Assembly: GCA_963767705.1 (NCBI GenBank)
Contig: CAVYEO010000002.1
Location: 1,404,353-1,468,352 of the forward strand
DNA from: an uncultured Acidobacteriaceae bacterium
GTDB lineage: Bacteria > Acidobacteriota > Terriglobia > Terriglobales > Acidobacteriaceae
Length of the DNA stretch: 64,000 nucleotides
Reading direction: 5' to 3'
This document shows positions 1 through 64,000 of the stretch, piece by piece. A model generated the notes under the pieces. It saw nothing but the letters and a program-made list of their open reading frames with translations. It was not told where the DNA came from and made no database searches. Position 1 is the stretch's first letter; every line of letters begins with the position of its first letter. A program made the translations under genes and the position numbers.

Positions 1-555
1 ATCGGACTTTATCTGGCGATTGATCCGGGCTTGTACCGGCGCGGTCTGGTGCGGCTCTTCCCTGTGCCGAAACGAGAACGAGCGGCGCATGTTGCCGGAG
101 CGGTGGGCGACGCCTTGGGGCATTGGCTGGTCGGCAAGTTGTCCCTCATGTGCGTAGTGGGCGTACTGACTGCCATTGGACTCTGGGCCCTAGGGATGCC
201 GCTGGTGCTTTCGCTTGCGCTCCTGGCGGCGGCGCTGGATTTCGTCCCCAACATCGGCCCGATCGCCTCGGCAGTGCCCGCGATTCTCCTGGCGCTTATA
301 CACGGGCCCATGCACGCCTTGTATGTAGCGCTGCTGTATCTGGGGGTGCAATTGCTCGAAAGCTACATACTTGCGCCGCTGGTGCAACGGCGGGCCGTTT
401 CGCTGCCTCCAGCCTTGCTGCTGGGAGCCCAAGTGTTACTGGCAGCCATTCTAGGGTTGCCAGGATTGCTGCTGGCGACGCCGCTCACGGTCGCAGGGCT
501 CGTCGTCACTCGGGAAGTGTATGTGCAGGAGTTTTTGGAAACGCGAAAAACGTAG
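1..555 (+). CDS. AI-2E family transporter (PerM/UPF0118-like), C-terminal part; 5' end lies outside the window
   Basis: Frame 1 is open from nt 1. The translation IGLYLAIDPGLYRRGLVRLFPVP...LDFVPNIGPI...LLESYILAPLVQRR, with several hydrophobic helices, matches the conserved C-terminal half of AI-2E permeases. Confidence 0.8.
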   Translation: MGLYLAIDPGLYRRGLVRLFPVPKRERAAHVAGAVGDALGHWLVGKLSLMCVVGVLTAIGLWALGMPLVLSLALLAAALDFVPNIGPIASAVPAILLALIHGPMHALYVALLYLGVQLLESYILAPLVQRRAVSLPPALLLGAQVLLAAILGLPGLLLATPLTVAGLVVTREVYVQEFLETRKT

Positions 556-601
556 GAACGGCTCTCTACAAGCAGACCGCGACCCAGGGCGTAGTCACCC
601 G

Positions 602-1540
602 TCAGCGGCTCTGCGGGGATGGCGAGGAGGTACAACGGCTTAGGCCGAGCGTTCCTGCAGAACGGTGTACGATGGCCAGCTTTTCGCGTGCCAATATCCT
701 TTTTACCTGCCCGCGCGCATAGTTGGCCCACGCGCCCACGGGATCCAGCTTCAGGTATGCCGCCCAATGCCGCAAAGCGCGGCGCCGTTCGCCGGTGCGT
801 TCATAGGCGAGCGCCAGGTTATAGTGCGCATCGGCATACTTCGGCGCCAGCCGAATCGCTTCGCGATAGGCGGCGATCGCTTCACCGAGCCGCTGCATTT
901 CATCCAGCACATTGCCCAGGTCGAAAAAGGCAAGCGCATAGCTGTCGTCTGCAACAGTAGCGCGGCGATACAGGTCTTCCGCCTCCTTGAAGGCGCGCTT
1001 GTGGTAGCAAATGGTGCCCAGATTGATGCAGGAGGGGGCGTGTTTCGAATCCAGGCGCAGGATGGCTTCGTAAATGGCTGCCGCGGCTTCCGGCTTGTTC
1101 GCCTCTTCCATCTGCACGGCCTGGATGAAGAGGATCGAGATGCGGGCGTCCAATGCCGCAGGGTTAAGCGCCAATTGGCCCACGGCCGCAAGCTGGCTGT
1201 CGCCGGTCATGGCCTCGAAATCAAAGACGAACTGCCGGGCGATGGGCTCCATGATCGCGCCCGAGTGGCGGAAGAGGAGCCGCGTCCCGCGACGCACGGC
1301 GCCGGCTTCAAGCAGCGGGTTCGCCATCCCGGAAACGGCGCGCATCGCATGGACCGACGCGCGAATACTGGAAACAGAAAGTGGTGTGGCTTGCAAGTCG
1401 CGCAGTTTGCGCAACTGCACCAGCTCCTGGAAGCTGTAAGCCTCCCCACGGCTGATCAACCCGGCCCGCTCCCACGAAGCTAACTGCGTGGCGCGTATAC
1501 GCAAAATGCGAAGCACGTCATGGCGGCTATATGTGTTCAC
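602..1540 (-). CDS. MerR-type HTH / TPR-repeat protein
   Basis: 312-aa ORF. The N-terminus (RILRIRATQLASWERAGLI...YSFQELVQLRKLRDL) looks like a MerR-family HTH. The C-terminal half has TPR-like repeats (AAAIYEAILRLDSKHAPSCINLG, AEDLYRRATVADDSYALAFFDLG, AIAAYREAIRLAPKYADAHYNLA). Confidence 0.6.
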   Translation of the reverse strand: MNTYSRHDVLRILRIRATQLASWERAGLISRGEAYSFQELVQLRKLRDLQATPLSVSSIRASVHAMRAVSGMANPLLEAGAVRRGTRLLFRHSGAIMEPIARQFVFDFEAMTGDSQLAAVGQLALNPAALDARISILFIQAVQMEEANKPEAAAAIYEAILRLDSKHAPSCINLGTICYHKRAFKEAEDLYRRATVADDSYALAFFDLGNVLDEMQRLGEAIAAYREAIRLAPKYADAHYNLALAYERTGERRRALRHWAAYLKLDPVGAWANYARGQVKRILAREKLAIVHRSAGTLGLSRCTSSPSPQSR

Positions 1541-1720
1541 AGCGGTGCACTCGTCCTCAAGAACGGTAGGAACCGTGGAACTTACCCACTTGTTACTCTG
1601 ACGCGATTATCGGCACAGGGGTAGGCAAGCGCAAGGAAGAAAACCGACGAAACGAGGAAAACCGGGTACGAAACCGGAAGTTTTTACCCGGAACTGCATA
1701 CTTTGGAGCAAATGCCGGTC

Positions 1721-1796
1721 TGGAGCCGACGACCGGACTTGAACCGGTGACCTGCCGATTACGAATCGGCTGCTCTACCAACTGAGCTACGTCGGC
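1721..1796 (-). tRNA. tRNA-Thr (anticodon CGU)
   Basis: The reverse complement folds as a 76-nt cloverleaf: GCCGACG-TA-GCTC-AGTTGGTA-GAGC-A-GCCGA-TTCGTAA-TCGGC-AGGTC-ACCGG-TTCAAGT-CCGGT-CGTCGGC-T-CCA. The anticodon loop is TTCGTAA. Confidence 0.92.
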
Positions 1797-1906
1797 TGCT
1801 TCCGTGATTGTAGCGTTGATGGGGTATGCCGTAAACCTGCGACGGGTGACGGTCGCGTTGTCAAAATCGCGTTGAAAACATGCGCTCGCAGAGAAAATCG
1901 GAGACG

Positions 1907-1940
1907 AAAAAGCCACCCGGCAACAGGGTGGCTTTTCGTT
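1907..1940 (-). terminator. Rho-independent-type terminator hairpin (bidirectional shape)
   Basis: GCCACCC (1912-1918) / GGGTGGC (1926-1932) form a stem with a 7-nt loop, flanked by an A-run on one side and a T-run on the other. On the minus strand it lies downstream of the 2199-3359 gene. Confidence 0.5.
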
Positions 1941-2198
1941 TAGGGAGAATAGTTCCAACGGAGGCAAGGCCATCAGAACTTTCTGGCGAAATCTTATGGG
2001 CGGCGTCCGGGGGTGTCAAGCCAAAATCCCCTTCGCCGCAAATTGCTGTTTCAAAAGGGTTTGCGGAGGGGGTCTCAGCGGGAAAACGTAACCCGCAGGT
2101 ACACCCATTATGGGCCCCGGGCCTGGTCTATTTAGACCTAAGCCTATTGGGGTAAACAGCTTAGGGACAATTTCGCCCCGATAACAGTGCAGTTTCGC

Positions 2199-3359
2199 CT
2201 ATTTCAGATCCAAACGGATGAACTGGCTTTCTTCGAGGGAAGAAAGCGGCTTTCCACGGAGCTTGCGGATCAGCACCCGGCCGCCTCCGAGAAAGACGCC
2301 GAGCAGGATCGCTGTGCCCCCCAGAAGAACACAAAGCGCGAAGATGCCCAGCAGCAGCCGGGCGGCCTTGGCCGGCTCGGGCACATAGCCCTGGGGATGG
2401 TTCCACGTGACCGACGCTTCGTAATTGATGCCATCGATCAGCCTCCGCGCATCGGCCGCGGCGAAGTTGCCGCTAGTGACGGCGAGCAGCAGTCCGCTCC
2501 GGCGCGTGAGCAGGGCCTGCGGGCTGCTGTCTGCCAGCGCTTGGGGCCACGCGAGCTGCGGTTTGTCCGCCTGCTGCGTTTTGCCGGCCTTCAGAAAATC
2601 CGTGATGGCTTGCTCGCGAGCCGCGGCGATCTGCGGTGTGGGGTACTCGATAATGGTGAGCGTTCCATCCCCCGAGGTGGTGCTGTACACGCCGGAAAGC
2701 ACTTCCGGGCTCTTGCCGAAATCGATAAGCTGCGGGGGCAGCACACCGCCGGAGCGCGTGTAACCCTCCGGGCCGAGCGAATAACGCGTATGCGTGACTT
2801 CGAGATTCTTTCGCGGCAGATAACCTGGCAGGGAGGGCGGGATATTTGCGGTGCCATTCGGAGTGGGCACACGCGTGGCCAGCTCGCGCAGTTCAGCGGC
2901 AGACATGGCGGTGAGGTGATCGAACTTGGCGTCCACCAGGCTCGCACCGGACCAGAAGAGGATACGAGAGCCGTTGGCGGCGGCGCCACGGCCGATCTCC
3001 TCCGGGTGCATGCCGGGAATCCGGTAATAAGTGTAAGCGCCGTAGGCCCCTGTGGCATCGGTGAAGCGCATAGCCCGGACGGCCAGGGTATTGCCGTTCT
3101 CCGCATATGTGCCAGCGGCGTAGTCGGTAAAGCCGTATTCCTTCAGCACCTCTGCATTGGCCGCGTCAGCCTCCTCCGGCTGCGCTTCCTTATGGATGGG
3201 TGCGGTGAGGTGCCACCCAGCGAATTCCTGCGGCAGCAACGGAGCTGGAGCGGCGGTGGCGATCACTTCCGGTTTGGCAAAACCCAGAGCGGACGCGGTA
3301 ACAAGGAGGGCAAGAACGCTGGGAAGAAGGCGAGACACTCGAAACTGAGAAAAATGCAT
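2199..3359 (-). CDS. Hypothetical exported protein with C-terminal membrane anchor
   Basis: 386-aa ORF with an N-terminal signal-like segment (RLLPSVLALLVTASALGFA) and a C-terminal hydrophobic helix (LLLGIFALCVLLGGTAILLGVFLGG). No family recognised. The overlapping 418-aa plus-strand ORF is treated as a shadow ORF. Confidence 0.5.
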   Translation of the reverse strand: MHFSQFRVSRLLPSVLALLVTASALGFAKPEVIATAAPAPLLPQEFAGWHLTAPIHKEAQPEEADAANAEVLKEYGFTDYAAGTYAENGNTLAVRAMRFTDATGAYGAYTYYRIPGMHPEEIGRGAAANGSRILFWSGASLVDAKFDHLTAMSAAELRELATRVPTPNGTANIPPSLPGYLPRKNLEVTHTRYSLGPEGYTRSGGVLPPQLIDFGKSPEVLSGVYSTTSGDGTLTIIEYPTPQIAAAREQAITDFLKAGKTQQADKPQLAWPQALADSSPQALLTRRSGLLLAVTSGNFAAADARRLIDGINYEASVTWNHPQGYVPEPAKAARLLLGIFALCVLLGGTAILLGVFLGGGRVLIRKLRGKPLSSLEESQFIRLDLK

Positions 3360-3478
3360 GATAGAAGGGCCAGCAAGAAGCCGCTACGTTTAGGGTACTC
3401 CTTCTTCCACCGGGGCGCGAAACTCTTGATCGGCGCTGCGTGATCGGCGCTGCCTTGATCAGCGATTTTAGGAGCAGT

Positions 3479-5938
3479 TCACTCGCTTGCGGCGGAAGCG
3501 CGTCCACTGGCTTGGGCCAGACGTACGCCGCTGAGGCCGTGAATATAGCGGGCGACCCCGCTGTAGATCGACTCGGCAATGCGCTCGCGGTAGGCAGGAT
3601 TGCGGAGTTGGAAGGCATCGCTGGGATTCGTAAGAAACGAAATCTCCGCAAGGATCGACGGCATATTCGCGCCGATGAGCACCACAAAGGGCGCCTTCTT
3701 CACGCCGCGATCTTTCAGGCCCGCATTGCCCGTCTCGAGGCCGGTGTAAAGCGAGTTCTGCACATCGGCGGCAAACTCGCGAGACTCGTCGATCTTGTCC
3801 TTGAGCGCGATCTTTTTCACCAGCCCGCTGAGCTCGTACACCGATTCGTTGGACACGGCGTTCTCGCGTGCCGCTACGTCGAGCGCATCGGGCGAGGTGG
3901 TGAAATTCAGGTAATAGGTCTCCACCCCGCGCGCCTCCGGATCCGGGCTGGAGTTGGCGTGCACGGAAAGAAAAAGATCGGCCTGAGCCTTGTTCGCGAT
4001 CGCTGTTCGGGTTTCAAGCGGGATAAAGGTGTCGTTATCTCGCGTATAAATGACGTCCGCCCCCAGGCGCTGCTTCAGCAGCTTGCCCAGGCGCAGCGCC
4101 ACATCGAGCACGACATCCTTTTCCTCGATGCCCTCGGGGCCAATCGTGCCGGAGTCATGGCCGCCGTGGCCCGCGTCGATCACGATGCGTCCGATCTTGA
4201 GCCCGAGCGCGCGGACCAATGTCCGCTGCCCGTCGGATACAGGTTCGGCCTCGTGCATGGGAGAGGCAAGTGTGGCCGCCGTGGCAGCCTTACGGCTGTT
4301 TCGGCCTGACTTGTTCTGGCCGGCAACTGCCAGGCTGGAGCTCGATGGCAGGTTTCCCGTTTGCGAAACTTCATCGTCGTCCACCACCGTCCTCCGCATC
4401 ACGCTCGCCACTGTCGCAGGCGGTGGCGTCACGCTTTTTCCGTTCCGGGTGGCGACGGAGGTGGTGGTTGCGCCCGGCGCCAGCGCAATCACTCTGGCAG
4501 GCTGTGTGGCGGGCGTGGTGCCAGCCACAGAAGCGGCGATCGGCCCCGTCGTTGGGCCATGCGTGGCTTGCACACGGCTCGGTTCGTTGCTCAGCTTGGC
4601 GATATCTCCCATGGAACTGGCGGGCCCGCTCCTGCCGTTCGTAGTCCTTCTCCCGGTTCCAAGCGCGGATGCACCGGCTTGCTGCCCCGTTTGCGGAGAC
4701 GCGCCCATATGCATCGCGTCCACGATTCCGGAACTGGAAGGAGCCACCGACGTGGAAGGAGCCACCGAAGCCTGTTCCAGCGGGGTGGCTGTACCCGGCT
4801 TGCTGCCGTGCACGTCGATAATCAGCCGCCAAGGGTTGGGGAGAAAAAAGGCAGAGTATTCGCTGACCTGGCTTACATCCAGCACAATGCGGGTCACGCT
4901 GGGGGAGTACTGCGCGACGCGTATGCGCTTGAGAAAGCCATCATCTGTGACATCGACCGAGCGGCCAGTCAGAGACACGGCCACTTTTGCGCTATGCAGG
5001 TCGAAGTAGATGCGGTCGGGATTGGGTACGCGCACCGCTTCGTACTGCACCTGGTTCTGCATATCGATCGCCACGCGGGTGTAGACCGGTGTGGACCAGT
5101 GGCGCACGCCCGTCACCAGCGAAAGACCGCTCGGCGGAGAAGCGGAAGCGGAAACAGGGAGTCGCGCTGCGGTGCTGGAAGCGCTGGTTACGGCCGGGGC
5201 TTCTGCGGCGGTGTCCGGGCCATCGTCGACGGTCACATGCCTGGGCGCCGGCGCGTTCTCTCCGGCAGCCGATCCCGCCCCAGGGCGCGGCGGCTGCATG
5301 GACCGGTGCGCACTTGCCATTGAGGACGGGAGCGTGTGTGTGGCCGGAGAACGATCCGCTGGTCCCTGGGCACCGCTGTCTCGCTGAAGTTGAGAAAGAT
5401 GCGCGCGCGCCTGTGGAGCGAACTGGCTGCCGGGATACAGCCGCAGGAACTCCGCAAAAGCCGTGGCCGCGGCGTTACGGTCATGGAGGTCCCGGCCGTA
5501 GATCTCGCCTTCATGCAGCAGGGCGCCGGTGCAGAAGGGGCTCTCCGGGAAGCGCTGGCGAAGCAGTTCATATTGGCCGACCGCGTTCAGCATCGTTGTT
5601 TCCTGGCGGAAGAGACGACCCTCTTCAGCCAGCAGACCGGCTGCGGCGCTGGTGGCCTCGGCTGCTTGCGCGGCATCCTCGCCTTCGCCGTGGGAGGCGG
5701 CGCGAAAAGCCTCGATGGCCTGGTCGTAGTCGGCGCGCGTGCGTTCGGGCTTTGGCTTGCTTTCGAGCGCGTCGCGCAGCGCGGCGGCGCGGTCTAGCGG
5801 TGTTGGCGGCGTGCTCTGCTGAGCCGTGCCGTCTGCGGAGAGCGCGACGCAAAGGAGCGCGCAGGCGAGCGAGAAAGCCCCGCGCCGGGCAGGCGGTCGT
5901 ACCGTTCGAACTGGAGTCGAGACCGCCATCGAGGGCAA
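3479..5938 (-). CDS. N-acetylmuramoyl-L-alanine amidase (AmiC-like: N-terminal TPR/YbgF-like region, AMIN-like domain, long low-complexity linker, Amidase_3 domain)
   Basis: The C-terminal region IVIDAGHGGHDSGTIGPEGIEEKDVVLDVALRLGKLL...DLFLSVHANSS...GVETYYLN...GLKDRGVKKAPFVVL is the classic Amidase_3 pattern. The VAIDMQNQVQYEAVRVPNPDRIYFDLH segment looks like an AMIN domain. Confidence 0.85.
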   Translation of the reverse strand: MPSMAVSTPVRTVRPPARRGAFSLACALLCVALSADGTAQQSTPPTPLDRAAALRDALESKPKPERTRADYDQAIEAFRAASHGEGEDAAQAAEATSAAAGLLAEEGRLFRQETTMLNAVGQYELLRQRFPESPFCTGALLHEGEIYGRDLHDRNAAATAFAEFLRLYPGSQFAPQARAHLSQLQRDSGAQGPADRSPATHTLPSSMASAHRSMQPPRPGAGSAAGENAPAPRHVTVDDGPDTAAEAPAVTSASSTAARLPVSASASPPSGLSLVTGVRHWSTPVYTRVAIDMQNQVQYEAVRVPNPDRIYFDLHSAKVAVSLTGRSVDVTDDGFLKRIRVAQYSPSVTRIVLDVSQVSEYSAFFLPNPWRLIIDVHGSKPGTATPLEQASVAPSTSVAPSSSGIVDAMHMGASPQTGQQAGASALGTGRRTTNGRSGPASSMGDIAKLSNEPSRVQATHGPTTGPIAASVAGTTPATQPARVIALAPGATTTSVATRNGKSVTPPPATVASVMRRTVVDDDEVSQTGNLPSSSSLAVAGQNKSGRNSRKAATAATLASPMHEAEPVSDGQRTLVRALGLKIGRIVIDAGHGGHDSGTIGPEGIEEKDVVLDVALRLGKLLKQRLGADVIYTRDNDTFIPLETRTAIANKAQADLFLSVHANSSPDPEARGVETYYLNFTTSPDALDVAARENAVSNESVYELSGLVKKIALKDKIDESREFAADVQNSLYTGLETGNAGLKDRGVKKAPFVVLIGANMPSILAEISFLTNPSDAFQLRNPAYRERIAESIYSGVARYIHGLSGVRLAQASGRASAASE

Positions 5939-6022
5939 GCAGAACTGGTCCCATTATAGGTTTCCGGGCAAACAGGCCTGGCGCGGAAATGAAGCCGGTT
6001 CTCTAAAAGACACTGGCGGGGG

Positions 6023-6664
6023 CTAGCTGTTGCTATGTTTATCGAGTTGTTCGGAATATCTGCGGTCGAGCTGCCGGGCGATATCGCGGATTACGTAAAA
6101 GCGGGCCTGAACATCAGCCGCGGCTTGCAGCGCGGCTTCGGCCTGAGCAGGATTCATCTTCGCTGGATCGTTTTCCGCGAGAATCGTGGCAATCGCGTGT
6201 GAATCTGCCTCGATGAGTTCAGTGTCGAGGTTCTGTACCAGAGACTGTAGCGCATACAGGTCTGCATAGCTTTGCACCGTCCCATATGGCATATAGCTCA
6301 AAGCGCCCGTGTCCCGCGCCGTGTTCCATGCTGTCTGCTTGAGCGTCGGTTCGGTAAAGGCAAAGCTCAGGGAGTGAACCTCAGGATGATGCTTATCGCG
6401 AATAGCGCGAAGATCCGCGATGTCCTTCTTGATGGTCTGGTCGGTCTGCGGGACCGAGGCGAGTGCGTCGTGCAATTCCTTTTGGTTATCGACCATCTCC
6501 TGGCGAAGGTTGGCCTCTGCCTCGTGGACTAGGCGACGGTGATGCAGCCACTCCACTCCCGCCTCCAGCATGAGCGCGATAAATAGGCCGATGGTGATCG
6601 TGATCAGATGAGTGAAAAAGTCGCGCCACGTATGGATAGGCTCGTGCGGCGGGTGGACGTCCAT
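6023..6664 (-). CDS. Hypothetical single-pass membrane protein
   Basis: The start was moved to the internal ATG (MDVHPPHEPIHTWRDFFTHLITITIGLFIALMLEAGV) because the upstream part of the 263-aa ORF overlaps the NYN gene. It has one TM helix followed by a helical soluble part. No family recognised. Confidence 0.4.
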   Translation of the reverse strand: MDVHPPHEPIHTWRDFFTHLITITIGLFIALMLEAGVEWLHHRRLVHEAEANLRQEMVDNQKELHDALASVPQTDQTIKKDIADLRAIRDKHHPEVHSLSFAFTEPTLKQTAWNTARDTGALSYMPYGTVQSYADLYALQSLVQNLDTELIEADSHAIATILAENDPAKMNPAQAEAALQAAADVQARFYVIRDIARQLDRRYSEQLDKHSNS

Positions 6665-6704
6665 GGTGTTTGTTGTACACCAACTGCACATCGAATCACG
6701 TGCG

Positions 6705-7370
6705 CTATGGCCAGGACACAGCTCTTCTGTAATCCACATGCGCAAGAAGTTCGGGCGCAATGCGCAGACCAGGCAGTTCAACAATGGCAGTTTGCAGACC
6801 AGCGATCCTTGCATGTTTCAGCGCTGGAACGCAGTCAGTGTCCTTGGACACCAGGACAATACGATCGATTGCATGATTTGCAGAGTACGTGGCGATGTCC
6901 AAACCGATCCGCATATCCACGCCCTGCTGTTCAACATCTGGAATGAAATCAGCATCTGTCAAGGCGCGGCCAGTCGGCTGGATGGGAATTTTCCTGGGCT
7001 TAAATCCCCGGAATTTCAGAATGCCTCGGCGAACTGCAAACAAGTCGCGTCGCGAAAGCTCTTGCAGCCAGCCATCTGAACCAGCATGGAGTTGTTTTGC
7101 GACATCTGAACCAGCATGGAGTTGTTTTGCGCCCGAGACCGGTAGCTTGAGTTCGCCGTGATATGGCGCGCAATCGTAATAGAGAACCCGAAAAAGAGCC
7201 TCGTCCTTCAACACACAGGCGTGTGTGAACTGCTCGATGAGGTCAGGATTATATTTGTGCTTTGCCCGGCTTGCTTGTACGCGTAAGAAGCCGCCGTCTA
7301 TGAGAACACTTACTTTAAGGCTGGAATGATGCAAAAGTACAAAGCCCCCATTGCTGGGGGCAGTATACAT
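6705..7370 (-). CDS. NYN-domain (LabA/DUF88-like, PIN-fold) protein
   Basis: VLIDGGFLRV...YYDCAPY...DVEQQGVDMRIGLDIATYS...IDRIVLVSKDTDCVPALKHARIAGL fits the NYN/LabA pattern (the acidic D...D..D residues of a PIN-like fold). Confidence 0.7.
   Translation of the reverse strand: MYTAPSNGGFVLLHHSSLKVSVLIDGGFLRVQASRAKHKYNPDLIEQFTHACVLKDEALFRVLYYDCAPYHGELKLPVSGAKQLHAGSDVAKQLHAGSDGWLQELSRRDLFAVRRGILKFRGFKPRKIPIQPTGRALTDADFIPDVEQQGVDMRIGLDIATYSANHAIDRIVLVSKDTDCVPALKHARIAGLQTAIVELPGLRIAPELLAHVDYRRAVSWP
7073..7131. repeat. Tandem 30-bp duplication (29 of 30 nt identical) inside the NYN gene
   Basis: catctgaaccagcatggagttgttttgcg occurs at 7073-7101 and again at 7103-7131. It translates as AKQLHAGSDV/AKQLHAGSDG and keeps the reading frame. 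Confidence 0.9.
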
Positions 7371-7474
7371 GCTCGCCTACGAGCGTAGCGGATATGCACA
7401 TATACTACCTAAGCGCTTAGGTAGTGTAAACAGATATTTTCACAGGCTATCTCAGAGGAGGTGCGCTCACAGCT

Positions 7475-10375
7475 TCAATTTAGGAGGCCGGATACCACCT
7501 CCGGCGCACTCTTCAGTGCGGCGTCAAGCTGTGAGGCGTCCTTGCCGCCGGCTTCGGCCAGGTCCGGGCGGCCGCCGCCAGAGCCGCCAACCTTTTGTGC
7601 GAGCTGCCCGACGATCTTTCCGGCCTGGATGCGGCCGGTAAGGTCTTTAGTGACTCCGGCGATCAGCGCGACCTTGCCGTCTTCGGTGGCGCTGCCGAGC
7701 ACCACGATGCCCGAGCCGAGCTTGTTGCGGAGGTTGTCAACCAGCGTGCGCATCTGCCCGCGGTCGAGTGCTTCCACGCGCTGGGCGAGCACCTTGATAC
7801 CTTGCACGTCGACGGCCTGCGAGGCAGCGGAGGAAACGGAGGAGGAGGCGGACCGCATGCGAGCTTCGTCGAGCTCGCGGCGCAGGCGCTTCAGTTCGTC
7901 GTCTTGCGCGGTGACCTTTTGTTGGAGCGCAGCGGCGGGGGACTGATCTGTCGCTCCGGCGATCTGCTGTGCGATCTGGGCCACGGCAAAGTCGCGGCGG
8001 AACTCCTGCAGTGCGCCCGTACCTGTGACGGCTTCCACACGCCGCACACCGGAGGAGACGCTCGATTCGCCGGTGAGTTTCAGCAGGCCGATCTCGCCGG
8101 TGGCGCCGGTGTGGGTGCCGCCGCAGAGCTCGGTCGAGAAGTCGCCGATTTTGACCACGCGGACGCGCTCGCCATACTTCTCGCCGAAGAGCGCCATGGC
8201 GTGGTACTCGTTCACGGCGACGTCGATAGGAACGTCTTCGAGGGTGACGACGGGAGTATTGGCGAGGACCTGCTTGTTGACAATGTCTTCGATGTCCTGG
8301 AGTTCTTCCTCGGCGACGCCGGTAAAGTGCGAGAAGTCGAAGCGGAGCCTGCCGGGGGCGACCAGCGAGCCGGCCTGCTTCACGTGCGGCCCGAGGGTTT
8401 CTCGCAGCGCCGCGTGTAGCAGGTGGGTGCCGGTGTGGTTGCGGCGGGTGCTGTTGCGAAAATCCGTATCCACCACGGTTTCAATTTTCATGCCCAGGGC
8501 GAGCGGCTGCTTGAGGAGAGCTTTGTGCGCGCGGATGCCCTGGACGGGCTGCACGCAGCCACGCACTTCGGCAATCACGGTGTTATGGTCGTCGGACAAG
8601 AACCAGCCCTGGTCGCCGGTCTGGCCACCAGAGTCGGCGTAGAAGGAGGTGTGATCGAGCACGATTTCGACCTCATCGCCCGGCGCAGCCTGCGCAACGC
8701 CTGCGCCTCCTTTGACGATGGCCAGCACTTCGCAGTTCGTGGAGGTAAGCTGCGTGTAGCCCTCGAAGGTGGTCTTCGGCAAATCGCGGAAGGCGGGTGA
8801 GGCGGTGCCCTTCGCCCCGCCCTTCCACGAAGCACGAGCGCGCGCTTGCTCTTCAGCTCGCGCCTGCTGGAAACCTGCTATGTCGAGGTGAATGCCTGCA
8901 TCGTGACAGGCATCCTCAATGAAGTCGAGTTGTAGCCCGAAAGTCTCGTACAGATGGAATGCTGTTCTGCCGTTCACTGAAGGACGCTTTGACTCGTAGT
9001 GGGGCAGATAGTACTTAGCCAGAGGCTTATAAAGGTGCAGGATCAGATCAGGAGTCGCCTGATGCAAAAAGTCATTAGCTGTTTGTTGGAAGTTGAATTG
9101 AGAATCATTCCAAGTAGAGTAGGTTTTCACAAAGAGGCTTTGAAATAGTGGACGGTTCTGATCGAGAAAACTTCGGATAAATGGTTCTACCGTTTCTGCA
9201 AGGATTCTTTGTAGCTCTCGCGATCCAATTTCCATCACACGCGCAAATTGCTCTTCTTCCGCGAGCACCACCTTGGCAACACGATCGGCGTTCTCCTTCA
9301 GTTCCGGATACGCATTCCCCATCTCATCCCGCACCGCAAAGACCATCTCGTTCAGGAAAGGCTTCTCTTGCCCGAGCAATCTGCCATGACGAATCGCGCG
9401 GCGCATGATCTTGCGCAGTACGTAACCACGGCTTTCGTTTGCTGGCAGCACGCCGTCGTTGATGAGGAAGGTTGCGGCGCGGGCGTGGTCGGCGATGATG
9501 CGCAACGAGGCGTTCTCGACCGGATCGCCTTTCACGGTCTTTCCCGTGATCTCATTCGCACGTTGAATGAGCGGCACGAATAAATCCGTCTCGTAATTTG
9601 ACAGCTTGTCCTGCAGCACAGCGGCGAAGCGTTCGAGTCCTGCGCCGGTGTCAATGGATGGTTTGGGCAGCAGATGCAGCTCGCCCATCCCATCGCGGTC
9701 GAATTGCATAAAGACCAGGTTCCAGATCTCGACGTAGCGGGCGTCGTCTTCGCCGAAGGGAAGATCGAGCTTCTGCCCGTCGGGACCGACGGACTCCGAA
9801 GCTTCGATGCCCATGTCGTAGAAGATCTCCGAGCAGGGTCCGCAGGGGCCGGTGTCCCCCATCTGCCAGAAGTTGTCCTTCATGCCCATGCGATGGATGC
9901 GCTCGGCGGGCACGCCTTGTTCGAGCCAGTAGTCGTAGGCCTCCTGGTCGAAGGGAACGCCGCTCTCGCCTTTGAAAACCGTCACGTAGAGCTTGTCCTT
10001 GGGGATGCCGAACCACTCGGGGCTGGTGACCAGCTCCCAGGCGAAGGCGATGGCCTCGCGCTTGAAGTAGTCGCCGAAGGAGAAGTTGCCGAGCATCTCG
10101 AAAAAGGTGTGGTGGCGGCGGGTAAAGCCGACATTCTCGAGGTCGTTGTGCTTGCCCCCGGCGCGGACGCACTTTTGGGCGCTGGTGGCGCGGTTATACG
10201 GGCGCTGCTCCAGGCCGAGAAAGACGTCCTTGAACTGGTTCATGCCCGCATTGGTGAAGAGCAACGTCGGGTCATTGGCGGGGACGAGTGAGGACGAGTG
10301 CACGCGCCGATGCGCCTTCTCTTCAAAGAAGCGGAGAAAGCTTTCGCGTATGTCAGAGCCGGAGCGGTAGTGCAT
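7475..10375 (-). CDS. alaS: Alanine--tRNA ligase
   Basis: 966-aa ORF with canonical AlaRS blocks: [54 protein letters not shown], the [11 protein letters not shown] editing motif, CGGTH and a C-terminal DHHA1-like region. It is longer than typical AlaRS because of an internal insertion (see findings). Confidence 0.97.
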
Positions 10376-10479
10376 CCCTTGAGTCTAACAAGCGCGACTG
10401 GGACAGGGAGTCGCGACTTGGCGCTCGAAGTGTCTCAGGCCTTGAGCCTTTCGGCGCCCGATTCGTCATCCAAGCTCGT

Positions 10480-11943
10480 GTGTTTTGCTTCCGCATCACG
10501 CCAACGCGGCTTCATCTCTCGCTGCTTTTCAGTTTCGCCACGGCATTGCTGTTGTTGCCGGTCCGCGCTCCAGCCCAGGAGTTCGTCCATGTGCCAGAGA
10601 TGGGGAACGGAGCGGCGGACACGCCAGCTAAACCTGGATTTCTGCCGCGCTTTGCGGACTTTTACCGGAAGGACTGGTCGCCTGCTCCGCAGCCTGCAGG
10701 CGCGCCAGTCGGCCCCGCGCCCGAGAGCCGGAACGGGTCTTCACCGCTGGACTCGCCACCGTTCCCCAGCGCGGACTGGAGCTATGGCGGATCGCCCGAT
10801 ATTGGCGCGCCCGACTCGAACGTGTATCCGCTGATGACAGCGATCAACGATGCAAAGAGCAAAACCAAAATCTATGGGTGGATTGAGCCAGGGCTGAACT
10901 TTTCGACCTCCAGCCGGTCCAATCTGCCAGCCGGCTATGACTTCTTCCCCAACCGCATTGAGTTGGACCAAGCAGTCATCTATATGGAGCGCGTGCCGGA
11001 CACGGTACAGACCCGGCACTTCGATTGGGGATATCACCTGACCGCCTGGTATGGCACGGATTATCGCACTACTACACAGAAAGGCATCCTGAGCGATCAG
11101 CTGCTGAAGTACAACCGGCAGTACGGCTTCGACCTGCCGTTTGAGTATGTGGACCTGTATTTTCCGCACGTCGGGCAGGGCATGAACATCCGCGTGGGGC
11201 GCTTTGCTTCTGTGCCGGGAATCGAGGTGCAGGCAGCGCCGTCAAACTACATGTTTACGCACTCACTGCTCAGCATCTACTCGCCCTTCACGGTGACGGG
11301 GTTGGTGGATACGGTGAAGCTGAGCAGCAAATGGCTCCTGCAGGCGGGCATCACGGCCGGCAATGACGTGGCGCCGTGGACCGATGATGCGAAGCCCTCG
11401 GCCGTGCTGTGCGCGAACTATACGACTGAAAGTAAGAACGACAACTTCTACGGCTGCGCAAACGGCATCAACAGCGGCAAGTACGCTTATGACAACGTGC
11501 AGCATTATGACGGCACGTGGTATCACCGATGGTCGAAGACGGTGCACACTGCGACCGAGGCCTGGTATATGTATCAGCGCGATGTGCCGGCAGTGAGTGG
11601 ACCGATTGCGCCAGAGGCAGGAACTTCGGGGGCGGTGTGCCCCGCTGGCGAGATACGGTGCACGGCGCCGGCATGGGCGGCGATGAACTACCTGAACAAG
11701 GAAATTTCGAAGAGCCTTTACGTGTCGCTGCGTACAGAGTTTTTTGACGATCAGAAGGGACAGCGCACGGGCTACCGGACCCGTTACTCGGAACACACGC
11801 TGATGGTAGGAAAATGGATCGGCTCGACGGTGCTCTTCCGCCCCGGCCTGCGGTTCGATCGCGCGTATGACACCAAGGCGTACAACAACGGCAAGAACCA
11901 CAACCAGTTTACGTTTGCTTCGGATGTGATTTTTAAGTTCTGA
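10480..11943 (+). CDS. Outer-membrane beta-barrel (porin-like) protein
   Basis: The long ORF overlaps alaS at its 5' end, so the start is placed at the in-frame GTG at 10480, which precedes a signal peptide (LHLSLLFSFATALLLLPVRAPAQE). The sequence is rich in alternating aromatic/Gly beta-strand patterns and ends in the ...FASDVIFKF terminal-Phe signature of OM barrels. The start is uncertain. Confidence 0.5.
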   Translation: MFCFRITPTRLHLSLLFSFATALLLLPVRAPAQEFVHVPEMGNGAADTPAKPGFLPRFADFYRKDWSPAPQPAGAPVGPAPESRNGSSPLDSPPFPSADWSYGGSPDIGAPDSNVYPLMTAINDAKSKTKIYGWIEPGLNFSTSSRSNLPAGYDFFPNRIELDQAVIYMERVPDTVQTRHFDWGYHLTAWYGTDYRTTTQKGILSDQLLKYNRQYGFDLPFEYVDLYFPHVGQGMNIRVGRFASVPGIEVQAAPSNYMFTHSLLSIYSPFTVTGLVDTVKLSSKWLLQAGITAGNDVAPWTDDAKPSAVLCANYTTESKNDNFYGCANGINSGKYAYDNVQHYDGTWYHRWSKTVHTATEAWYMYQRDVPAVSGPIAPEAGTSGAVCPAGEIRCTAPAWAAMNYLNKEISKSLYVSLRTEFFDDQKGQRTGYRTRYSEHTLMVGKWIGSTVLFRPGLRFDRAYDTKAYNNGKNHNQFTFASDVIFKF

Positions 11944-11993
11944 AGGACGTTCACCACAGAGAGCACGGAGAGCACAAAACAAATCTGAGGAGG

Positions 11994-12455
11994 TCATTCT
12001 TCGAGGACATCGAGTTCGCTGAGTTGTTCGAGCGACTCGTCCTCAGGCGCCCAGCTGCGGAGGACTTTCAGCACAGTGCCGGGAGCAAAACCTGCTCCGA
12101 CCAAACGCCGCAGCGAGCGGGCGGTCTCCTTCTTGTCGGTGGGCTTCTTCATGCGTTTGCGGGCGATGTATTGCCGGACGAGGTCGGCCTCGTTCACGCT
12201 TTCGTAGGCAGCATCGAGAGTCTTCGTGACCAGCTCCGGGTGCAGGCCCTTCTGCATGAGTCCTTGCTGCACGCGGCGGCGGCCGAGCTTGTCGTTCTCC
12301 TGACGGAGGCGGGTGTAGTCCGCGGCATAGGCTTCGTCATTGAGGAATTTGTATTCCTTCAGGCGTGCGACCACAGCGGCCATTTTGCGCTCGCCAGGCT
12401 CGCCTTCTTCGACGCGCTGACGCATCTTGCGCTTGAGTTCCGCGACGGTCTGCAT
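11994..12455 (-). CDS. recX: Recombination regulator RecX
   Basis: The 153-aa ORF shows the repeated three-helix pattern of RecX (FLNDEAYAADYTRLR...GRRRVQQGLMQKGLHPELV...EADLVRQYIARK...RRLVGAGFAPGTVLKVL). It sits near alaS, as in many bacteria. Confidence 0.8.
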   Translation of the reverse strand: MQTVAELKRKMRQRVEEGEPGERKMAAVVARLKEYKFLNDEAYAADYTRLRQENDKLGRRRVQQGLMQKGLHPELVTKTLDAAYESVNEADLVRQYIARKRMKKPTDKKETARSLRRLVGAGFAPGTVLKVLRSWAPEDESLEQLSELDVLEE

Positions 12456-12573
12456 GCGCCGGCCGAGCGAGGCGACTGCGTACTCGAAGAGTGCAGCTTC
12501 TTCGAGCGGGGCTCGGGGCTTTTTCGGCTTTTCGATTGCGTGTGCTCGATATATCTCAGTAGCCTTGCCATTG

Positions 12574-14901
12574 TCAGTGTTGGCTGCGCAGGCCGGTCGT
12601 TCCGGTGTCCTTCGTGACGGGCGGCGCGGTGTTGCCGGTCCATCGGTCGCACCAGTCGTTCACAGTTTTGTACCAGAGCTCAGAGTTCTGCGGCTTCATC
12701 ACCCAGTGGCCTTCGTCGGGAAAGTAAAGCATCTTCGACGGAACCTTCATGCGCTGCAACGTGGTAAAGAGTTGCAGGCCCTCAGACAGGTCGAGCCGAT
12801 AGTCGAGCTGGCTGTGGATGACGAGCGTGGGCGTCTTGAACTTCGTTTCTGAAAGCATGGGCGACCAGCGGCGATAGCCGATGCGGTTTGTCCACGGAGT
12901 GCCCTTGAACTCCCACTCGTTGAACCAGAGTTCTTCGGTGGTGCCGTATGCGGACTCGGGGTTGAACATTCCGTCGTGCGAAACGATGCATTTGAAGCGG
13001 TCCGTGTGGCCAAGAATCCAGTTGGCCATGTAACCGCCGTAGCTGGCGCCGAGTGCGCATTCGCGCGACTTGTCGATAAATGGATAGCGTGCTTCAGCAG
13101 CATCGAGGCCGCGCATCAGGTCGATGTAGGGCTTGCCGCCCCAGTCGCCGTTCACGCCATCGGTAAAGGCCTGGCCGTAGCCGGTGGAGCCGCGCGGGTT
13201 GATCATGACGACGACGTAGCCATTGGCGGCGAAGAGTTCGGGATTCCAGCGGTAGCTCCAGCTATCGCCCCAGGCGCCCTCGGGGCCTCCATGAATAAGA
13301 AACTTCAGCGGATATTTTTTGCCGGGATCGAAGCCGGGCGGCCGAATCACGAAGCCCTGGACAGAGGTATTCAGCGCGCCCGGAAACCAGAAACGATCCA
13401 TGGCGGGCAGGTCGAGTTGAGCAAGCAAGGTAGCGTTCAGATGAGTGATTTGGGTTTCTGAAGCGGGTTCGGCGGCGGCTTCTATTGGTGCATTGGAAGT
13501 GGCGGCGCCTGCGGTGTGTCTACGATGCACGGGTGCAGGCGCAGCAGCCGGCGGGGGCTGGGACAGAGCCAAGTCCGGCAGATGAAGCACATAGATGTCG
13601 GCCGGGGAAGAGACCGTCATCCGCGTGACAATGAGCGATTTCCCGTCTGCTGAAGGGTGTAGATCGCCATACTCGGCGGCGATGACCTGCGGCTTCGGAG
13701 CATTTGGTCCGTTCTCCGGCTGGGTCAATAGCTCGGCTTCGCCAAGAGACAGATCGACGCGCAAGACGGGCTCAGCACCCCAGTCGCCGCTGGTGAAGTA
13801 GATGCTTCGGCTATCCGGCGCCCAGACCAACTCGTCCACCCAGCGGTCATACCGCTTGATAGGCTCGCGGATTTGCTTGGTTCCGCGGTCATACACCACC
13901 AGCCGGAACTTGTCGCTTTCGTACCCGGCGCGTGCCTGGGAACGCCAGGCGATGTATTTGCCATCAGGCGAATAGGCTGGGCTGAAGTTGCCGCCGGCGC
14001 TGGTGGAAACCTTTACAGGCTTAGCGCCGGGATGGGTCAGGTCAAGCGTGAAGATATCAACGTGGGTGGAGATGGCGGGCACGGGATCGAGGTTCTCTTC
14101 AAAGGCCAACTCTTTGCCGTCGGGCGAAAAGGCGTAGGCGTCCGGGCCGCCGAGCGCGAAGGGGGGCACGTCGTGCGTGTCGCCGGGGTTGAGGTCGCGT
14201 GCGGGCCCGCCTGCGACCGGCTGGAGAAACATGTGGCTGCGCGTATCCCCGGTGAAGGCGTTCCAATGCCGGTAGAGCAGGTGCGTGAAGATCTGAGCCT
14301 TCACCTTGCTGGTTACTTCAGCGTGCTGGCGGTCAGCGTTGCATCGTTCTTCCGCGGCATGGGCGTGCATGGGGTCGCTGGCCGCGGGACCGGCGCAGTC
14401 CGGATACACGGACGAGGTGTAGAGGATCGACTGCCCATCCGGCGACCACATCGCGCCGTCCACGCCCATGGCCGCGGAGGTCAGCTTGTGGGCATCGCCA
14501 GGATCGCCGGTCGCGACGTTGAAGTCGGCGAGATAAACCTGCGGGGAGCCTTCGCGGGCGCTGATGAAGAGCACCTGTTTGCCATCGGGCGAGAAGCGTC
14601 CGCGGGTTTCGCCGGCAAGCGATGCTGTGATGGGCTTCTCCTGCACAGGCGCTGAGCCGTCCGGTGTGCGAACGGCCCAGAGGTGTGAGGTTTTGGTGTT
14701 CTTCGGGAGGTCTACGTCGGTCACGGAGAACAGCACCCAACGGCCATCTGGGGAAACGTCGATGTCGCCCAGCCGGCGCATCTTTTGCAGGTCATCGAAG
14801 GTCATGGGCCGCTTGGGCGCCTGCGCAAACGAGGCGGGCAGCAGAGCGGCGGCACACAGCAAGAAGGGTAAGAGCGAGAAGGTTCGTCGTGGGCAGCGCA
14901 T
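12574..14901 (-). CDS. S9-family serine peptidase (beta-propeller N-domain plus prolyl-oligopeptidase-type alpha/beta hydrolase)
   Basis: N-terminal TolB/DPP-like propeller repeats (SPDGRWVLF, SPDGKQVLF, SPDGQSILY, SPDGKELAF, SPDGKYIAW). The C-terminal catalytic domain has GASYGGYM (nucleophile elbow), a later SQLDYRLD and DEGHW. The start is placed at ATG 14901, giving the signal peptide MRCPRRTFSLLPFLLCAAALLPASFAQA. The ORF could start at 14937. Confidence 0.85.
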   Translation of the reverse strand: MRCPRRTFSLLPFLLCAAALLPASFAQAPKRPMTFDDLQKMRRLGDIDVSPDGRWVLFSVTDVDLPKNTKTSHLWAVRTPDGSAPVQEKPITASLAGETRGRFSPDGKQVLFISAREGSPQVYLADFNVATGDPGDAHKLTSAAMGVDGAMWSPDGQSILYTSSVYPDCAGPAASDPMHAHAAEERCNADRQHAEVTSKVKAQIFTHLLYRHWNAFTGDTRSHMFLQPVAGGPARDLNPGDTHDVPPFALGGPDAYAFSPDGKELAFEENLDPVPAISTHVDIFTLDLTHPGAKPVKVSTSAGGNFSPAYSPDGKYIAWRSQARAGYESDKFRLVVYDRGTKQIREPIKRYDRWVDELVWAPDSRSIYFTSGDWGAEPVLRVDLSLGEAELLTQPENGPNAPKPQVIAAEYGDLHPSADGKSLIVTRMTVSSPADIYVLHLPDLALSQPPPAAAPAPVHRRHTAGAATSNAPIEAAAEPASETQITHLNATLLAQLDLPAMDRFWFPGALNTSVQGFVIRPPGFDPGKKYPLKFLIHGGPEGAWGDSWSYRWNPELFAANGYVVVMINPRGSTGYGQAFTDGVNGDWGGKPYIDLMRGLDAAEARYPFIDKSRECALGASYGGYMANWILGHTDRFKCIVSHDGMFNPESAYGTTEELWFNEWEFKGTPWTNRIGYRRWSPMLSETKFKTPTLVIHSQLDYRLDLSEGLQLFTTLQRMKVPSKMLYFPDEGHWVMKPQNSELWYKTVNDWCDRWTGNTAPPVTKDTGTTGLRSQH

Positions 14902-14980
14902 GAGATTTCGTCCGAAGGCCGGCGAGCCAGTGTACACGGAGCGCTGCGCCGCCCTTCACTGGCATAGGGATGAACCGCGA

Positions 14981-16195
14981 TCAACTCACGGCACGCGTCT
15001 TCAGGTCAACGGTGACAGTATCGGCGGCCACTTGCGTGTCCGCCGGCTGGAAGGCGATGCGCAGTGTCTCTGCGTTGACCACGATGCGCAGATAGCCATA
15101 GGACGTGTCGTTATAGCTGACCAGCGTGAGGGTGCTATCGACTTGCACTGGCGTGGGCAGGGGAGCGCCGGAAGCAGAACGCATTTTGACGAGGTTGTGT
15201 CCGCCCGTGCCGGCGACGAGGTAAGGGATTGTTACGCCGGCGACGGTGCGGATGTAGCGTTGGTAATTGTGGGAATGCGCGGCCAGAACGGCATGAGGCC
15301 AGAAGCCGGCGTTGGTAGCTGCGGTGTCCAGGTCCTGCAGCATGCGCGGGCTGCCGCCATGGTTGGAGCCGCCGGTAAAAGGCGGATGATGCACCGCGAG
15401 CAGTACGGCCCCGGTGAAGTTCTCCGTCTTGCAGCGGGTGAGCGCGGCGGTGAGATAGGCAATCTGCCGGTCATCCAGTCCGGCGCGCGCGCCGCCCTCG
15501 CTTGAGATCACGCCGGGGTCTTCCAACACGTTGCTGTAGACGCCCAGGATGCGGACAAAAGGCGCTTCCAGGGTGAAGTAAACGCCGGGCTCCGTCATGG
15601 TGGTGCGCACCAGTCCCACCGCATCGGGGCTGGGGCTGGCTGTGGCGGCGCAGAAGTTATGCAGAAACGCGTCCAGCGAGGGTATGGTGTCGTTGGGATA
15701 GGTCACGCCGTCGTGATTGCCGGGAATGGCAAAGATGGGCGCGGGGTAGTTGCGGTAGGGATCGTAGAACTGGTCGTAGTAGTACTGGGCTTCGCCGAAG
15801 TAGTAGACGACGTCGCCAAGGTGGAAAAAGAAGGACGGCACAGCCGCTGGGCTGGCCTGGTTGAAGTCGCTCACCATGGCGTCAGCCACAAGAGATTGAG
15901 ACTCCGGGCCTTTGACGCTCCCAGTATCCCCGACGCAGTGGAAGACGATCTGCCCGGCCTGCTGGATGGCCGCGGTGCGTGCCGGGCCGGCGGAGCCGAG
16001 GGCATCGGCAAGGGTCAGCACCGGCTCCGCGGCGCCTCCGCGAGGCTGGGGTACAGGCTGGACCGCCTGTAGTTCTTTTAAATTCTGGTCGGTGACGGGA
16101 TCTTTGAAGGTGGTTGGATCGGGGCTGGGCACCGGCTGAGCAAAGACCGGATCGGTGGGAGCGTTCTGGGATGCCATGCGCGAGGGAGCCTCCAC
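14981..16195 (-). CDS. Metallophosphoesterase (calcineurin-like)
   Basis: The motifs GDTG, GDVVYY, GNHD, HHPP and AHSHNYQR appear in the canonical order of calcineurin-like phosphoesterases. Confidence 0.8.
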   Translation of the reverse strand: MEAPSRMASQNAPTDPVFAQPVPSPDPTTFKDPVTDQNLKELQAVQPVPQPRGGAAEPVLTLADALGSAGPARTAAIQQAGQIVFHCVGDTGSVKGPESQSLVADAMVSDFNQASPAAVPSFFFHLGDVVYYFGEAQYYYDQFYDPYRNYPAPIFAIPGNHDGVTYPNDTIPSLDAFLHNFCAATASPSPDAVGLVRTTMTEPGVYFTLEAPFVRILGVYSNVLEDPGVISSEGGARAGLDDRQIAYLTAALTRCKTENFTGAVLLAVHHPPFTGGSNHGGSPRMLQDLDTAATNAGFWPHAVLAAHSHNYQRYIRTVAGVTIPYLVAGTGGHNLVKMRSASGAPLPTPVQVDSTLTLVSYNDTSYGYLRIVVNAETLRIAFQPADTQVAADTVTVDLKTRAVS

Positions 16196-16379
16196 GAGCT
16201 AGCTAAAAGGCTATTCTGTTCCTTGGATGTGAATGCAGCATGAGTGTGTATGTGAATCGAGCGCGGTTCATTTAGCATTTGGTGTGGCTTCGAGCGCCGC
16301 TGCTGTTCCGTGTCTTTTTCTGCGGCGGAGCGTCTACTAGAGATGGCTGGCAGAAGCCAGAGTCTCAGGAGCAATTGCC

Positions 16380-17291
16380 GTGTTTCGATCTTTCGTACTG
16401 CCCTTCGCCCTTGCCGGGGCATTCCTCTCTCTCCCTACACCGCAGGGCGGAGCGCAGGTAAGCTACAGCGCCGTGCAGCCTGCGGACGCGGGATTTGGCC
16501 CGCTGGATACATCAGCGCCGTCGCTTCCGGTCCAGGAGATCATCCAGAAGTTTGCGGCCAAGGAATCCGAGTTCCGCCGCGCGCTGGACAACTATACCTA
16601 TACCCGCAGCGTGAAGGTCCAGACCATCAACGATGACGGCAAGGTGGACGGGGAATACCAGCAGACAACGGACATCTCCTACGATCCCGGCGGAGCCAAG
16701 CTGGAGCACGTGACCTTTGCGCCAGCCAACACGCTCGAGCGCATTACCATGAGCCCGGCGGACATGTCCGATATCGAGCACCGGCTCCCGTTCGTGCTGA
16801 CGGCGGAAGATCTCCCGGCCTACAACGTCACCTATATAGGCAAGCAGAAGGTAGACGAGATCCAGACCTACGTGTTCGATGTTGCGCCGAAGACGATCCA
16901 GAAGAACCATCGCTACCTGCAGGGGCGCATCTGGGTGGACCAGAAAGATCTGCAGATTGTTCTGGTGAGTGGCAAGAATGTTCCGGACGACATGCGCCGA
17001 GGGCATGAGGATCTCTCTCCGCCCTTCACGACCTGGCGCGAGCAGGTGGATGGCAAGTACTGGTTCCCGGTTTACACCAAGGCCGATGCAGTGCTGCACT
17101 TCCCAGGCGGCAGCGGCTACATGGCGCAGGATGTCCGGATACGGCAAATTATTCGCTATACGGATTACAAGCAGTTCAGGTCTACGGTGAAGATCACGTT
17201 TGAAGGGCAGGACATCAGCAAGGCGGACGGGCAGCAGACGCCACCGGCACAACAGCCTGCCGCGCCTTCCCAGCAGGAAAAGCCGCAATAA
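16380..17291 (+). CDS. Hypothetical exported protein
   Basis: 303-aa ORF with a GTG start and a signal peptide (FRSFVLPFALAGAFLSLPTPQGGAQ), beta-rich, with a Q/P-rich tail. No family recognised with confidence. Confidence 0.5.
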   Translation: MFRSFVLPFALAGAFLSLPTPQGGAQVSYSAVQPADAGFGPLDTSAPSLPVQEIIQKFAAKESEFRRALDNYTYTRSVKVQTINDDGKVDGEYQQTTDISYDPGGAKLEHVTFAPANTLERITMSPADMSDIEHRLPFVLTAEDLPAYNVTYIGKQKVDEIQTYVFDVAPKTIQKNHRYLQGRIWVDQKDLQIVLVSGKNVPDDMRRGHEDLSPPFTTWREQVDGKYWFPVYTKADAVLHFPGGSGYMAQDVRIRQIIRYTDYKQFRSTVKITFEGQDISKADGQQTPPAQQPAAPSQQEKPQ

Positions 17292-17371
17292 GAGGACCTG
17301 CCGAGTTAAGAAGCCGATTGCTCATTGGATGCGTACGTATTAAGCTAGATTAGCTAGATAATGAGGTGCGC

Positions 17372-17611
17372 ATGGAATGGCAACTGGCGGATGCGAAAAA
17401 CCGGTTCAGCGAGGTAGTCTCGCTTGCACTTACGAAAGAACCACAGCGGGTGCGGCGACGGCACCAGGCCGTGATTGTGCTGGCAGAGACGGAATACCAG
17501 CGTCTTACTTCGGCCGTGCCCAGCTTCAAGCGATACCTCGCGGAAGGGACTTCGTTTGAGGAACTGGACTTGGCGCGCGAGCCGGGCCCGATGAGGGATG
17601 TTCCGTTGTGA
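17372..17611 (+). CDS. Type II antitoxin, Phd/YefM family
   Basis: MEWQLADAKNRFSEVVSLALTKEPQRV...VIVLAETEYQRL is the typical Phd/YefM N-terminus. GAGG lies 5 nt upstream of the ATG. The stop overlaps the start of the downstream PIN gene. Confidence 0.75.
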   Translation: MEWQLADAKNRFSEVVSLALTKEPQRVRRRHQAVIVLAETEYQRLTSAVPSFKRYLAEGTSFEELDLAREPGPMRDVPL

Positions 17612-18030
17612 GACTACTATTGGACACCTGCACGATCTCTGATCTGCGTAACCCGCGCAACAGTGCTGTGGTGCAGGGCGCGCTGGCTTCGTTTGAAGAT
17701 GAAGCAATTTTTGTAAGCGTTCTGACCGTAGGAGAGATCACGAAGGGCATTGCCGGTTTAGCGAAAAGCCGTAAAAAGCAGGAGCTATCAGTTTGGCTCC
17801 AGGGGCTAGAGCAGCACTTCAGCAGCCGCATCCTTCCGATCGATCGCGAAACCGCCGTGCTCTGGGGCGAACTGACAGCGCGCGCCAAAGAGCAAGGGGT
17901 GACGGTGCCGGTGAGCGATGGGCTGATTGCGGCGACAGCGCTGCGGCACAATCTCCATGTGATGACCCGGAATGCGCGCGATTTCGAAGCAACGGGTGCG
18001 TTCGTGATTGACCCTTGGCGGACGGAGTGA
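17608..18030 (+). CDS. vapC: Type II toxin VapC (PIN-domain ribonuclease)
   Basis: LLDTCTISDL...VSVLTVGEI...PIDRETAVLWGEL...SDGLIAATALRHNLHVMTRNARDF carries the PIN acidic residues (D, E, D, N/D) in the usual spacing. There is a 4-nt GTGA overlap with the antitoxin gene. Confidence 0.85.
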   Translation: MRLLLDTCTISDLRNPRNSAVVQGALASFEDEAIFVSVLTVGEITKGIAGLAKSRKKQELSVWLQGLEQHFSSRILPIDRETAVLWGELTARAKEQGVTVPVSDGLIAATALRHNLHVMTRNARDFEATGAFVIDPWRTE

Positions 18031-18112
18031 CCGAGCCATTCACCGCCTTCGCAGTATGTCTGCAAAGTTAGCCTGAGACCCGAGCCAGCTTAAGTGACGC
18101 AGCCTGGATGAA

Positions 18113-20095
18113 TTGGCGGCGGGTGTGCGCAATACAGAGGATGAAGTCCGTGGAGGTGATGGGGTGATCGAGCTAAGTTGGCTGCCGCCAGCGGCAGAGG
18201 CGTGGAATGCGCAGTTGACCGCGGCGGCTGCGAAAGAAACGCCGGCGGAACAGTGGGCGGCGCTGGTAGCTGCGGCGAATGTCCGCATCGATTTTATCCA
18301 GACGGCAAAGCTGGACCGAGTGGCGCAGCGGTTATTTGCAAGCGGGGCGCCTGCGGTAGCGGGCAAGCCGCTGCGGCTGGCAGTGCTGGGTTCCTCGACG
18401 CTGAAGCACCTTGTGCCGGCGATTCGCGTGGGCGCGCTGCGGCATGGGCTCTGGGTGGAGATTTTCGAAGGCGAGTATGGACAGTACCGGCAGGAATTAC
18501 TGGACACCGACTCTGCGCTGCATGCGTTCAAGCCCGATGTGCTGCTGCTGGCGCTCGATGCCTACCACCTGGCCGAGGGTTCTGGGGCGACAGCAGAGGC
18601 AGCGCTGGAGAACATGCGCGCCTGCTGGGCGATGGCAAAACAAATGGGAGCGGTCGTCATCCAGCAGACAGCCCTGCCTGTCTTTCCGCGGCTGCTAGGG
18701 AACAACGAGCAGCGGCTCGCGGATTCCCCGGCTGCGGTGCTGGAGCGGATCAACGCCGAGCTGCGGCCGGCGGCGGACCAGGCCGGCGTCCATTTGCTGG
18801 CGGTGGACAGCTACGCGGCCGAGCACGGCACGAAGGAGTGGCACGATCCAGTGCTGTGGCACCGCTCGAAGCAGGAAGTGCACCCGCGCGTGTCGCACGT
18901 CTACGGCGATCTGGTCGGGCGCATGCTGTCGGCGCTGCGTGGGCGCTCGGCGAAGTGCTTAGTGCTGGACCTCGACAACACGGTGTGGGGCGGGGTGATC
19001 GGCGATGACGGCCTCCACGGGATTCATCTCGGACAAGGCAGCACCATGGGCGAGGCCTATGTGGCTTTCCAGCGGTATGCGCAGCGCCTTGCCCGGCGCG
19101 GAGTGATCCTGGCTGTCTGCTCGAAGAACGACGAGGCAAATGCATTGGAGCCGTTTGAACGCCACCCGGATATGGTGCTGAAACGCGCGGATATCGCCTG
19201 TTTTGTAGCAAATTGGCAGGATAAGGCCACAAATCTTCGCCATATTGCAAAGACGCTCAATATCGGCCTCGACGCACTGGTCTTCGCGGACGATAACCCA
19301 TTTGAACGCAATCTTGTGCGGCAGGAGTTGCCGGAAGTCGCGGTGCCGGAGCTGCCGGAAGACCCATCGCTGTATATCTCGGCCATTGCGGAGGCGGGGT
19401 ACTTCGAGGCATTGACGATTACAGAAGAGGACCGCGAACGGACAGGGCAATATCGGGCAAATGCCGAACGCGAGTCTTTGCGGGAAGCAGGCACGGACCT
19501 TGAAGGCTATCTCCGTGGGCTGGAGATGGAGCTTGTGGTGGACCCGTTCAACGAGCTTGGCTTTGCCCGGATCGTGCAGTTGATCAACAAGACGAACCAG
19601 TTCAACCTCACGACGCGGCGTTACACGGAAGCGGATGTACGGGGGATGATGGCGGACCCGACCGTGCTCACGTATCAGTTTCGGTTACTTGACCGGTTCG
19701 GGGACAACGGCATGATCGCGCTGCTGATCGGGCGCCTGGATGGGGAGCGCGCACTGCTGATGGACACCTGGCTGATGAGCTGCCGCGTGCTGGGGCGGCA
19801 GGTGGAGGAGGCATGCCTGAACGTGCTGGCGGCAGGCGCGCGCAGCCTGGGAGCGGAGCGGATTATTGGCGAGTACCTTCCGAGCGCCAAGAACGGCATG
19901 GTGCGGGAACTCTACGGAAAGCTGGGATTTACACTGGAGGAAAGCGATGCCGAGGGAGCCACGCGGTGGGCACTGGACCTGGCTGGGTTTGTGCCGCGGC
20001 CGGTGATGATGCGGGTGACTGGCGCGGCGACAGTAGGAGAGCTTTCCGCGGAGGGGCTGGATGGAGCAAGCAGAGATCTACAGCAAACTTACTGA
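18113..20095 (+). CDS. FkbH-like HAD-IIIC family protein
   Basis: The CLVLDLDNTVWGGVIGDDGL (HAD motif I), ILAVCSKNDE and FADDNPFER blocks, plus a C-terminal GNAT-like region (GDNGMIALLIG...MSCRVLGRQVE), are characteristic of FkbH-domain proteins. The start codon (TTG 18113) is uncertain. Confidence 0.8.
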   Translation: MAAGVRNTEDEVRGGDGVIELSWLPPAAEAWNAQLTAAAAKETPAEQWAALVAAANVRIDFIQTAKLDRVAQRLFASGAPAVAGKPLRLAVLGSSTLKHLVPAIRVGALRHGLWVEIFEGEYGQYRQELLDTDSALHAFKPDVLLLALDAYHLAEGSGATAEAALENMRACWAMAKQMGAVVIQQTALPVFPRLLGNNEQRLADSPAAVLERINAELRPAADQAGVHLLAVDSYAAEHGTKEWHDPVLWHRSKQEVHPRVSHVYGDLVGRMLSALRGRSAKCLVLDLDNTVWGGVIGDDGLHGIHLGQGSTMGEAYVAFQRYAQRLARRGVILAVCSKNDEANALEPFERHPDMVLKRADIACFVANWQDKATNLRHIAKTLNIGLDALVFADDNPFERNLVRQELPEVAVPELPEDPSLYISAIAEAGYFEALTITEEDRERTGQYRANAERESLREAGTDLEGYLRGLEMELVVDPFNELGFARIVQLINKTNQFNLTTRRYTEADVRGMMADPTVLTYQFRLLDRFGDNGMIALLIGRLDGERALLMDTWLMSCRVLGRQVEEACLNVLAAGARSLGAERIIGEYLPSAKNGMVRELYGKLGFTLEESDAEGATRWALDLAGFVPRPVMMRVTGAATVGELSAEGLDGASRDLQQTY

Positions 20096-20321
20096 TATCT
20101 TCCGGGATATCTTTGATGACGACGCGCTGGTGTTGCGTCCGGAGATGACGGCCGCCGACGTGCCGGAGTGGGACTCGTTCAATCACATCAATTTGATTGT
20201 GGCTACCGAGGCGCGGTTCGGAATCAAGTTCCAGACCGCGGAAGTGGAGTCGCTGAAAAACGTCGGACACTTTGTGGAACTGATCCAGAAGAAACTTGCT
20301 GCCAAGGCGGTCAGGGCCTAA
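20061..20321 (+). CDS. Acyl carrier protein
   Basis: 86 aa with the phosphopantetheine-attachment context PEWDSFNHINLIVATEARFGI (DS motif). GAGGGG lies upstream of the ATG. The ORF overlaps the end of the FkbH gene. Confidence 0.8.
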   Translation: MEQAEIYSKLTDIFRDIFDDDALVLRPEMTAADVPEWDSFNHINLIVATEARFGIKFQTAEVESLKNVGHFVELIQKKLAAKAVRA

Positions 20322-20384
20322 TTCAAGCCGATGGAAGTGAACCCTTGGTTCCCGTAGCAGAACCGCAAATCCAAACGCCCGTGC

Positions 20385-21329
20385 ATGGGAGAGCGGATCT
20401 CCCTTCGCACGTATCTAGGGATCGCGGTGCTGGTGCCTGTCCTGACGCTGCTCGCGATGTTTCCACTGGCGTCAACGCAGTTCTTCATGCACATCTCCCG
20501 TAGGGCCATGTGGCATGCGACGGAGTACCGCTTTGTGATGGGGCGGCAAGACTGCGACGTGGTGATCTTTGGAGACTCCACTGGAATGGTGGACGTCGAT
20601 CCGCACCTGCTCGAAGCGCGTACTGGATGGAAGACCTGTAACCTGGCACTGCCGTATATGGTCACCTCCGTGATGGGAACGGAGGTGCTGGATCGGTATC
20701 TGGCACAGAACAAGCCGCCGCGTTTTCTTGTTCTCCACTTATCTCCGGGCCACCTGCATCGTCCGTATCTCGATGAAGACAACGGCGTTGTAGACGGCTG
20801 GCTGGAACTGGATGCTCACGAGTCGCACGGCAAGGCCGCATGGTTCTTTCTGAGCCATGCGAAGAAAAGCTTCTACTTTGCGGCGGAGGTGTTACGCCAG
20901 TTCCTCACCACGAACCGGGCAACCCATCCGGATTTCACGCAACAGACCTACAGCAAAGATATAGCGGCACTCCGGGCAGACGACGGCTGGTTTCCGCAAA
21001 ATGGGACCTATTGGCCAGCCGTGTGCGATCCAGTGATTGGAACAGAGCAGTACGATCGCAGTTACTTGGACCGCATGGTGGCGCGCTATTCTCGCCCCGG
21101 GACGCAAGTGGTGGTGTGGGCTGGTCCTGCCCGGACGTGCGACGCACGGTTGCAGAGTTATAGGAAAGGCCTGGCGTCCCTTCATCTGCCGGATCTCCGG
21201 GTATATCCGCCAAACATGTTCTCCGACGCCTACCACCTGAACCGGGAAGGGGCGGAGAGAAACACCGAGTCACTTATCAAGGCGCTTCTCGCGGACAACT
21301 CACAGCAGCAATCATCGGCTACAAAGTAA
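20385..21329 (+). CDS. Membrane-anchored SGNH/DltD-like protein (tentative)
   Basis: N-terminal TM helix (YLGIAVLVPVLTLLAMFPL), a VIFGDSTG block (GDS) and a late FSDAYHLN block (DxxH), consistent with an SGNH-type catalytic arrangement. The genomic context is with an ACP and an MBOAT. Confidence 0.5.
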   Translation: MGERISLRTYLGIAVLVPVLTLLAMFPLASTQFFMHISRRAMWHATEYRFVMGRQDCDVVIFGDSTGMVDVDPHLLEARTGWKTCNLALPYMVTSVMGTEVLDRYLAQNKPPRFLVLHLSPGHLHRPYLDEDNGVVDGWLELDAHESHGKAAWFFLSHAKKSFYFAAEVLRQFLTTNRATHPDFTQQTYSKDIAALRADDGWFPQNGTYWPAVCDPVIGTEQYDRSYLDRMVARYSRPGTQVVVWAGPARTCDARLQSYRKGLASLHLPDLRVYPPNMFSDAYHLNREGAERNTESLIKALLADNSQQQSSATK

Positions 21330-21344
21330 TCGAACACGCCACTT

Positions 21345-22883
21345 TCAAAACTGGAAATACAAGAAGCGGCTGGTGTTCTCCACAAACGTGAGTGAGATCA
21401 GGAAGGCCGCGGCGATGGCCAGGGCCCAGGCCAGATTGGGACGCCATAGAAGGTTGAAGCCAAAGACAGGCTTGGCGGGATGCACGCCTTCTGCCGATTC
21501 GTATTTCGCGAGGATCTCCTGGGTATTCGGCAGCAGCCAGACGATTGCAAAGAGAAACGGCAGATACAGGACAGATCTACTCGCATCCTGTATCTGGTGC
21601 AGCTGGATCCCATGCGCGCCGGCCATGGAAGCGAGCATAGCGAAGGCGCCGCGAGTAGAATCTGCGCGGAACAGCACCTGCCCGATGATGACGCAGAAAA
21701 AAGTGAGCAGGACACTGCCCGCATGCTGGAATAAGGCCGCCGTTCTGGAAGGCGGCAGCGCCGGTTTCCTGCCGAAGATGCGCCATCCATGATTGACGGT
21801 GAGATAAAAGCCGTGAGCCAGGCCAAAGAGCAGGAACTGCAAGCCGGCTCCGTGCCAGATCCCGATAATCGCCATGGAAACGATGGTGGGAAAAGCCACC
21901 ATGCTGGTGAAGCCTTCCAGGGTGGCGGAACCTTTGCGAGAGACCTTCTTGCCCTTGGCCAGGCGGCGCCGGTTCACGGCCAGTGAGATCGGGTTGTAAA
22001 GGTAGACCGTGACATAGCGCGTAAGCGTCATGTGCCAGCGCGACCAGAAATCGATGATATTTGCTGCCTTGTATGGGGAGTTGAAATTGAGCGGGAAGCG
22101 GATGGAGAACATGCGCGCCAGCCCGATGGCCATGTCCGAGTAGCCGGAGAAGTCGAAATAGAGCTGCATGGTGTAGCTGAGCGCGCCTATCCAGGCGCCT
22201 GCGGCTCCGAGCGCTCCGGGATGCGCAAACGCAGCGTCGGCAAAGGGCGCGATGTTGTCGGCGATAAGTACTTTCTTGAACAGCCCCATGACAAACCAGG
22301 TGAAACCGACGGTAAGGTCGTCCGCGCGCAGGGTGTACTTTCGCTTCTGCTGGAACTGCGGCATGATCTCGCCGTGGTGAAGAATGGGCCCGGCGATCAG
22401 GTGGGGGAAGAAAGTGACGAAAAGGACATAGCTGGGGAGGTCCCGGAGCTCGGCCGCACCCTGGCGCAGATCGACCAGATAGGCGATCTGGGTGAAGGTG
22501 AAGAAGGAGATCCCGAGCGGAAGCAGAACGCCGGCGAACTGGTGGTGAAGAATCGCGAGCCGGCCAAGCTCCGCCAGCGCAGGAAACAGGTACTTGTAAT
22601 AGCCAAGCAGCAGCAGGTTGCCGGCGACCCCGAAAAAGAGCAGCCTTCCACCCCACGTTTCATCTTCGCGAAAGCGTTGAATCAGGCGGGCACAACTGAA
22701 GTTGAACAGGACGGAAGCGGCGAGCAGAAGAACGAATTCGCGACGCCACACGGCATAAAAGGCGATCGACATGAAGCCGAGCCAAAGGATGACCGCACGT
22801 CTGCTGAACAGGCCGGCGAGCTGGTAGCCGATAAGCGCAATCGGCAGGAAAGCAAATAGAAATCCGAATGAGTTGAAAAGCAT
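21345..22883 (-). CDS. MBOAT-family membrane O-acyltransferase (AlgI/DltB-like)
   Basis: The start is set at the internal ATG giving MLFNSFGFLFAFLPIALIGY, the typical MBOAT N-terminus. The protein is polytopic and carries the conserved FWSRWHMTLTRYVTVYLY histidine block. Confidence 0.85.
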   Translation of the reverse strand: MLFNSFGFLFAFLPIALIGYQLAGLFSRRAVILWLGFMSIAFYAVWRREFVLLLAASVLFNFSCARLIQRFREDETWGGRLLFFGVAGNLLLLGYYKYLFPALAELGRLAILHHQFAGVLLPLGISFFTFTQIAYLVDLRQGAAELRDLPSYVLFVTFFPHLIAGPILHHGEIMPQFQQKRKYTLRADDLTVGFTWFVMGLFKKVLIADNIAPFADAAFAHPGALGAAGAWIGALSYTMQLYFDFSGYSDMAIGLARMFSIRFPLNFNSPYKAANIIDFWSRWHMTLTRYVTVYLYNPISLAVNRRRLAKGKKVSRKGSATLEGFTSMVAFPTIVSMAIIGIWHGAGLQFLLFGLAHGFYLTVNHGWRIFGRKPALPPSRTAALFQHAGSVLLTFFCVIIGQVLFRADSTRGAFAMLASMAGAHGIQLHQIQDASRSVLYLPFLFAIVWLLPNTQEILAKYESAEGVHPAKPVFGFNLLWRPNLAWALAIAAAFLISLTFVENTSRFLYFQF

Positions 22884-23002
22884 AAGCGAACTGGCGGAGC
22901 TGCGTGGGGTGCTGCGTCTATGCGCCACGCGTGCTTTCAACAGAGTAAATGCTGTCCTTCCGGACTGGCAGCCCAAGCGGTAACTTCAGCGCATCTGAGA
23001 AG

Positions 23003-24427
23003 ATGTCAAAGGCGATTAACGTTGTTGTAAGCGAGAGGGAGAGCGTGGACCGACCGGTATCGGATGCCCTGGTGTTTTTTGGAGCGACTGGCGACCTTGC
23101 ATACAAGCAGATCTTTCCCGCACTGCAGCGGCTGGCGAAGCGGGGCAAGCTGTTGGGGCCAGTTATCGGCGTGGCGAAGTCCGGGTGGAACCTGGACCAG
23201 CTGAAGGCCCGTGCACGGGAGAGCGTGGAGACCCATGACGGAGGCCTCGACCCGGAGGGCTTCGACAGGTTGATGCAGCTGCTTCGCTATGTGGATGGTG
23301 ACTACGCGGATATTGAGACGTTCCGGCAAGTGCGCGCCGAACTAGGCGAGGCAAAGCATCCGCTGCATTACCTGGCGATTCCGCCCAGCTTATTCGGGCC
23401 GGTGCTGGAAAAGCTGAAGGCCTCCGGCTGCGCGGAGGGTGCGCGGGTAGTGATTGAGAAGCCGTTCGGCCACGATCTCGCTTCGGCACAGGAATTGAAT
23501 CGCATAGTGCACAGCGTCTTCGATGAGAAGGACGTCTTCCGCATCGATCACTACCTAGGCAAGAACGCAGTGCAGAACCTGATCTATTTCCGGTTCGCGA
23601 ACACGTTTATCGAGCCGATCTGGAACCGGAATTACGTGGAAAGCGTGCAGATTACGATGGCGGAGAAGTTCGGCATCCAGGGGCGTGGGTATTTCTACGA
23701 CGAGACGGGCGCCATCCGCGACGTTCTGCAAAACCACCTCATGCAGCTTCTCAGTAATGTGGCGATGGAGCCGCCGACGGGGGGCGGGCCGGAGGCGCTG
23801 CGCGATGAACGAGTAAAGGTGCTGAAGGGCGTGCAGTGCCTGGAGCCGAGCAAGGTGGTGCGCGGACAGGTGGATGGATACCGCCAGGAGCCGGGCGTAA
23901 AGAAAGATTCCGAAGTGGAAACATTTGTCGCGCTCTCGCTGTGCATCAATTCCTGGCGCTGGAAGGATGTTCCTTTCTTCATCCGGACAGGAAAAAGCAT
24001 GCCGGTAACCGCGACCGAGGTCGTGGTGAAGATGAAGCAGGTGCCGGCCATATTTTCGGCTATCGAGCCGCCGCATAATTACGTGCGCTTCCGCCTAAGC
24101 CCGGACATGACAATCGCCATGGGCGCGCAGGTAAGACAGCCGGGGCAGGAGATCCATGGCATACCAGTGGAACTGCTGGTGACGCAGCACAGCAATCCTG
24201 AAGACGTGCTGCCCTACGAGGCGCTACTGGATGACGCGATGCACGGCAACCAGATGCGTTTCGCTCGCGAGGACTATGTCGAAGAAGCCTGGAGGATTCT
24301 GGAGCCACTGCTGAAGAATCCGCCGCCTGTGCAATGCTACAAGCCGGGAACATGGGGACCCGCAGCAGCCCAGGACATGATGAACAAGTGCGGCGGCTGG
24401 GTCGATCCGTCGGTCAGCAACTTATAG
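23003..24427 (+). CDS. zwf: Glucose-6-phosphate dehydrogenase
   Basis: [16 protein letters not shown] (NADP-binding site), the RIDHYLGKN active-site block and EKPFGHDL are canonical Zwf motifs. The start is placed at ATG 23003 (MSKAINVV). Confidence 0.93.
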
Positions 24428-24435
24428 GTAAAGCT

Positions 24436-26670
24436 GTGCCGGATACCGTACAAACGGAAGGAAAGGCAACAGGGCAGTCATTGGACCGGGTGGACGGCCG
24501 GGCAAAGGTAACCGGTACTGCGGCGTATTCTGGCGACCGTGCGTTGCCGGGTACGGTCCACGCCATGCTCGTGCAGAGCACTGTCGCGCGTGGACGACTG
24601 ACGAAGCTCGACACCAGTGCGGCAGAGGGTGCACCAGGCGTCCTCTACGTCATGACGCATCGGAACCGCCCGCCATTGCAATCACCTCCGGAGAAGTTCA
24701 CGCAGGATTTTCCCGCGGAGCGCCGAGCGCCGCTGGCGGACGATGCTATCCACTATGCCGGGCAGCACATTGCACTGGTGGTGGCGGGAACGCTGGAACA
24801 GGCGCACTATGCCGCGGGGCTGGTGAGGGCCGAATACGAAGCTGAGCAGCCAGTGCTCACGCCGCTCCAAGCTCTCGATGCGAGTTATGCCCCGGATCAC
24901 TTCGCCACCAACACGGAAGAGAAGCTCCAATCCAGCCGTGGCGATGTGGCGCACGGGCGCGAGGCCACGCGTGCGTCTCACGAATATCGTACGCCGGTGC
25001 TCACGCACAACCCGATGGAAATGGCCGCGACCGTGGCGCAGTGGCAAGGGAATGAATTAACACTCTTTGACAGCACGCGCTGGCTCTATGGCGAGCGCAT
25101 GGTCATGGCGCACATGCTCGGAATTGCAGAGGAGCAGGTTCATGTCGTCTGCGAGTTTGTGGGCGGAGCCTTCGGCTCGAAGGGGTTTCTGTGGCAGCAT
25201 GTTGCGCTGGTGGCGCTGGCGGCGCGCGTCGTCGAAAAGCCGGTAAAGCTGATGCTCACGCGGCAGCAGATGTTCACTTCCATCGGACACCGTCCGAAGA
25301 CTTACCAAACGGTGGCTCTGGCAGCAGAAACGACGGGTAAGCTAAGCGCGGTGGAGCATCATGCTCTCAACGAAACATCGCCTGTGGCGCACTTCGTGGA
25401 GCCGGCGGCGATGATGGCTCGTCACCTTTACAGTTGCGAGAATGCGGCCATCTCGCATCGTGTGGCGCCGGTCAATATTGCCACGCCCTGCTTTATGCGG
25501 GCACCGGGTGAATCGCCGGGGCTGTTCGCGCTGGAATCCGAGATGGATGCGCTCGCATACGCGTTGAGCATTGATCCTCTGGAACTGCGCCTGCGCAATT
25601 ACGCTGAAATCGATGAGCAGGAGCAGCGGCCATGGTCAAGCAAACAACTGCGCGCATGCTACGAGCAGGGGGCGCGCCGGTTTGGATGGAAGGCTCGCAA
25701 CCCGCAGCCCGGCTCCATGCGGCGCGGCCACCTGCGGGTGGGCTGGGGCATGGCAACGGCGGCGTATCCGGGGCGGCGCAGCCCGGCTACGGTGCGCGCT
25801 GTGGCGGGCCGCGATGGACGCGTCGTGTTTTCAACCGCCACGCACGCGATCGGCACTGGCACGGCAACGGTGATGGTGCAGATTGCCGCAGATGCCCTAG
25901 GCGTGCCTGCGGAGCGCATTGAATTCCGGCTGGGTGATACGGCGTTTCCAAAGGCGCCGGTGGCTGGCGCATCGCAGACCACCGCAAGCGTGGGGCCCGC
26001 GGTCAATGCGGCGGCCGAAGCCCTGCGCGCGAAACTGATCGGGACGGCGGTGGGCGACACGGCATCGCCCCTCCATGGCAGAGAACCCTCAGAGATAAAA
26101 CTGGAGCGCGGACACTTGAACGCCGGAAGCGCTGCCAGCGAGGACTACACTGCAGTGCTCGGGCGCATGCAGATGCCACAACTCGAGGCGGAAGGAGAGG
26201 CGAAGCTGGATGACGAACAGAAGAAAAAATTTACCTTCCAATCCTTTGGCGTGCACTTTGCCGAGGTGCTTGTCGATACGCAACTGTGCCAGTGCCATGT
26301 GTCGCGGTGGGTAGGTGTCTTCGATCCCGGTCGCGTAATGAACCCGAAGACGGCGCGGAGCCAGGTGCTGGGCGGAATCGTCTTCGGCCTGGGTATGGCG
26401 CTGTTTGAAGAGACGATTTATGACCCGCGCACGGGGGGCGTGGTGAACCCGGACTTGAGCGAGTACCTGCTGCCGGTCAATCCGGATGTGCCCGAGATCG
26501 ACGTATCGTTCATCGACATCCCGGACGAGCGCTTCAACCCGCTCGGTTGCCGTGGGGTGGGCGAGTTGCCGATCACGGGAGTGCCCGCCGCGATTGCGAA
26601 TGCTGTGTACCACGCAACGGGCAAGCGCATCACAGATCTGCCGATCACGCCGGAGAAGTTGCTGGGTTGA
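24436..26670 (+). CDS. Xanthine dehydrogenase-family molybdopterin-binding (large) subunit
   Basis: The N-terminal LDRVDGRAKVTGTAAYSGD, GGAFGSK, later RAPGES and the C-terminal GVGELPITGVPAAIANAV blocks are typical of aldehyde oxidase/XDH large subunits. The in-frame GTG at 24436 is used because the upstream part of the ORF overlaps zwf. Confidence 0.85.
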   Translation: MPDTVQTEGKATGQSLDRVDGRAKVTGTAAYSGDRALPGTVHAMLVQSTVARGRLTKLDTSAAEGAPGVLYVMTHRNRPPLQSPPEKFTQDFPAERRAPLADDAIHYAGQHIALVVAGTLEQAHYAAGLVRAEYEAEQPVLTPLQALDASYAPDHFATNTEEKLQSSRGDVAHGREATRASHEYRTPVLTHNPMEMAATVAQWQGNELTLFDSTRWLYGERMVMAHMLGIAEEQVHVVCEFVGGAFGSKGFLWQHVALVALAARVVEKPVKLMLTRQQMFTSIGHRPKTYQTVALAAETTGKLSAVEHHALNETSPVAHFVEPAAMMARHLYSCENAAISHRVAPVNIATPCFMRAPGESPGLFALESEMDALAYALSIDPLELRLRNYAEIDEQEQRPWSSKQLRACYEQGARRFGWKARNPQPGSMRRGHLRVGWGMATAAYPGRRSPATVRAVAGRDGRVVFSTATHAIGTGTATVMVQIAADALGVPAERIEFRLGDTAFPKAPVAGASQTTASVGPAVNAAAEALRAKLIGTAVGDTASPLHGREPSEIKLERGHLNAGSAASEDYTAVLGRMQMPQLEAEGEAKLDDEQKKKFTFQSFGVHFAEVLVDTQLCQCHVSRWVGVFDPGRVMNPKTARSQVLGGIVFGLGMALFEETIYDPRTGGVVNPDLSEYLLPVNPDVPEIDVSFIDIPDERFNPLGCRGVGELPITGVPAAIANAVYHATGKRITDLPITPEKLLG

Positions 26671-26685
26671 TTGGGCCACTTTGCC

Positions 26686-27861
26686 CTATACGGCCCGCCC
26701 GGCGCATACGCCGGAGGCCCATGCCCATTGAAAATTGAACCCGCCGAGATGCCCGGTGACGTCAACAACCTCGCCGATGAAGAAAAGTCCAGGTATCTTG
26801 CGGCTCTCCATGGTCTTGGCGAAAAGCTCGTCGGTGTCCACGCCACCTGCCGTGACCTCGGCCTTGCCGAAGCCCTCTGTGCCGGACGGGATGACTTCCC
26901 AGTTATGGAGCTGTTGTTCGAGCCCCACCAGGGAACTGTTTGTCCAATCCGCCGGGGCATGGAGGTCGACCCAACGCTCGGCCAATCGTTGGGGGAGGAG
27001 CGTGCGCAGCGAATCCTTTGCTGCTGCGAGCGTTCGTCCGGCAGAGCGGCTGCGAAGGCCGTGTGTCCATTCCGCGCCGGGTGCGAGGTCGATGACGAGT
27101 GGCTGCGCAGGCTGCCAGTAAGACGAGATCTGGAGAATTGCCGGGCCGCTCAGGCCGCGATGCGTGATGAGCATCTTTTCGCGGAAGCGCTGGCCGCCAG
27201 TCGAGGCGACAACTTCTGCGGAGACGCCGCTGAGGTCGCACCAGCACTGATGATCCTGATCCCCGAAAGTGAGCGGAACGAGCGCGGGACGGCAAGCGCG
27301 AATAGCCAGGCCGAACTGCCGTGCGATGTTGTACCCGAAGTCGGTTGCGCCCATTTTGGGGATCGAGAGGCCGCCGGTGGCTACAACCAGCGTGGGTGCG
27401 GTGAATGCGCTATTGCCTGTCCGTAATACGTACCCGTTTCTGTGCTCTATCGCCGTTACGCGAGTATTCAGATGAATCTGCACGCCTGCTGCATCGCACT
27501 CCACTTGGAGCAGGGCGACGATATCGCTCGCGCTGCGGTCGCAAAAGAGCTGGCCGAGCGTCTTCTCGTGGTAGGGAATGCGGTGCTTCTGGACCAGAGA
27601 AATGAAGTCCTGCGGCGTGTAGCGGGCGAGCGCGGACTTGGGGAAGTGCGGATTGCCGGAAAGAAAGTTCTCCGGGGTGCAGTGCCGGTTGGTGAAGTTA
27701 CACCGGCCGCCGCCGGAGATGAGGATTTTCTTGCCGATACGGTCGGCATGGTCGAGCACGGCGACCCGCCGGCCGCGCTTGCCGGCCTCGATGGCGCACA
27801 TGAGCCCCGCGGCCCCGGCGCCCAGTACAAGCACGTCATAGGCGCGCGCGGATCGAGCCAT
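26686..27861 (-). CDS. HI0933/YhiN-family NAD(P)/FAD-dependent oxidoreductase
   Basis: The start is at the internal ATG giving MARSARAYDVLVLGAGAAGLMCA (a GxGxxG dinucleotide fold), followed by GKKILISGGGRCNFTN and a C-terminal GLFFIGEVVDVTGHLGGFNFQWAW block typical of this family. Confidence 0.8.
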   Translation of the reverse strand: MARSARAYDVLVLGAGAAGLMCAIEAGKRGRRVAVLDHADRIGKKILISGGGRCNFTNRHCTPENFLSGNPHFPKSALARYTPQDFISLVQKHRIPYHEKTLGQLFCDRSASDIVALLQVECDAAGVQIHLNTRVTAIEHRNGYVLRTGNSAFTAPTLVVATGGLSIPKMGATDFGYNIARQFGLAIRACRPALVPLTFGDQDHQCWCDLSGVSAEVVASTGGQRFREKMLITHRGLSGPAILQISSYWQPAQPLVIDLAPGAEWTHGLRSRSAGRTLAAAKDSLRTLLPQRLAERWVDLHAPADWTNSSLVGLEQQLHNWEVIPSGTEGFGKAEVTAGGVDTDELFAKTMESRKIPGLFFIGEVVDVTGHLGGFNFQWAWASGVCAGRAV

Positions 27862-27875
27862 GGAGCCGTCTGCGG

Positions 27876-29354
27876 TTATCGCCGTGGGCGCGGGGCGGAC
27901 GCGCCACCACTGTTGAGAAGGAGAACCGGCCGGATGGAGATTGGGACATTGCCGGAGGTGAGCGGCTGCGTGTTGCCGTCCAGATCGGCAAAGGAGGCGA
28001 AAGCTCCTTGACGGGGAAGGGCGTAGCTGGTCGCTGCCTGCGCGCTTCCATCGCTTCCAGACCAGACAAGGCGGCCAGAAGAGCCGTCTTGCCGTGCAAT
28101 GTCGCAGGTCCAGATATCGCCGGCATGGGTGCATCCATGCGGGAAGGTGGCGCCCTGGAGCCATGCTACGGTCTGCTTCCAGGCGGCACGCGCGGGAGTG
28201 GGGCCGAGCGGGATGTCAGGGTCGTTGGGGCAGCCGGCTTTGGAGGTCGGGTCACTGGTGCTCAACATGGTGCCCCAGCAGGGATTATCGTATTGAAACC
28301 ACAAAATTTCCTGGGTCCCGGTGCTGGCTAACGCGATCAGCCAGCGCGCCACAAAGGCCTGCCGCAGTCGCCAGGTCGCGGCGGAGTTGGGGTCCTTGCC
28401 GTCGATCATGGATGCGTTCGGGCCCCAACCGCCCTCTGTCTCCCAGATGGGCAGGTTGGCCGCCCAGGAATGGCTGCCCAGCGCAGAGCGGAGCACGCCG
28501 GTCTGTTTGATGATCGGGACCTGACAGAAGACGTTAGAAGCGCCCGAGCAGCGCGCATCGCCATTGGACTTCAGCGTCTCCGGAAACGGCGCCGGACGCA
28601 CGTTCGTGCGAGACGGATAGGAGTGGTAGGAGACGGCATCTGGAAGATGCGCTCCAGGGATGGCGTGCCAAGCATCGAGGAACTGGCCAAGCGCGACATC
28701 ATAGGCGCGGGCGGCGGGCCCGGCATGGTAGCCGTCGCCCCCGGCAGAGACGGAACCGCCGATGACGTAGCAGTCTCCGCAGTAGGCATGGATGATGGTC
28801 GAAGCATCGTTGGCCATCTTGGCCAGATCAGCGTAGCTGCCGCGCCAGTAACTGTCGCTGTTCATCTCGTTCCAGCTTTCGAAGTAACGGATATCGCAGC
28901 GCCCGCTCAGCGGGCTGGAAGGCTGCGCATTGGCGTGGCACACGTACTGCATGAGCTTGGTGACCCACTCCTTCCAGTAGCAGTCGCCATTGGGGCTGAC
29001 GGCGGAAATGGGTGCTTGGCATTTCTCGTTGGTGGCGTGGAGGTCGCTCGGCGGGTCCGCGAGATTGTTGGTGCCGGTGGCCCACTTCGGCACGGTGTTG
29101 AAGGTATAGACAAGCTGGGCGTGCTCCCGCTTCGCCGTCGCGATCCACTGGTTGAGGTTGCCGAAGGTCGGCGAGTAGGTACCCTGGGCAGTCTCAATGA
29201 GATACCAGCGCTCTCCGGCGTTGGTGCGGATAAAAGTGGGAGCCGGGTCCGGCCAGTGCGCATAGTGCAGGGTCATGAAGTTCATGCTGGGCGTCTGCGC
29301 GAGCGCGGGAAGGCTCAATGCGATGAAGAGTGCTGCCAGGTATCTCAGGAACAT
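27876..29354 (-). CDS. Secreted glycoside-hydrolase-like (TIM-barrel, clan GH-A-like) protein, tentative
   Basis: The start at ATG 29354 gives the signal peptide MFLRYLAALFIALSLPALAQ. The longer ORF would run through the tRNA gene. ESWNEMN and WETEGGWG resemble the acid/base and nucleophile blocks of clan-A glycosidases. Confidence 0.5.
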   Translation of the reverse strand: MFLRYLAALFIALSLPALAQTPSMNFMTLHYAHWPDPAPTFIRTNAGERWYLIETAQGTYSPTFGNLNQWIATAKREHAQLVYTFNTVPKWATGTNNLADPPSDLHATNEKCQAPISAVSPNGDCYWKEWVTKLMQYVCHANAQPSSPLSGRCDIRYFESWNEMNSDSYWRGSYADLAKMANDASTIIHAYCGDCYVIGGSVSAGGDGYHAGPAARAYDVALGQFLDAWHAIPGAHLPDAVSYHSYPSRTNVRPAPFPETLKSNGDARCSGASNVFCQVPIIKQTGVLRSALGSHSWAANLPIWETEGGWGPNASMIDGKDPNSAATWRLRQAFVARWLIALASTGTQEILWFQYDNPCWGTMLSTSDPTSKAGCPNDPDIPLGPTPARAAWKQTVAWLQGATFPHGCTHAGDIWTCDIARQDGSSGRLVWSGSDGSAQAATSYALPRQGAFASFADLDGNTQPLTSGNVPISIRPVLLLNSGGASAPRPRR

Positions 29355-29525
29355 GGTGGGGATAGATGCGTCTTCCATGAAAACGTGGTCTGGATTGGAA
29401 AGTTGCGGCGACGCTTGAGCGAGTTTCGTATTCGCCCATTTGGACCGCTGCCCATTTTCAAGCCTAAGCGAAAGTGCTTGGTACACTAGGAACGAGCCGG
29501 CCCACAGAGCCGGCTCGTTCCTTAA

Positions 29526-29601
<76 letters not shown>

Positions 29602-29646
29602 TCTAAACCACTGATAATAAGCGCATTAGACGTAAATCAGGAAACC

Positions 29647-30716
29647 TTAGTGGTTGCCTGATTTACGTTTAGTGGCTGTTCTGGTGGCTGTTGGACGAGA
29701 CCGTGGCTGTTCCGTCACCAGGACCTCTACCGCACTTAACTGGTGCTCAGGTGCGAGATGTGCATAACGTGCAGTCATCTGTATCGTCTTATGGCCAGCG
29801 AGTTCCTGAACCTGCTTGAGATGAACCCCAGCCACCACCAACCTGCTGACGAAGGTGTGGCGCAAGGTATGCCAGGTTACGCCTTCGACACCAGACCTTC
29901 TCAGTGCTTTTTCAAACCATGCACGCGGGGTCTGCAGCGGCTCACCATACTTCGACCGGAATACGTGGCCCGAATCGGCTTGAATCCGCTTAAGTGCGGC
30001 CATTGCCGTGCTGTTTAGGGGGACAGCGCGCCGAGAACCATTCTTTGTCATATTCAGCATGATCTGGCATCGTTCTAGGTGGACCTGATCCCACGTGAGT
30101 GAAAACTGCTCACCTAACCTCATTCCAGTGTGCAAGGCAAGATCGAAGGCAGGTTCATGGTATGGGACATGTTTCTGGATAGCGGTGCGGATTGACGCCT
30201 CCTCTGCTTTTGTCAGGAAACGCAGCCGGGCATTGTTTTCATGCCGCATTCGGACCAGCCGAGCAGGATTGCCGGCGACATTGCCGTTCCGGAGTGCCTC
30301 TCGATAAATCATCGAAAGACAAGCTCGGTAGCGGTTGGCTGTCGCTGGTGTCCGGGTTTGTGCGATTAGCCATGCATCGATCTCAGCGGGCTTGATTGAA
30401 TCAGCAGCTCGAGCGCCAAAAGCTGCGATCAGCTTCGGATCTTGATCTCGTCCGCTTTATGGGCCCGCTTGTGTGCCTTTGACCAAAGAAGGGCAGCCTG
30501 CGCAATGCTAGTGAATGAAACCGGCTTCGCCCGCAAATTGTCCGGGAGCTTGATGCCTGCGCGGGCGTCAACTTTCCTCTTCTGGTAGAGAGCGATGGCA
30601 TCGGACTTGCGCCCCACCTTCTCACGCCGCCGTTTGCCGTCGAAATAATAGTGGACCCACCAGATTCCTGATCCGGGCGGTCGTTCGAAGACCCCGCGTG
30701 TGCTGCGTTTTGTCAT
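29647..30716 (-). pseudogene. Tyrosine-type integrase, interrupted by one frameshift near 30,435
   Basis: The N-terminal arm-binding part (MTKRSTRGVFERPPGSGIWWVHYYFDGKRRREKVG) is ORF 30429-30716. A different frame then continues with DQDPKLIAAFGARAADSIKPAEIDAWL...NRYRACLSMIYREAL and the catalytic C-domain (R...HTLRHTFVSRLVVAGVHLKQVQELAGHKTIQMTARYAHL). The total span of 1070 nt is not a multiple of 3. Confidence 0.8.
29672..29711. repeat. Three GTGGCTGTT cores (29672-29680, 29684-29692, 29703-29711) at the left island end
   Basis: Read directly from the sequence. The first two cores are 12 nt apart. They lie in the 3' tail of the integrase ORF (encoding TATRTAT). The reverse complement matches the 63409-63432 repeat. 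Confidence 0.85.
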
Positions 30717-30771
30717 GTGCGCTCCTCCTTCATGTGGACCATACCCGTTGCGGACGAAAACGGCCAGCGTA

Positions 30772-30969
30772 TCAGCAGGCTATCCGTTCCGTCTGATCCG
30801 CCCGGATGAAGCGCGTCAACTCGGTGCGGGGTATCAGGACCTTGGAGCCGATCCTGCGCGTAGCGAGGCGCTTCTGCGCAATGAGGTAATCCAGGCTGCG
30901 CAAAGAAATACTCAAGGTCTTCGCGGCATCCCGCCGCGTGTACAACAGTCGTTCAATGGTTTCTGCCAT
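30772..30969 (-). CDS. Excisionase/AlpA-type HTH DNA-binding protein
   Basis: MAETIERLLYTRRDAAKTLSISLRSLDYLIAQKRLATRRIGSKVLIPRTEL is the typical helix-turn-helix_17/MerR-like excisionase pattern. It lies next to the integrase. Confidence 0.6.
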   Translation of the reverse strand: MAETIERLLYTRRDAAKTLSISLRSLDYLIAQKRLATRRIGSKVLIPRTELTRFIRADQTERIAC

Positions 30970-31304
30970 GACCTGCTCCGTTCTGCATCCCCGTTCATCG
31001 GGGTGCATGAACATCATGGCTTGACAGTGGCGGAAGCACCATCAGGCAAACACCCTAGACGCTGGCTTTATTTGCAAGAAATACAATGTGCATCCTCGCC
31101 CAGGGGATGACTGTCCGCGTCCAGAAGCTGCCGCCAGGCAGGGAGGGCAACGACCATTGTGCCCGGGAGCCCGACCGTAACCTACTGGCGGTCAAATAGC
31201 TCGAACGCGGTCCATTGCGCCATACGAAGCGTGGATGGGAAGGGAGGCACCGAAGTGCCTGCACGCGCCAATCCGGGCGGTGCAGGAAATCGTACATATT
31301 CAAC

Positions 31305-31784
31305 TTGATTGCGACCCTGGAATCCAAGACGGGGCTGCTGGACAAACCCGAGGTCGCCGAATTGCTCGGCGTATCCGTCACGACCGTTTACCGGGTGTCG
31401 AGCCGGAAGCAGTTGCCATCCATCACCCTGGGCGGCAAGAAGAAGTACGATCCCTCCGCCCTCGCCATGATGTTCTGCGGTGCCATCAAGCGCCAATGTG
31501 AGACGCCTGCCCCAGAAACTCACTGCTGGGGCGGTGTAGGTGCAAGAGGGGCGCGGGGTAAGAAGGAGTGGGTAGGGGCGAATGCTAGAAGTGGCGGGGC
31601 GGTGGGCAGAGGGGGCTTGTTCCAGTCCAGATGCCCCGGCTTTCCTGGGGCGAGCGGGTCCAGGAACGGTCTCGAAGAGGGCCAGGTTCAGAAGTATATG
31701 AGTACGCCTCGAGCGCAGTGTAGGTGGAGAACCGACCAATTCCTGTCCTTTTTCATCATGTTGGGGAGGAAAATCCTATACTAG
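31305..31784 (+). CDS. Second AlpA/Xis-type HTH ORF; the 3' part runs into the inverted-repeat arm, so the true extent is doubtful
   Basis: LLDKPEVAELLGVSVTTVYRVSSRKQLPSITLGGKKKYDPSAL is an excisionase-type HTH. There is no ATG, so the candidate TTG at 31305 is used. The reading frame continues without recognisable features across the repeat boundary at about 31,585. Confidence 0.3.
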   Translation: MIATLESKTGLLDKPEVAELLGVSVTTVYRVSSRKQLPSITLGGKKKYDPSALAMMFCGAIKRQCETPAPETHCWGGVGARGARGKKEWVGANARSGGAVGRGGLFQSRCPGFPGASGSRNGLEEGQVQKYMSTPRAQCRWRTDQFLSFFIMLGRKILY

Positions 31785-32207
31785 AGCGGCGATTGCCGGC
31801 CCGTTCTGTGCACTAAGTGCCAGTGCTACGTAGGGAATTCAATGTCCCCTCGTAAACGCGTGCAATCTCCAGAGCAAAACCCCCTGCCACAGATGCGGTT
31901 ACAGAAGTTCCTTCTTTCCGGGGCCGGTTTTTCCATCTCCTGAACGGGCGGGAGATGGGCCTGGAAGAGGACGGAAATGGCTGCCAGGAAAACAGCGTGA
32001 CTGGAGGTGAGTAAGAGCCAGCGGTCAGCCCGGTCCTGGCTGAGGGCAGAGATCGGATTCGGCCAGGAGGGCAGCGCTGAAGTGCGTCAGTCAGCCCGGC
32101 AAACGCAGCAGCCGTATCGAGAAACGCGAGTAACACGCTGGAAGCGAGCAACGGAGAAGAAGGCATGTTGGCGAAGAGTGCAGTGGTCGGCCAAGATGCA
32201 CTTGTGT

Positions 32208-32770
32208 CTAGCGGTCCGGCGCGCGCGCGCGAGGGCTTTGCTGGGCCGCGGTCACGGAGAGACCTGGTCTGAACACGCTGCGCGCCGGCATGGTGAACTC
32301 GTTCGGGCGGATCTTGACGTTGCGAGCAATGGCGATCGCCTGACCTTCGTTGAGGATACCGAAACCGTAGGTCTCTTCCATCGACATGTTGTTGATGTTC
32401 AGGTTGCCGTCTTCCCAGCTCTTGACGTGCGGATCTTCCTGCACGATCAGGGCGCCGAGGTTCTTGCTGTTGAACATCAGGACATCAGTGGTCTTGGTCT
32501 CGGGATCGAAGTTGATGAAGGGGCTGACCAGAATGCGGAACGGGATGCCCAGGTAATTCGGGAGCATCGGCGCGGAGTGCATGTTCTGGTAGTTGCCGGA
32601 CTCAGGCGTCGAAACTTCGCCGCCGGTGAGCTGGCCATTCGTATACTGCCCGAGCTGGCCCTGGCCCATACCGAGGCCACCGTAGTTGTAGAACTGGTTG
32701 CCCAGAGCGGCGGGGCTGCCAGTGAAGTTGGCGAAGAAGGAAGCCGGGTCCGGGCCGGTATAAGTAAATA
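32208..32770 (-). pseudogene. 3' fragment of a larger gene (possibly HK97-fold capsid-like; family not verified)
   Basis: The reading frame is open from a TGA at the junction at about 32,770 (…YTGPDPASFFANFTGSPAALGNQFYNYGGLGMGQGQL…) with no start context. The C-terminal text is DVLMFNSKNLGALIVQEDPHVKSWEDGNLNINNMSMEETYGFGILNEGQAIAIARNVKI. An identical truncation is present in the other arm. Confidence 0.35.
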
Positions 32771-32807
32771 CTCATCACATTTTCGTGCAAGGGGGGCGAT
32801 TTTGGTC

Positions 32808-32836
32808 TTGGGCGGCCGGAAGCTCTCAACTATAAT
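32808..32836 (+). promoter_or_regulatory. Sigma-70-like promoter (TTGGGC - 17 nt - TATAAT) driving the HTH-RHH-recombinase module; probably a leaderless transcript
   Basis: TTGGGC is at 32808-32813 and TATAAT at 32831-32836, with a 17-nt spacer. The ATG of the HTH gene is only 6 nt after the -10 box. A mirror copy lies at 41961-41989. Confidence 0.4.
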
Positions 32837-32842
32837 GAGTAG

Positions 32843-33133
32843 ATGAGTACGTATATCGATATGCCCCATCTGCCCCCTTCGCCTCCCCACTTCCACTTCT
32901 CCCGGCTCCTGGCCTTCTATGTCGAGCGCCGCCGCGGCAATCTCAACCTCACCGCCGAAGCCGCCGCCCGGCTGGCCGGCATGGAGCTGTCCCAGTGGGA
33001 TGCCCTCGAGAGCGGCTGGGTCCCGGAGGACCCGGCCCAGCTCCGCGCCATCGCCGCCGTGCTCGAGAACTCGGAGGAGGATATCGTCTCGATCGCCGTC
33101 ACCACCCGCCACTACCAGGGGCCGCCGGCCTGA
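32843..33133 (+). CDS. XRE/Cro-like HTH protein (copy 1)
   Basis: 96 aa. LLAFYVERRRGNLNLTAEAAARLAGMELSQWDALESG resembles a Cro/C1-type HTH. It is the first gene behind the promoter and is duplicated in the other arm. Confidence 0.55.
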   Translation: MSTYIDMPHLPPSPPHFHFSRLLAFYVERRRGNLNLTAEAAARLAGMELSQWDALESGWVPEDPAQLRAIAAVLENSEEDIVSIAVTTRHYQGPPA

Positions 33134-33246
33134 CCGGCCGGCTGGCCACCTTACTCATATATAGATAAGCTCACCTCTTGAGGAGGTGAGCCATCGTCCC
33201 AGCCAGGAAACGAACTCCGGAACCGGAAGAACCAAGGGTGAAACGC

Positions 33247-33393
33247 ATGAACCTGAACGTCGAAGTCGAGCTCCACAACGCCTTCAAGGTCGCCACTGCC
33301 AGCCAGGGCAAGAACATGACCGATGTCCTGCTTGAGTTCATCGAGCAGTTCGTCCGGGAGAACTACCCCAAGGGCCTGAAGCGGGGACGGTGA
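33247..33393 (+). CDS. Small ribbon-helix-helix (CopG/Arc/ParG-like) protein (copy 1)
   Basis: 48-codon ORF not listed in the track: MNLNVEVELHNAFKVATASQGKNMTDVLLEFIEQFVRENYPKGLKRGR, a beta-strand followed by two helices. Its TGA overlaps the recombinase ATG (TGATG). Confidence 0.5.
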   Translation: MNLNVEVELHNAFKVATASQGKNMTDVLLEFIEQFVRENYPKGLKRGR

Positions 33394-33989
33394 TGAAGCG
33401 CGCCGTGCTTTACCTCAGGGTCTCGACCGTAGACCAGCATCCCGAGACCCAGATGTACGACCTCCGCCAGATGGCTTCGCAGCGCGGCTTCGAGATCGTG
33501 CGCGAGTACTCCGACACCATCTCGGGGGCGAAGGCGAAGCGGCCCGGGCTCGACCAGCTCATGGCCGACGCCCGCAAGCACCGCTTCGAAGTGGTCCTGG
33601 TCTGGGCCTTCGACCGGATGGCCCGCTCGGTTCGGCACTTCCTTGAGATCCTGGACGAACTCAACCACCTGTCGATCGAGTTCGTCAGCTTCCGCGAGAA
33701 CATCGACACCGGCGGGCCGCTCGGCCGGGCCATGGTGGTCATCGTCGGCGCCATCGCCGAGCTTGAACGCAGCCTGATCGTCGAACGGGTCCGGGCCGGC
33801 ATGCGCCGGGCTCGGCTCGAAGGCCGCCACATCGGACGCAAGCCGGTCGACATCGACCGCGGTCGTGTGCTCCGGGACCGGGCCTCCGGCATGAGCCTGA
33901 GTGAGTTGGCCAAGCTCCACCGCGTCTCCCGGGCCACCATCCACCGGGTCCTGCGCGACCAGAACCCTCCAGTTCCCAAACTGGCCTGA
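33393..33989 (+). CDS. Small serine recombinase (resolvase/invertase family), copy 1
   Basis: AVLYLRVSTVDQ (catalytic Ser context), GAKAKRPGLDQLM, FEVVLVWAFDRMARS, GGPLGRAMVVIVGAIAELERSLIVERV and a C-terminal HTH (MSLSELAKLHRVSRATIHRVL). Confidence 0.9.
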   Translation: MKRAVLYLRVSTVDQHPETQMYDLRQMASQRGFEIVREYSDTISGAKAKRPGLDQLMADARKHRFEVVLVWAFDRMARSVRHFLEILDELNHLSIEFVSFRENIDTGGPLGRAMVVIVGAIAELERSLIVERVRAGMRRARLEGRHIGRKPVDIDRGRVLRDRASGMSLSELAKLHRVSRATIHRVLRDQNPPVPKLA

Positions 33990-34040
33990 CCCCTGTTTCA
34001 AAAGGGCTGCCAAAAGCTGGCCCCTAACTCCCCCGAAATC

Positions 34041-34068
34041 AACAGCCGGATCTCACCATCCGGCTGTT
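34041..34068. repeat. 28-bp perfect palindrome AACAGCCGGAT-CTCACC-ATCCGGCTGTT (candidate recombinase site or terminator), copy 1
   Basis: Read directly: 11-nt half-sites with a 6-nt centre, 52 nt after the recombinase stop and 23 nt before the end of arm identity. The mirror copy is at 40729-40756. Confidence 0.45.
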
Positions 34069-34468
34069 CCTAAAGGTGTGGGTTCGGATCCACAACAGAA
34101 TTACCAGGGTCACAGCCCATTACATGAGTGCTGGCAAGGTGATTTCCACCACAATTTGCGTACCCTTCGCCGTTGTAGGTACATAGCCATAGTCACTGGG
34201 ATCGTACTGAGTGCAATCTTGCGCCCCTAGTCGTTTGAAGATGGATTTAGAGAGATTTCGCACAAACGCAGCCGCTTTTAGACTGTACTCGGGAAGGGTC
34301 CAGGTAAAGACCGGTCGCATGTTTCCTAGTGCGTCCTTATATTTGGATCGACCGTAACCTTATTCGAAAGCTACGCAGGAAGGTCAATCATGTATGCCAA
34401 GAGCAAGTGCCGGGAGATGCGTCGGATGAGTTCCTCTCGCAAGTCGCGGCCGAACTTATGCAGGTCAT

Positions 34469-35710
34469 TCACACGGTGGACACGTCCGTGCTGGGCGCAC
34501 CTGTGGCCCAACCCCAACGATCTTTATGAATGTCCGCGGCGAGCGAGGCCATGTTCTGACGAAATTTCCCGGCCCGAAATCCACAACTTCCCGAGGTGCA
34601 TGAGATGCCTCTCCCCACGCCAGCATCTTTCGGCAGCAGAGCCCAAGAAAGCAGGTAGGGATCATCCATCAGGTGCAGCCGAAAAGCCTGTTCACCGGAT
34701 GGCCTGTTTGTTCTCTAGAGGCTAACATCAACCTCGCATTTTCTACCGCATTAGCTGCCAAGATAAAGCCGCCCCCGGAACCGAAATGTCTGATGAGCAG
34801 GAGTATCGAGCTTTTGATAAACCCTGGCCTCAATTTCACTGGCAGCACCCGTGACCGAGTCAAAATGAACGTAGCTGGCAACGGCTTGGATACCAAATCT
34901 GCGCCTCCCGTAAAATGGCTTGGACGAGTGTCTTACGCGCGTCGTAGCGAGCCTGCACCGGACACAGCGGTACGCAATTGGTGTTGCCCTGGCAGCGTTT
35001 CTCCGGATTCGTCCTGATGGAAGCTGATTGCGCCTCCTGGTCGATACGGCTTGTTCCCGTCCCATTCGTTCCATTTCGCATAGTAGGGTTAGGATCAGCA
35101 TTCTTGGCCTGCGGAAACGTACTCAAGCTCACCGGCAATTCCGCTCCATCGATGCGCATGAACATCCCCGCCATGCCTTCGCCCAAAATGTGCCTGGATA
35201 GCTGGCTTTCAGCTGATCACCGGATAAACGTACTCTTCGTCGAACTCCATACCCATTTTCTTGTGTGAAGAGACGTTCCAGAGACACCGAGCTCATATTC
35301 TGCACCACGATAGTAAGGCTTCAAGGTGTCGAGAGTGATGGCCAATCCAGACCTTGGCCGAAGTTGCTGCGCATTTGGAAGTCTTCACGCAACATGCGAG
35401 GAGTTTTTGCTTCCCAATGCACTGTCGTGTCACCAAGCACCTTGCTGTAAACGCTGTCCGAGATAAAGGGACCGTTCTGCACGATGCAGGCGCCGGTATA
35501 CGGTCGTGGACTGATTGGCCCAGTATGATTGTCTGGCGATCGCGGCCTCTCAGCATTCGGATTTCGCAGGATGGTGAGTTGTTGTCCTTGACCGGTGCGG
35601 AATAAGAAATTCCTCAGATAATGCTGGAAACCATTTTGAGAACAGTCGCGATCAGGCCCGGCTTCCAATACCAAGACTCGGTATCCAGCCAAAGCAAATT
35701 CCTTCGTCAT
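34469..35710 (-). pseudogene. GMC-family oxidoreductase, 5'-truncated and multiply frameshifted (3' boundary uncertain)
   Basis: Fragments lie in different frames: FALAGYRVLVLEAGP...TTVHWEAKTPRMLREDFQMRSNFGQGLDWP (35321-35710), CQGNTNCVPLCPVQARYDA (34860-35186) and ILAANAVENARLML (34669-34896). The dinucleotide-binding N-terminus is missing where the IS fragment abuts at 35710/35711. Confidence 0.65.
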
Positions 35711-36197
35711 TCGAGGAAGATCACAGGGACGGGCGCAAGCGCAAGGTAGTAGGTCATCGGAATGCTGGAACGGTGCGGCAAGGTCAAGGCAACCGTTGTA
35801 CCGGACAGGTCAAAGGAGACACTGCAAGGCAACATAGTCAAGAATATCGCGGCCAGCGCGGACGTCTTCACCGACGACCTACTAGCCTACTGCGGCCTTC
35901 ACGAGAGCATACAAACATCAGGTCATCAACCCATGCTGAAGAATATGTCCGTGGGCAAGGTTCACACAAACGGGATGGAGAATTTCTGGAGCCTACTGAA
36001 GCGCGGCCTGACTGGGACGTACATCAAAGCCGAACCCTTCCACCTCTTCCGCTACATCGACGAACAGGCTCCCCGCTACAACAGCCGTAAAGGGATGAGG
36101 GATGAAGGATGCAGACCGCTTCGATCTCTCCATCGAGCAAGCGGTTGGTCGGCGGCTCACTTACAAGGAACTGACGGGCAAAACGGAGGTAGAATAA
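35711..36197 (+). pseudogene. IS1595-family transposase, C-terminal half, with at least 3 frameshifts
   Basis: Read across frames: RKRKVV / GMLERCGKVKATVVPDRSKETLQ...VFTDD / HAEEYVRG / KVHTNGMENFWSLLKRGLTGTY...FRYIDE / DADRFDLSIEQAVGRRLTYKELTG, with the stop at 36195-36197. This is the DDE_Tnp_IS1595 pattern. Confidence 0.7.
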
Positions 36198-36759
36198 CAA
36201 TCGCCACCCAAGAGGTAGTAGCTCAAGGGTGGCAAAATCTAAGTGCAAAGAAGATAACAATGTCAAAAAATATTAAACTTAATGACACACTTACAAGGCT
36301 GACGGGCTATATGAAAGTGGCGATACTGGCTCTCAGACTGGCAACAGGCTTGAAAGCTTTATTCATCTGAGTTCCGTACTCCCTTTCCAGCATCCCTCTA
36401 GCGGCCATTCACGCCGTTAGGGGGATTTCTTTTGTAGTAGCGCTTGCCCTTCTTTGCCTTCTTTGCTGCCGCCAATCGTCTGTCCAACTCCTCTTTGGGT
36501 ACGGACATGATCTTGTCCCTAGCCTTGTCGAACGTCTCGAACTCCTCAGACGGTTCTGAGGCTGCGCTCACGGTCGGTCGGACTAAGGTTTTCATGTAGC
36601 ACACACTAGACTATGACATGGATTATTTTACGCTGTCGGGCGATAAGGGCCGCGTAGAGGGGCTGTCTAGCCGACTTGGCTGACCTCCAAAGCCGCCAAG
36701 ATTTCTGATATTCATGTTCAGAAGCCGTAAAACCTCCCACAGACGAGGTAGACCGCGCA

Positions 36760-37581
36760 TTGGCGGATAGCGAAGCACAGCAGGAACAGCGTGCCTTCCA
36801 CAACGAAGGAGGCACGATCATTTTTGATAAACCCTCGAGTGACGAAAAGACAGCCGAGAAGCGACGCCAAGACGAGGAACACGAGTACGCTAGAGATCAA
36901 GTCAAGTCGAACAGGCTCATTGCTTATTTCAACGGTTTGCTTGTGATTGCCACGTTCACTGGTATCGTCATAGGAATTTGGCAGGCGTACATCTCTCGTG
37001 CAGCAGTTAACACCGCGCGTGCGTCCATCATTCAAGCGCAGCAGGCACTTCAGACCACCATCGACAACTTCCACCAAGAACAGCGTGCCTGGATCGGTAT
37101 TGCAGCTACCAATCCCCTCAGCTATAGCACCGACCCAAGTACCCGCTCCGCGAGTATGACTGTTGCGTTCACGCTTGAAAACTACGGGCACTCTGCTGCC
37201 GAGCACGTGCATTTTCTCGCGGTACTGGAATCCGACCCGACAGTTAACAGCATTCCGTGCAGTGATGCCGCTAAACTCCACGGCGGCGACATCTTGCTTC
37301 CAACCCAAACACGTACGCTGAATTGGGTAATGACTTTGAAGCGCGACCAGATGGAAAAGGGATGGAATCATCAGAATCCCCAGTTGGGGAATACGCTTCT
37401 CTTGAAGATCTTGGGCTGTATTGAGTATTCCGACCGAGAAGGGGAGAAGCCTCCACACTTCACCCCTTTTAGTTATTTGGTTTACCGGAAAGACGCTTAC
37501 ATCTCCGCCCAAACTAGAAATGTTCCCGGCAGGCAACTGGGCCTTAGTCTGTACGGTGTGGATTCCAGCGAAACTCGCTAA
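36760..37581 (+). CDS. Hypothetical single-pass membrane protein (cargo of the bracketed segment)
   Basis: 273-aa ORF in a lower-GC region. It has a charged N-terminus, one TM helix (LIAYFNGLLVIATFTGIVIGIW), then a soluble domain. No family recognised. Confidence 0.4.
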   Translation: MADSEAQQEQRAFHNEGGTIIFDKPSSDEKTAEKRRQDEEHEYARDQVKSNRLIAYFNGLLVIATFTGIVIGIWQAYISRAAVNTARASIIQAQQALQTTIDNFHQEQRAWIGIAATNPLSYSTDPSTRSASMTVAFTLENYGHSAAEHVHFLAVLESDPTVNSIPCSDAAKLHGGDILLPTQTRTLNWVMTLKRDQMEKGWNHQNPQLGNTLLLKILGCIEYSDREGEKPPHFTPFSYLVYRKDAYISAQTRNVPGRQLGLSLYGVDSSETR

Positions 37582-37828
37582 GCAAGCGGCCACAACCCAC
37601 TTGGATCGGAATAATTCTCTAAACAGCTATCTATTACTTTAGCGCGGAAAGCAAGGCAGCGGTTCAGGTCAGGCGGGACTTAGGGGGTGCGGGGCTTAGC
37701 AGAGCAATGACTTTGCTGAGTCATGTATGTCATTGCCGTTGCGTGGGTTGGTACGAGCAAAGATGAAGCCCAATGACGCCGCTCACGATTCGTTCAGATA
37801 GAGCGGCGTCACTGTGAATCTTCGGGCA

Positions 37829-38888
37829 TTAGGGTATGTTGACGCACGCCAGAGCAATCGCTCCCTGGCCGCAAGCGCCTCCTCCATGCACTTGACTGAT
37901 CGAGTTATGGATTCTGTTCCCGCAGGTTTGAGCTACGACTGTGCCGAAGCCCCTTCCCCAGTCCGCGCCCGTACCGAAGCAGCCGTTTCCTTCCAAGTCA
38001 TAGGCGTGCACTTCCACACTAATACCGTTTATTCGGTTTTGCAGGGTGTCTGCCACTTGTTTCTGAGCGGCCGTCGCAGCCTGAGCCTTATTGAGATCGG
38101 AAACGGCCTGTGCCACTGCCTGGCTAGCCTGCGAAGCAAGTTCAAATCCGTTCAAGGTATCTGACGGGAAAACGATCGCTAGAGAGCTTACCGCCCCAGC
38201 AGCAACTGTGAGAGTCGTCCGTTGGTAAAACGTTGACCCATCCTGTTTCTTCTGGGGTTTCTTTACACAGGTGATAGCAAAAGGGTTTGCGGTGCTCAGG
38301 TGCACCGGCCCGCTGTAGGTTACAGGCCTGTGAGCGCTGTTGAAGTCGGCGCTTTTGCACGTCATTGCAGAGTCGTCATAAACGACGCTGTTGATGAAGT
38401 CCTTATAAGCACCGTCTGCCGACCCGCTGACGACTAGAGTATCTGGCTGGCTGATTGCGACCCGCAGATGCAGACCCGAGCGAGCCAGATCAACGCAGCT
38501 ATTGAAGTTGGCGAGAGCTCCCGTAACCACGGTGGATGAGGCGTTGCTGGCCGCATTCCATGAATCGAACTGGCTCGAACCCACCTTGCAGAACTCTTCC
38601 ATTTTCTGCTCGCTGGTGCCGTTGCTGAACGAAAACTTGAAAGGAATCGCCTTTACGACTGCTTCTAGCCCCACACCCGTCGCAGATGTGTTCACCGACC
38701 CATCTTTCTTACAGAAGGATGAGAACGACCGTACGAGCTCCACGTTGGTCTGTTGAGCCTCAGAGTAATCTCTAGTTGAATTCTTATAGATGTCAACGCA
38801 CGCCTGCAGGGCGGCGTCAGTCTGCAAGGCACGTGACTGGGCGAAGACTGATAGCCAAGGTTAACGACAGAATCAAAGAAAACTTCAT
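37829..38888 (-). pseudogene. Hypothetical exported protein; the signal peptide is out of frame by 1 nt relative to the 332-aa body
   Basis: ATG 38888 opens MKFSLILSLTLAIS... and then hits a stop. The main ORF (37829-38827) read upstream in its own frame gives ...SVFAQSRALQTDAAL. Joined together these give a textbook signal peptide, MKFSLILSLTLAISVFAQS. Confidence 0.45.
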
Positions 38889-39521
38889 GGAGGTAGCTCC
38901 TTGTTGGTATTGCCAGGTTGGGGACCCAAGAAAAGCTGCTTGACACACTTGATGCTGGTCGCTGTGCGAGGAATTGTACTCTCAGCTTTTGCGCTCTTCA
39001 AAGTTAATCTAGCTAAACCCCGGCCCCCTCACCAGCTTCGTCATCCGTGGTTGGTCGCTGTGGCAGTGGTTGTACCGACTCGTCGACATTGGCTAGAACA
39101 AATCACCCAACGATCAGATTGGTCCTAGAAGTCCGCTTTTCGTCCGCAATCAGACTCGGCAACGCGAAAGTTCACAAGTTTCAGTAACAGCCTCGAAACT
39201 CGACTCCTACCATGCGCAGAACCGTCCAACTAAGGCCGGCGGTTGGATGAGGGGCCGGGAAAGTTCAAGCGGGTTCTCCCGGCGGCGCTTTTGGGCAAAC
39301 CCCAGAGCGACAGGCCTGCCGCCACGCGCCGCACAAGGCTAATCAGCCTGGTGTGCTTGGTTTCTTTCTAGGCTTTGGACTTGGCAGCGAACTCCTGCTT
39401 GGCTGTGTTATCAGAACTAGCCCTCATCAACCCGAGTCTTCTTAGGCCAACAACATACGTGACAAATCCGACGTATAGCGGGATACCTGAAGCATGGAAC
39501 AGGCACCCAAGACGCTTCAGA

Positions 39522-39905
39522 AAGCAGTGCTCTACTTCAACCAATGCAGATAACTGCCGCAACTACCTAGTGGCACGGCGCTGGCCTGAAGGCGTGATTC
39601 GCCCTCGCTGTGGAAGCGATAAGGTGGCGTTCCTTCCCAAGTACAACCCATGGCAGTGCAGCACGAAGCATGACGCCCGCCAGTTCACGGCGAAGACCGG
39701 CACGATCATGGAAGAGACGCCTATCGGCTTAAACAAGTGGCTAATGGCGATGTGGCTGATTGTGAACTGCAAGAACCGCATCAGTTCGTATGAGACTCAC
39801 CACGCTATCGGAGTAACACAGGAGACCGCATGGTTCCTCAATCACCGCATTCAGCTGGCGCTCACGTCCGGCAGCTTCGACCGAAGCCGATCTCAGCCGA
39901 CCTAG
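39522..39905 (+). pseudogene. IS1595-family transposase, N-terminal half (zinc-ribbon plus HTH)
   Basis: CRNYLVARRWPEGVIRPRCGSDKVAFLPKYNPWQCSTKHDARQFTAKTGTIMEETPIGLNKWLMAMWLIVNCKNRISSYETHHAIGVTQETAWFLNHRI is the characteristic IS1595 N-terminus. It ends about where the 35711 fragment begins. Confidence 0.7.
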
Positions 39906-40728
39906 CCGCAAGATGCGATAGACGCGATCAGGCCGAAAGAATGGAGACCCTGTTCCGTGCCGGTGCTTGCCGTGCCGCGATCCGCCGTCATCAAAGACAT
40001 TGAGAAGAGAAAGCGGCGTCGCGCGAAGAAGCAGGAATAGCTGAATGGGACTGCGGGTGCTGCACCCGCAGCAATGCTTGTTCCGACCGTCCACACTGTA
40101 TCCGCAAAAGCGACACCGAATGAATCAGTAGTCATATCAGCCTCCATGTTTTCCGTCTTTGGCCTTTTTAGCATCGTAAGCAGCACCACAAACATGATCC
40201 ACAGACAGCCGAGCCAAGCATCCGAGAAGTCGGACCTTCCGAACCCGGAAGACTCAGACTACCACAGGCCGTTCAGCCGCTTTTTATGTTGATTTGCCAA
40301 GTATGTTGTTGCCCTTCTTAGCCGAAGGGGATTTTAGGTTCCTGCGACTATCCACGAGTGATAAATCGCCAATGCGCTCATGGAGCTTCGTTCAAGCAAA
40401 CTCCGCGTTGCTCCCGAGTGACGGTCAAGCCGGAAGTTGAGTTCGCGGGCGGCAAGTCGCGACGCGCTGATCGGGAACGAGCCCCGCATCAGTCTCCATG
40501 AACGCGCGTGCCTGTACCTAGCAGCACCACAGCCGGTTGTTTCCGAACCCACACTCCTGGGAACATTCAAACCTATACATGATAGGTGCGGGAAGTCTCT
40601 GCTCCATCGGTTCATCAACACGACTTTGACCATCGCGGCATTGGCGTTTAAAGCTGCCGCTGCAGCGGTCAACCAACTGAAACAAATGCCCGCTCTCTCC
40701 TAAGGGGATCAGAACCCACACCTTTAGG

Positions 40729-40756
40729 AACAGCCGGATGGTGAGATCCGGCTGTT
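40729..40756. repeat. 28-bp perfect palindrome, copy 2
   Basis: aacagccggatggtgagatccggctgtt read directly. It is the mirror of 34041-34068. Confidence 0.45.
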
Positions 40757-40807
40757 GATTTCGGGGGAGTTAGGGGCCAGCTTTTGGCAGCCCTTTTGAA
40801 ACAGGGG

Positions 40808-41404
40808 TCAGGCCAGTTTGGGAACTGGAGGGTTCTGGTCGCGCAGGACCCGGTGGATGGTGGCCCGGGAGACGCGGTGGAGCTTGGCCAACTCACTCAG
40901 GCTCATGCCGGAGGCCCGGTCCCGGAGCACACGACCGCGGTCGATGTCGACCGGCTTGCGTCCGATGTGGCGGCCTTCGAGCCGAGCCCGGCGCATGCCG
41001 GCCCGGACCCGTTCGACGATCAGGCTGCGTTCAAGCTCGGCGATGGCGCCGACGATGACCACCATGGCCCGGCCGAGCGGCCCGCCGGTGTCGATGTTCT
41101 CGCGGAAGCTGACGAACTCGATCGACAGGTGGTTGAGTTCGTCCAGGATCTCAAGGAAGTGCCGAACCGAGCGGGCCATCCGGTCGAAGGCCCAGACCAG
41201 GACCACTTCGAAGCGGTGCTTGCGGGCGTCGGCCATGAGCTGGTCGAGCCCGGGCCGCTTCGCCTTCGCCCCCGAGATGGTGTCGGAGTACTCGCGCACG
41301 ATCTCGAAGCCGCGCTGCGAAGCCATCTGGCGGAGGTCGTACATCTGGGTCTCGGGATGCTGGTCTACGGTCGAGACCCTGAGGTAAAGCACGGCGCGCT
41401 TCAT
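40808..41404 (-). CDS. Small serine recombinase (resolvase/invertase family), copy 2
   Basis: Its 199-aa translation is identical to copy 1. Confidence 0.9.
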   Translation of the reverse strand: MKRAVLYLRVSTVDQHPETQMYDLRQMASQRGFEIVREYSDTISGAKAKRPGLDQLMADARKHRFEVVLVWAFDRMARSVRHFLEILDELNHLSIEFVSFRENIDTGGPLGRAMVVIVGAIAELERSLIVERVRAGMRRARLEGRHIGRKPVDIDRGRVLRDRASGMSLSELAKLHRVSRATIHRVLRDQNPPVPKLA

Positions 41405-41550
41405 CACCGCGCCCGCTTCAGGCCCTTGGGGTAGTTCTCCCGGACGAACTGCTCGATGAACTCAAGCAGGACATCGGTCATGTTCTTGCCCTGGCTGGCA
41501 GTGGCGACCTTGAAGGCGTTGTGGAGCTCGACTTCGACGTTCAGGTTCAT
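41404..41550 (-). CDS. Small RHH protein, copy 2
   Basis: Mirror of 33247-33393. The C-terminus is KRAR instead of KRGR. Confidence 0.5.
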   Translation of the reverse strand: MNLNVEVELHNAFKVATASQGKNMTDVLLEFIEQFVRENYPKGLKRAR

Positions 41551-41663
41551 GCGTTTCACCCTTGGTTCTTCCGGTTCCGGGGTTCGTTTCCTGGCTGGGA
41601 CGATGGCTCACCTCCTCAAGAGGTGAGCTTATCTATATATGAGTAAGGTGGCCAGCCGGCCGG

Positions 41664-41954
41664 TCAGGCCGGCGGCCCCTGGTAGTGGCGGGTGGTGACG
41701 GCGATCGAGACGATGTCCTCCTCCGAGTTCTCGAGCACGGCGGCGATGGCGCGGAGCTGGGCCGGGTCCTCCGGGACCCAGCCGCTCTCGAGGGCATCCC
41801 ACTGGGACAGCTCCATGCCGGCCAGCCGGGCGGCGGCTTCGGCGGTGAGGTTGAGATTGCCGCGGCGGCGCTCGACATAGAAGGCCAGGAGCCGGGAGAA
41901 GTGGAAGTGGGGAGGCGAGGGGGGCAGATGGGGCATATCGATATGTGTACTCAT
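41664..41954 (-). CDS. XRE/Cro-like HTH protein, copy 2
   Basis: 96 aa, with one residue difference from copy 1. Confidence 0.55.
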   Translation of the reverse strand: MSTHIDMPHLPPSPPHFHFSRLLAFYVERRRGNLNLTAEAAARLAGMELSQWDALESGWVPEDPAQLRAIAAVLENSEEDIVSIAVTTRHYQGPPA

Positions 41955-42026
41955 CTACTCATTATAGTTGAGAGCTTCCGGCCGCCCAAGACCAAAATCG
42001 CCCCCCTTGCACAAAAACGTGATGAG

Positions 42027-42706
42027 TATTTACTTATACCGGCCCGGACCCGGCTTCCTTCTTCGCCAACTTCACTGGCAGCCCCGCCGCTCTGGGCAAC
42101 CAGTTCTACAACTACGGTGGCCTCGGTATGGGCCAGGGCCAGCTCGGGCAGTATACGAATGGCCAGCTCACCGGCGGCGAAGTTTCAACGCCTGAGTCCG
42201 GCAACTACCAGAACATGCACTCCGCGCCGATGCTCCCGAATTACCTGGGCATCCCGTTCCGCATTCTGGTCAGCCCCTTCATCAACTTCGATCCCGAGAC
42301 CAAGACCACTGATGTCCTGATGTTCAACAGCAAGAACCTCGGCGCCCTGATCGTGCAGGAAGATCCGCACGTCAAGAGCTGGGAAGACGGCAACCTGAAC
42401 ATCAACAACATGTCGATGGAAGAGACCTACGGTTTCGGTATCCTCAACCAAGGTCAGGCGATCGCCATTGCTCGCAACGTCAAGATCCGCCCGAACGAAT
42501 TCACCATGCCGGCGCGCAGCGTGTTCAGACCAGGTCTCTCCGTGACCGCGGCCCAGCAAAGCCCTCGCGCGGCGCGCCGGACCGCTAGACACAAGTGCAT
42601 CTTGCCCGACCACTGCACTCTTCAGCCAACAGGCCTTCTTCTCCGTTGCTCGCTTCCAGCGTGTTACTCGCGTTTCTCGATACGGCTGCTGCGTTTGCCG
42701 GGCTGA
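42027..42706 (+). pseudogene. Second copy of the 5'-truncated (capsid-like?) gene fragment, with a different C-terminal tail caused by a 1-nt indel
   Basis: Mirror of 32208-32770. After ...AAQQSPRA the frame differs from copy 1 (the CG-repeat run is 1 nt shorter), extending the ORF to 42706. Confidence 0.35.
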
Positions 42707-43351
42707 CTGACGCACTTCAGCGCTGCCCTCCTGGCCGAATCCGATCTCTGCCCTCAGCCAGGACCGGGCTGACCGCTGGCTCTTACTCACCTCCAGTCAC
42801 GCTGTTTTCCTGGCAGCCATTTCCGTCCTCTTCCAGGCCCATCTCCCGCCCGTTCAGGAGATGGAAAAACCGGCCCCGGAAAGGAGGAACTTCTGTAACT
42901 GCATCTGTGGCACGGGGTTTTGCTCTGGAGATTGCACGCGTTTACGAGGGGACATTGATTTCCCTACGTAGCACTGGCACTTAGTGCACAGAACGGGCTG
43001 GAAATCGCCGCTCTAGTATAGGATCTTCCCCCCCAACACGATGAAAAAGGACAGGAATTGATCGGTTCTCCATCTACACTGCGCTCGAGCCGTACTCATA
43101 TACTTCTGAACCTGGCCCTCTTCGAGACCGTTCCTGGACCCGCTCGCCCCAGGGAAGCCGGGGCATCTGGACTGGAACAAGCCCCCTCCGCCCACCGCCC
43201 CGCCCCACTAGACAAAGCTCTAATCGAGTGGCTTTAAAGCCGCAACAATCGGCAACATGGATTGAGACGTGTGGAATCGAGAGTTCGGCCTCGGATGCAG
43301 ATTCGGGCAGGTCGTTCCTAGCTTCGCTCTAATAGAGCAAGGCCCAGGAGG

Positions 43352-46300
43352 TCAGAACAGGTTATAGCAACTCTCGACCACGCACTGGCCGAGACGCCGA
43401 TAGCTTTCAAACTGGCTTTCCGTAAAGAACTGATTGAGGGTCTTGTCGTGAGGAAATTGCGCATGCTGTAACCAATAGTTCTGAATATCGCCGGGAAGAT
43501 TCGGCAGATCGCCGGGATTCGACCCGCTCCCTGGCGCGCCTGGCGGCGCGCCGACAAGGGATGCTTTAATGTAGGTGATGCGACCGCAACAGCCATCAGG
43601 CGTTTCCGGGTACTTGATAGTTCCCTGGATAGCGTGCGCCGAGCTGAAGCGCGTTTTCGCAACCAATCGCAGTTCGGAAAGGTTCAGGTTGATCTCGACC
43701 CCGAAATCGATCCGGCACTTGCGAATGGCCATGCCGATGCCTTCAAAGAGATAGGTCTCGTCCTGCTCGGCGTCGCAGACGACGACGTTGTAACAGCGCC
43801 GGCGAATCAATTCGTATAGACCCATGTTGTCGAAGTGTCCGCCGTCGGTGAGATAAACATATTTATAACTGTCGTCTGTGCTTCCGATGAGCTCCGAGAA
43901 GAGCGCCAGACCCGTGGGCGAGCCCAAACCGCCTTTCCCGCTTGGCGCATCGCCGAGTTTCCGTCCGGCGCAGGACAGCTTGCGCGGGTTGGGTAGCCAG
44001 CAGCCGAGGCGAGCGTTGAACATGGTCAGCAGGAAGGCCGTTGCCGGTTTCGTGTGGTAGCCCCAGTTGGGACTGAGGGCGGCACCGGAGATTGCCATAG
44101 CCGTTGAGATATTCAGACCCCCTTCGGGGGCAGCATAGAGCTCGGTAGGCACGAAGCCGTTGAACTGCGTGCCCGGCTCGCCCTCCGTCCAGCTTGCCGT
44201 GTATCCCGTATAGAGCGGGGTGAAGGCGAAGGAGGCGCCTTTGCGCTCCTGATAGGCGAGGTCCTTGCCCGTAGTCAGGTTCAGGGTGGCGCAGAAGATG
44301 GGGAAGGGGCCGGGATAGTCCTGATCCGGGAGTAAGGCACCGCAGTTGGAGTCCGCGCGTGTCGCGGTCGTCGAAGCCAGTCAGTGGATTAGGGTCACGG
44401 CTGCGGTTCGAAGCGCCAAGATAGCAGCGCGTCAGCCGGTTGCGGTAGAAGGGGAACATGGAGAAGGCGTTCGCGTTGAGCCGCCAACCGAAGGTCAGCG
44501 ATGCCAAAAACGAAACCAGAAGCCCGCTGCCGAGCCGCCATGGGTGGGAGCCGCTGCCGAGCCAGAGCTCGATCGTCCAGGAGAGCAGCACGAGCAGGCC
44601 GAGGATGTAGACGTAAGGGCCGACGGTGGCAAGCAGCTCGGCAGACAGGGCGGTCTTGGTCTTTGGAGCATCGGCTGCCGCTCCATCGGTCTTGGCGCTT
44701 TTACCGCTGGCAACGGAGGCGGCGGTTGTCGCGGCCCAGGCCAGCACGGTCGACCACTTTAAGGCGGAGCTGTAGATGACACTGGTTAAGAAATCAGGCG
44801 AGAGCAGGGCGATCGAAAAAAGGCCGAGCCATGCCAGCGCGATGAGGAGGGTGCTGGCCTGCAGCCGTCCGAGCAACTCGCGTATCCAGTCGTCAAACTG
44901 CCGCCCTACCGCGCCGACGAGGAGCCCGACCGTTAAAAACGGTATGGACGCGAGCAGGGGAACGCCGAAGATCAACTCTATGCCGGGAACCGGGCAGTGC
45001 ATCCAGCGGGCTCCCCAGTGCTCCAGGGTGGCGACACGGATAAGCACGGCAAGGAGGGCAAAGACCGCCGCTCCCCCAAGGGAGACCAGCGAACACAGAG
45101 CAGAAAAACCCAACCGGGCCCAAAGTCCATACCGCGGTAGAGCCCTGCCGCCGAGAGCCACACCCATGCTCAAAAGGAATAGTGCTCCAGCAACGCCGGC
45201 GTATTGCCATGCTGATGGATCGGCGCTGACAAAAGCGTAGCTCAGTGGAATGGCGGGAAACATGAGCAGGGCAAGGATGAAGCTGGTATCCCAAGGATGA
45301 CTTGATTTGCGCCGCGTCTTCCTCTCACAGTCGAGAACATCTGCCAGCGGACCAGGGCAAGGTGGGATGGTGCCGGGCGCAGTGGACGCTCGGACGGCCT
45401 GGTCGCATGCCCGGATATAGGAGTGCTCATCACTCAAGAGAAGAGCCAGATAAAAAGCGCCAACCAGAAAGAGGATCAGCCCGGAAACTATCCAGAACAG
45501 CGATTTCTGGTTCTTCTGTAGGACTCTTGCATTGCACGGCGCCTGCTGAGGCTGGCTTAGCGCGTTGCATAAATTGAGCCGGGGACATCCGCTCAGATCC
45601 AAACGTTTCCCGGCCCAGGATGCCACGGAATATCGCAGAGTGCAGCCATAGTGGTGTGAGAAGGTTTCCGCTGCGATGCCAGAGGCTGCGCCCTTCGCGA
45701 GTCCCGAAATGGCGAATGTGTACTGGCCTTGGACACCGGGGCCCGTGGCGGCGAAATGACCGGCGATGCTGGCCGGCTGCGTGGTCTCCCGTTTGGTGCA
45801 GGCGCTCCCGGGGTCGGCCCATGGCACAGAGAAGAGCCAGGGAATGAGCAGCATGAAGAGGAGCGCGGAGATGAGCACGATCTGGTTCAACAGCGTGTTT
45901 CTTATCCAGATGGCGATAGCGGTCCAGGTATCGAGAGTGAAGAGGCCCTTTTCCGGCGTTAGGTAATTTGAGTAGCTGCGCAGCCAGCGTATCTCGAAAG
46001 GGGCGCGTTGCGGCGGAAGGGAACGTTGGATGGAGGCGTCGTATTTCGGATCATCTTCTGGACTTTTCCGATTGGGAATGCAATTCGTCGAGGCCGGGAT
46101 GGGCGACATGGCGGCTTGCACCTCCTTCAACGCTTCCTTGCACGCAAAGCAAGAGTTGCGTCCCAACCTTTGTCGCGCTGTTTCGCGTTTCAGCCAGGCG
46201 ACCAGCCAGGCGTGGATGTAGCCTCCGCCGGAAACGGAAGACAGATAATCGTAGTCGTTCAGCTTCTGCTTAGAAGCGAGACCTTGCAGAACGCCGAGAT

Positions 46301-46733
46301 TGAAAGTGGCACTTCGGATGCCGCCGCCGGACAGGCATAGGCCGGAGAGCTTTTCCAGCCGAGCCCAGTCGTATACCGTCGCGGGTCGCTTTGGGTCAGT
46401 TAAATCCGGTGGCCACGGTTTGCAGTCTCCTCCATGGACGGCACGCACTTTGCATAATGTCGGAGCTTCCTGCTCCAGCAGCCATTTACTCGGCACATAG
46501 TCGACAAGATTAGCAAGCGGCTGCTGAAGCCCCGGGTTGCTGCGCATGCAATCTAAAATGTCCTTCTCCGCACAAGGGGCCAGCGATGGCAGCGTCGTTT
46601 GCTGAATCGCCCAATCACGTACCGTCCTGAGCTCCGGGACAGCAATCAAGAGCTCCGTGCTGATTGGCTTCCCGATGTCTTTCGCGTAAGCAAGAACACG
46701 TTGCGATAGTTCCTCGAGATAGTCACTTCCCAT
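43352..46733 (-). pseudogene. Patatin-like phospholipase with a large polytopic membrane insertion; one frameshift between about 44,300 and 44,380
   Basis: CLSGGGIRSATFNLGVLQGL (oxyanion GGGxR) and SSVSGGGY (nucleophile elbow) lie in the 988-aa ORF, followed by at least 9 hydrophobic helices. After ...NPLTGFDDRDTRGLQL the homologous path continues in the frame of ORF 43352-44152 (CGALLPDQDYPGPFPIFCATLNLTTGKDLAYQERKGASFAF...LTDGGHFDNMGLYELIRR, the catalytic Asp motif). The start is placed at ATG 46733 (AGGAGA 8 nt upstream). Confidence 0.75.
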
Positions 46734-46806
46734 TGGTTGTTCTCCTGGCATGGGTTTGTCGTATCTGACCCTGGCAGTACCGTTTGTTCCTGCCCCGCGT
46801 CCTGCG

Positions 46807-49800
46807 TCAATGTGCCGTGTGGAGCACATCCGCGAATTGAAGTCCGTTGCACTTCGCAGCTACAGCGTCGTTGTTCGGCACGGAGGAGGATTCGTTCGTC
46901 GCGAAGCACTGGATCTTGCGGTGGTGAAACTCCCGGATGGGCTGGTCCGCTAAGTCGCGAAGTGATTGCGCGGTTCGCGCCTTGCAGTAATGCTGTTCGT
47001 ACACGTTTTGCGTTCCTCGCGAGTACGCCCAGTGACAGTCCTGCCCCTCGCTATCGAGTACCCTGTCCGAGACGAAGCGGATGCCGAAAGCTAGGTCCGC
47101 CGCGGTCGGTACTGCGATAGCGCTTACGATGGCCGAGCTGCTGTGGTACTCTTTCGCGGCGTGCAGTGGTATCCCTGCGAGCGTTCCGATGTAAGGCAGC
47201 TCGACGAACGGCGGCAGCAACGGCAGCAAAGGCCGTCCCTTAGCCAGCACCGCGGAAAACGAAGATAGATCGAAGAGCACGATGGAATCTACCCGGACAT
47301 GCGTGTTCACGCTGTGTGTCGCCACGCGCGAAAGGTCAGGATCGCTCGTGTTCTGATTGGCGCTGGACCAGTATTTAGGGTCAGCCGATTCCGCAGCAGT
47401 AAGCCTTACGTCCATCTCAGCACCGGACGCGCCCACGGTGCTGCGCGGAGTTACCGAGAGGTTTAGATTTCGGCCAATGTTGATTTTCGTCGTCTGATAA
47501 GTGGAGAGCCCGGCCAACACTGCTTGCGCTTCCGCGGACAGACCGCCCGTAGCGACGGCCGCTGCAGTGGAGGCCGCCTTGGAAGCGGTGGCAGTCCCGC
47601 CGCCACCGCTGGAGCCGGAAGAGCCGCCCTGACCGGATTTTCCACCGCCATTGCCGGAACCGCCACCTAACGCACCGGCCACGGCGCCAGCCACCGTGCT
47701 CCAGTCAGGCGCCGAGCTCGCATCGAGGAAGCTCTGCGATGTAGTGTCAACCTCAGCGGTGTGCCCGGAAACGGTGCGCACCGAAACAATGCCATCATTC
47801 AGGAAGCTGTCTTTGTTCGCGATGCCCTTGGCTGTAAGGGCAGTGCGGAGTTTGGCTCGCAGGTAGCTTTGGTACGCAGTGAGATCGTGGTTGAAGGCGT
47901 CGATCAAGGGATTAAGAGCGCTGTTGAAGGCGTCGGCGCTCTGTGTGAGGTCGTAGGGCGTGAACTCATGCGGGTACTGTTGGCTCATTTTGTAATGAAA
48001 GAGGAAATCGGCGATTGCTCGGCGCGCCAGTCCCAGTTCGCTCGGCTGTGTATCTTGCGGGCCTGTGCGGTGCAGAAGCAAAGTAGCTGCGCGCCGGAAG
48101 CACTCAAGGTAAAGGTCAGGTGACGGATGTCTGCCGGAATCATTTTGGGCGTAGATCTCCTGCCGTACAATTCCTATCTGGTCAGCCGTTTCGCAGTCGC
48201 GGACTCTATCGAGCCGCAAGTCCGGATCATTCACCTGGCCCACCAATTGAAGCGCTCTGGCCGTCTGTCCGGTTAGGTCTTGTTCTTGAGCTAGCCCGGT
48301 CTTAATCTTTTTGTCCGCGCGGCGCAGAGTTATACGGGCCTGCCTGTTCTGCGCCCAGACCTGCATGCCTTCCTGAATCCGCGGAGGGCCGCACTGGGTG
48401 CCGGCAGCGTCCTCGACGTCCTCTATTCGGTTGATTGCGCAGTTGGTGACCCGCGCTGGATTTTCCGCAGCGATGATAGCGAGCAGCAGATTTGTGAGCC
48501 GCGGCTGCAAAGGTTGAAAGAGGGTGGTGTACCCCAGGCAGTACTCCCCGACAAGGCATACGTTCTGTCCGGGAGCGTCATACGCTCTCACGCTTTGCGC
48601 CATGAAAATCTTCTGTCGGAGCCCGGCGAAGGGCTTGCTTGACTCGAACGGATCGCGGTAATCGGCATTGTCGAGCACCGTCATTCCGGTGAGATACTTG
48701 TAGAAAGGTGGATCGAAATAACCTTGGTCCGCCATCGCCAGCTTGAGATACTCCCAGCCGGTCAGAACCCCCCGCTGCAGCCCCGTGTTATGGTCGTTCA
48801 CCGTCTGCCGGATAACCTGGTTGGCGGCCCCGAACTGATCTGCTCGTTTGGTCGAATTCTGGAGCACCCAACCGTTGATGATCATCTCCGGGCGCGGCAG
48901 GTCGAGGAGCGCCAGGACACGCTTCTGCTCACTGATTGCAGCATCGTCGCCCAGGTTTGCGCCTTCTGCGAAAACTATCAAGTCGCCTGCTGCTGACGTG
49001 GAAGCCTGGACTTGTGCCGAGGATTGGCCGTCAGCACCCGAGCCCTTGCCGGCGCCGGTCTTCTTCGCACTGCTGTTCTCGGAGGAAGACCCCCGCCCTT
49101 CGAAGAACTGCTAGCTCCTTTGCTCTTGGTCTTACTGGTTGAGTCTCCGCCCGGGCTGGAGCCTTCGCTTTGGTTTGCGTTCTGGCTCCCGCCTGCGCCC
49201 GCGCTCGTACTCGGCGCAGCTTGCTTGTCCGTTCCTGTTGCAGCTCCCGGCGACGCCGAGTCAGTCTGGTCATCCTGACCTGCGGAAGGCGCAGGTGCGG
49301 CTGTAGCGTTAACTAAGCTGGCGGCAGTGGGTGCGTCCAGCGAGTACACGCGCGCTACCGGGGACTCTGAACCGGGACTCCAAGCTAGTCGGTGCACTGC
49401 GTCGAGAAAAGCTTGAAGATCTGTACACGAAGGCGAGCCAGATACAGTAATTCGGATTCTGCCTCCGCCCGCATTCTGGGCCGCGAACCATGGTGAGCCC
49501 AAGGCTGTGATGCTTGCCGCTGGATCACCGAGCGAGCGTGCATGAGGAACCTCGAAATCGAACGATGCCGTAGACTTTGCCGTGAGCACGAGCGGGAGCC
49601 AAATCTGAATGAGGCGGTTGAGAACGGTATTGTCTGTACTTCCTGTCTTTCCCGCGGCGCGTGTCAACACCAAGGTATTAGTATCCAGCGCCGTTAAGGT
49701 GAACGGGGCGGCCTTTCCTAACACGGTAGCGACATCTATTGCAGAGGCGGCGGATGCACGAGACTCGAATACAGGATTCGGCGGTGGTGGGGGGCCTGCA

Positions 49801-50189
49801 CGCACGGGGCATGAGGACAGAGCCAGAACCGGAGGCGAGCACGGCTGTCCTTGGGGCGACGGAAATAAGCATAACGCCTTGTTGCCAAGTGGAATTTCGC
49901 ATAGCCAGTGGTCAAGGTGACACACGGCTACTGGTACGCTGGCAGCTAACTTGGTCGAAGGCGGCTGGAGCGAGGCGCCGTTCGCGTTGCGGCTTGCGCT
50001 CCCGGTCACCTTCTTGTTTGCCGCTGGTGCAGTGCCGCTCCTAGGTTTTTTGTTTGGCGCCGGAGTAGCTGGGCTAGTGGTTGCAAGACCCGAGTAACCG
50101 AGCATGGCAGAACACAGCGAGCACGCAAGGATTCCACCGATTAAGGAACCAAGAAGAGAGCGCACGGATCTGCACAGGAGCAGCGCCAT
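46807..50189 (-). pseudogene. Large exported, possibly lipidated, secretin-like protein; two ORFs (403 and 724 aa) separated by a 1-nt frameshift in a Ser/Gly-rich linker
   Basis: There is an N-terminal signal peptide with a possible lipobox (GGILAC). The 724-aa frame is open upstream to 49110 and reads SSSENSSAKKTGAGKGSGADGQSSAQVQASTSAAGDLIVFAEG, continuing the low-complexity text of the 403-aa ORF. A C5 run at 49090-49094 sits at the switch point. The C-terminal blocks LNLSVTPRSTVGASGAEMDVRLTAAES, THVRVDSIVLF, VELPYIGTLAGIPL and AIVSAIAVPTA resemble the secretin C-domain. The family call is tentative. Confidence 0.45.
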
Positions 50190-51025
50190 TGCAGCAACCT
50201 CGATAGAAGTTCAGTGGGGGCCCATGGGGAGTACAGCGAACGGTAGTCGAATCAGCGCGCGGATCTGACGCATAACCAGCAACCAAAGCGTGCAATGCGT
50301 GTAACAGCGGTTCGCAGTGGGAATCATCGTGCCCGTTGAAGATACTTTTGTCAATATCTTTCTTTACTCTAGTTGCAGGCCATGATCTATGGGCGGAGAT
50401 CGCAGATCATGTATGACCACCAAGCGTCCATTTGCCGGTAAGTTCTCAACTTTTCACTTGGTAAAGTCGCAGATCTCGCCACTGTCAACGGCGGTCGAAT
50501 CCCACCGGCCATGCTGGAGACAATGAGTCCTACACCGCCAGCAGCCTTGGTGGTGGTTAGTCCAGAACTCGGAAAGCTGACGCTCGGGTGACCGTGGAGT
50601 GGCTCGTCGAGCAGAACGAGTAGAAGGAACAAGTCAGAGTACTGCCATAACGCATCGCCCAACTTGTTCGACGAGTCCCTCGAGAAGGTCGTATGCTGTT
50701 CAGAAGGCCCTTGGCGGCCTTTTGAGACGTCGTTCTGTATCAGGCTGCTGTGAACGCCGACCCGCTCGAAACGTCGCAGAGGGAAGCAAAAGCAAGCTGG
50801 ATGGACTCATTGACGTTTCGTGTCGTGAACGGAGATCCGGAACCACACTGCTGTCCAGCACCTGCTCGTTCCCAAACTGACGCCCGCTTGGGGCAACGAT
50901 TCATAGGAGGCGGCACAAGCTGTCCGTGATACAAGGATCGCAGGACGACTTTGCCAAAGGGACAGACAAAGCTCGAATCGCATGCGATACTTCAGTGTCT
51001 TCTTCTGACCGTTAAGGAGGCTCCG

Positions 51026-51283
51026 ATGGACAAAGCCAAATGGATCAGATTTGCAGTCTATTCAGGGATCATCCTGTTCACCCTCGTCCAGGCGTACCTT
51101 CATCGCCAGTTTCTGGTTGCGCATGGTAATGGGCATGTGGACCTCAAGCTGTTCGCCTGGGCACTGGCTTGGGTCGCGTATGTGGTGTTGTTTTGCACAC
51201 GGAAACAGGGGCACACAGATCGATTCGTCAGCTTCGCGTTCGTCCTTAGCTTCCTGCTGCCGATCTTTCTGCACATCTGGTAG
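51026..51283 (+). CDS. Small hypothetical membrane protein (about 85 aa, 3 predicted helices)
   Basis: A strong AAGGAGG lies 5 nt upstream of ATG 51026. It has three hydrophobic segments (FAVYSGIILFTLVQAYL, LFAWALAWVAYVVLF, FVSFAFVLSFLLPIFL). Confidence 0.45.
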   Translation: MDKAKWIRFAVYSGIILFTLVQAYLHRQFLVAHGNGHVDLKLFAWALAWVAYVVLFCTRKQGHTDRFVSFAFVLSFLLPIFLHIW

Positions 51284-51629
51284 GAGCGGGCCGCTGGTGG
51301 TTGTGGGTTGACGGTTATCAAGGCCATTTCGGCGTGGAAGCATAGCCGCCGGTCCTATGAGCCTTTCGTATGGCATAGTGGTTCAGCCACCCCTCTCCCT
51401 ATCTTCGTGGCTTATCGACGGAACAGGGGCGCACGGGCGGTCCGTGCGTGAGTGAAAGCTTGCGCTTGCCTCTTATCGGCTGTACCAGAAAAGGGCCTCT
51501 CGACCGGAATGTCCTCTTTGCGGCGTTCGGCGGCGTGATGCTTAAGGGAAGGCCGATTTCGATTCGTCAAGACAGGCCACTAGGGAGAGGACCCAGGCCG
51601 TCCCACGCGTAATTCGGCAGTTTGTGTTT

Positions 51630-54600
51630 TTAGTCGACTCGATGCTCCAAGACATTCCGCTCGCGCAGGGCTTCATAAAGCTGTGCAGGTCCCAGCAAGA
51701 CTTCTTTAAGACCACTACGGACATGTTCTGACTCCAGCGCCTGCTTGCTCAGAGAGGATAGCGCGCGAAGAGCGTCCATGATGGCGTTGATGAGTTCGTG
51801 ATTCAGATCGGGCGAGTTGGCGAACTGCTCCTTGGTGTTGTTCGCCGCCTGCTGCCTCAACGTGTCCGACTCCAGCAGCTTGCCCTTGATCACGTCGTTC
51901 ACGTAGACGAGCTTGTCCTCCTCGGTCAGTCTCGCCTTCGAAGAGGTCATTGACCTTGGCGATGATCTCGCCAGCCGCGCCTTTTCCTTCTCCTGCACGG
52001 AGCCGGAGCCTGTGTCGGTCAGCGGCTTCAGCGTCGGTGCGTCGCCTTCGCCAAGAGGCAATGCTGCGGTTCCCGCGTTCATGCAGGATGTGGTGCGTCA
52101 GCACCACCTTCGAGAGATCGACTCCGTCCCGCTCGCGGCCAAACTCCAACAGCGGCAGCAGTCGCTTGTAGAAGATAGCCCGCTTCTCGAGCCCCGTGTT
52201 CCCGTAGTCGAAGATCTGCGACAGGAACGTGTAGGCGTGACCGAAGCTGCCCATGTCGCGCTTGAACAGCATCAGCGCCTCCATCTCAGCGTGAGCGTCT
52301 TCGGCTGCGCCGTCGTCGCCTGCGGACTTGCGCAGCCTTCCAACGTTCACTGAGCTGCTTTGAATTGGCGCACCAGCCGATCCGCCACCGGCTCCAGAGC
52401 GCGCACCAGATCGCCCTGCTTCGACTGCGGGTTCAGCTCCACCGTCACAACGCGGTCCACCTCGAACTCGTCGTAGTGTCCGGCTGCATCCAGCTTGGCA
52501 CGCAGGTTGTAGACCAGGTTCGGATCGGTCACGTCCTCCAGCGTTGCCGTCGTCGTAGTAGGTCTTGAACGCCTCCAGGACCTCTTCGGCATCATTCACG
52601 AAGTCCAGCACAAATGTCGTGTCCTTAATGCCGAAGCGGCCCGAGTAGGAGCGGTTCAAGCGCGATAGCGTCTGTACTGCCTGGATACCCGCCGAGCCGT
52701 TTGTCCACATACATCCCGCACAGCAGCGGCTGATCGAAGCCGGTCTGGAACTTGTTCGCTACCAGCAGAATCTGGTATTCGTCCGTCTTGAAGGCCTCGC
52801 GGATGTCCCGCCCGCGCAGATTCGGGTTCAGCACTTGACTGTTCTCCGTGAATGGGTCTGCGCCGGACTCCTTATCGTTTACCTCACCGGAGAACGCGAC
52901 CAGCGCGCTCAAACGATAGCCGCGCGACTGGATGTACTTCTCGATGGCCAGCTGCCAGCGCACTGCCTCTAGCCGGCTACCGACCACGACCATCGCCTTT
53001 GCGTGACCGTTCAAGCAGCGGTTGGACATTCTCACGGTAGTGCTCCACCACGACCTGCACCTTCTGCGAGATGTTGTACGGGTGCAGCCGCACCCAGCGC
53101 ATGATCCCCTTCATCGCCGTCGTGCGTTCGACCTCTGTTTCGTCGTACTCCTTGCCATCATGGGCGAGCTTGAAGGCGAGCTTGTAGGTCGTGTAGTTCT
53201 GCAGCACGTCGAGGATGAAACCCTCCTCGATCGCTTGCCGCATGGAGTACACATGGAACGGCTCAGGCAGGTTCGTCGGTCCTGCTGGCTGATCTGGATC
53301 TGGCCTGCGGCCAAACAACTCCAGCGTCTTTGCCTTCGGTGTCGCCGTGAACGCAACATAGGTGATGCCCGTATCGGCGGTGCGAGCCGTCATCTGCGCC
53401 CGCAGCACGTCTTCGAAGCCAACTTCGCCGCCGTCCTCGATCTCCTGCCACTCTTCGGCGCTGAGCACCTGCTTCAGCTTCGCGGCTGCCTCGCCCGTCT
53501 GCGAACTATGCGCCTCGTCGGCGATCACAGCGAAGCGTTTGCCCTCGGTCGCTGCAAGCTCGCGACACCTTTTCCAGGGCGAACGGGAAGGTCTGGATCG
53601 TGCAAACGACGATCTTCTTATCGCCGGAGAGCGCCTCCGCCAGCTCCTTGCTCTTGCTGCCGCTCTCGCCCTTGATGCTGGTCACAACACCCGTCGTGCG
53701 CTCGAAGTCGAAGATGGCGTCCTGCAACTGCTGGTCGATCACGTTGCGGTCGCACACCACGAGCACGGAGTCGAACACCTTCTTGTGCTCGGCATCATGC
53801 AGGTCTGCAAAGAAATGCGCCGTCCATGCAATCGAGTTCGTCTTGCCCGAGCCTGCCGAATGCTGGATCAGATATTTGCCGCCCGCACCTTCCGCCTTTA
53901 CGGCGGCCAACAGCTTCCGCGTCGCGTCGAGCTGGTGGTACCGCGGGAACAAATAGCGCGTCAGCTTCTTCTTGTCGTCCTTTTCCGTGACAAGGTAGCG
54001 GCCCAGGATGTCCAGCAAGCTCTCGCGCTCCCAAACCTCCTCCCACAGATAGCTGGTTCGATGGCCTGCCGGCGATGGTGGATTGCCGGCCCCGCCGTTG
54101 TCGCCCTTGTTGAAGGGCAAGAAGCGAGTGGCCGGTCCCGCCAGCCTGGTCGTCATCTGAGCTTCGGAGTTGCTGACGGCGAAGTGAACCAGTGCACCAC
54201 CGGGAAAGCTCAACAGAGGCTCGGCCTTTTGGCCTTTCGGCTGCGGATGCCGGTCGAACCGATACTGATCTACGGCGTCCTTCACGTTTTGGGTGAAGTC
54301 GGTCTTCAATTCCACCGTGGCGACGGGCAGGCCATTCAGGAAGAGCACGAGATCAAGGCAGTTCTCATTGCCCTCGGAGTAGCGCACCTGGCGGACGACG
54401 CGCAAGCGGTTGGCCGCGTATCGGGTCGTGATCGCCGCATTGATGCCGGAGGCAGGACGAAACTGCGCCAGGGCAATCTTGCTCTTCACTGGGAAGAGCT
54501 CGATGCCGTTCCGCAGTACGTCTAGTGTTCCGCGCGTATCCAGATTCTGGCGAAGTTGGTCGAGTAGACGGGAGTCAGCTCCAAGGCCGTGTCCTTTGGC

Positions 54601-54774
54601 TAATGACTGCCATGCTTCCGGTTGCGACTCCTGCACCCACGCAATCACATCCTCAGGGAACAAAGCCCGCACCCGGTCGTACTGGGCGGAAACAGCCTCC
54701 TCATATACCCAGCCATGCTGCCCGAGGTACTCGGCAATCTCGACCTCGAAGTGAATCTCTTTGTGCAGGCTCAT
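51630..54774 (-). pseudogene. hsdR: Type I restriction enzyme R subunit (HsdR), disrupted by about eight frame changes
   Basis: The homologous path jumps between ORFs:
- 53506-54774 (nuclease and motif I, QHSAGSGKTNSIAW)
- 52977-53528 (IADEAHSSQTG, the DEAH box)
- 52625-53035 (NGHAKAMVVVGSR...QILLVANKFQTGFDQP)
- 51715-52710 (AGIQAVQTLSRLNR...)
- 52347-52595
- back to the 51715 frame
- then alternating with 51630-52082 (C-terminal helical domain). Confidence 0.85.
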
Positions 54775-56087
54775 GCAGCCTCTTTCGGGGTGAAGTTGCG
54801 CACATCGATCTTACCGGTGACGGCAGAGGAGATGAGGGCGCTGCGACGTTCTTGGAGTAATCTAGTCCCGTCTTCGGCCATCTCTATTAAGCGGTCAATA
54901 GCCCCAGTGACTTGATCTAGGTATTCAACGATGGCTTCCTGTTCATCGGGTGTTGGAATGATGAGTAGCATCGAACCAAGTTCTTGCGCGTTGAGATGGG
55001 GCTGGGCAGCTCGCGTCCTTTCAAGATCGATTTGGTTCTCTTTGAGATACGAACTTAGCAGTGCATATTGAACAAAGTATGGGTTCACATCCACACATCT
55101 TAAGATCATGTCGAACCCGGCGATGCACGGGCCATATCCTTTACGGATAATGGCCGAGTCACCCGTATATGCGCCACTCCGGACAACGATTATGTCGCCC
55201 GGCTCAAGCCAAAAGGCTCTGTCCCCTGGAATGTCGCTGGGATCAATCAAGACGAGATCATCCTCGTACAGCTTCCCAGCATGCACGTTTGTCGCCCTTA
55301 TAAGTGGAGTGCCTGAGTCTCTATAGACTGGAGGCTCACCGATTCCATATCGGATTGACCCTATGCGTTTGACATAGCTAGTAGACCATTCGTAAGGAAA
55401 GTGACCAACTCCGCCAATATTCGAATCCTTTGTCGGGGCATTGGGATCGAGGCCCTTGGTGACTGCGTGCGAGATGACCGCCTGACGCTTCTCCTTCAGC
55501 AACTCGATCAGCCGCCGCTGTTCTTCGATGAGCTCTTCTATTTTCTTTGTTTCATGATCTAAGAAGGACGCAACGTTCCGCTGCTCTTCCATTGGAGGGA
55601 GCGGGAGATCGATGAGTGTGAATTTTTCGTATCTCATGGCTTGTCCATCACGGACTAGGTTGGATGTGGTCTGAAGTGCTTGGATATATAGATCGGACTT
55701 GAAAAGGTAACGGAAAAAACCCGGATATACAGAGTCCACTGGAGCGAGCATCACATACGCCGAACTAATGCAACCCCGAATGCCGCTCCATTCAAGGCCT
55801 CCTTGAAATGAGCGCATACTGATGACAAAGTCATCAGGCTCTACGTGCTTGAGGATTTCGGCTCCATGGATCACTCGCACAACGGCTCTGCCTTCGGCCT
55901 GCATGAACGCTTCCTGTGTAACGATGCCATGCTTCTGCGAAGCCGTGAGCTGCTCGTCTGAATCACGAACACGCTCCTTGCGCTGAGCAAACAAGCGTCG
56001 GCTCCGGTAGATGTCCCAGTGCTCCGGCACCCCGCCCAGCCAATCCACCCCACTGTCTTTGTATCGCTCGTAGCGCGGTAAGCTCAT
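54771..56087 (-). CDS. hsdS: Type I R-M specificity subunit (HsdS), two target-recognition domains
   Basis: 438 aa with the two conserved helical spacers LIEEQRRLIELLKEKRQAVISHAVTKG and RLIEMAEDGTRLLQERRSALISSAVTGKI separating two variable domains. ATGA overlaps both neighbouring genes. Confidence 0.85.
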   Translation of the reverse strand: MSLPRYERYKDSGVDWLGGVPEHWDIYRSRRLFAQRKERVRDSDEQLTASQKHGIVTQEAFMQAEGRAVVRVIHGAEILKHVEPDDFVISMRSFQGGLEWSGIRGCISSAYVMLAPVDSVYPGFFRYLFKSDLYIQALQTTSNLVRDGQAMRYEKFTLIDLPLPPMEEQRNVASFLDHETKKIEELIEEQRRLIELLKEKRQAVISHAVTKGLDPNAPTKDSNIGGVGHFPYEWSTSYVKRIGSIRYGIGEPPVYRDSGTPLIRATNVHAGKLYEDDLVLIDPSDIPGDRAFWLEPGDIIVVRSGAYTGDSAIIRKGYGPCIAGFDMILRCVDVNPYFVQYALLSSYLKENQIDLERTRAAQPHLNAQELGSMLLIIPTPDEQEAIVEYLDQVTGAIDRLIEMAEDGTRLLQERRSALISSAVTGKIDVRNFTPKEAA

Positions 56088-57127
56088 TCAGCCTCACTTT
56101 CCCGCGTGTCCTGCATGTAAAACTCCTGAAGCTTGGCCTGAAGCAGCTTTTTATCGGGAAGCGCTGTCTGATACTCGGCAATCAGCGCGGGGGACAACGT
56201 GCGGCTCAGAGCATATTCCACCACCTTGTCTTCCTTACTGGCACAGAGCAGCACACCGATGGAGGGCTGTTCGTGCGGCTTACGGACATCGCGGTCCAAC
56301 GCCTCCAGATAGAAGTTCAGCTTACCGAGATGTTCAGGCTCGAATCGCTGCACCTTGAGTTCAAACGCAACCAGGCAGTTGAGGCCACGATGGAAGAAGA
56401 GCAGGTCTAGCGCAAAGTCACGCGTTCCCACCTGCACGGGAAACTCCGAGCCGATGAAGCAGAAATCCCGGCCGAGCTCCAGCAGAAAATCCTTCATCCG
56501 GCTAAGCAATGCCTGGTGAAGGTCATTCTCGGTGTGTTCTCGCGGCAAGCCGAGAAACTCGACGTTATAGGCGTCTCTGAAAACGTCTATCGCCTCTGGG
56601 TGCATTTGTCTCACCGCTGCCGAGACTTTTGGCGGCGACAGCACCACTCGCTCAAACAGAGCTGCGTTGAACTGGCTTTCCAATTGGCGGCTTGACCAGC
56701 GTTCCTTCGCTGCCATGCGGACATAGAACTCGCGCTCTTCCGGCCTCTTGCTCTGGCCGAGAATGATGAGGTGATGGGTCCAGGGTAATTGTCTCAGCAG
56801 TGCCGAGACAATTGCTTCATCCCGGTACGCCTCATAAAATTGCTTCATTCTGAATAGGTTGGGCCGGGAAAAGCCGCGCAGCCCTGGATGCGTATGGGCG
56901 ATGAACCGGGCCAGATTCTCGACCGTCCCAGAGCCCCATTCGGCAGCTTCAATCTTGCGGCTAATGTGCTCGCCCACCTGCCAGTAGAGGTCGATGAGCG
57001 CGGTATTCACGGCGCGGTAGGCGTTTTGCTGAGAAGTTGCGATCAATGCAACGATCTCGGTAAACCCGTCGGGATCGGGCTGCGGCACAGCCAACGCGGA
57101 CTGATGTCGGTTCGGCTTTGTCGTCAT
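56084..57127 (-). CDS. DUF1016/YhcG-like PDDEXK nuclease-fold protein embedded in the R-M operon
   Basis: There is an N-terminal helical region (LIDLYWQVGEHISRKIE...) and a C-terminal D-LLFFHRGLNCLVAFELK block (PD-(D/E)xK pattern). It has 4-nt ATGA overlaps with hsdM and hsdS. Confidence 0.8.
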   Translation of the reverse strand: MTTKPNRHQSALAVPQPDPDGFTEIVALIATSQQNAYRAVNTALIDLYWQVGEHISRKIEAAEWGSGTVENLARFIAHTHPGLRGFSRPNLFRMKQFYEAYRDEAIVSALLRQLPWTHHLIILGQSKRPEEREFYVRMAAKERWSSRQLESQFNAALFERVVLSPPKVSAAVRQMHPEAIDVFRDAYNVEFLGLPREHTENDLHQALLSRMKDFLLELGRDFCFIGSEFPVQVGTRDFALDLLFFHRGLNCLVAFELKVQRFEPEHLGKLNFYLEALDRDVRKPHEQPSIGVLLCASKEDKVVEYALSRTLSPALIAEYQTALPDKKLLQAKLQEFYMQDTRESEAE

Positions 57128-58857
57128 GCGCTCAACCCCGCAATCATGGTCAGAATACGGTCGGTGACGACCTTGAGGTCCGCGTCGATCTCCGCAAGCT
57201 CCCGTGGCGGCTTGAAGACATAGAAGTGCCGGTTGAACGGGATCTCATACCCTACCTTCGTCTTCTCATGATCGATCCAAGCGTCCGGCGCGTGAGGCAG
57301 CACCTCGCGCTCGAAGTAAACCTCCACATCCTCACTGAGCGGAACATTCTCGGTGTCGCGGAGGTCGGCATCGGGCATCGGCTTTCCCTTCATCTTGCCC
57401 TTGGTGCCGAGTACAACCTTGCCCTCAGCGTCGCGCAAGGGCCGCTCAACCGTGATCGTCCGATAGCCAAAGCTCTCGTTCGGGAAGATGAGCGAGATCG
57501 GCACACCGTCGCGCCGAACCTCCTTGAACTCGCAAAAGATGCGTGTGATCTCGTCGATGTGCTCCGGGCTGAGCTCCTTGCGCTTGTCGCCCAGGCTCTT
57601 CCGCATCCGCTGCCAGAAGCTGGAGGCGTCAATCAACTGCAGCTTGCCCTTGCGGTGCGGCAGCTTGTGGTTCGTCACAACCCACAGGTAGGTCGAGATG
57701 CCGGTGTTGTAGAACATCTCCGTGGGTAGCGCGACGATGGCCTCTACGAGGTCGCACTCCAATAGGTACTGCCGGATGTTGCTCTCACCTGAACCGGCCC
57801 CGCCCGTAAACAGCGGCGAACCGTTCTGGACGATGCAGAACCGCGCCCCGCCATCGGCAAGCGGGCGCATCTTTTTGACCAGGTGCAGCATGAAGAGTAG
57901 CGAACCATCCGAGATGCGAGGAAGTCCCGGCCCAAAGCGCCCATTGAAGCCCTGCTCCTCGTACTCCTTGCGGACGGCCTTCTCTGACTGCTTCCATTCG
58001 ACGCCGAACGGCGGATTGGAAAGCATGTAGTCGAACACCTGATGTGCGTGGCCGTCGTTGGCGAGCGTGTCACCTGGCTTGATGTTCGCCACGTCCTGCC
58101 CCTTGATGAGCATGTCGGCTTTGCAGATGGCGTAGGACTCATCATTCAACTCTTGGCCGGATACAGTCAGCCGCGCCTTCGGGTTGTGCTCATGCACCCA
58201 TTCGCCTGCCACAGAGAGCATTCCGCCCGTGCCGGCTGTCGGGTCATAGATCGTCCTGACGACGCCGGGTTTGGAAAGAACATCGTCATCCTCGGCAAAG
58301 ATGAGGTTGACCATGAGGCGAATGACCTCGCGGGGAGTGAAGTGCTCGCCGGCGGTTTCATTGGAGAGTTCCGCAAACTTGCGGATCAGCTCCTCGAAGA
58401 TGGTGCCCATGTCCGCATTGCTGACCTTGTCCGGGTGCAGGTCGATCTTGCTGAACTTTTCGGTGACAAGGTAGAGCAGGTCGGCGTTGGCGAGCCGGTC
58501 GATCTGCGCCTCCAGCTTGAAGCGGGAGAAGATGTCTTTGACGTTGGGCGAAAAGCCATGGAGGTACGCCGCAAGGTTCATGGCGACGTTATCCTGATCG
58601 CCAACGATGGCCTTCAAGTCCATCGGCGAAGTGTTGTAGAAGGTGCTGCCGGACGCCCGAGTCAGATAGTGATTGACGCCGTCCCCAGAGACATCGCGCT
58701 TGGCAGCCTCCTTCAGAACAGCTTGCTTCGTCGGCTCCAGGACACAGTCCATCCGGCGCAGAACTGTAAACGGCAGAATCACTTGGCCGTACTCATGGGG
58801 CTTGTACTTGCCACGCAGCAAGTCCGCCACTGACCAGATGAAAGAGGAAAGATTCAT
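57124..58857 (-). CDS. hsdM: Type I R-M N6-adenine DNA methyltransferase subunit (HsdM)
   Basis: The N-terminal HsdM_N pattern (IWSVADLLRG...EYGQVILPFTVLRRMD), the AdoMet motif IYDPTAGTGGML and the catalytic LSNPPFG are present. Confidence 0.92.
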   Translation of the reverse strand: MNLSSFIWSVADLLRGKYKPHEYGQVILPFTVLRRMDCVLEPTKQAVLKEAAKRDVSGDGVNHYLTRASGSTFYNTSPMDLKAIVGDQDNVAMNLAAYLHGFSPNVKDIFSRFKLEAQIDRLANADLLYLVTEKFSKIDLHPDKVSNADMGTIFEELIRKFAELSNETAGEHFTPREVIRLMVNLIFAEDDDVLSKPGVVRTIYDPTAGTGGMLSVAGEWVHEHNPKARLTVSGQELNDESYAICKADMLIKGQDVANIKPGDTLANDGHAHQVFDYMLSNPPFGVEWKQSEKAVRKEYEEQGFNGRFGPGLPRISDGSLLFMLHLVKKMRPLADGGARFCIVQNGSPLFTGGAGSGESNIRQYLLECDLVEAIVALPTEMFYNTGISTYLWVVTNHKLPHRKGKLQLIDASSFWQRMRKSLGDKRKELSPEHIDEITRIFCEFKEVRRDGVPISLIFPNESFGYRTITVERPLRDAEGKVVLGTKGKMKGKPMPDADLRDTENVPLSEDVEVYFEREVLPHAPDAWIDHEKTKVGYEIPFNRHFYVFKPPRELAEIDADLKVVTDRILTMIAGLSA

Positions 58858-58894
58858 CCTCGAATGTTATCGCGTTAAGCCATGACCGCGTCAC

Positions 58895-59273
58895 GTGCCA
58901 GTCGCACTCGGCCATGCCGTTCGCGGGAATGTCTGGGACGCGTTTCTCCCGCCGCGTGTCCTATTCTCTGGACTGCCAGAGCGCAAGTGGCTGTTCTATA
59001 GCACACGCAAAGATCGTGTATCTACACGACAGCCACCGGAGGGCTGTCTGGCACTCCAACCGGCACACCTTCTGCTCATGGCTGGCGATGGCAGGTGCGT
59101 CGATCAAAGAGATTCAGGAACTCGCGGGACACAAGACGATCACGATGTCTGCCCGGCTTTGGCCGGAGCACTGGTTGTCTGTTATCGATCGAATCGCCTC
59201 AAGCACCCAGCAAGTGATGACTTTGATTGAGCCATCATCAATGGAACGTCAAGACAAGCCGAATTATCGGTAA
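58895..59273 (+). pseudogene. Relic of a second tyrosine integrase (C-terminal about 120 codons, frameshifted, catalytic Tyr codons missing)
   Basis: NRHTFCSWLAMAGASIKEIQELAGHKTITMSAR-LWPEHWLSVID aligns by eye with HTLRHTFVSRLVVAGVHLKQVQELAGHKTIQMTARYAHLAPEHQLSAVE of the 29647 integrase. The YAH codons are absent, and the upstream part is readable only in another frame. Confidence 0.65.
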
Positions 59274-59448
59274 CGATCACCACAACAGATTGTGCTTGCA
59301 CGGCCTTCTCTGATGATGTGTTGCCTCGCTTATTCGGCCTTGGGAACACCTGCCGATTGGAAAGAAGCTGTTGTTACGACTACGATGGCAACGCCTGAAG
59401 TTCTAAACTTTCGTAAGAGCCCAGCCAAAGGGTCAAGTGAGAGGTTGT

Positions 59449-62106
59449 GTGAAAATCTTTCTTAGCTCGACGTTTCTTGATCTCGCTGAGGACCGGCAAG
59501 CCGTCTTAGAGGCACTTCGGCGCAGACGCGCTTCCACGCTTGCGATGGAGGATTTTCTAGCTACGCCCACGACGCCCGCTGAGACAGCATTGGAAAATCT
59601 GCGGAACTCCGACGTGATGATTCTGGTGATCGGGTTCAAGGCTGGCAGCCTGTTGTCCGATGGCACGGGCCGAACTTACACGTGGGCTGAATATGAAGAG
59701 CTGCTGCGTTTAGGAAAAGAAGCGCTGGTTTTCGTCAAAAGGGACCGAGGGTGGTTGAGGAAAAGAGCGGCGTGGAAGAATAAGGAAAAGAGTCCCGAGA
59801 GGAGGAAGGCGCTCAAAGATTTCCTCGACATGGTCGGGAAGAAGTACACGTATGACACCTACGAAACTCCGGATCAACTCGCCTTACACGTAATCCAATC
59901 GCTTGATCGCTGGGAAGCAAAGGGTCGTCCCGGCGCGAGAAAGACGTTTGCCTCGATCGAGGATTACTTCGCCGGCAAGAACCCTGCCGGCCACTTCCAG
60001 TTGCTTGACTTCGGCACGACACTTTTGGGTCGTGACAAGGAGTTCGAGGCACTCGACGAATTTCTTGGTGATGCCGCGAAACGCGTGGCGATTGTCAGTG
60101 GTCGTGGCGGGATCGGAAAGAGCAAGCTGCTTTACGACTGGGCTCGACACCATGAAGCGGATTCTCTGTTTCTCAAAGACCAGCCTTTCTGGCACGAGGA
60201 TTCCGAGAAAGAAATCCCTGTCGATTGCAAGGTATTGATCGTGGATGATGCGCACCGGCTTGAATCGCTCGGAAACGTTCTACAGCTTCTTCGCGATACA
60301 GCCAAGCATCGTTCGCTGAAACTGCTGCTTTCGACTCGTCCCGGCAGCAGTGCGCGGTTGGCTCAATCGCTTTACCAGCATCTGGACTCGGCGCTTATCG
60401 TTCAATTTCCTGAACTGAAGGAGCTCACGCGTGATGAGAGCCGCGCGCTCGCGGAACAGGTGCTCGGGTCTGAGTTTCAGACGTATGCCGCTCACCTTGC
60501 GGAGATCGGCAGCAACAGTCCCTTAGTGATTGTTGCTGGGGGAAGGCTCATCGCAACCCGCCGTATCAACCCTGCGTCGTTGACCGCGTTGGACGAGTTC
60601 CGCGCGGCCATCTTCCATCGCTTGCTGAACGAGATGGATTTGACGGGACCACGCTTCGCGATCAATCCGCCTCGGCCGGTTCTTGAGCTGATAGCAATTT
60701 TCGGGCCTGTCGATGTGGAGCGGCTGGACTTTCAAGAGTCAGCTCGGCAGTTGCTGCAACGGCCGGTGGACGAGATCCTTTCCACCATTGATGCGTTAGC
60801 AGCTACCGGAATCGTCATTCCGCGTCCGAAACCTGTGCGCGTCATTCCCGACGTGCTCTCGGATTGGCTAGTGGAAGACCGCTGCATTGGACCGGGTGGA
60901 CGGACTACCCACTATGCGGATCGGGTCTACGACACGTTTGGGGCACACTCGCTTAAAAGCCTGATGCGAAACCTTGCGGAGCTTGATTGGCGGAAGGGAC
61001 AAGCCGGAGAAACGGGGCTAAACCTTCTGGATACCATCTGGGCCGACATACACACCCGCTTCCGCAATGGGGACGAATATGCGAGGCACAGTATTTTGGG
61101 CGAACTTGAGCCTGCGGCGATATATCAACCGGTTCAGGTGCTGGGACTCATCAGAACGGCGATTGATGCACCAGTGGTCCTGGAAGAAGGGGGAGACGGT
61201 AGCGGCTACCGACTAGGGCAGTCCTACCTCGTGACTGCGTTACCTGGACTGTTGGAAGGAACGGCATACCACCCTGAACATATCCGCGAGTCTGTTGGGC
61301 TTCTCTGGAGACTCGCAAAAGGCGAGCACGACCGGAACAGCACCGGAAGCAGCGCACGGACGGTGTTGAAGCGACTTGCATCCTGGCGGCGTTACACCGA
61401 TGCGGCCTTTAATTTCGCCATGCTCCTCCAAGCAATTCGGCTCATGTCGCGGCCTGACGCCTTCACGGAAGAGTACACGCCATTTGACATCATCCGTCAG
61501 CTTTTGGAAAAGGATGGAGAGTTTACAGAGCGGCAGGACGAAACGACCATGTCGTTCGGGGGCTTTGGCCTCAACTATGCGGCGGTAGGTCCGGTGCGCA
61601 GGAGTGCCCTGGACTACCTCGATTTCGCGCTAGCTGGTGATGGGATTCCCGCGATTCAGTCCATTGCAATCATGGAGAAGCTCCTGCATAACTACCTTAA
61701 CCGTATGGGGCGAGCCTCATCGCCGGAAGAGAAAACCTGGCAAGACGCGGAGCAGGCGCGTTGCATCGACTCGCTCTTAAGCCGTTATGAGGAGCCAGCC
61801 AGCGATGTCCTCAAGGCGAGGATTTTCGACGCCCTGCGGTCGGCGACAGCAATCAGTTGCCCAGACTGGGTTCGAGAGCGTACCTCTGCCGCACTCGAAG
61901 GCCTCGACGTTCCCGACGCGGTCGTGGTCGTTGACGCTATTAGCACGGCGGATCATGAGCTCCCGTTTGTATCAACTGAATTCTCGGAACCACGGTGGGA
62001 GAGCGCGATCACAGATGTGATGGCGAAAGGGCGGTTCAGCCTGGAGCGACTGGTCGAAGGCTCTGGAAATCAAGCTCGCTTCACCTTAGAGAAGACGAAG
62101 GCGTGA
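59449..62106 (+). CDS. STAND-type P-loop NTPase with an N-terminal DUF4062-like (TIR-like fold) domain and a long helical C-terminal region
   Basis: VKIFLSSTFLDLAEDRQAVLEAL...SDVMILVIGFKAG...ALVFVK is the DUF4062 signature. Walker A is GRGGIGKSKL (about 60100-60129) and Walker B is KVLIVDDAH (about 60229-60255). LKLLLSTRP is like the NB-ARC hhhTTR motif. About 580 aa of helical repeats follow. The start is GTG 59449 (GAGG 4 nt upstream) or GTG 59437. Confidence 0.8.
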   Translation: MKIFLSSTFLDLAEDRQAVLEALRRRRASTLAMEDFLATPTTPAETALENLRNSDVMILVIGFKAGSLLSDGTGRTYTWAEYEELLRLGKEALVFVKRDRGWLRKRAAWKNKEKSPERRKALKDFLDMVGKKYTYDTYETPDQLALHVIQSLDRWEAKGRPGARKTFASIEDYFAGKNPAGHFQLLDFGTTLLGRDKEFEALDEFLGDAAKRVAIVSGRGGIGKSKLLYDWARHHEADSLFLKDQPFWHEDSEKEIPVDCKVLIVDDAHRLESLGNVLQLLRDTAKHRSLKLLLSTRPGSSARLAQSLYQHLDSALIVQFPELKELTRDESRALAEQVLGSEFQTYAAHLAEIGSNSPLVIVAGGRLIATRRINPASLTALDEFRAAIFHRLLNEMDLTGPRFAINPPRPVLELIAIFGPVDVERLDFQESARQLLQRPVDEILSTIDALAATGIVIPRPKPVRVIPDVLSDWLVEDRCIGPGGRTTHYADRVYDTFGAHSLKSLMRNLAELDWRKGQAGETGLNLLDTIWADIHTRFRNGDEYARHSILGELEPAAIYQPVQVLGLIRTAIDAPVVLEEGGDGSGYRLGQSYLVTALPGLLEGTAYHPEHIRESVGLLWRLAKGEHDRNSTGSSARTVLKRLASWRRYTDAAFNFAMLLQAIRLMSRPDAFTEEYTPFDIIRQLLEKDGEFTERQDETTMSFGGFGLNYAAVGPVRRSALDYLDFALAGDGIPAIQSIAIMEKLLHNYLNRMGRASSPEEKTWQDAEQARCIDSLLSRYEEPASDVLKARIFDALRSATAISCPDWVRERTSAALEGLDVPDAVVVVDAISTADHELPFVSTEFSEPRWESAITDVMAKGRFSLERLVEGSGNQARFTLEKTKA

Positions 62107-62118
62107 CTTGCCGTCGGA

Positions 62119-63321
62119 GTGGCGACCGGAGGGTTCCGTCGGTTCATGCTCACCTTCGTGGATCGGCCAGACTTCCTGGAGGTGATGGCGGACGACATCA
62201 TTCGCGATGAAGAAATCAAGCATCTGTCCGGTCAACTTGCCTCGGTGCTGAACGCCATACACACAAGCCGACCGGAAGTCTTCCGCCGGCGAGCACTCGC
62301 GGCTATCGACGCAGGCGCCAGCGAAGTGATACACGCTGCCGCGAATAACTTGCGGGTCTTCTCAGGCGCAACCAAGGAAGACATAGCGGTGATTCAGGCT
62401 TACGCCGGATATGCCGATCCAGTAGCGAAGTTGGGAGCTATTTTTGCGATCACATATATGGGCAAGTTCACCGACCTTTTGCCCTCACTCAAAGAAGCTG
62501 TACTGAGCGTCCACACAGAGGGCAACAATCGGGTCGCGGCGGAACTAGCGGATGCGTTCGGTCCTTATGGTGTTCCTTTGACCCATCTGACGCATGGCGA
62601 AGCGGCGGGACTGGTGAAGGAGTTTGCGCTTGTTCGGGACTGGGATTTCGACCAAGGGGCTATACCTCGCTTCCTCAATCATTTCGTCAGACTGTTTCCT
62701 GATGAGATGTTTGAAGTTCTCACAGAGCGCATCGAAAGCAACTCGGCGGCGCGCACAGCCAACCTGCCGGGGTTACGATCTTTCGGACTTGTTCATGGGA
62801 ACGTTTCCTTCAGCAGTGTTCCGGCGGAAAAACGGATCGAGCTCGCAGTAAAAGTGCTTCGCCAAGCCCTCACGCCCGGGGCAGGTGAAGAAGCTTCTGA
62901 TCTCTTCTGGGATGTTGCAGGAATCGACGATAGTGCGTTCGATCTCATCCTACGGGAAGCACCAGGAATTTCAGAGGATTCGCTAAAGCAGCTCGTGGCA
63001 TTGCTCGATAAGGCAGCGCCGCGTCTCGCTTTCAACAAGCTACAGTTCGTAAAAGACCTCTTGAGGTTGTTCCACTGCGCGGCGCGGCAAAAGGTAATCG
63101 ACATTATCGCCTATCAGAGTTATCGGCGCGGAGGCGGGGCTTTTGCCGGTGATCCAAGAGAGATGATGGCAAAGGAGCAGCAGAGTTTTCGAGATGCGGT
63201 AGGCGCGCTGCAGAAGACCCCGAACTGGATGACCTTTTATTGGCGATGCGTGGCTTTCTCTGACCACTCGAGAGGCCCTGGCAGAGCGCAGGGAAATCAG
63301 TTCGCGCGTCGCGAACTTTAG
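62119..63321 (+). CDS. All-helical (HEAT/ARM-like?) hypothetical protein, operon partner of the STAND NTPase
   Basis: 400-aa ORF starting 12 nt after the NTPase stop (GTG 62119; alternative ATG 62146). The composition is helical repeats with no catalytic motif recognised. The last roughly 30 codons look compositionally odd, so the true C-terminus is uncertain. Confidence 0.55.
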   Translation: MATGGFRRFMLTFVDRPDFLEVMADDIIRDEEIKHLSGQLASVLNAIHTSRPEVFRRRALAAIDAGASEVIHAAANNLRVFSGATKEDIAVIQAYAGYADPVAKLGAIFAITYMGKFTDLLPSLKEAVLSVHTEGNNRVAAELADAFGPYGVPLTHLTHGEAAGLVKEFALVRDWDFDQGAIPRFLNHFVRLFPDEMFEVLTERIESNSAARTANLPGLRSFGLVHGNVSFSSVPAEKRIELAVKVLRQALTPGAGEEASDLFWDVAGIDDSAFDLILREAPGISEDSLKQLVALLDKAAPRLAFNKLQFVKDLLRLFHCAARQKVIDIIAYQSYRRGGGAFAGDPREMMAKEQQSFRDAVGALQKTPNWMTFYWRCVAFSDHSRGPGRAQGNQFARREL

Positions 63322-63408
63322 GGCCGGATCGGTGCTTCGGCTTCGTCTTCAGAATCCAGCCGCCACGCTGCCGCCGAACCGCCCCAGAGCCCTAGAAAGT
63401 AGAAAACT

Positions 63409-63432
63409 AACAGCCACCAAAACAGCCACCAA
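63409..63432. repeat. Exact tandem 12-mer AACAGCCACCAA x2 at the right island end
   Basis: Read directly. The segment ctAACAGCCACCAaAACAGCCACcaag matches, in inverted orientation, ccAACAGCCACCAgAACAGCCACtaaa on the minus strand at 29672-29694. Confidence 0.85.
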
Positions 63433-63488
63433 GCAAAGTGACGTCTCGCTATCGAGAGGTCACTCTGGCTATAAGCATTAAATCTTAG

Positions 63489-63575
63489 TGCCGGGAGGGG
63501 GCGAACCCCCACGAGGTTGCCCTCGGCGATTTTTAGTCCGCCCGTTCGTCTCGCCCTAACCCATCGACTCAATAC
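63489..63575 (-). other. tRNA-like relic (type II tRNA-like variable arm and T-arm remnants), not a functional tRNA
   Basis: The minus strand reads ...GGCGGACTAAAAATCGCC-GAGGGCAACCTC-GTGGGGGTTCGCCCCCTCCCGGCAC. It has a variable-arm-like hairpin and a GGGGG/CCCCC T-stem with a shortened loop. There is no matching 5' acceptor strand and no CCA. Confidence 0.3.
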
Positions 63576-64000
63576 AGTCTTGATCGTCGTTACGCACATT
63601 GCCAACCGTTCTGTCCACCTTCCAAGCCATCATTCCGTGGGCTGAGTACGCTCCCTTGCACGAGAGTAAGCCGTGCTCTTTGCCCTCCAGTGCTGCTGCC
63701 ATGTGGCGTACCAGCAGCACTGGAGTGATTACCTGCTACGCTTGCCGCGCTGCTCGCCGCTCCAGCGCTGCACCTCCCGCAGCCGCTGCGCGCCTGACAC
63801 CAACCATGTCCGGAATCCCTACCAACCCTGCCAAAAATATCCGGATCGCTAAAACGCTCAGATCCAGATGAGAGCTATTTCAACAGGCTCCTAACGCGCC
63901 GATCAGATTGGCGTATATCTGGAGGACAAACACCTTGACCACTGCGAAAAAGGGGCGTAAGGGTTCAACCGGGACATATTCTTCACCTTCCCTTCTGACA

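Follow-up and report, generated by a model that had tools for sequence, protein, structure and literature searches.

The serine-invertase segment of phage P1, the C-segment, is surrounded by 0.6-kb inverted repeats, and in the Inc18 plasmid pSM19035 the recombinase is located within very long inverted repeats. The Tn3 family possesses a DDE transposase, 38-bp terminal repeats and a three-subsite res that is located 5' of tnpR. In the Din family (Hin/hix, Gin/gix, Cin/cix and Pin/pix), the published hix, gix and cix sites are 12-2-12 sites with a half-site resembling the GGnTT..GA.A found here (PMC3241671). Sin-like res sites consist of a crossover dyad and a head-to-tail accessory repeat with a spacer between them (PMC2428073) and, according to the title of Canosa 1998 as given in PMC2441792, the beta recombinase inverts DNA between inversely oriented six sites.

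The locus described here lies in a 64,000-nt stretch of DNA (the window) from an uncultured Acidobacteriaceae bacterium (GCA_963767705.1, CAVYEO010000002.1:1404353-1468352). Comparison of sequences suggests that it is probably the twin form of a Gin-like serine-recombinase module common in Acidobacteriota, in which two inverted arms bracket a centre that is predicted to be invertible. Such brackets, whose centre may be invertible or exchangeable, are recurrent and appear not to have been described before; since the same layout is found around unrelated cargo in many soil Acidobacteria, it is neither an accident nor an assembly error.

As in the Din family, a small serine recombinase with a C-terminal HTH is found together with two inverted 12-2-12 sites which, at the sequence level, bound a segment of a few kb. 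The 2-bp core is non-palindromic and the same in both sites (here GT), and the half-sites are of the GGnTT..GA.A / T.TC.AAA(A) type. Unlike in the Din family, the site is located 3' of the recombinase gene with a hairpin and an accessory-like repeat before the dyad, and the repeat runs 2.5 kb outward with the whole recombinase operon in two copies, whereas the Din form has a single gene and short repeats. Further differences are that HTH and RHH genes are co-transcribed with the recombinase, that a gene fusion or promoter is unlikely to be switched and that the cargo is arbitrary accessory DNA rather than a tail-fibre or flagellin segment.

The motifs of the site here are arranged as in the beta/six system of pSM19035 and in Sin-like res, with a crossover-type dyad, a spacer and an accessory-like head-to-tail repeat; beta/six also resembles the locus in having an RHH protein (omega / ParG class) nearby and a recombinase placed within long inverted repeats. 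Unlike the beta/six plasmid, the present structure is chromosomal and island-borne. In Sin and beta the site lies 5' of the gene, in direct repeat and on a plasmid, whereas here it is 3', inverted and chromosomal, its spacer is a covarying GC hairpin and the best plasmid relatives are less than 60% identical. The distant plasmid relatives and the 3' site do not fit the scar of a plasmid multimer-resolution module, an option raised in the initial annotation of this DNA. No Sin chain was found among the PDB sequence matches at E <= 1e-5. The P1 C-segment resembles our locus in having kb-scale inverted repeats with a serine-invertase segment, but its crossover sites are at the outer repeat ends and its repeats flip, whereas here the sites are at the inner ends, the repeats would stay fixed and the invertase gene lies inside. 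A Tn3-family transposon was rejected, as no Tn3-type transposase is present in the arms, the centre or the relatives' flanks, and a shufflon or multiple-inversion system was rejected for the window, which holds two sites only.

Inverted arms and their genes

Self-alignment of the window places the left arm, a complete recombinase module, at 31593-34091 (+) and the right arm at 40706-43204 (-). The two arms are inverted and near-identical over 2498 aligned nt, and the mapping x -> 74797-x converts one to the other. This repeat and mapping had been recognized correctly in the initial annotation, although its limits (31585-34091 and 40705-43210) give way to those above; it had also noted identical recombinase ORFs and two compensating 1-nt indels, which we confirm. 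The arms differ by 29 substitutions and by these indels, located near 32173 and at 32225. The outer 580 nt of the arm hold 15 of the 29 substitutions, while 33388-34085 contains no difference where 8.1 would be expected at a uniform rate (P about 3e-4); the recombinase ORFs at 33390-33989 and 40808-41407 are therefore identical. Purifying selection instead of conversion could partly be the cause of this difference-free gene.

The module is proposed to consist of a small divergent gene, an operon of HTH, RHH and Gin-like small serine recombinase genes and a ~100-bp 3' site. The small conserved ORF that diverges from the operon (32208-32669, -; 153 aa) has no family match, and its right-arm copy (42128-42706) is longer because of the indels. 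Close homologues are found at the equivalent position in three loci (L003, L004 and L012) and a related 143-aa cluster is present in 16 loci. Sequence comparison indicates that this ORF is the diverged counterpart of a small gene found at the equivalent position in relatives and not clearly a truncated gene fragment, as had been claimed for each arm.

The first gene of the operon encodes an XRE-type HTH protein of 96 aa (32843-33133, +; Pfam HTH_31, E 5.9e-6; right copy 41664-41954, -) and is kept 5' of the recombinase in relatives. It is followed by a gene, also conserved in relatives, for a ParG-like RHH protein (33238-33393, +; Pfam ParG, E 3e-7; right copy 41404-41559, -), which is 51 aa from a GTG or 48 aa from the first ATG, gives an additional weak Omega_Repress match and overlaps the recombinase start by 4 nt. 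The small serine recombinase (33390-33989, +; 199 aa; identical copy 40808-41407, -) contains a Pfam Resolvase domain at residues 5-146 (E 6e-44) and a C-terminal HTH at 155-190. It matches the PHROG 'DNA invertase' at E 1e-53, and its best solved relative is Mu Gin (4m6f, E 2e-26; ~40% identity), with gamma-delta resolvase behind (E 5e-21) and matches to Tn3 resolvases as well; its YLRVST motif aligns to Y-V-R-V-S-T of Gin. The Pfam search revealed no transposase among the arm genes. No sigma-70-type promoter was matched within the arm, so that the earlier proposal of an own promoter in each arm was not borne out.

The conserved site at the inner arm ends

In the module family a site of ~100 bp is located 3' of the recombinase gene, ~5-100 bp past the stop codon, and contains in this order an accessory-like head-to-tail repeat, a GC palindrome and a 26-bp dyad. 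In the left arm the repeat (CTGTTTCAAAAGGG / CTGCCAAAAGCTGG) is at 33993-34020 (+; mirror copy 40777-40804), the GC-rich palindrome or hairpin (AACAGCCGGATC-TCAC-CATCCGGCTGTT) at 34041-34068 (+; mirror copy 40729-40756) and the 12-2-12 crossover-type dyad (GTTCCTAAAGGT GT GGGTTCGGATCC), which fits the family consensus, at 34066-34091 (+). The right dyad (40706-40731, -) is inverted, shares the GT core and departs from the left dyad at a single variable position (G/T at 34086/40711). In each arm the inner end is the final base of the dyad. At the sequence level the spacing arrangement of 33993-34020, the palindrome-bearing spacer and 34066-34091 is one of conserved motifs.

The ~100-bp site is kept in more than 100 related Acidobacteriota loci, and conservation ends with the last base of the dyad. 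Based on 65 unique sites, the dyad family consensus is TGTnTCAAAAGGT-GT-GGGTTnnGAnACA, with dyad symmetry and with random sequence from position +14; the window contains two matches to the dyad only and shuffles contain none. A wider collection comprises 105-108 unique sites, and among 105 of these the hairpin stem is perfect over at least 7 bp in 72% versus 0.4% of shuffles, with at least 18 different stem sequences among the unique sites. The spacing between the accessory-like repeat and the dyad is constant in the two site classes, and a gene-less partner site has it as well. The 28-bp palindromes, which had been put forward as test sites for the recombinase, were rejected as crossover sites; instead, they form a hairpin whose stem covaries and which lies between the accessory-like repeat and the crossover dyad.

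Central segment and surroundings

The cargo, or putative invertible segment, spans 6614 bp (34092-40705) of low GC with decayed genes and orphan ORFs. Its GC content is 0.535 versus 0.619 in the arms, and no other 6.6-kb stretch in the window is lower. It contains GMC-type dehydrogenase fragments (34751-35710, -), which match FAD-glucose and fructose dehydrogenase large subunits in PDB (E 3e-7) and have no Pfam match, and the two halves of an IS1595 transposase identified by family search (DDE, 35762-36370, +; Zn-ribbon, 39375-39905, +). The lower GC of the centre, with counts of 27 and 42 G+C that proved exact, and both transposase halves had been reported before. Two orphan ORFs (36760-37581, +; 37829-38827, -) gave no match in family searches, which does not bear out their earlier description as membrane or exported proteins. 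The cargo of the window is foreign, lower-GC and largely decayed. The bracket sits at the integrase end of a tRNA-linked island (context 29526-31017) with a tRNA-Met (29526-29601), a split tyrosine integrase (29647-30716, -) and an HTH_17 excisionase-like gene (30772-31017, -), and a tyrosine integrase adjoins the module in 18 of 79 loci.

Related loci

The convergent twin layout was found in at least 20 of about 70 related genomic places, with arms of 0.9-3.1 kb and 81-100% identity and with cargo of 1.8-17 kb. The metagenome set adds one further twin (L106) and two contigs that break off at the second site. At least 501 recombinase relatives were confirmed in soil and peat metagenomes, and neither collection searched holds a relative closer than about 80%. 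In twins neither recombinase copy is disrupted, and both evolve under purifying selection (dN/dS 0-0.19, with dS reaching 0.87). Arm identity peaks beside the site and falls outward in the window and in M2, M4, M5, M7, M8, L013 and L076. Recent origin or ongoing gene conversion had been offered as explanations of the near-identity; the identity gradient supports conversion, whereas a merely recent origin is contradicted by twins whose arms have diverged to dS 0.3-0.9 with both genes intact.

Homology between loci ends at the dyad, and of the 58 arm pairs that are at least 88% identical only two share cargo. M5 and L066 have an orthologous flank and arms but different cargo. By comparison of these sequences the site is shown as the junction of the module with ever-different DNA, and the centre therefore behaves as replaceable cargo. 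In relatives the cargo is heterogeneous accessory DNA which includes Cas1/Cas7, AbiEii, DO-GTPases, N6_Mtase, GmrSD_N with an AAA ATPase, giant Ig-repeat surface proteins and MFS transporters; the sole large recurrent neighbour of the module is a kinase / beta-propeller protein. A 186-nt cargo-end sequence is located at the left site in L003 and at the right site in L004, the one hint, and an ambiguous one, that the centre occurs in both orientations. Two loci (L113 and L011) show a single-gene, short-repeat form. In L113 a single recombinase is paired with an inverted site that has no gene of its own and is only 76% identical; this partner site retains the accessory repeat, a hairpin of different stem sequence and an identical inner half-site.

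Proposed mechanism and alternative explanations

The two module copies face each other and each arm stops exactly where its dyad does, which leaves the 6.6-kb centre flanked by a complete site on either side, one inverted relative to the other. The geometry had already been used to argue for inversion, and the argument is stronger now that the inner arm ends are inverted conserved crossover-type dyads, which makes recombinase-driven inversion of 34092-40705 a concrete prediction. The recombinase would pair both dyads, cleave at the GT core and invert the segment, and RecA could invert the centre too, via the 2.5-kb arms. The arms probably originated by an outward inverted duplication beginning at the site. 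One candidate route is that a recombinase-made break was repaired from the flank of the partner site; another is template switching between short inverted sites. Gene conversion starting from the site would then preserve the likeness of the arms.

Several points count against this reading. Since the arms are symmetric, a flip alters nothing within 2.5 kb of the junctions, so that a promoter or gene-fusion switch is unlikely, an inversion phenotype is not obvious and selection for inversion is left without explanation. In Tn3, gamma-delta and Sin, accessory elements limit recombination to direct repeats and, unlike in known invertase and resolvase systems, the site here is 3' of the gene. Din-type invertases depend on a recombinational enhancer bound by Fis in cis, and we know of no enhancer or host factor for the phylum Acidobacteriota.

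One possible but doubtful alternative is that the enzyme is of the resolvase type and acts on direct repeats only, with the twin an inert by-product of duplication and with rare RecA inversion via the 2.5-kb arms. Direct duplications of the module would be resolved away and therefore only inverted duplicates would last, which predicts what is seen: in no locus is a second site in direct orientation, and all second sites are inverted. The head-to-tail repeat, spacer and crossover dyad are also as in Sin-like res (PMC2428073), and the match of the recombinase to gamma-delta and Tn3 resolvases (E 5e-21) points the same way. Yet an inert site would be lost, and L113 retains its complete gene-less inverted partner site despite about 24% divergence, which argues against inertness. 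Further arguments against this alternative are the back-to-back double site within the cargo of M8 (L062/L078), a layout of multiple-inversion systems, the best solved relative, which is an invertase, and the beta recombinase, whose site is Sin-like and which inverts inversely oriented sites (Canosa 1998, by its title in PMC2441792).

Another alternative, which we would put forward only tentatively, is that the relevant reaction is an exchange, in which two site-specific crossovers trade the cargo of brackets located on separate replicons and leave no repeats, with break-induced repair at the sites creating and homogenising the arms. The bracket might then be, which we also regard as somewhat unlikely, a hot spot that gathers and trades accessory and defence genes. 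As in engineered recombinase-mediated cassette exchange, cargo lies between two inverted sites of one recombinase, and exchange would leave the pattern seen in relatives, namely the same arms, unrelated cargo and breaks exactly at the sites; to our knowledge, no natural cassette-exchange system of such layout is known. This possibility fits the break of homology precisely at the dyad in 56 of 58 close arm pairs, the different cargo at orthologous loci, the diverse and defence-gene-rich cargo, the compositionally foreign cargo of the window and the arms that are in some cases closer to another genome's arm than to their own partner (for example L076, L035 and M3). However, two co-resident brackets are required, no donor and recipient with identical cargo in two brackets were found except for one shared element (L001/L012), and the DNA beside the site could equally be replaced through plain insertion, deletion or inversion at secondary sites. 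Exchange is compatible with the inversion model and does not exclude it.

A composite transposon, or two independent opposite insertions in which the arms are mobile units and the centre is trapped host DNA, is very improbable. The module is multicopy in some genomes (on at least four contigs of one MAG) and its inner-end boundary is sharp, but this sharp end faces inward, the wrong side; the arms lack a transposase and vary in length from 0.9 to 3.1 kb, and the outer ends differ between loci without a shared terminal motif or target duplication. The composite element that had been suggested earlier is thereby largely refuted. A fold-back or chimeric contig is hardly credible. Long-read assemblers are known to produce near-identical inverted repeats of kb scale in error, but here 29 positions and two indels differ between the arms in a non-random pattern, both inner repeat ends fall on the conserved site and at least 20 independent assemblies, some of them from short reads and some with arms of only 81-90% identity, show the layout.

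Implications

The module predicted to invert the centre would be an unusual serine-invertase design, with a 3' site, a hairpin in the site, HTH and RHH partners and the enzyme gene duplicated inside the repeats. The defined ~100-bp site and the 199-aa enzyme offer material for study and possibly a recombinase/site pair from a phylum for which hardly any genetic tools exist. Kb-scale inverted repeats disrupt short-read assemblies precisely at the site, and the metagenome contigs L122 and L158 end there. The bracket also offers an explanation of the sharp cargo boundaries in defence-bearing acidobacterial islands. It is conceivable, though we think it improbable, that the twin bracket is a natural cassette-exchange device in which two inverted ~100-bp sites, each with a recombinase operon of its own, allow accessory or defence blocks to be swapped between brackets on different replicons or islands without transposases or repeats; if so, it would represent a previously overlooked way in which Acidobacteriota, a phylum dominant in soil, turn over their gene cargo. 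If the prediction of inversion is true, the structure in the window would exemplify a genome device that is common and conserved among soil Acidobacteria, and would not be a one-off rearrangement.

The repeat arms and the bracketed centre

The initial annotation had described near-identical inverted arms, each with HTH, RHH and serine recombinase genes, around a centre of lower GC content, and all of this holds. By repeat search and pairwise alignment the arms span 31593-34091 and 40706-43204; 2498 nt align, with 29 substitutions (at 31608, 31643 and 32165, among others) and two compensating 1-nt indels. Each arm encodes an HTH_31 protein, a ParG-like ribbon-helix-helix protein with a stop codon that overlaps the start of the following gene, a resolvase/invertase-type serine recombinase of 199 aa and, on the strand opposite to the other arm genes, an ORF of 153 aa. 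More than half of the substitutions (15 of 29) fall within the outer 580 nt of the arm, and 33388-34085, which includes the entire recombinase gene, has no differences between the arms vs 8.1 expected (P ~3e-4). Additional half-sites were sought in the arm promoter regions and none was found; the outer arm ends, which differ from locus to locus, showed neither a terminal motif nor a target duplication.

The centre (34092-40705) has 53.5% G+C compared with 61.9% in the arms, and over 6.6 kb no other part of the window is as poor in GC. As annotated, it contains two IS1595 transposase parts (family matches) and GMC-type dehydrogenase fragments (PDB matches, E 3e-7), together with two orphan ORFs; neither these orphans nor the large flanking ORFs have a family match in PADLOC, PHROGs or NCBIfam. 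The IS1595 parts (35762-36370 and 39375-39905) are on the same strand in permuted order, with the DDE part 3 kb upstream of the Zn-ribbon part and ~40 residues missing between them, an arrangement more in line with a circular permutation, or with two direct copies that are both truncated, than with a simple split by insertion. One of the related loci (numbered with L), L004, likewise has the N-terminal part of an IS1595 transposase in truncated form, beginning 65 nt past its site.

A tRNA-Met, a split tyrosine integrase and an excisionase-like gene are located ~2 kb from the bracket, and this places the bracket at the integrase end of a genomic island. The integrase beside the tRNA-Met (29647-30716, minus strand) is split into ORFs of 221 aa and 95 aa and is therefore probably inactivated; a second copy of the tRNA 3' end, sought as the far end of the island, was not found within the window. 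On the right-hand side of the bracket the island has the appearance of a defence island. Adjoining the right arm is a patatin-like phospholipase gene (43352-46829, minus strand) that appears to be frameshifted, with ORFs 43863-46829 and 43352-44152 overlapping in different frames, followed by two large ORFs without family match (46807-48981 and 48978-50189). Next comes a type I restriction-modification cluster (53506-58857, minus strand) with hsdM, a YhcG/DUF1016 nuclease gene, hsdS and hsdR, in that order, where the hsdR ORF of only 422 aa (HSDR_N and part of the helicase) is probably truncated, and then a DUF4062/AAA NTPase (59437-62106).

A conserved three-part site at the inner arm ends

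Homology between the window and its relatives, and among the relatives, always ends at one and the same point downstream of the recombinase. Since a global MAFFT alignment of 84 recombinase-downstream tails was uninformative, it was replaced by iterated nhmmer models with TGGGTT anchoring, which found a site at 73 arm ends in the genome loci and the window; once metagenome loci were added there were 105-108 unique site sequences. The anchored consensus is TGTnTCAAAAGGT-GT-GGGTTnnGAnACA, with symmetric outer positions of the two halves (TGTnTCAAAA / TGTnTCnnAA), and from position +14 on the sequence is random across sites. In the window the two dyads (34066-34091, with its GT core at 34078-34079, and 40706-40731) are the sole matches in 64 kb, and the final base of the repeat is the final base of the dyad. 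The hix, gix, cix and pix sites have the same 12-2-12 layout and a similar half-site (PMC3241671).

Directly upstream of the dyad is a GC-rich palindrome (34041-34068), noted as a 28-bp palindrome in the initial annotation. Its stem is perfect over at least 7 bp in 72% of the sites vs 0.4% of shuffles, and across the family it persists in at least 18 sequence variants. Both site classes have also retained, ~75 nt before the dyad, the left half-site motif repeated head to tail (33993-34020), and the full site thus spans ~100 bp. In its arrangement it is similar to Sin-like res sites, where head-to-tail accessory motifs and a spacer accompany a crossover dyad (PMC2428073); it differs from them in lying 3' of the recombinase gene.

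In eight loci (L015, L017, L020, L061, L062, L071, L077 and L078) the recombinase gene and the site are separated by an ORF of ~88 aa that has a hydrophobic N-terminal helix; it is located at roughly +600 to +860 relative to the start of the recombinase gene and pushes the site ~250 nt further downstream; this ORF is absent from the window. The conserved site is absent from the sub-lineage of L010, L016 and L019. In L010 a tRNA 3'-end-like fragment, GGGTTCGATCCCCACCGCCCCTACCA, is found at ~10695-10727, ~50 nt past the recombinase stop. Mimicry of a tRNA T-arm by the GGGTTC..GATCC end of the dyad was considered and dropped, as L010 is without the site and ARAGORN finds no full tRNA there.

Recurrence and maintenance of the twin layout

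In a scan with one genome per species, 78 loci with recombinases 67-82% identical were found, nearly all in Acidobacteriota MAGs, and many retain the HTH-RHH-recombinase order. A convergent second copy is located 1.8-17 kb away in at least 20 of ~70 distinct places, the two copies making up inverted arms that are 0.9-3.1 kb long and 81-100% identical; we refer to this layout as a twin. Twin loci such as L052, M2, M4 and M7 come from Microflora Danica MAGs. JGI metagenome contigs added one more twin (L106) and a locus, L113, in which a single recombinase gene is accompanied by an inverted partner site. No description of the twin layout was found in full-text literature searches. In L042 (8555-12560), 100% identical inverted repeats of 1469 nt hold only the small gene, the HTH and the RHH, with a single recombinase gene and its site between them, and this locus is probably a deletion derivative of a twin.

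In the twins both recombinase copies are intact, with dN/dS of 0-0.19 at dS up to 0.87, which shows selection on both gene copies, in some twins each copy is nearer to one in another genome than to its own partner, and in four twins one copy is decaying; together these observations argue for long-term maintenance of the twin. Arm identity peaks beside the site and drops outward (in L013 and L076 the arms are near-identical only over the first 250 nt), a gradient in favour of homogenisation that starts at the site.

L113 has one recombinase gene and, 7.7 kb off, a gene-less inverted partner site. Although the partner is only 76% identical, it retains the accessory motif, a hairpin whose stem has another sequence, and an inner half-site of 15 nt without any change; such divergence with all elements kept indicates selection on the inverted partner. 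The partner measures 40 nt in L011, and in L073 the second arm is decayed. In the twin M8, represented by L062 and L078, the cargo contains one hairpin with a dyad on each side, back to back and facing outward (L062 15599-15664; same place in L078), as in multiple-inversion systems, so that the cargo is divided into two segments that could each invert independently. Complete inverted sites with a shared core, the partners in L113, L011 and L073 and the M8 double site all argue for site-specific inversion, and we infer that the centre of the window may be inverted by its recombinase, one of the routes that the initial annotation had allowed. In the chief alternative, the enzyme would be turned by the accessory elements into a resolvase blind to inverted sites, and the twin would be an inert survivor that only RecA flips; we regard this as unlikely, as the gene-less partner site in L113 is conserved, although that is a single case.

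Cargo turnover and orientation

Arm ends from different contigs form 58 pairs with an identity of 88% or more over the last 800 nt; homology continues past the dyad in only two of these pairs, and both derive from one shared element. M5, another twin, and L066 have the left flank and arms in common with unrelated cargo. Breaks at the dyad in nearly all similar pairs, together with M5 and L066, favour the site as the point of exchange. Cassette exchange as the role of the twin bracket, which is compatible with inversion, nevertheless seems improbable to us. The relatives carry accessory cargo of varied kinds, which includes Cas1/Cas7, AbiEii, double-GTPases, a methylase, GmrSD_N with an AAA ATPase, giant Ig-repeat surface proteins, MFS transporters and metabolic enzymes.

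When the same cargo was sought in opposite orientation among the relatives, L001 and L012 proved colinear, and L003 (10691-10876) and L004 (19791-19977) have a 186-nt cargo end in common on opposite sides, the right arm of L004 being cut by the locus limit. Directly inside the dyad, 85-190 nt are common to otherwise different cargos, on the left in L003, L001 and L012 and on the right in L004 and L005, and this sequence may have been left by an inversion or may be an additional element of the site.

The recombinase family

The best solved relative of the recombinase is the Mu Gin invertase (~40% identity over 180 residues, E 2e-26), which scores ahead of the gamma-delta and Tn3 resolvases. An exact-protein look-up gave no record, and nothing above ~80-82% amino-acid identity was found in genome contigs or, among the matches listed, in JGI metagenome contigs, so that no single-copy ancestor of the arm came to light. 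The enzyme reaches no NCBIfam equivalog, its PLSDB relatives are all <60% identical and IMG/VR has a single distant (42%) relative, and its family therefore represents a distinct branch of small serine recombinases. The suggested origin from a plasmid multimer-resolution module does not survive the PLSDB comparison, nor a phage association that with IMG/VR, and by these sequence matches the family is not a known plasmid or phage module. An assembly artefact is excluded for practical purposes by the 31 differences between the window arms and by the presence of the layout in long-read and short-read assemblies, also with arms far from identical. In the short-read JGI loci L122 and L158 the contigs end exactly at the second, inverted site copy; twin arms therefore systematically break short-read assemblies, and the layout is probably under-counted.

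Proposed mechanism

The structure is real, and more structured than the initial annotation could show. The arms probably arose by an outward inverted duplication beginning at the site, and their likeness is probably upheld by conversion tracts starting there. A double-strand break made by the recombinase and repaired from the flank of the partner site would account for an inner end that is fixed, an outer end that varies and the gradient of identity. As the arms are symmetric, a flip would alter no junction within 2.5 kb, which makes a phase switch of the classical kind unlikely for this form of the bracket. The bracket is predicted to work like a Din-type or beta-type serine-recombinase inversion system, while it departs from each in some of site position, duplicated gene and long outward repeats; recombination at its sites may also be the means by which the cargo is renewed.

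Follow-up and report, generated by a model that had tools for sequence, protein, structure and literature searches.

Secretins are a family of outer-membrane multimeric channel proteins that assemble as 12-15-mers into rings, long beta-hairpins making up a double-walled barrel; they are represented by GspD/PulD (T2SS), PilQ (T4P), InvG/MxiD/YscC (T3SS), CpaC/RcpA (Tad), BfpB and pIV. The pIV secretin of filamentous phages works with the inner-membrane partners pI/pXI. A patatin lipase is joined to an outer-membrane barrel in the type Vd protein PlpD, where lipase, POTRA and a 16-stranded barrel are fused in one polypeptide. Lipases of the cPLA2/patatin type also include human cPLA2-alpha, GIVD, potato patatin, ExoU and CapV of CBASS. 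Here, we analyzed two adjacent minus-strand genes, A and B, in a 64,000-nucleotide stretch of DNA (the window) from an uncultured Acidobacteriaceae bacterium. They represent a recurrent, undescribed pair of a secretin-like protein and a lipase, predicted to lie in the outer and the inner membrane, respectively. The explanation that best accounts for the data as a whole, and which we hold to be rather probable, is that a divergent secretin (A) and a membrane lipase (B) form a recurrent trans-envelope pair that has been pseudogenised at this locus.

Conceptually, the pair resembles PlpD, in which a lipase of the patatin type is likewise coupled to a beta-barrel protein of its own in the outer membrane. 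However, PlpD combines an Omp85-type barrel with a secreted soluble lipase, whereas here two genes are predicted to encode a secretin-type barrel and an inner-membrane lipase that is unlikely to be secreted. A type Vd identity was rejected, as the genes are separate and neither A nor B has a POTRA or Omp85 match in Pfam. With pIV and stand-alone secretins, gene A shares that it is encoded without an adjoining T2SS/T4P motor; unlike pIV, it has no phage genes beside it and is partnered by a lipase instead of an ATPase. A fold search of A against viral proteins found nothing.

Both genes are interrupted. Gene A is covered by the minus-strand ORFs 48978-50189 (403 aa) and 46807-48981 (724 aa), gene B by 43863-46829 (988 aa) and 43352-44152 (266 aa), all four lying where the initial annotation had placed them. 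The genes and their frame breaks are:

46807..50189, minus strand: gene A, divergent secretin-superfamily (predicted), 1127 codons, one frameshift (ORFs, repair, intact homologues, tblastn)
49090..49094, minus strand: frameshift site of gene A, coding-strand G5; one extra G restores the frame; Ser/Gly/Ala-rich low-complexity linker
43352..46733, minus strand: gene B, predicted cPLA2/patatin-type phospholipase with polytopic membrane insertion, 1126 codons, one frameshift (ORFs, repair, Pfam, Foldseek)
44316..44357, minus strand: frameshift window of gene B, one base too many; most likely 44318-44320, pinned by the family consensus

The downstream frame of gene A is open back to ~49110, and lengthening the G5 run (C5 on the plus strand) by one G in silico yielded a single ORF of 1127 aa. 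The fusion proposed at this run is thus borne out by the repair and by intact homologues of 1000-1240 aa, which cover 90-100% of the repaired protein; a single tblastn HSP from Edaphobacter paludis (q1-1127, 54.5% identity) spans the junction. For gene B, any single-base deletion within 44316-44357 restored one ORF. The family consensus L-x-P-x-x-G-Y-x-G-P puts the extra base at ~44318-44320 (GGA-C-TAT), which is not a homopolymer. Gene B is therefore split once, as had been noted, but ~20 nt away from the earlier estimate of near 44,340. Its start is most likely the ATG at 46733, with an AGGAGA Shine-Dalgarno sequence 7 nt upstream, giving 1126 aa in line with the length first annotated; alignments with homologues extend over 99-100% of repaired B. 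The junctions of both genes are thus spanned by intact homologues. As the break in gene A would have to be bridged by a -1 shift within a G-run, programmed events, i.e. ribosomal frameshifting or phase variation regulating expression, might be considered. This is extremely improbable: all homologues are single ORFs, the sequence C-GGG-GGT departs from the X-XXY-YYZ pattern of canonical slippery heptamers, and the site falls into a non-conserved low-complexity linker. Moreover, a G5 run is short for phase variation (the window holds 47 G5/C5 runs), and gene B would need a +1-type shift where the sequence is not repetitive.

In repaired protein A, a hydrophobic segment is followed by an alpha/beta domain, then by a low-complexity linker and a predicted secretin domain, which carries an insertion after its first strand:

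50100..50156, minus strand: N-terminal hydrophobic segment of A (aa 12-30), signal peptide or anchor, with an ILAC lipobox-like site (hydropathy 2.04)
49311..49751, minus strand: conserved N-terminal alpha/beta domain of A, aa ~147-293 (alignment block; AF2 beta-alpha-beta, pLDDT 60-79)
48829..48978, minus strand: secretin segment 1 of A (LIVFAEG...KRVLALLDLPRPEMIINGWVLQNST), end of N3 and first secretin-domain strand (hhalign)
47803..48828, minus strand: conserved Cys-containing alpha-helical insertion of A, ~340 aa (YCLGYTTLFQPL..., ADFLFHYKMSQQYPHEF...; AF2 helices with pLDDT 70-90, invariant columns)
47074..47802, minus strand: secretin segment 2 of A (IVSVRTVSG... LNLSVTPRS... VRVDSIVLF... 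VELPYIGTLAGIPL... AIAVPTAADLA; hhalign, long beta strands in AF2)
46810..47073, minus strand: C-terminal tail of A with four invariant cysteines, C1058, C1078, C1104 and C1123 (alignment)

Hydrophobic N-termini are also present in the aligned homologues of A. The lipobox-like site that had been annotated is indeed found in the window copy, but the assignment as an exported lipoprotein is weak because the lipobox cysteine is not conserved among homologues. The alpha/beta domain (~147-293) is possibly a periplasmic domain of the ring-building type; it has no Pfam match and gave a non-significant E-value of 0.25 in hhalign against secretin N-domains. Likewise, the ~340-aa insertion has no Pfam match and no likeness to secretins (hhalign E 0.6).

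The relation of A to secretins emerged from hhalign comparisons between a 147-sequence profile of A and a profile of nine diverse secretins. Segment 1 aligned to template columns 258-312 (E 6.2e-6, prob 85%), and segment 2, the C-terminal part alone, aligned collinearly with it (E 1.1e-4). With the insertion spliced out, the alignment extended over 236 columns (template columns 265-518; E 1.7e-8, prob 95%), a strongest score that depends on splice points of our own choosing. It runs from the end of N3 through the final strand of the secretin domain; of N0-N3, only the last helix of N3 aligns to A. A reduced profile of 18 sequences still gave an E-value of 1.4e-5, while the controls (insertion alone, N-domain alone, reversed) stayed at E 0.25-0.6. 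The unspliced run again chose the segment 1 alignment, but at E 0.01 and prob 4%. Both profiles share the motifs LD-x-P-x-x-(Q/E)-V/M, L-x-V-T-P-R and P-x-(L/V)-x-(I/L)-P-(x)-(I/L)-G, seen as LDLPRPEM/LD-x-x-x-x-QV, L-x-VTPR and ELPYIG/DIPxLG, and the stretches initially picked out as secretin-like (LNLSVTPR, VRVDSIVLF, VELPYIGTLAGIPL) are the very columns that align to the secretin profile. Also in common with secretins are the hydrophobic N-terminus of A, predicted to serve export, its conserved cysteines of the periplasmic type and the alpha/beta domain in its N-terminal part. Unlike secretins, it carries the ~340-aa helical insertion and long low-complexity linkers, has no recognisable N0-N3 array and goes undetected by Pfam Secretin/Secretin_N and NCBIfam.

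The HMM search for Secretin, set beforehand as a check, came out formally negative: Pfam Secretin (PF00263) and Secretin_N gave no match to repaired A at E<=1, and only one of 18 homologues matched Secretin, at E 0.17. The secretin link requires profile-profile methods and removal of the insertion. Gene A also has no sequence match in NCBIfam, PADLOC or the PDB, the latter queried by profile search. An AF2 monomer model (mean pLDDT 55.8) contains long beta strands in a low-confidence beta region. Foldseek with this model against the PDB returned secretins (MxiD, InvG, GspD, BfpB) as six of the seven best matches, with weak E-values of 2.5e-3 to 4e-2 and probabilities of 0.95-0.98 for the top five and 0.60-0.63 for GspD and BfpB; TM-scores were below 0.2, as obtained from a mediocre model. 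One may thus argue that A is no secretin homologue at all but a convergent, beta-hairpin-rich and unrelated periplasmic or surface protein, in line with the missing Pfam and PDB sequence matches, the low confidence of the beta region with its poor TM-scores and the weak unspliced alignment. We judge this very unlikely, as the two segments match the secretin profile in the right places and in collinear order while the controls fail, the hallmark motifs coincide, and the independent fold search is topped by secretins of T3SS, T2SS and T4bP. Judging from profile-profile and fold comparison, A is best described as a predicted, highly divergent member of the secretin superfamily, and the secretin-like character first assigned to it thus holds at the level of a remote homologue.

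Gene B carries the signature of a lipase whose catalytic domain is interrupted by a membrane region:

46218..46331, minus strand: oxyanion-hole motif SGGGIRS and nucleophile motif SVSGGG of B (invariant in the family alignment)
44460..45905, minus strand: membrane insertion of B between catalytic Ser and Asp, about 8-10 helices (hydropathy scan; helices 298-796 of the P0021 model)
43826..43849, minus strand: catalytic Asp motif TDGGHFDN of B (D1008-G-G invariant)

The oxyanion, Ser and DGG motifs are invariant in 53 homologues. Of the patatin motifs named in the initial annotation, GGGxR and DGG are present as such, whereas the presumed GxSxG is strictly an S-x-S-G-G, not a G-x-S-x-G, and is invariant in the family. 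Pfam Patatin (PF01734) scores 27.5 bits, slightly short of its gathering score of 27.7, and matches over its N-terminal 55 profile positions only, because the domain is split. The homologues number more than 4353 proteins, and many of them carry a precomputed PF01734 match. A profile search of B against PDB sequences found nothing. The AF2 model of the homologue P0021 (52% identical to B; pLDDT 74.7, pTM 0.74) retrieved the cPLA2 structures 1cjy and 5iz5 as top Foldseek matches with a probability of 1.0 over ~400 columns. Hydropathy predicts eight transmembrane segments in B and the P0021 model shows about ten long helices, the earlier count having been at least nine; a Cys-rich loop of ~110 aa follows the first helix of the insertion. 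B thus shares GGGxR, the catalytic Ser and the DGG dyad with cPLA2/patatin lipases, yet differs from cPLA2 in that ~600 aa with about 8-10 transmembrane helices split its catalytic domain at the cap position, in lacking a C2 domain and in its S-x-S-G-G nucleophile motif. Because this bundle of ~8-10 helices replaces the cPLA2 cap region, B is predicted to be an integral inner-membrane enzyme. Taken together, Pfam, motifs, hydropathy and fold match agree with the polytopic patatin-like lipase first proposed, and B is a cPLA2/patatin-type Ser-Asp phospholipase as predicted from its motifs and the homologue model.

To see how regularly the two genes occur together, we surveyed 83 related A loci, almost all from Acidobacteriota. 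A membrane-anchored patatin gene adjoins A in 33 of them, in at least four architectures; besides B, these include an N-terminal 8-TM region with patatin, patatin with DUF3376 and C-terminal TMs, and a double-patatin-like form, all of them polytopic. Where the downstream sequence is long enough to tell (73 loci), a patatin gene follows directly 3' of A on the same strand in 25 cases. The two-gene module recognised in the window is therefore not confined to it, and the pair recurs intact in many soil Acidobacteria. About 60% of the A loci have no nearby patatin gene, Edaphobacter paludis among them, and A is absent from most genomes with B-type lipases. The closest homologues of B are solitary, in a conserved ffh-peroxiredoxin-B-BrkB housekeeping context. 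A and a membrane patatin lipase form a recurrent operon-like pair in Acidobacteriota, in which neither gene needs the other. In 20 loci, the gene immediately upstream of A encodes a small OmpA-like beta-barrel of the outer membrane. Unlike the secretins of known machines, A is never found beside T2SS/T4P/T3SS ATPase, platform or pseudopilin genes, its partner being a membrane lipase; a search of 87 loci up to 10 kb from A, and of the window, found no GspE, GspF or GspG homologue. The pair has no counterpart in PADLOC, NCBIfam or the literature, in agreement with the initial view that it belongs to no described secretion or defence system.

How might the two proteins act? A and B may work as a two-protein trans-envelope module, in which A would form an outer-membrane ring whose N-domain, in the periplasm, docks to those loops of the inner-membrane lipase B that reach into the periplasm. 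By analogy, such docking could be modelled on GspD-GspC, PilQ-PilP and InvG-PrgH. The active site of B would most likely face the cytoplasmic leaflet, because B has no signal peptide and both catalytic halves must share one side. Our best guess at a role is a conflict or envelope-disruption module, in which the lipase would attack the inner membrane in concert with a pore in the outer membrane.

A more specific form of conflict is an anti-phage abortive-infection system, with the lipase as a killing effector like CapV in CBASS and A as sensor or second effector. Such a role would suit the island around the window pair, with its type I R-M system, PDC-S02 candidate defence gene, integrase, resolvases and IS elements, as well as the transposases, integrases and TIR, PIN, RHS/Tc toxin and Tle1-like lipase genes at some homologous loci. 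The swapping of the lipase partner between architectures is also a pattern typical of conflict systems. Nevertheless, we consider it quite unlikely: neither A nor B matches PADLOC at E<=1, which sets B apart from CapV; neighbourhood clustering of the A loci found no conserved cyclase, nucleotide sensor or NTPase partner; and several A loci, e.g. in Edaphobacter paludis, and the closest B homologues lie in housekeeping surroundings. A catalogued CBASS-type identity was rejected on the missing PADLOC match and cyclase/sensor partner, and the CBASS-like defence role suggested at first finds no direct support, the closest B homologues also standing alone in their housekeeping context.

These same contexts, together with the size of the B family and the OmpA-like barrel gene that often precedes A, speak for the main alternative role, housekeeping envelope lipid turnover. 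The pair would then serve, e.g., to turn over or remodel phospholipids, to keep the lipids of the outer membrane in balance or to release vesicles, with A as an outer-membrane scaffold or channel. We rate this as unlikely, since the window copy and several others sit on mobile or variable islands, A is missing from most genomes with B-type lipases, and a pore of secretin size far exceeds what lipid transport needs. Beyond the envelope-disruption role favored here, it is conceivable, at somewhat less than even confidence, that the A family represents an unrecognised secretin-based trans-envelope system, largely of Acidobacteriota, in which a ring of secretins bearing the large helical insertion would have an inner-membrane phospholipase and often a small outer-membrane barrel as partners in place of the pilus/needle-type motor. 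If true, this would add a new functional class to the secretin machines, serving e.g. envelope lysis, defence or lipid-linked export.

Within the window, A and B are most likely pseudogenes that no longer function, as parts of an island in decay. The island is linked to tRNA-Met and contains other degraded genes: HsdR is spread over at least four frames, a truncated 221-aa integrase lies beside tRNA-Met, and IS1595 is present as fragments. Counter-selection of a toxic module, as the initial annotation proposed, is not specifically indicated, as island decay or sequencing error explain the frameshifts equally well. At least the break in gene A could be a sequencing error, because one base is missing there from a G5/C5 homopolymer and the contig measures 1.76 Mb, a length that would fit a long-read metagenome assembly but does not in itself point to one. 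In addition, a B-type gene lies in four pieces in one related assembly (L007). That both frameshifts are sequencing or assembly errors, leaving A and B intact and functional in the organism, is nonetheless fairly unlikely. The extra base in gene B lies outside a homopolymer, the breaks cluster in the island (HsdR, integrase, IS fragments), and in the genes examined only one of the 47 G5/C5 runs, 49090-49094, falls on a frame break. Moreover, large core genes of the same window are full length, with AlaRS (966 aa), G6PD, xanthine dehydrogenase, an S9 peptidase and an amidase all intact as judged from Pfam coverage.

Genes A and B each occupy two open reading frames (ORFs) on the minus strand, whose coordinates match those of the initial annotation exactly:

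48978-50189, minus strand, 5' ORF of A, 403 aa
46807-48981, minus strand, 3' ORF of A, 724 aa
43863-46829, minus strand, 5' ORF of B, 988 aa
43352-44152, minus strand, 3' ORF of B, 266 aa

The frame of the 724-aa ORF of A stays open upstream to ~49110, where it carries on the Ser/Gly/Ala-rich sequence of the 403-aa ORF, and one additional G in the G5 run at plus-strand positions 49090-49094 yields a single frame of 1127 aa. The two ORFs of B are joined by loss of any single base within 44316-44357. Judged by the family consensus L-x-P-x-x-G-Y-x-G-P, the extra base is best placed at 44318-44320 (GGA-C-TAT), which is not homopolymeric. The start of B at ATG 46733, which leaves a gap of 73 nt after A and gives a protein of 1126 aa, is backed by an AGGAGA box 7 nt 5' of the ATG. 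Intact homologues of A comprise 1000-1240 aa and cover 90-100% of the repaired protein, and one tblastn HSP crosses the A junction; homologues of B (~1000-1200 aa) cover 99-100% of repaired B. Thus, the two fusions are not a product of chance.

Repaired A gave no Pfam, NCBIfam or PADLOC match at E<=1, so that the HMM test proposed in the initial annotation failed. Pfam Secretin was matched by only one of 18 homologues (E 0.17), and a profile of these 18 sequences against PDB sequences returned only low-complexity noise (E ~9). An exhaustive HMMER search placed 626 representatives of 50%-identity clusters in the A family at E<=1e-3, 339 of them at E<=1e-30. A word-indexed homologue search with the A alignment added almost nothing new, probably as low-complexity words swamp the search. 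From GTDB species genomes we recovered 78 A loci, almost all in Acidobacteriota (Acidobacteriaceae, Bryobacterales, Terracidiphilus, Solibacter), with single Binatia and Limnocylindrales bins outside this phylum. The homologue alignment divides A into eight parts:

Part 1, hydrophobic N-terminus
Part 2, conserved alpha/beta domain
Part 3, low-complexity linker, which contains the frameshift
Part 4, block DLLVF..GDD..I.E.KR.LA.LDLPRPEMIINGWVLQNST
Part 5, conserved helical region of ~340 aa with invariant cysteines
Part 6, second Gly/Ser-rich stretch
Part 7, blocks L.L.VTPRS..GAS.AE, TRVRVDS.KLF..S.FSA, PPFVELPYIG and SA.VVPTAADLA
Part 8, tail with four invariant cysteines

For profile comparison by hhalign, the reference was an alignment of nine secretins, diverse in type and drawn from annotated entries (GspD of E. 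coli K-12, EtpD, Neorhizobium GspD, a Nitratiruptor secretin, two CpaC-type proteins, SctC, MxiD and YscC). Full, unspliced A aligned through its LDLPRPEM block to the N3/secretin boundary at only E 0.01. Later runs used a 147-sequence A profile, with the helical insertion spliced out for the joint alignment. The first block alone then matched template columns 258-312 (E 6.2e-6, probability 85%) and the C-terminal block alone columns 412-518 (E 1.1e-4), while A minus the insertion aligned over 236 columns (265-518) at E 1.7e-8 and a probability of 95%. As controls, the insertion or the N-domain by itself and the profile in reverse gave E-values of 0.25-0.6.

The AF2 input alignment for A was shallow (18 sequences), and the model of the intact A homologue P0002 was mediocre (pLDDT 55.8, pTM 0.53). 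It shows a helix and a long strand, followed by a helical domain (pLDDT 70-90) and six long strands. In a Foldseek search against the PDB, secretins from different machines made up six of its seven best matches, with poor TM-scores and E-values of 2.5e-3 to 4e-2: MxiD (8axl) and InvG (7ah9, 6pee, 6q14) at a probability of 0.95-0.98, GspD (5w68) and BfpB (9u5s) at 0.60-0.63. A search against viral structures gave nothing meaningful. We conclude that A is a remote member of the secretin superfamily with an internal helical insertion; the assignment first guessed from motifs was thus right, as judged by hhalign profile comparison and Foldseek. With canonical secretins A shares remote homology and possibly part of the fold, but it differs from them in its lack of an HMM match and in its genomic context. 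The ILAC lipobox-like site is not conserved among homologues, and we therefore reject a conserved lipoprotein status for A.

B matches Pfam Patatin over the first 55 positions only, at 27.5 bits versus a cut-off of 27.7, because its catalytic domain is split. In the 1126-aa protein, SGGGIRS and SVSGGG occupy residues ~135-172 and TDGG is found at ~963, with eight hydropathy peaks between the SVSGGG and TDGG regions. All three catalytic motifs are invariant in the alignment of the B family, which numbers more than 4353 matches. A profile search of B against PDB sequences found no match. The AF2 model of the B homologue P0021 (pLDDT 74.7, pTM 0.74) contains ~10 long helices at residues 298-796, and the structures it resembles most are those of human cPLA2-alpha and GIVD cPLA2 (probability 1.0, ~400 columns). 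Judging from its motifs and this model, B is a predicted Ser-Asp lipase of the cPLA2/patatin type, sharing catalytic motifs and fold with this superfamily, in which a membrane domain appears to replace the cap region. Since B has no signal peptide and the catalytic halves must share one side of the membrane, we infer that the active site faces the cytoplasm; on this view, the Cys-rich loop of ~110 aa that follows the first helix would be periplasmic. As B is polytopic and carries no signal peptide, we reject its being an effector secreted through A.

The initial annotation had asked whether the pair recurs in related genomes. We surveyed all ORFs of the A loci with a B-family HMM and by phmmer with other patatin domains, and a membrane patatin gene was found near A in 33 of 83 loci; among the 73 loci having enough sequence, 25 carry it immediately 3' of A and in the same orientation. 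The lipase partners are not always of B type, yet all are polytopic membrane proteins. After P0002, the intact homologue closest to A, comes a protein of 885 aa that has ~8 TM helices at its N-terminus and an uninterrupted patatin domain; the partner at locus L062 resembles it. Partners at L019, L016 and L023 combine patatin, DUF3376 and C-terminal TM helices, and L017 shows yet another patatin arrangement. That a single predicted outer-membrane family sits next to several non-orthologous membrane lipases strongly supports a functional link between A and the lipases.

Pairing is obligatory for neither gene. A stands alone in housekeeping contexts in Edaphobacter paludis and others. The closest full-length relatives of B (50-52% identity; L095 3084-6650 and L096 8001-11576) lie in a conserved ffh(SRP54)-peroxiredoxin-B-BrkB order with no A-like gene, which suggests that the membrane lipase has a paralogue with a housekeeping role. 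Moreover, 20 loci (L010, L012, L016, L019, L022, L025, L030, L031 and 12 more) carry a small (~220-290 aa) OmpA-like/OMP_b-brl-type beta-barrel gene directly 5' of A and in the same orientation. It lies ~0.1-1.5 kb upstream of the A homologue, some loci thereby forming an OMP-A-patatin triplet; the window lacks this barrel gene. Homologues of GspE, GspF and GspG were absent within 10 kb of A in 87 loci and the window, and A as the T2SS/T4P secretin of a nearby machine was therefore rejected.

Some copies of A neighbour Tle1-like lipase, RHS/Tc toxin, TIR, PIN, integrase or transposase genes. At L003 (6994-9687) and L094 (9319-10416), T6SS Tle1-like (DUF2235) lipase genes or fragments and an Exo_endo_phos enzyme adjoin close A homologues; the Tle1-like neighbours are a second type of lipase association.

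Secretins pair with inner-membrane partners in GspD-GspC, PilQ-PilP and InvG-PrgH. By analogy, A may form an outer-membrane ring whose periplasmic N-domain would contact periplasmic loops of the inner-membrane lipase, the two proteins constituting a putative trans-envelope module without a motor. Because the lipase partners are swapped and the neighbourhoods are often mobile or rich in toxin genes, we lean towards a conflict or envelope-disruption function; a role in envelope lipids is kept alive by the housekeeping contexts of many relatives.

Neither A nor B matched the defence systems catalogued in PADLOC, and a literature search on secretin, patatin and Acidobacteria found no description of such a pair. 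To our knowledge, the secretins described so far serve solely as outer-membrane portals of T2SS, T3SS, type IV/Tad pili, competence systems and filamentous phages. We regard the A family as a so far undetected clade of secretins that contains an internal helical domain and is coupled to membrane-embedded lipases. It is missed by Pfam and NCBIfam and, by implication, by TXSScan-type profiles, in a phylum that is among the dominant ones of soil. That integral-membrane phospholipases of several architectures are coupled to it time and again suggests a role for secretins that involves neither filament nor ATPase. Confirmation would extend the range of known secretin machines and provide a first entry point to the function of a very large family of membrane-embedded cPLA2-like lipases that has so far gone unstudied.

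The message of the window itself is more modest. Its left 29 kb hold intact core genes (AlaRS of 966 aa, amidase, S9 peptidase, G6PD, xanthine dehydrogenase, HI0933-like), followed by these features:

29526-29601, tRNA-Met (CAT), with the integrase right after it
within 29526-30312, tyrosine-integrase ORF, 221 aa, catalytic domain only
31593-34091 and 40706-43204, inverted repeat of 2.5 kb, 97-99% complementary in three contiguous blocks
33390-33989 (plus strand) and 40808-41407 (minus strand), serine resolvase/invertase, identical 199 aa in each arm
35762-36370 and 39375-39905, IS1595 remnants within the 6.6 kb between the repeat arms
51630-54774, HsdR of a type I R-M locus, split in at least four frames (ORFs 53506-54774, 52977-53528, 52625-53035, 51715-52710 and 51630-52082)
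54771-56087, HsdS, intact
56084-57127, YhcG/PDC-S02 nuclease, intact
57124-58857, HsdM, intact

The tRNA-Met/integrase region is the likely left boundary of an island holding the A-B pair. Each repeat arm also encodes an HTH protein, the right arm ends ~150 nt downstream of B, and the whole unit could represent either an invertible segment or a composite transposon.

The frame breaks are concentrated in the island part of the window, which favours real decay over uniformly poor sequence. A sequencing error at the break in A would be in keeping with the homopolymer there, but given this clustering beside intact core genes we consider errors the less probable explanation. The HsdR junctions show no obvious homopolymers. 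Metagenome scans for the window allele, with or without the frameshifts, returned no match. Programmed -1 frameshifting or phase variation is unlikely: the site lacks a slippery heptamer, every homologue is a single ORF, and the G5 run, one of 47 G5/C5 runs in the window, is too short for phase variation. The genomic island is in decay, and the A-B locus within it is probably a dead copy of the module. No observation in particular favours counter-selection of a toxic module, the cause initially put forward.

Broken B-type copies are not unique to the window, as in one related assembly (L007, 13684-16838) the B-type gene 3' of A lies in four frame-shifted pieces, which could reflect assembly error or decay. 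In the core region at 6023-7370, the same-strand ORFs 6705-7370 (partial NYN domain) and 6023-6814 have 110 nt in common and may be another frameshifted gene, which would bear on sequence quality. Beside the R-M locus, 59437-63321 encodes an intact 889-aa DUF4062 and AAA_16 ATPase, followed by a 400-aa ORF without family match; with no PADLOC match, these genes may be an uncatalogued NTPase-based defence candidate.

Follow-up and report, generated by a model that had tools for sequence, protein, structure and literature searches.

In the window, the 64,000-nt stretch of Acidobacteriaceae DNA analysed here, two mechanically called open reading frames, 59449(59437)-62106 (ORF1) and 62119-63321 (ORF2), were both present 12 nt apart, as reported in the initial annotation, which had read them as an intact two-gene cassette (Table 1). 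The two ORFs share one reading frame and are separated by a single TGA, and residues 1-1258 of a 1271-aa homologue (P0002) aligned with nucleotides 59449-63222 in one frame at 90.5% identity (tblastn), ORF2 being collinear with residues 891-1258 of such homologues. The gene begins with GTG at 59449, the homologous N-termini reading MKIFLSS, and its ancestral TGA stop lies at 63261-63263. By this comparison, the locus is a broken single gene of NIR-STAND-solenoid architecture and not a two-gene cassette. Alignment to the syntenic locus L003 started at 59266 (blastn), and a sigma-70 consensus scan of the upstream non-coding region detected no promoter match. As annotated before, hsdM is divergent from the gene.

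Table 1 Features of the broken NIR-STAND-solenoid gene and its upstream region (window coordinates).
Feature	Position	Strand	Remark
Tyrosine-integrase remnant	59046..59213	+	Residues 277-335 only; ~760 nt lost relative to L003
Upstream non-coding region, presumed promoter/leader	59266..59448	+	Common to syntenic locus L003
Ancestral NIR/DUF4062 - STAND NTPase - alpha-solenoid gene, now apparently a pseudogene	59449..63263	+	~1271 codons
NIR/DUF4062 TIR-like domain, putative NADase effector	59449..59919	+	~Residues 1-157, PF13271 match
P-loop STAND NTPase	60016..60708	+	~Residues 190-420
Walker A GRGGIGKS	60100-60123	+	K224 at 60118-60120
Walker B D266-D267	60244-60249	+	LIVDDAH
STRP (of LLLSTRP block)	60331-60342	+	
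HEAT/ARM-like alpha-solenoid, presumed sensor	60709..63260	+	~850 residues; C-terminal part of ORF1 plus the whole of ORF2
Premature stop, TGA for TGC (Cys886)	62104..62106	+	Splits ORF1 from ORF2
GTG called as the ORF2 start; ancestral Val891 codon	62119..62121	+	Homologues read CLAVRVATGG across the junction
1-nt deletion	63209..63210	+	Relatives have GCGCT[C/G]GCAG

The domain reading proposed for ORF1, a DUF4062 module followed by a P-loop STAND NTPase and a helical array, was borne out by Pfam, by the motifs and by AF2 models. PF13271 (DUF4062) matched residues 2-83 of the window protein (E=6e-16; 58.8 bits against a cutoff of 24.7) and was matched by all 39 family members. The AF2 model of the N-terminal domain showed a five-strand beta/alpha fold, and the domain matched the DUF4062 structure of KpSwz in the PDB with E=4e-6 for the single sequence and E=5.5e-12 for the family profile, the similarity being confined to residues 2-154 and ending at ~151-154. 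DUF4062, also named NIR, has been shown to act as a TIR-like NADase effector in Swarozyc, Evangelion, Vulcan, Vesta and an Avs2 in three 2026 preprints, including bioRxiv 10.64898/2026.05.01.722283 and 10.64898/2026.06.25.731849, and this literature also notes the domain in "other NLR-like proteins". The equivalent catalytic Glu residues of the "E-Y" region are E97 in KpSwz, E108 in PsAvs2 and E98 in Vulcan (2026 preprints). The putative catalytic Glu81 of the window protein (codon 59689-59691, in WAE81YEE) aligned with the residue mutated to Ala in the KpSwz E97A construct and was invariant in 55/55 homologues. The homology and the retained Glu suggest that intact members of the acidobacterial NIR-STAND family may act as NADases.

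The Walker A motif GRGGIGKS and the Walker B core LIVDD were invariant across homologues. Pfam matches to this region of the window protein were weak (AAA_16, nSTAND_NTPase5 and NACHT), NACHT (PF05729) falling below threshold with 14.7 bits against a cutoff of 26.7 (E=0.029) and NB-ARC also scoring below threshold. Family-wide, AAA_16 was found in 37/39 members and nSTAND_NTPase5 in 19/39 (best E 1e-6); NACHT was not recovered among the families across the 39 members. The top Foldseek match of residues 1-424 was the TIR-NB-ARC core of the plant TIR-NLR RPP1 (E=1.3e-9), consistent with the TIR-like N-terminal fold that had been anticipated, and the matches of the NTPase and N-terminal half also included EfAvs5, Avs4, SAMD9 and plant resistosomes.

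The remainder of the protein yielded no Pfam match in any of the 39 family members. The AF2 model of P0072, a fragment of the syntenic orthologue, was all-alpha with a pLDDT of 88.2, and Foldseek matched the solenoid to karyopherins, CAND1 and Pds5 with E=1e-5 to 1e-4 at low TM-scores, no Avs sensor appearing among the best 50 matches. ORF2 supplies the last 385 residues of the HEAT-like solenoid that begins in ORF1. The obligate helical partner without catalytic motif proposed earlier is accordingly the protein's own C-terminus, part of one continuous alpha-solenoid.

Two lesions separate the window copy from its relatives, both read from the assembled sequence and compared with those relatives. 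At the junction of the ORFs, L001, L003, L004 and L005 carry GGCGTGCCTT where the window has GGCGTGACTT, a C to A substitution turning the TGC codon for Cys886 into TGA, which is one substitution away; homologues read KTKACLAVRV straight across this position. Further downstream, the 1-nt deletion, which lies in no homopolymer, puts the final 17 codons in the wrong frame and replaces them with an unrelated tail, QKTPNWMTFYWRCVAF, extending to 63321, while the native final 17 residues, AEDPELDDLLLAMRGFL followed by the stop, are recoverable in the frame beginning at 63180. The stop and the deletion together mean that the frames, previously described as intact, are not, and that there is no partner gene.

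TGA at a position where most homologues have Cys is the classic signature of a selenoprotein, and programmed recoding, with TGA read as selenocysteine or read through, would restore a full-length protein. At codon 886, however, 34 of the 55 members have Cys, 20 have Ala and 1 has Val, and the site is therefore not a conserved redox Cys. Moreover, the site falls in a solenoid helix, no SECIS family matched, the downstream RNA hairpin did not exceed shuffled sequence in stability (z=-0.23), TGC is present in the nearest relatives, the one at the syntenic locus among them, and a second, unrelated lesion follows downstream. We give recoding practically no credence.

The mechanical calling of two ORFs 12 nt apart would also be expected of an intact operon encoding a DUF4062-STAND protein and a separately translated, obligate all-helical partner acting as adaptor, inhibitor or second sensor, and the databases do contain short proteins beginning near the junction whose lengths recur (372 and 359 aa). 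These lengths, however, arise where a gene caller, following a contig edge or an unrelated break further upstream, resumes at the conserved Met900 or Met913, and the homologues show no recurrent N-terminal piece of 885-899 aa. The GTG proposed as the start of ORF2 lacks a spaced Shine-Dalgarno sequence, the sole purine-rich stretch, GGA, directly abutting it on inspection of the sequence; read against the homologues, it is an internal Val codon of an in-frame continuation and not a genuine initiation site. In addition, the stop breaks a helix (pLDDT about 96 in the AF2 model) within one continuous domain, the C-terminal tail is itself frameshifted, and the common frame of the two ORFs is collinear with single 1271-aa proteins. 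A two-gene operon thus appears extremely unlikely.

The distribution of homologues pointed in the same direction. More than 100 are single proteins of ~1270 aa that cover 100% of ORF1 and have Cys or Ala at the junction. Among 1.84e9 representatives, the ORF2 module was present in only 77 clusters, and every long match placed it at the C-terminal end of a protein of 1170-1333 aa; the co-conservation expected of a partner was not observed, since in other genomes the module is fused and not conserved as a gene of its own. Intact homologues examined in six unrelated contexts were stand-alone genes with no conserved neighbour, the neighbours at the six loci being unrelated to one another. These were mostly IS elements, integrases and toxin-antitoxin genes, recognisable defence genes adjoining only some of the intact homologues. 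In relatives, PNP, Mrr or HNH domains replace NIR on the same NTPase-solenoid chassis, which amounts to effector swapping. Among 80 sampled metagenome loci, nearly all complete copies were single ORFs of 1235-1490 aa, and breaks were scattered; 4/12 complete close-family metagenome copies were broken, as were the window copy and the syntenic L003.

The gene lies in a tRNA-Met-associated island that bears further marks of decay. The integrase relic, placed at 58895-59273 in the initial annotation, is real: 86% identical to the L003 integrase (tblastn), it retains only the C-terminal part of what in L003 is an intact 336-aa Phage_integrase gene at the same place. Both island integrases are broken, the patatin-like gene is frameshifted and hsdR is split into at least 5 frame segments, with 7 single-nt insertions, whereas hsdM, hsdS and DUF1016 are unbroken; this pattern therefore argues for decay of the island.

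The same pattern bears on whether the stop and the 1-nt deletion could have arisen in sequencing or assembly of this record, the organism itself carrying an intact gene. The breaks in relatives are in part artefacts of this kind, such as a scaffold gap of 10 N in L004 whose 9-nt flank is duplicated, and some broken relatives (L008 and L014) lie on long-read-style metagenome contigs. On the other hand, one of the two lesions in the window is a substitution, the other falls outside any homopolymer, and the window contains no N, with many long open frames in its 29-kb core region. The indels also differ by gene: hsdR has 7 and the neighbouring 2.9 kb of DUF1016 and hsdM has 0, a pattern that fits selective decay and not uniform error. 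We consider errors in the record unlikely.

The dN/dS of the window gene was about 0.13 (0.12-0.14), equal to the value between intact copies, which suggests by sequence comparison that inactivation was recent, although an unchanged ratio fits both very recent loss and continued selection on a truncated form. An 885-aa product comprising NIR, the NTPase and half of the solenoid might still be made and active, perhaps as a NADase that lacks its sensor or has altered specificity; besides the lack of detectable relaxation, all effector and NTPase motifs are intact and the upstream region is conserved with L003. Truncation would nonetheless cut a helix in the middle of a repeat array, which is usually destabilising, no similar truncation is kept in other lineages, where breaks are scattered, and the surrounding island is decaying. 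A functional truncated product is, in our view, very unlikely.

Very probably, then, the locus holds a single NLR-like STAND gene, consisting of NIR, an nSTAND5-type NTPase and a HEAT-like solenoid, that was recently inactivated by two lesions amid island decay. The idea of an effector-bearing STAND protein in a defence and mobile-element island beside a Type I restriction-modification system is supported, without the intact two-gene cassette. Nor is the architecture unassigned as had been stated, since NIR-STAND and NLR-like proteins are described in the 2026 literature.

Among named systems, NIR-Avs2 resembles the window family in its three-part layout within a single polypeptide, with an N-terminal NIR/DUF4062 NADase and its catalytic Glu, a STAND NTPase in the middle and a helical repeat sensor at the C-terminus, and by analogy the mode of action is likely the same, with trigger binding, oligomerisation, NAD+ depletion and growth arrest. 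The NTPase of the window family, however, scores as nSTAND_NTPase5, its sensor is a HEAT/ARM-like solenoid, and at this locus the host belongs to the Acidobacteriaceae and the copy is a pseudogene. PADLOC, proposed earlier as a check on the window proteins, matched no Avs/AVAST model at E<=0.1, whether with the window ORFs or with five full-length, intact homologues; the weak matches were limited to PDC-S01, PDC-M01A, PDC-S27 and JetD (E=0.003-0.04). Avs sensors are TPR-like C-terminal regions that recognise phage terminase or portal, and the helical region here matched best to HEAT/ARM proteins (karyopherin and CAND1) at low TM-scores.

Vulcan, described in a 2026 preprint as NIR fused directly to HEAT repeats, resembles the window family in pairing an NIR effector with a HEAT-type helical sensor within one gene, but by that description has no NTPase between effector and repeats, where the window family has a P-loop STAND module of ~230 residues. 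Swarozyc (KpSwz structures PDB 10wc, 11cq and 11cv; Osinski et al., bioRxiv 10.64898/2026.05.01.722283) and Evangelion (Eva01; bioRxiv 10.64898/2026.06.25.731849) have a homologous DUF4062, and the catalytic Glu of their "E-Y" motif is kept here (AE81Y); these proteins are short (KpSwz chain 326 aa) and consist of DUF4062 and an auxiliary region without NTPase, whereas the window family adds the STAND NTPase and an 850-residue solenoid. TIR-NLRs and Avs/bNACHT proteins (plant RPP1, SeAvs/EcAvs4 and EfAvs5) show the same arrangement of a TIR-like effector and a STAND NTPase, but the effector here is NIR and not a canonical TIR, and the sensor appears to be neither LRR nor TPR.

Taken together, the intact protein of ~1271 aa would have combined the NIR effector and nSTAND5-type NTPase with a solenoid of ~850 residues as presumed sensor, which would bind a phage-derived trigger by analogy with NIR-Avs2 and other STAND defence proteins, and may have oligomerised and cleaved NAD+. 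The TGC-to-TGA change at codon 886 and the 1-nt deletion 17 codons before the end would have inactivated the gene recently, leaving ORF2 as the in-frame remainder after the stop, and this loss of function would belong to the general decay of the tRNA-Met-associated island. As judged from homology, the window copy belongs, as a pseudogene, to an unnamed acidobacterial clade of NIR-nSTAND5-HEAT proteins, of a known kind and not a new system; the defence role, NADase activity and trigger presumed for this clade rest on homology and architecture. More tentatively, the intact acidobacterial family, which falls outside the Avs, bNACHT and other PADLOC models, could represent a distinct, so far unnamed lineage of single-gene STAND anti-phage sensors, whose trigger may differ from the terminase and portal recognised by Avs proteins and whose costly activity may lead to frequent independent inactivation.

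We found that the two open reading frames reported by the initial annotation, a DUF4062-STAND NTPase (ORF1, 59437/59449-62106) and a supposed helical partner ("ORF2", 62119-63321), are both present at those positions and share a common reading frame, with a single TGA codon (62104-62106) between them. With ORF1 (885 aa) as query, we recovered more than 100 homologues, each ~1270 aa long and covering 100% of ORF1. At the junction the homologues read ...FTLEKTKACLAVRVATGGFHRF..., and the window reads ...FTLEKTKA*LAVGVATGGFRRF.... Residues 1-1258 of P0002, an intact 1271-aa homologue (GCA_030012865.1), aligned by tblastn with 59449-63222 in a single frame at 90.5% identity. The apparent GTG start of "ORF2" corresponds to the Val891 codon of the ancestral gene, and the sole purine-rich stretch at this site abuts it directly, without a spacer. 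The 12-nt gap and apparent co-transcription, on which the two-gene reading had been built, are thus the product of one stop codon and mechanical ORF calling. The "ORF2" module is rare: a search of 1.84 billion representatives yielded 77 clusters, and every long match placed it at the C-terminus of a protein of 1170-1333 aa.

The proposed obligate partner, expected to be conserved downstream of the NTPase, was refuted by the intact homologues, which in six unrelated neighbourhoods were each a stand-alone ~1271-aa gene. When the genes directly flanking nine loci were compared with one another by all-against-all blastp, no neighbour was shared. A conserved partner at some other position, for instance among the divergent upstream genes of ~390-400 aa, was rejected on this basis. 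Short proteins of recurring length (372, 359, 414, 560 and 584 aa) had prompted the idea of a natural split variant, which was rejected; these proteins arise where gene callers restart at conserved internal Met codons, following unrelated upstream frameshifts at about 600 and 876 in L096/L097 (Cys codon intact) and lying at the contig edge in P0157. Among 80 metagenome loci sampled without regard to integrity, nearly every complete copy was a single ORF of 1235-1490 aa, and the breaks were scattered (at about 145, 190, 209, 275, 580 and 648, plus several in locus L035). A shared break hotspot, considered for a lesion ~5 nt from the window's stop in the relative L004 (public MAG contig CAXUIF010000007.1), was likewise rejected. 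That lesion (~6640-6670, corresponding to window ~62099) is an assembly artefact because it consists of a scaffold gap of 10 Ns whose 9-nt flank is duplicated (GGCGTGCCT), at which gene callers cut an otherwise intact 1271-aa ORF into 926 and 359 aa. The main value of the analysis is a correction: an apparent effector-NTPase and helical partner operon arose from a nonsense codon and mechanical ORF calling, and comparison of homologue lengths reveals such a false operon immediately.

Alignment at the DNA level with four relatives overturned the description of both frames as intact. Codon 886 is TGC (Cys886) in 4/4 relatives (L001, L003, L004 and L005) and TGA in the window alone, a single C-to-A change. 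A second lesion, a 1-nt deletion at about 63209/63210 where relatives read GCGCT[C/G]GCAG, put the final 17 codons out of frame. Their ancestral sequence, AEDPELDDLLLAMRGFL*, can still be read in a different frame, which terminates at 63261-63263, and the tail up to 63321 is out-of-frame read-on. Selenocysteine insertion or read-through at the TGA is very unlikely and was rejected: no SECIS family matched, the downstream RNA fold was no better than that of shuffled sequence (z=-0.23), the column was variable (Cys 34, Ala 20, Val 1 among 55 members), and the nearest relatives carry TGC. Its position within a solenoid helix also speaks against recoding: in the AF2 model, built on the syntenic orthologue fragment P0072, the premature stop interrupts helix 477-493 (pLDDT about 96). 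Lacking 385 solenoid residues and carrying an altered tail, the window copy is most likely non-functional, though the 885-aa product could conceivably keep some residual activity. Cloning "the pair", as had been proposed, would amount to cloning a broken gene, and the copy is unusable in that way.

A sequencing or assembly error would account for the stop and the deletion without decay, and the pattern of lesions in the surrounding island argues against it. The window is free of Ns, and long open frames abound in its 29-kb core region. At the neighbouring Type I R-M locus, where hsdM and hsdS proved bona fide, hsdR is broken while the adjacent 2.9 kb (DUF1016 and hsdM) has no indels inside genes, and none of the hsdR insertions relative to the intact orthologue in L003, a syntenic relative, falls in a homopolymer. 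Here restriction looks to have been lost and the methylase side kept. Other genes of the island are also broken, namely the patatin-like gene and both integrases; the second of these is the relic noted before, now confirmed as a 59-codon remnant (59046-59213); L003 has an intact integrase of 336 aa at the equivalent position, and the remnant matches its residues 277-335. This pattern argues for real decay, and we regard the window copy as a recently decayed pseudogene in a decaying island. Pairwise dN/dS was 0.12-0.14 for the window copy vs 0.11-0.12 between intact copies, and the gene was therefore under purifying selection until recently.

Features of the island and domains of the intact protein (nucleotide positions in the window; residues of the ancestral product)
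Feature	Position	Strand	Remarks
tRNA-Met	29526-29601		
Tyrosine-integrase gene	29698-30698		beside tRNA-Met; frameshifted (two frames)
Three-gene block	43352-50189	-	
Patatin-like multi-transmembrane protein	43863-46829; 43352-44152		frameshifted; GxSxG in the 988-aa ORF (first position), DGGHFDN in the overlapping 266-aa ORF (second)
hsdR pseudogene	51998-54775	-	at least 5 frame segments; seven single-nt insertions vs intact L003 orthologue
hsdS	54771-56087		intact
DUF1016/YhcG nuclease gene	56084-57127		intact; between hsdS and hsdM
hsdM	57124-58857		intact
NIR/DUF4062 domain	residues 1-157		Pfam and KpSwz structure match
STAND-type P-loop NTPase	residues ~190-420		profile, motif and Foldseek matches
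HEAT/ARM-like alpha-solenoid	residues ~421-1271		one continuous array; AF2 model

The tRNA-Met and its integrase probably mark the left boundary of a ~34-kb island; no att-type direct repeats of at least 16 nt joined the tRNA-Met end to the right island end. Upstream of the gene, no sigma-70 promoter sites were predicted, a result that is uninformative for Acidobacteria. The large patatin-like protein is encoded by the first gene of the three-gene block; the two genes behind it encode low-complexity proteins of 724 and 403 aa, which had no Pfam or PADLOC match. The window also holds two inverted copies of a ~2.5-kb sequence (31593-34091 and 40706-43204; 97-99% identity), enclosing 6.6 kb of lower GC (52-53%) with IS1595-type transposase fragments (35762-36370 and 39375-39905); this large inverted repeat is reminiscent of a composite transposon or of a segment prone to inversion.

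Family copies are often broken, at differing positions and in independent lineages (L003, L018, L019, L020, L035, L096/L097, L008 and L014). The copy in L003 (8818-12631) carries a 2-nt deletion, and 4/12 complete close-family metagenome copies in the 80-locus sample were broken, possibly pointing to a high rate of independent inactivation. Such frequent breakage might mean that the gene is costly to carry, or might stem from misassembly where metagenomes are low-coverage or long-read.

The domain reading of ORF1 (DUF4062, P-loop motifs and a helical remainder) was correct. Pfam DUF4062 matched residues 2-83 (E=6e-16), and the family profile matched the solved DUF4062 structure of the Swarozyc protein KpSwz (E=5.5e-12). 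The AF2 model shows the five-stranded beta/alpha fold; E81, invariant in 55/55 members, aligns with the mutated catalytic E97 of the KpSwz construct. This NIR domain, a predicted TIR-like NADase effector domain, is followed by an NTPase with motifs GRGGIGKSK, LIVDDAH and LLLSTRP, whose residues in Walker A, Walker B and STRP do not vary among members. Among 39 members, nSTAND_NTPase5 matched 19 and AAA_16 matched 37. Foldseek with residues 1-424 gave the TIR-NLR RPP1 core as best match (E=1.3e-9); EfAvs5, Avs4, SAMD9 and plant resistosomes were also among the matches. The solenoid model (pLDDT 88.2, pTM 0.77) best matched karyopherins, CAND1 and Pds5, at low TM-scores. In relatives that have the NTPase and solenoid in common with this family, the NIR position is taken by PNP_UDP_1, Mrr_cat, HNH_2 or an unassigned domain, effector swapping that is typical of defence STANDs. 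Six loci (L044, L045, L047, L053, L054 and L058) encode 1415-1446-aa ORFs whose N-terminal ~300 aa conserve the motif GRDA..AI.GYVYQV...WL.L...LELEAGED and have no Pfam match; on the same NTPase and solenoid, this domain is a candidate uncharacterised effector of the STAND chassis.

The family occurs in Acidobacteriaceae/Terriglobia (Edaphobacter, Terriglobus and Terracidiphilus MAGs), where IS elements, integrases, Tn3, toxin-antitoxin, Abi_C, DUF1016 and T4SS genes surround intact copies; a Type I R-M system adjoins the gene in the window and in L003. For NIR genes in general, the published defence-island enrichment is 20% against 3.9%. Published NIR/DUF4062 work on Swarozyc (10.64898/2026.05.01.722283) and Evangelion (10.64898/2026.06.25.731849), and NIR work on Pseudomonas Avs2, Vulcan and Vesta (10.64898/2026.09.04.749371), bears on the mechanism. 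From this work and the protein anatomy, the solenoid of an intact member would most likely bind a phage trigger, NTPase-driven oligomerisation would follow, and the clustered NIR domains would deplete NAD+, leading to growth arrest. PADLOC assigned neither the window protein nor the intact homologues to a named system with significance, NCBIfam gave sub-threshold noise only, and the NACHT profile stayed below threshold. The family would resemble a NIR-Avs in its working, but its profile matches place it outside Avs1-5 and bNACHT, and its STAND module sets its architecture apart from Swarozyc, Evangelion and Vulcan. We class it as a new, unnamed member of the known NIR-STAND/NLR-like kind, with the window copy a pseudogene. 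Effector swapping (NIR, PNP, Mrr, HNH) is common to this family and Avs-type systems, and intact members such as P0002 would therefore be reasonable candidates for tests of a new sensor specificity. With this family, the recently described NIR/DUF4062 NADase-STAND immune proteins gain a branch that is acidobacterial and has a HEAT solenoid, and its remaining interest lies in the sensor specificity of the intact members and in a possibly high rate of independent inactivation.
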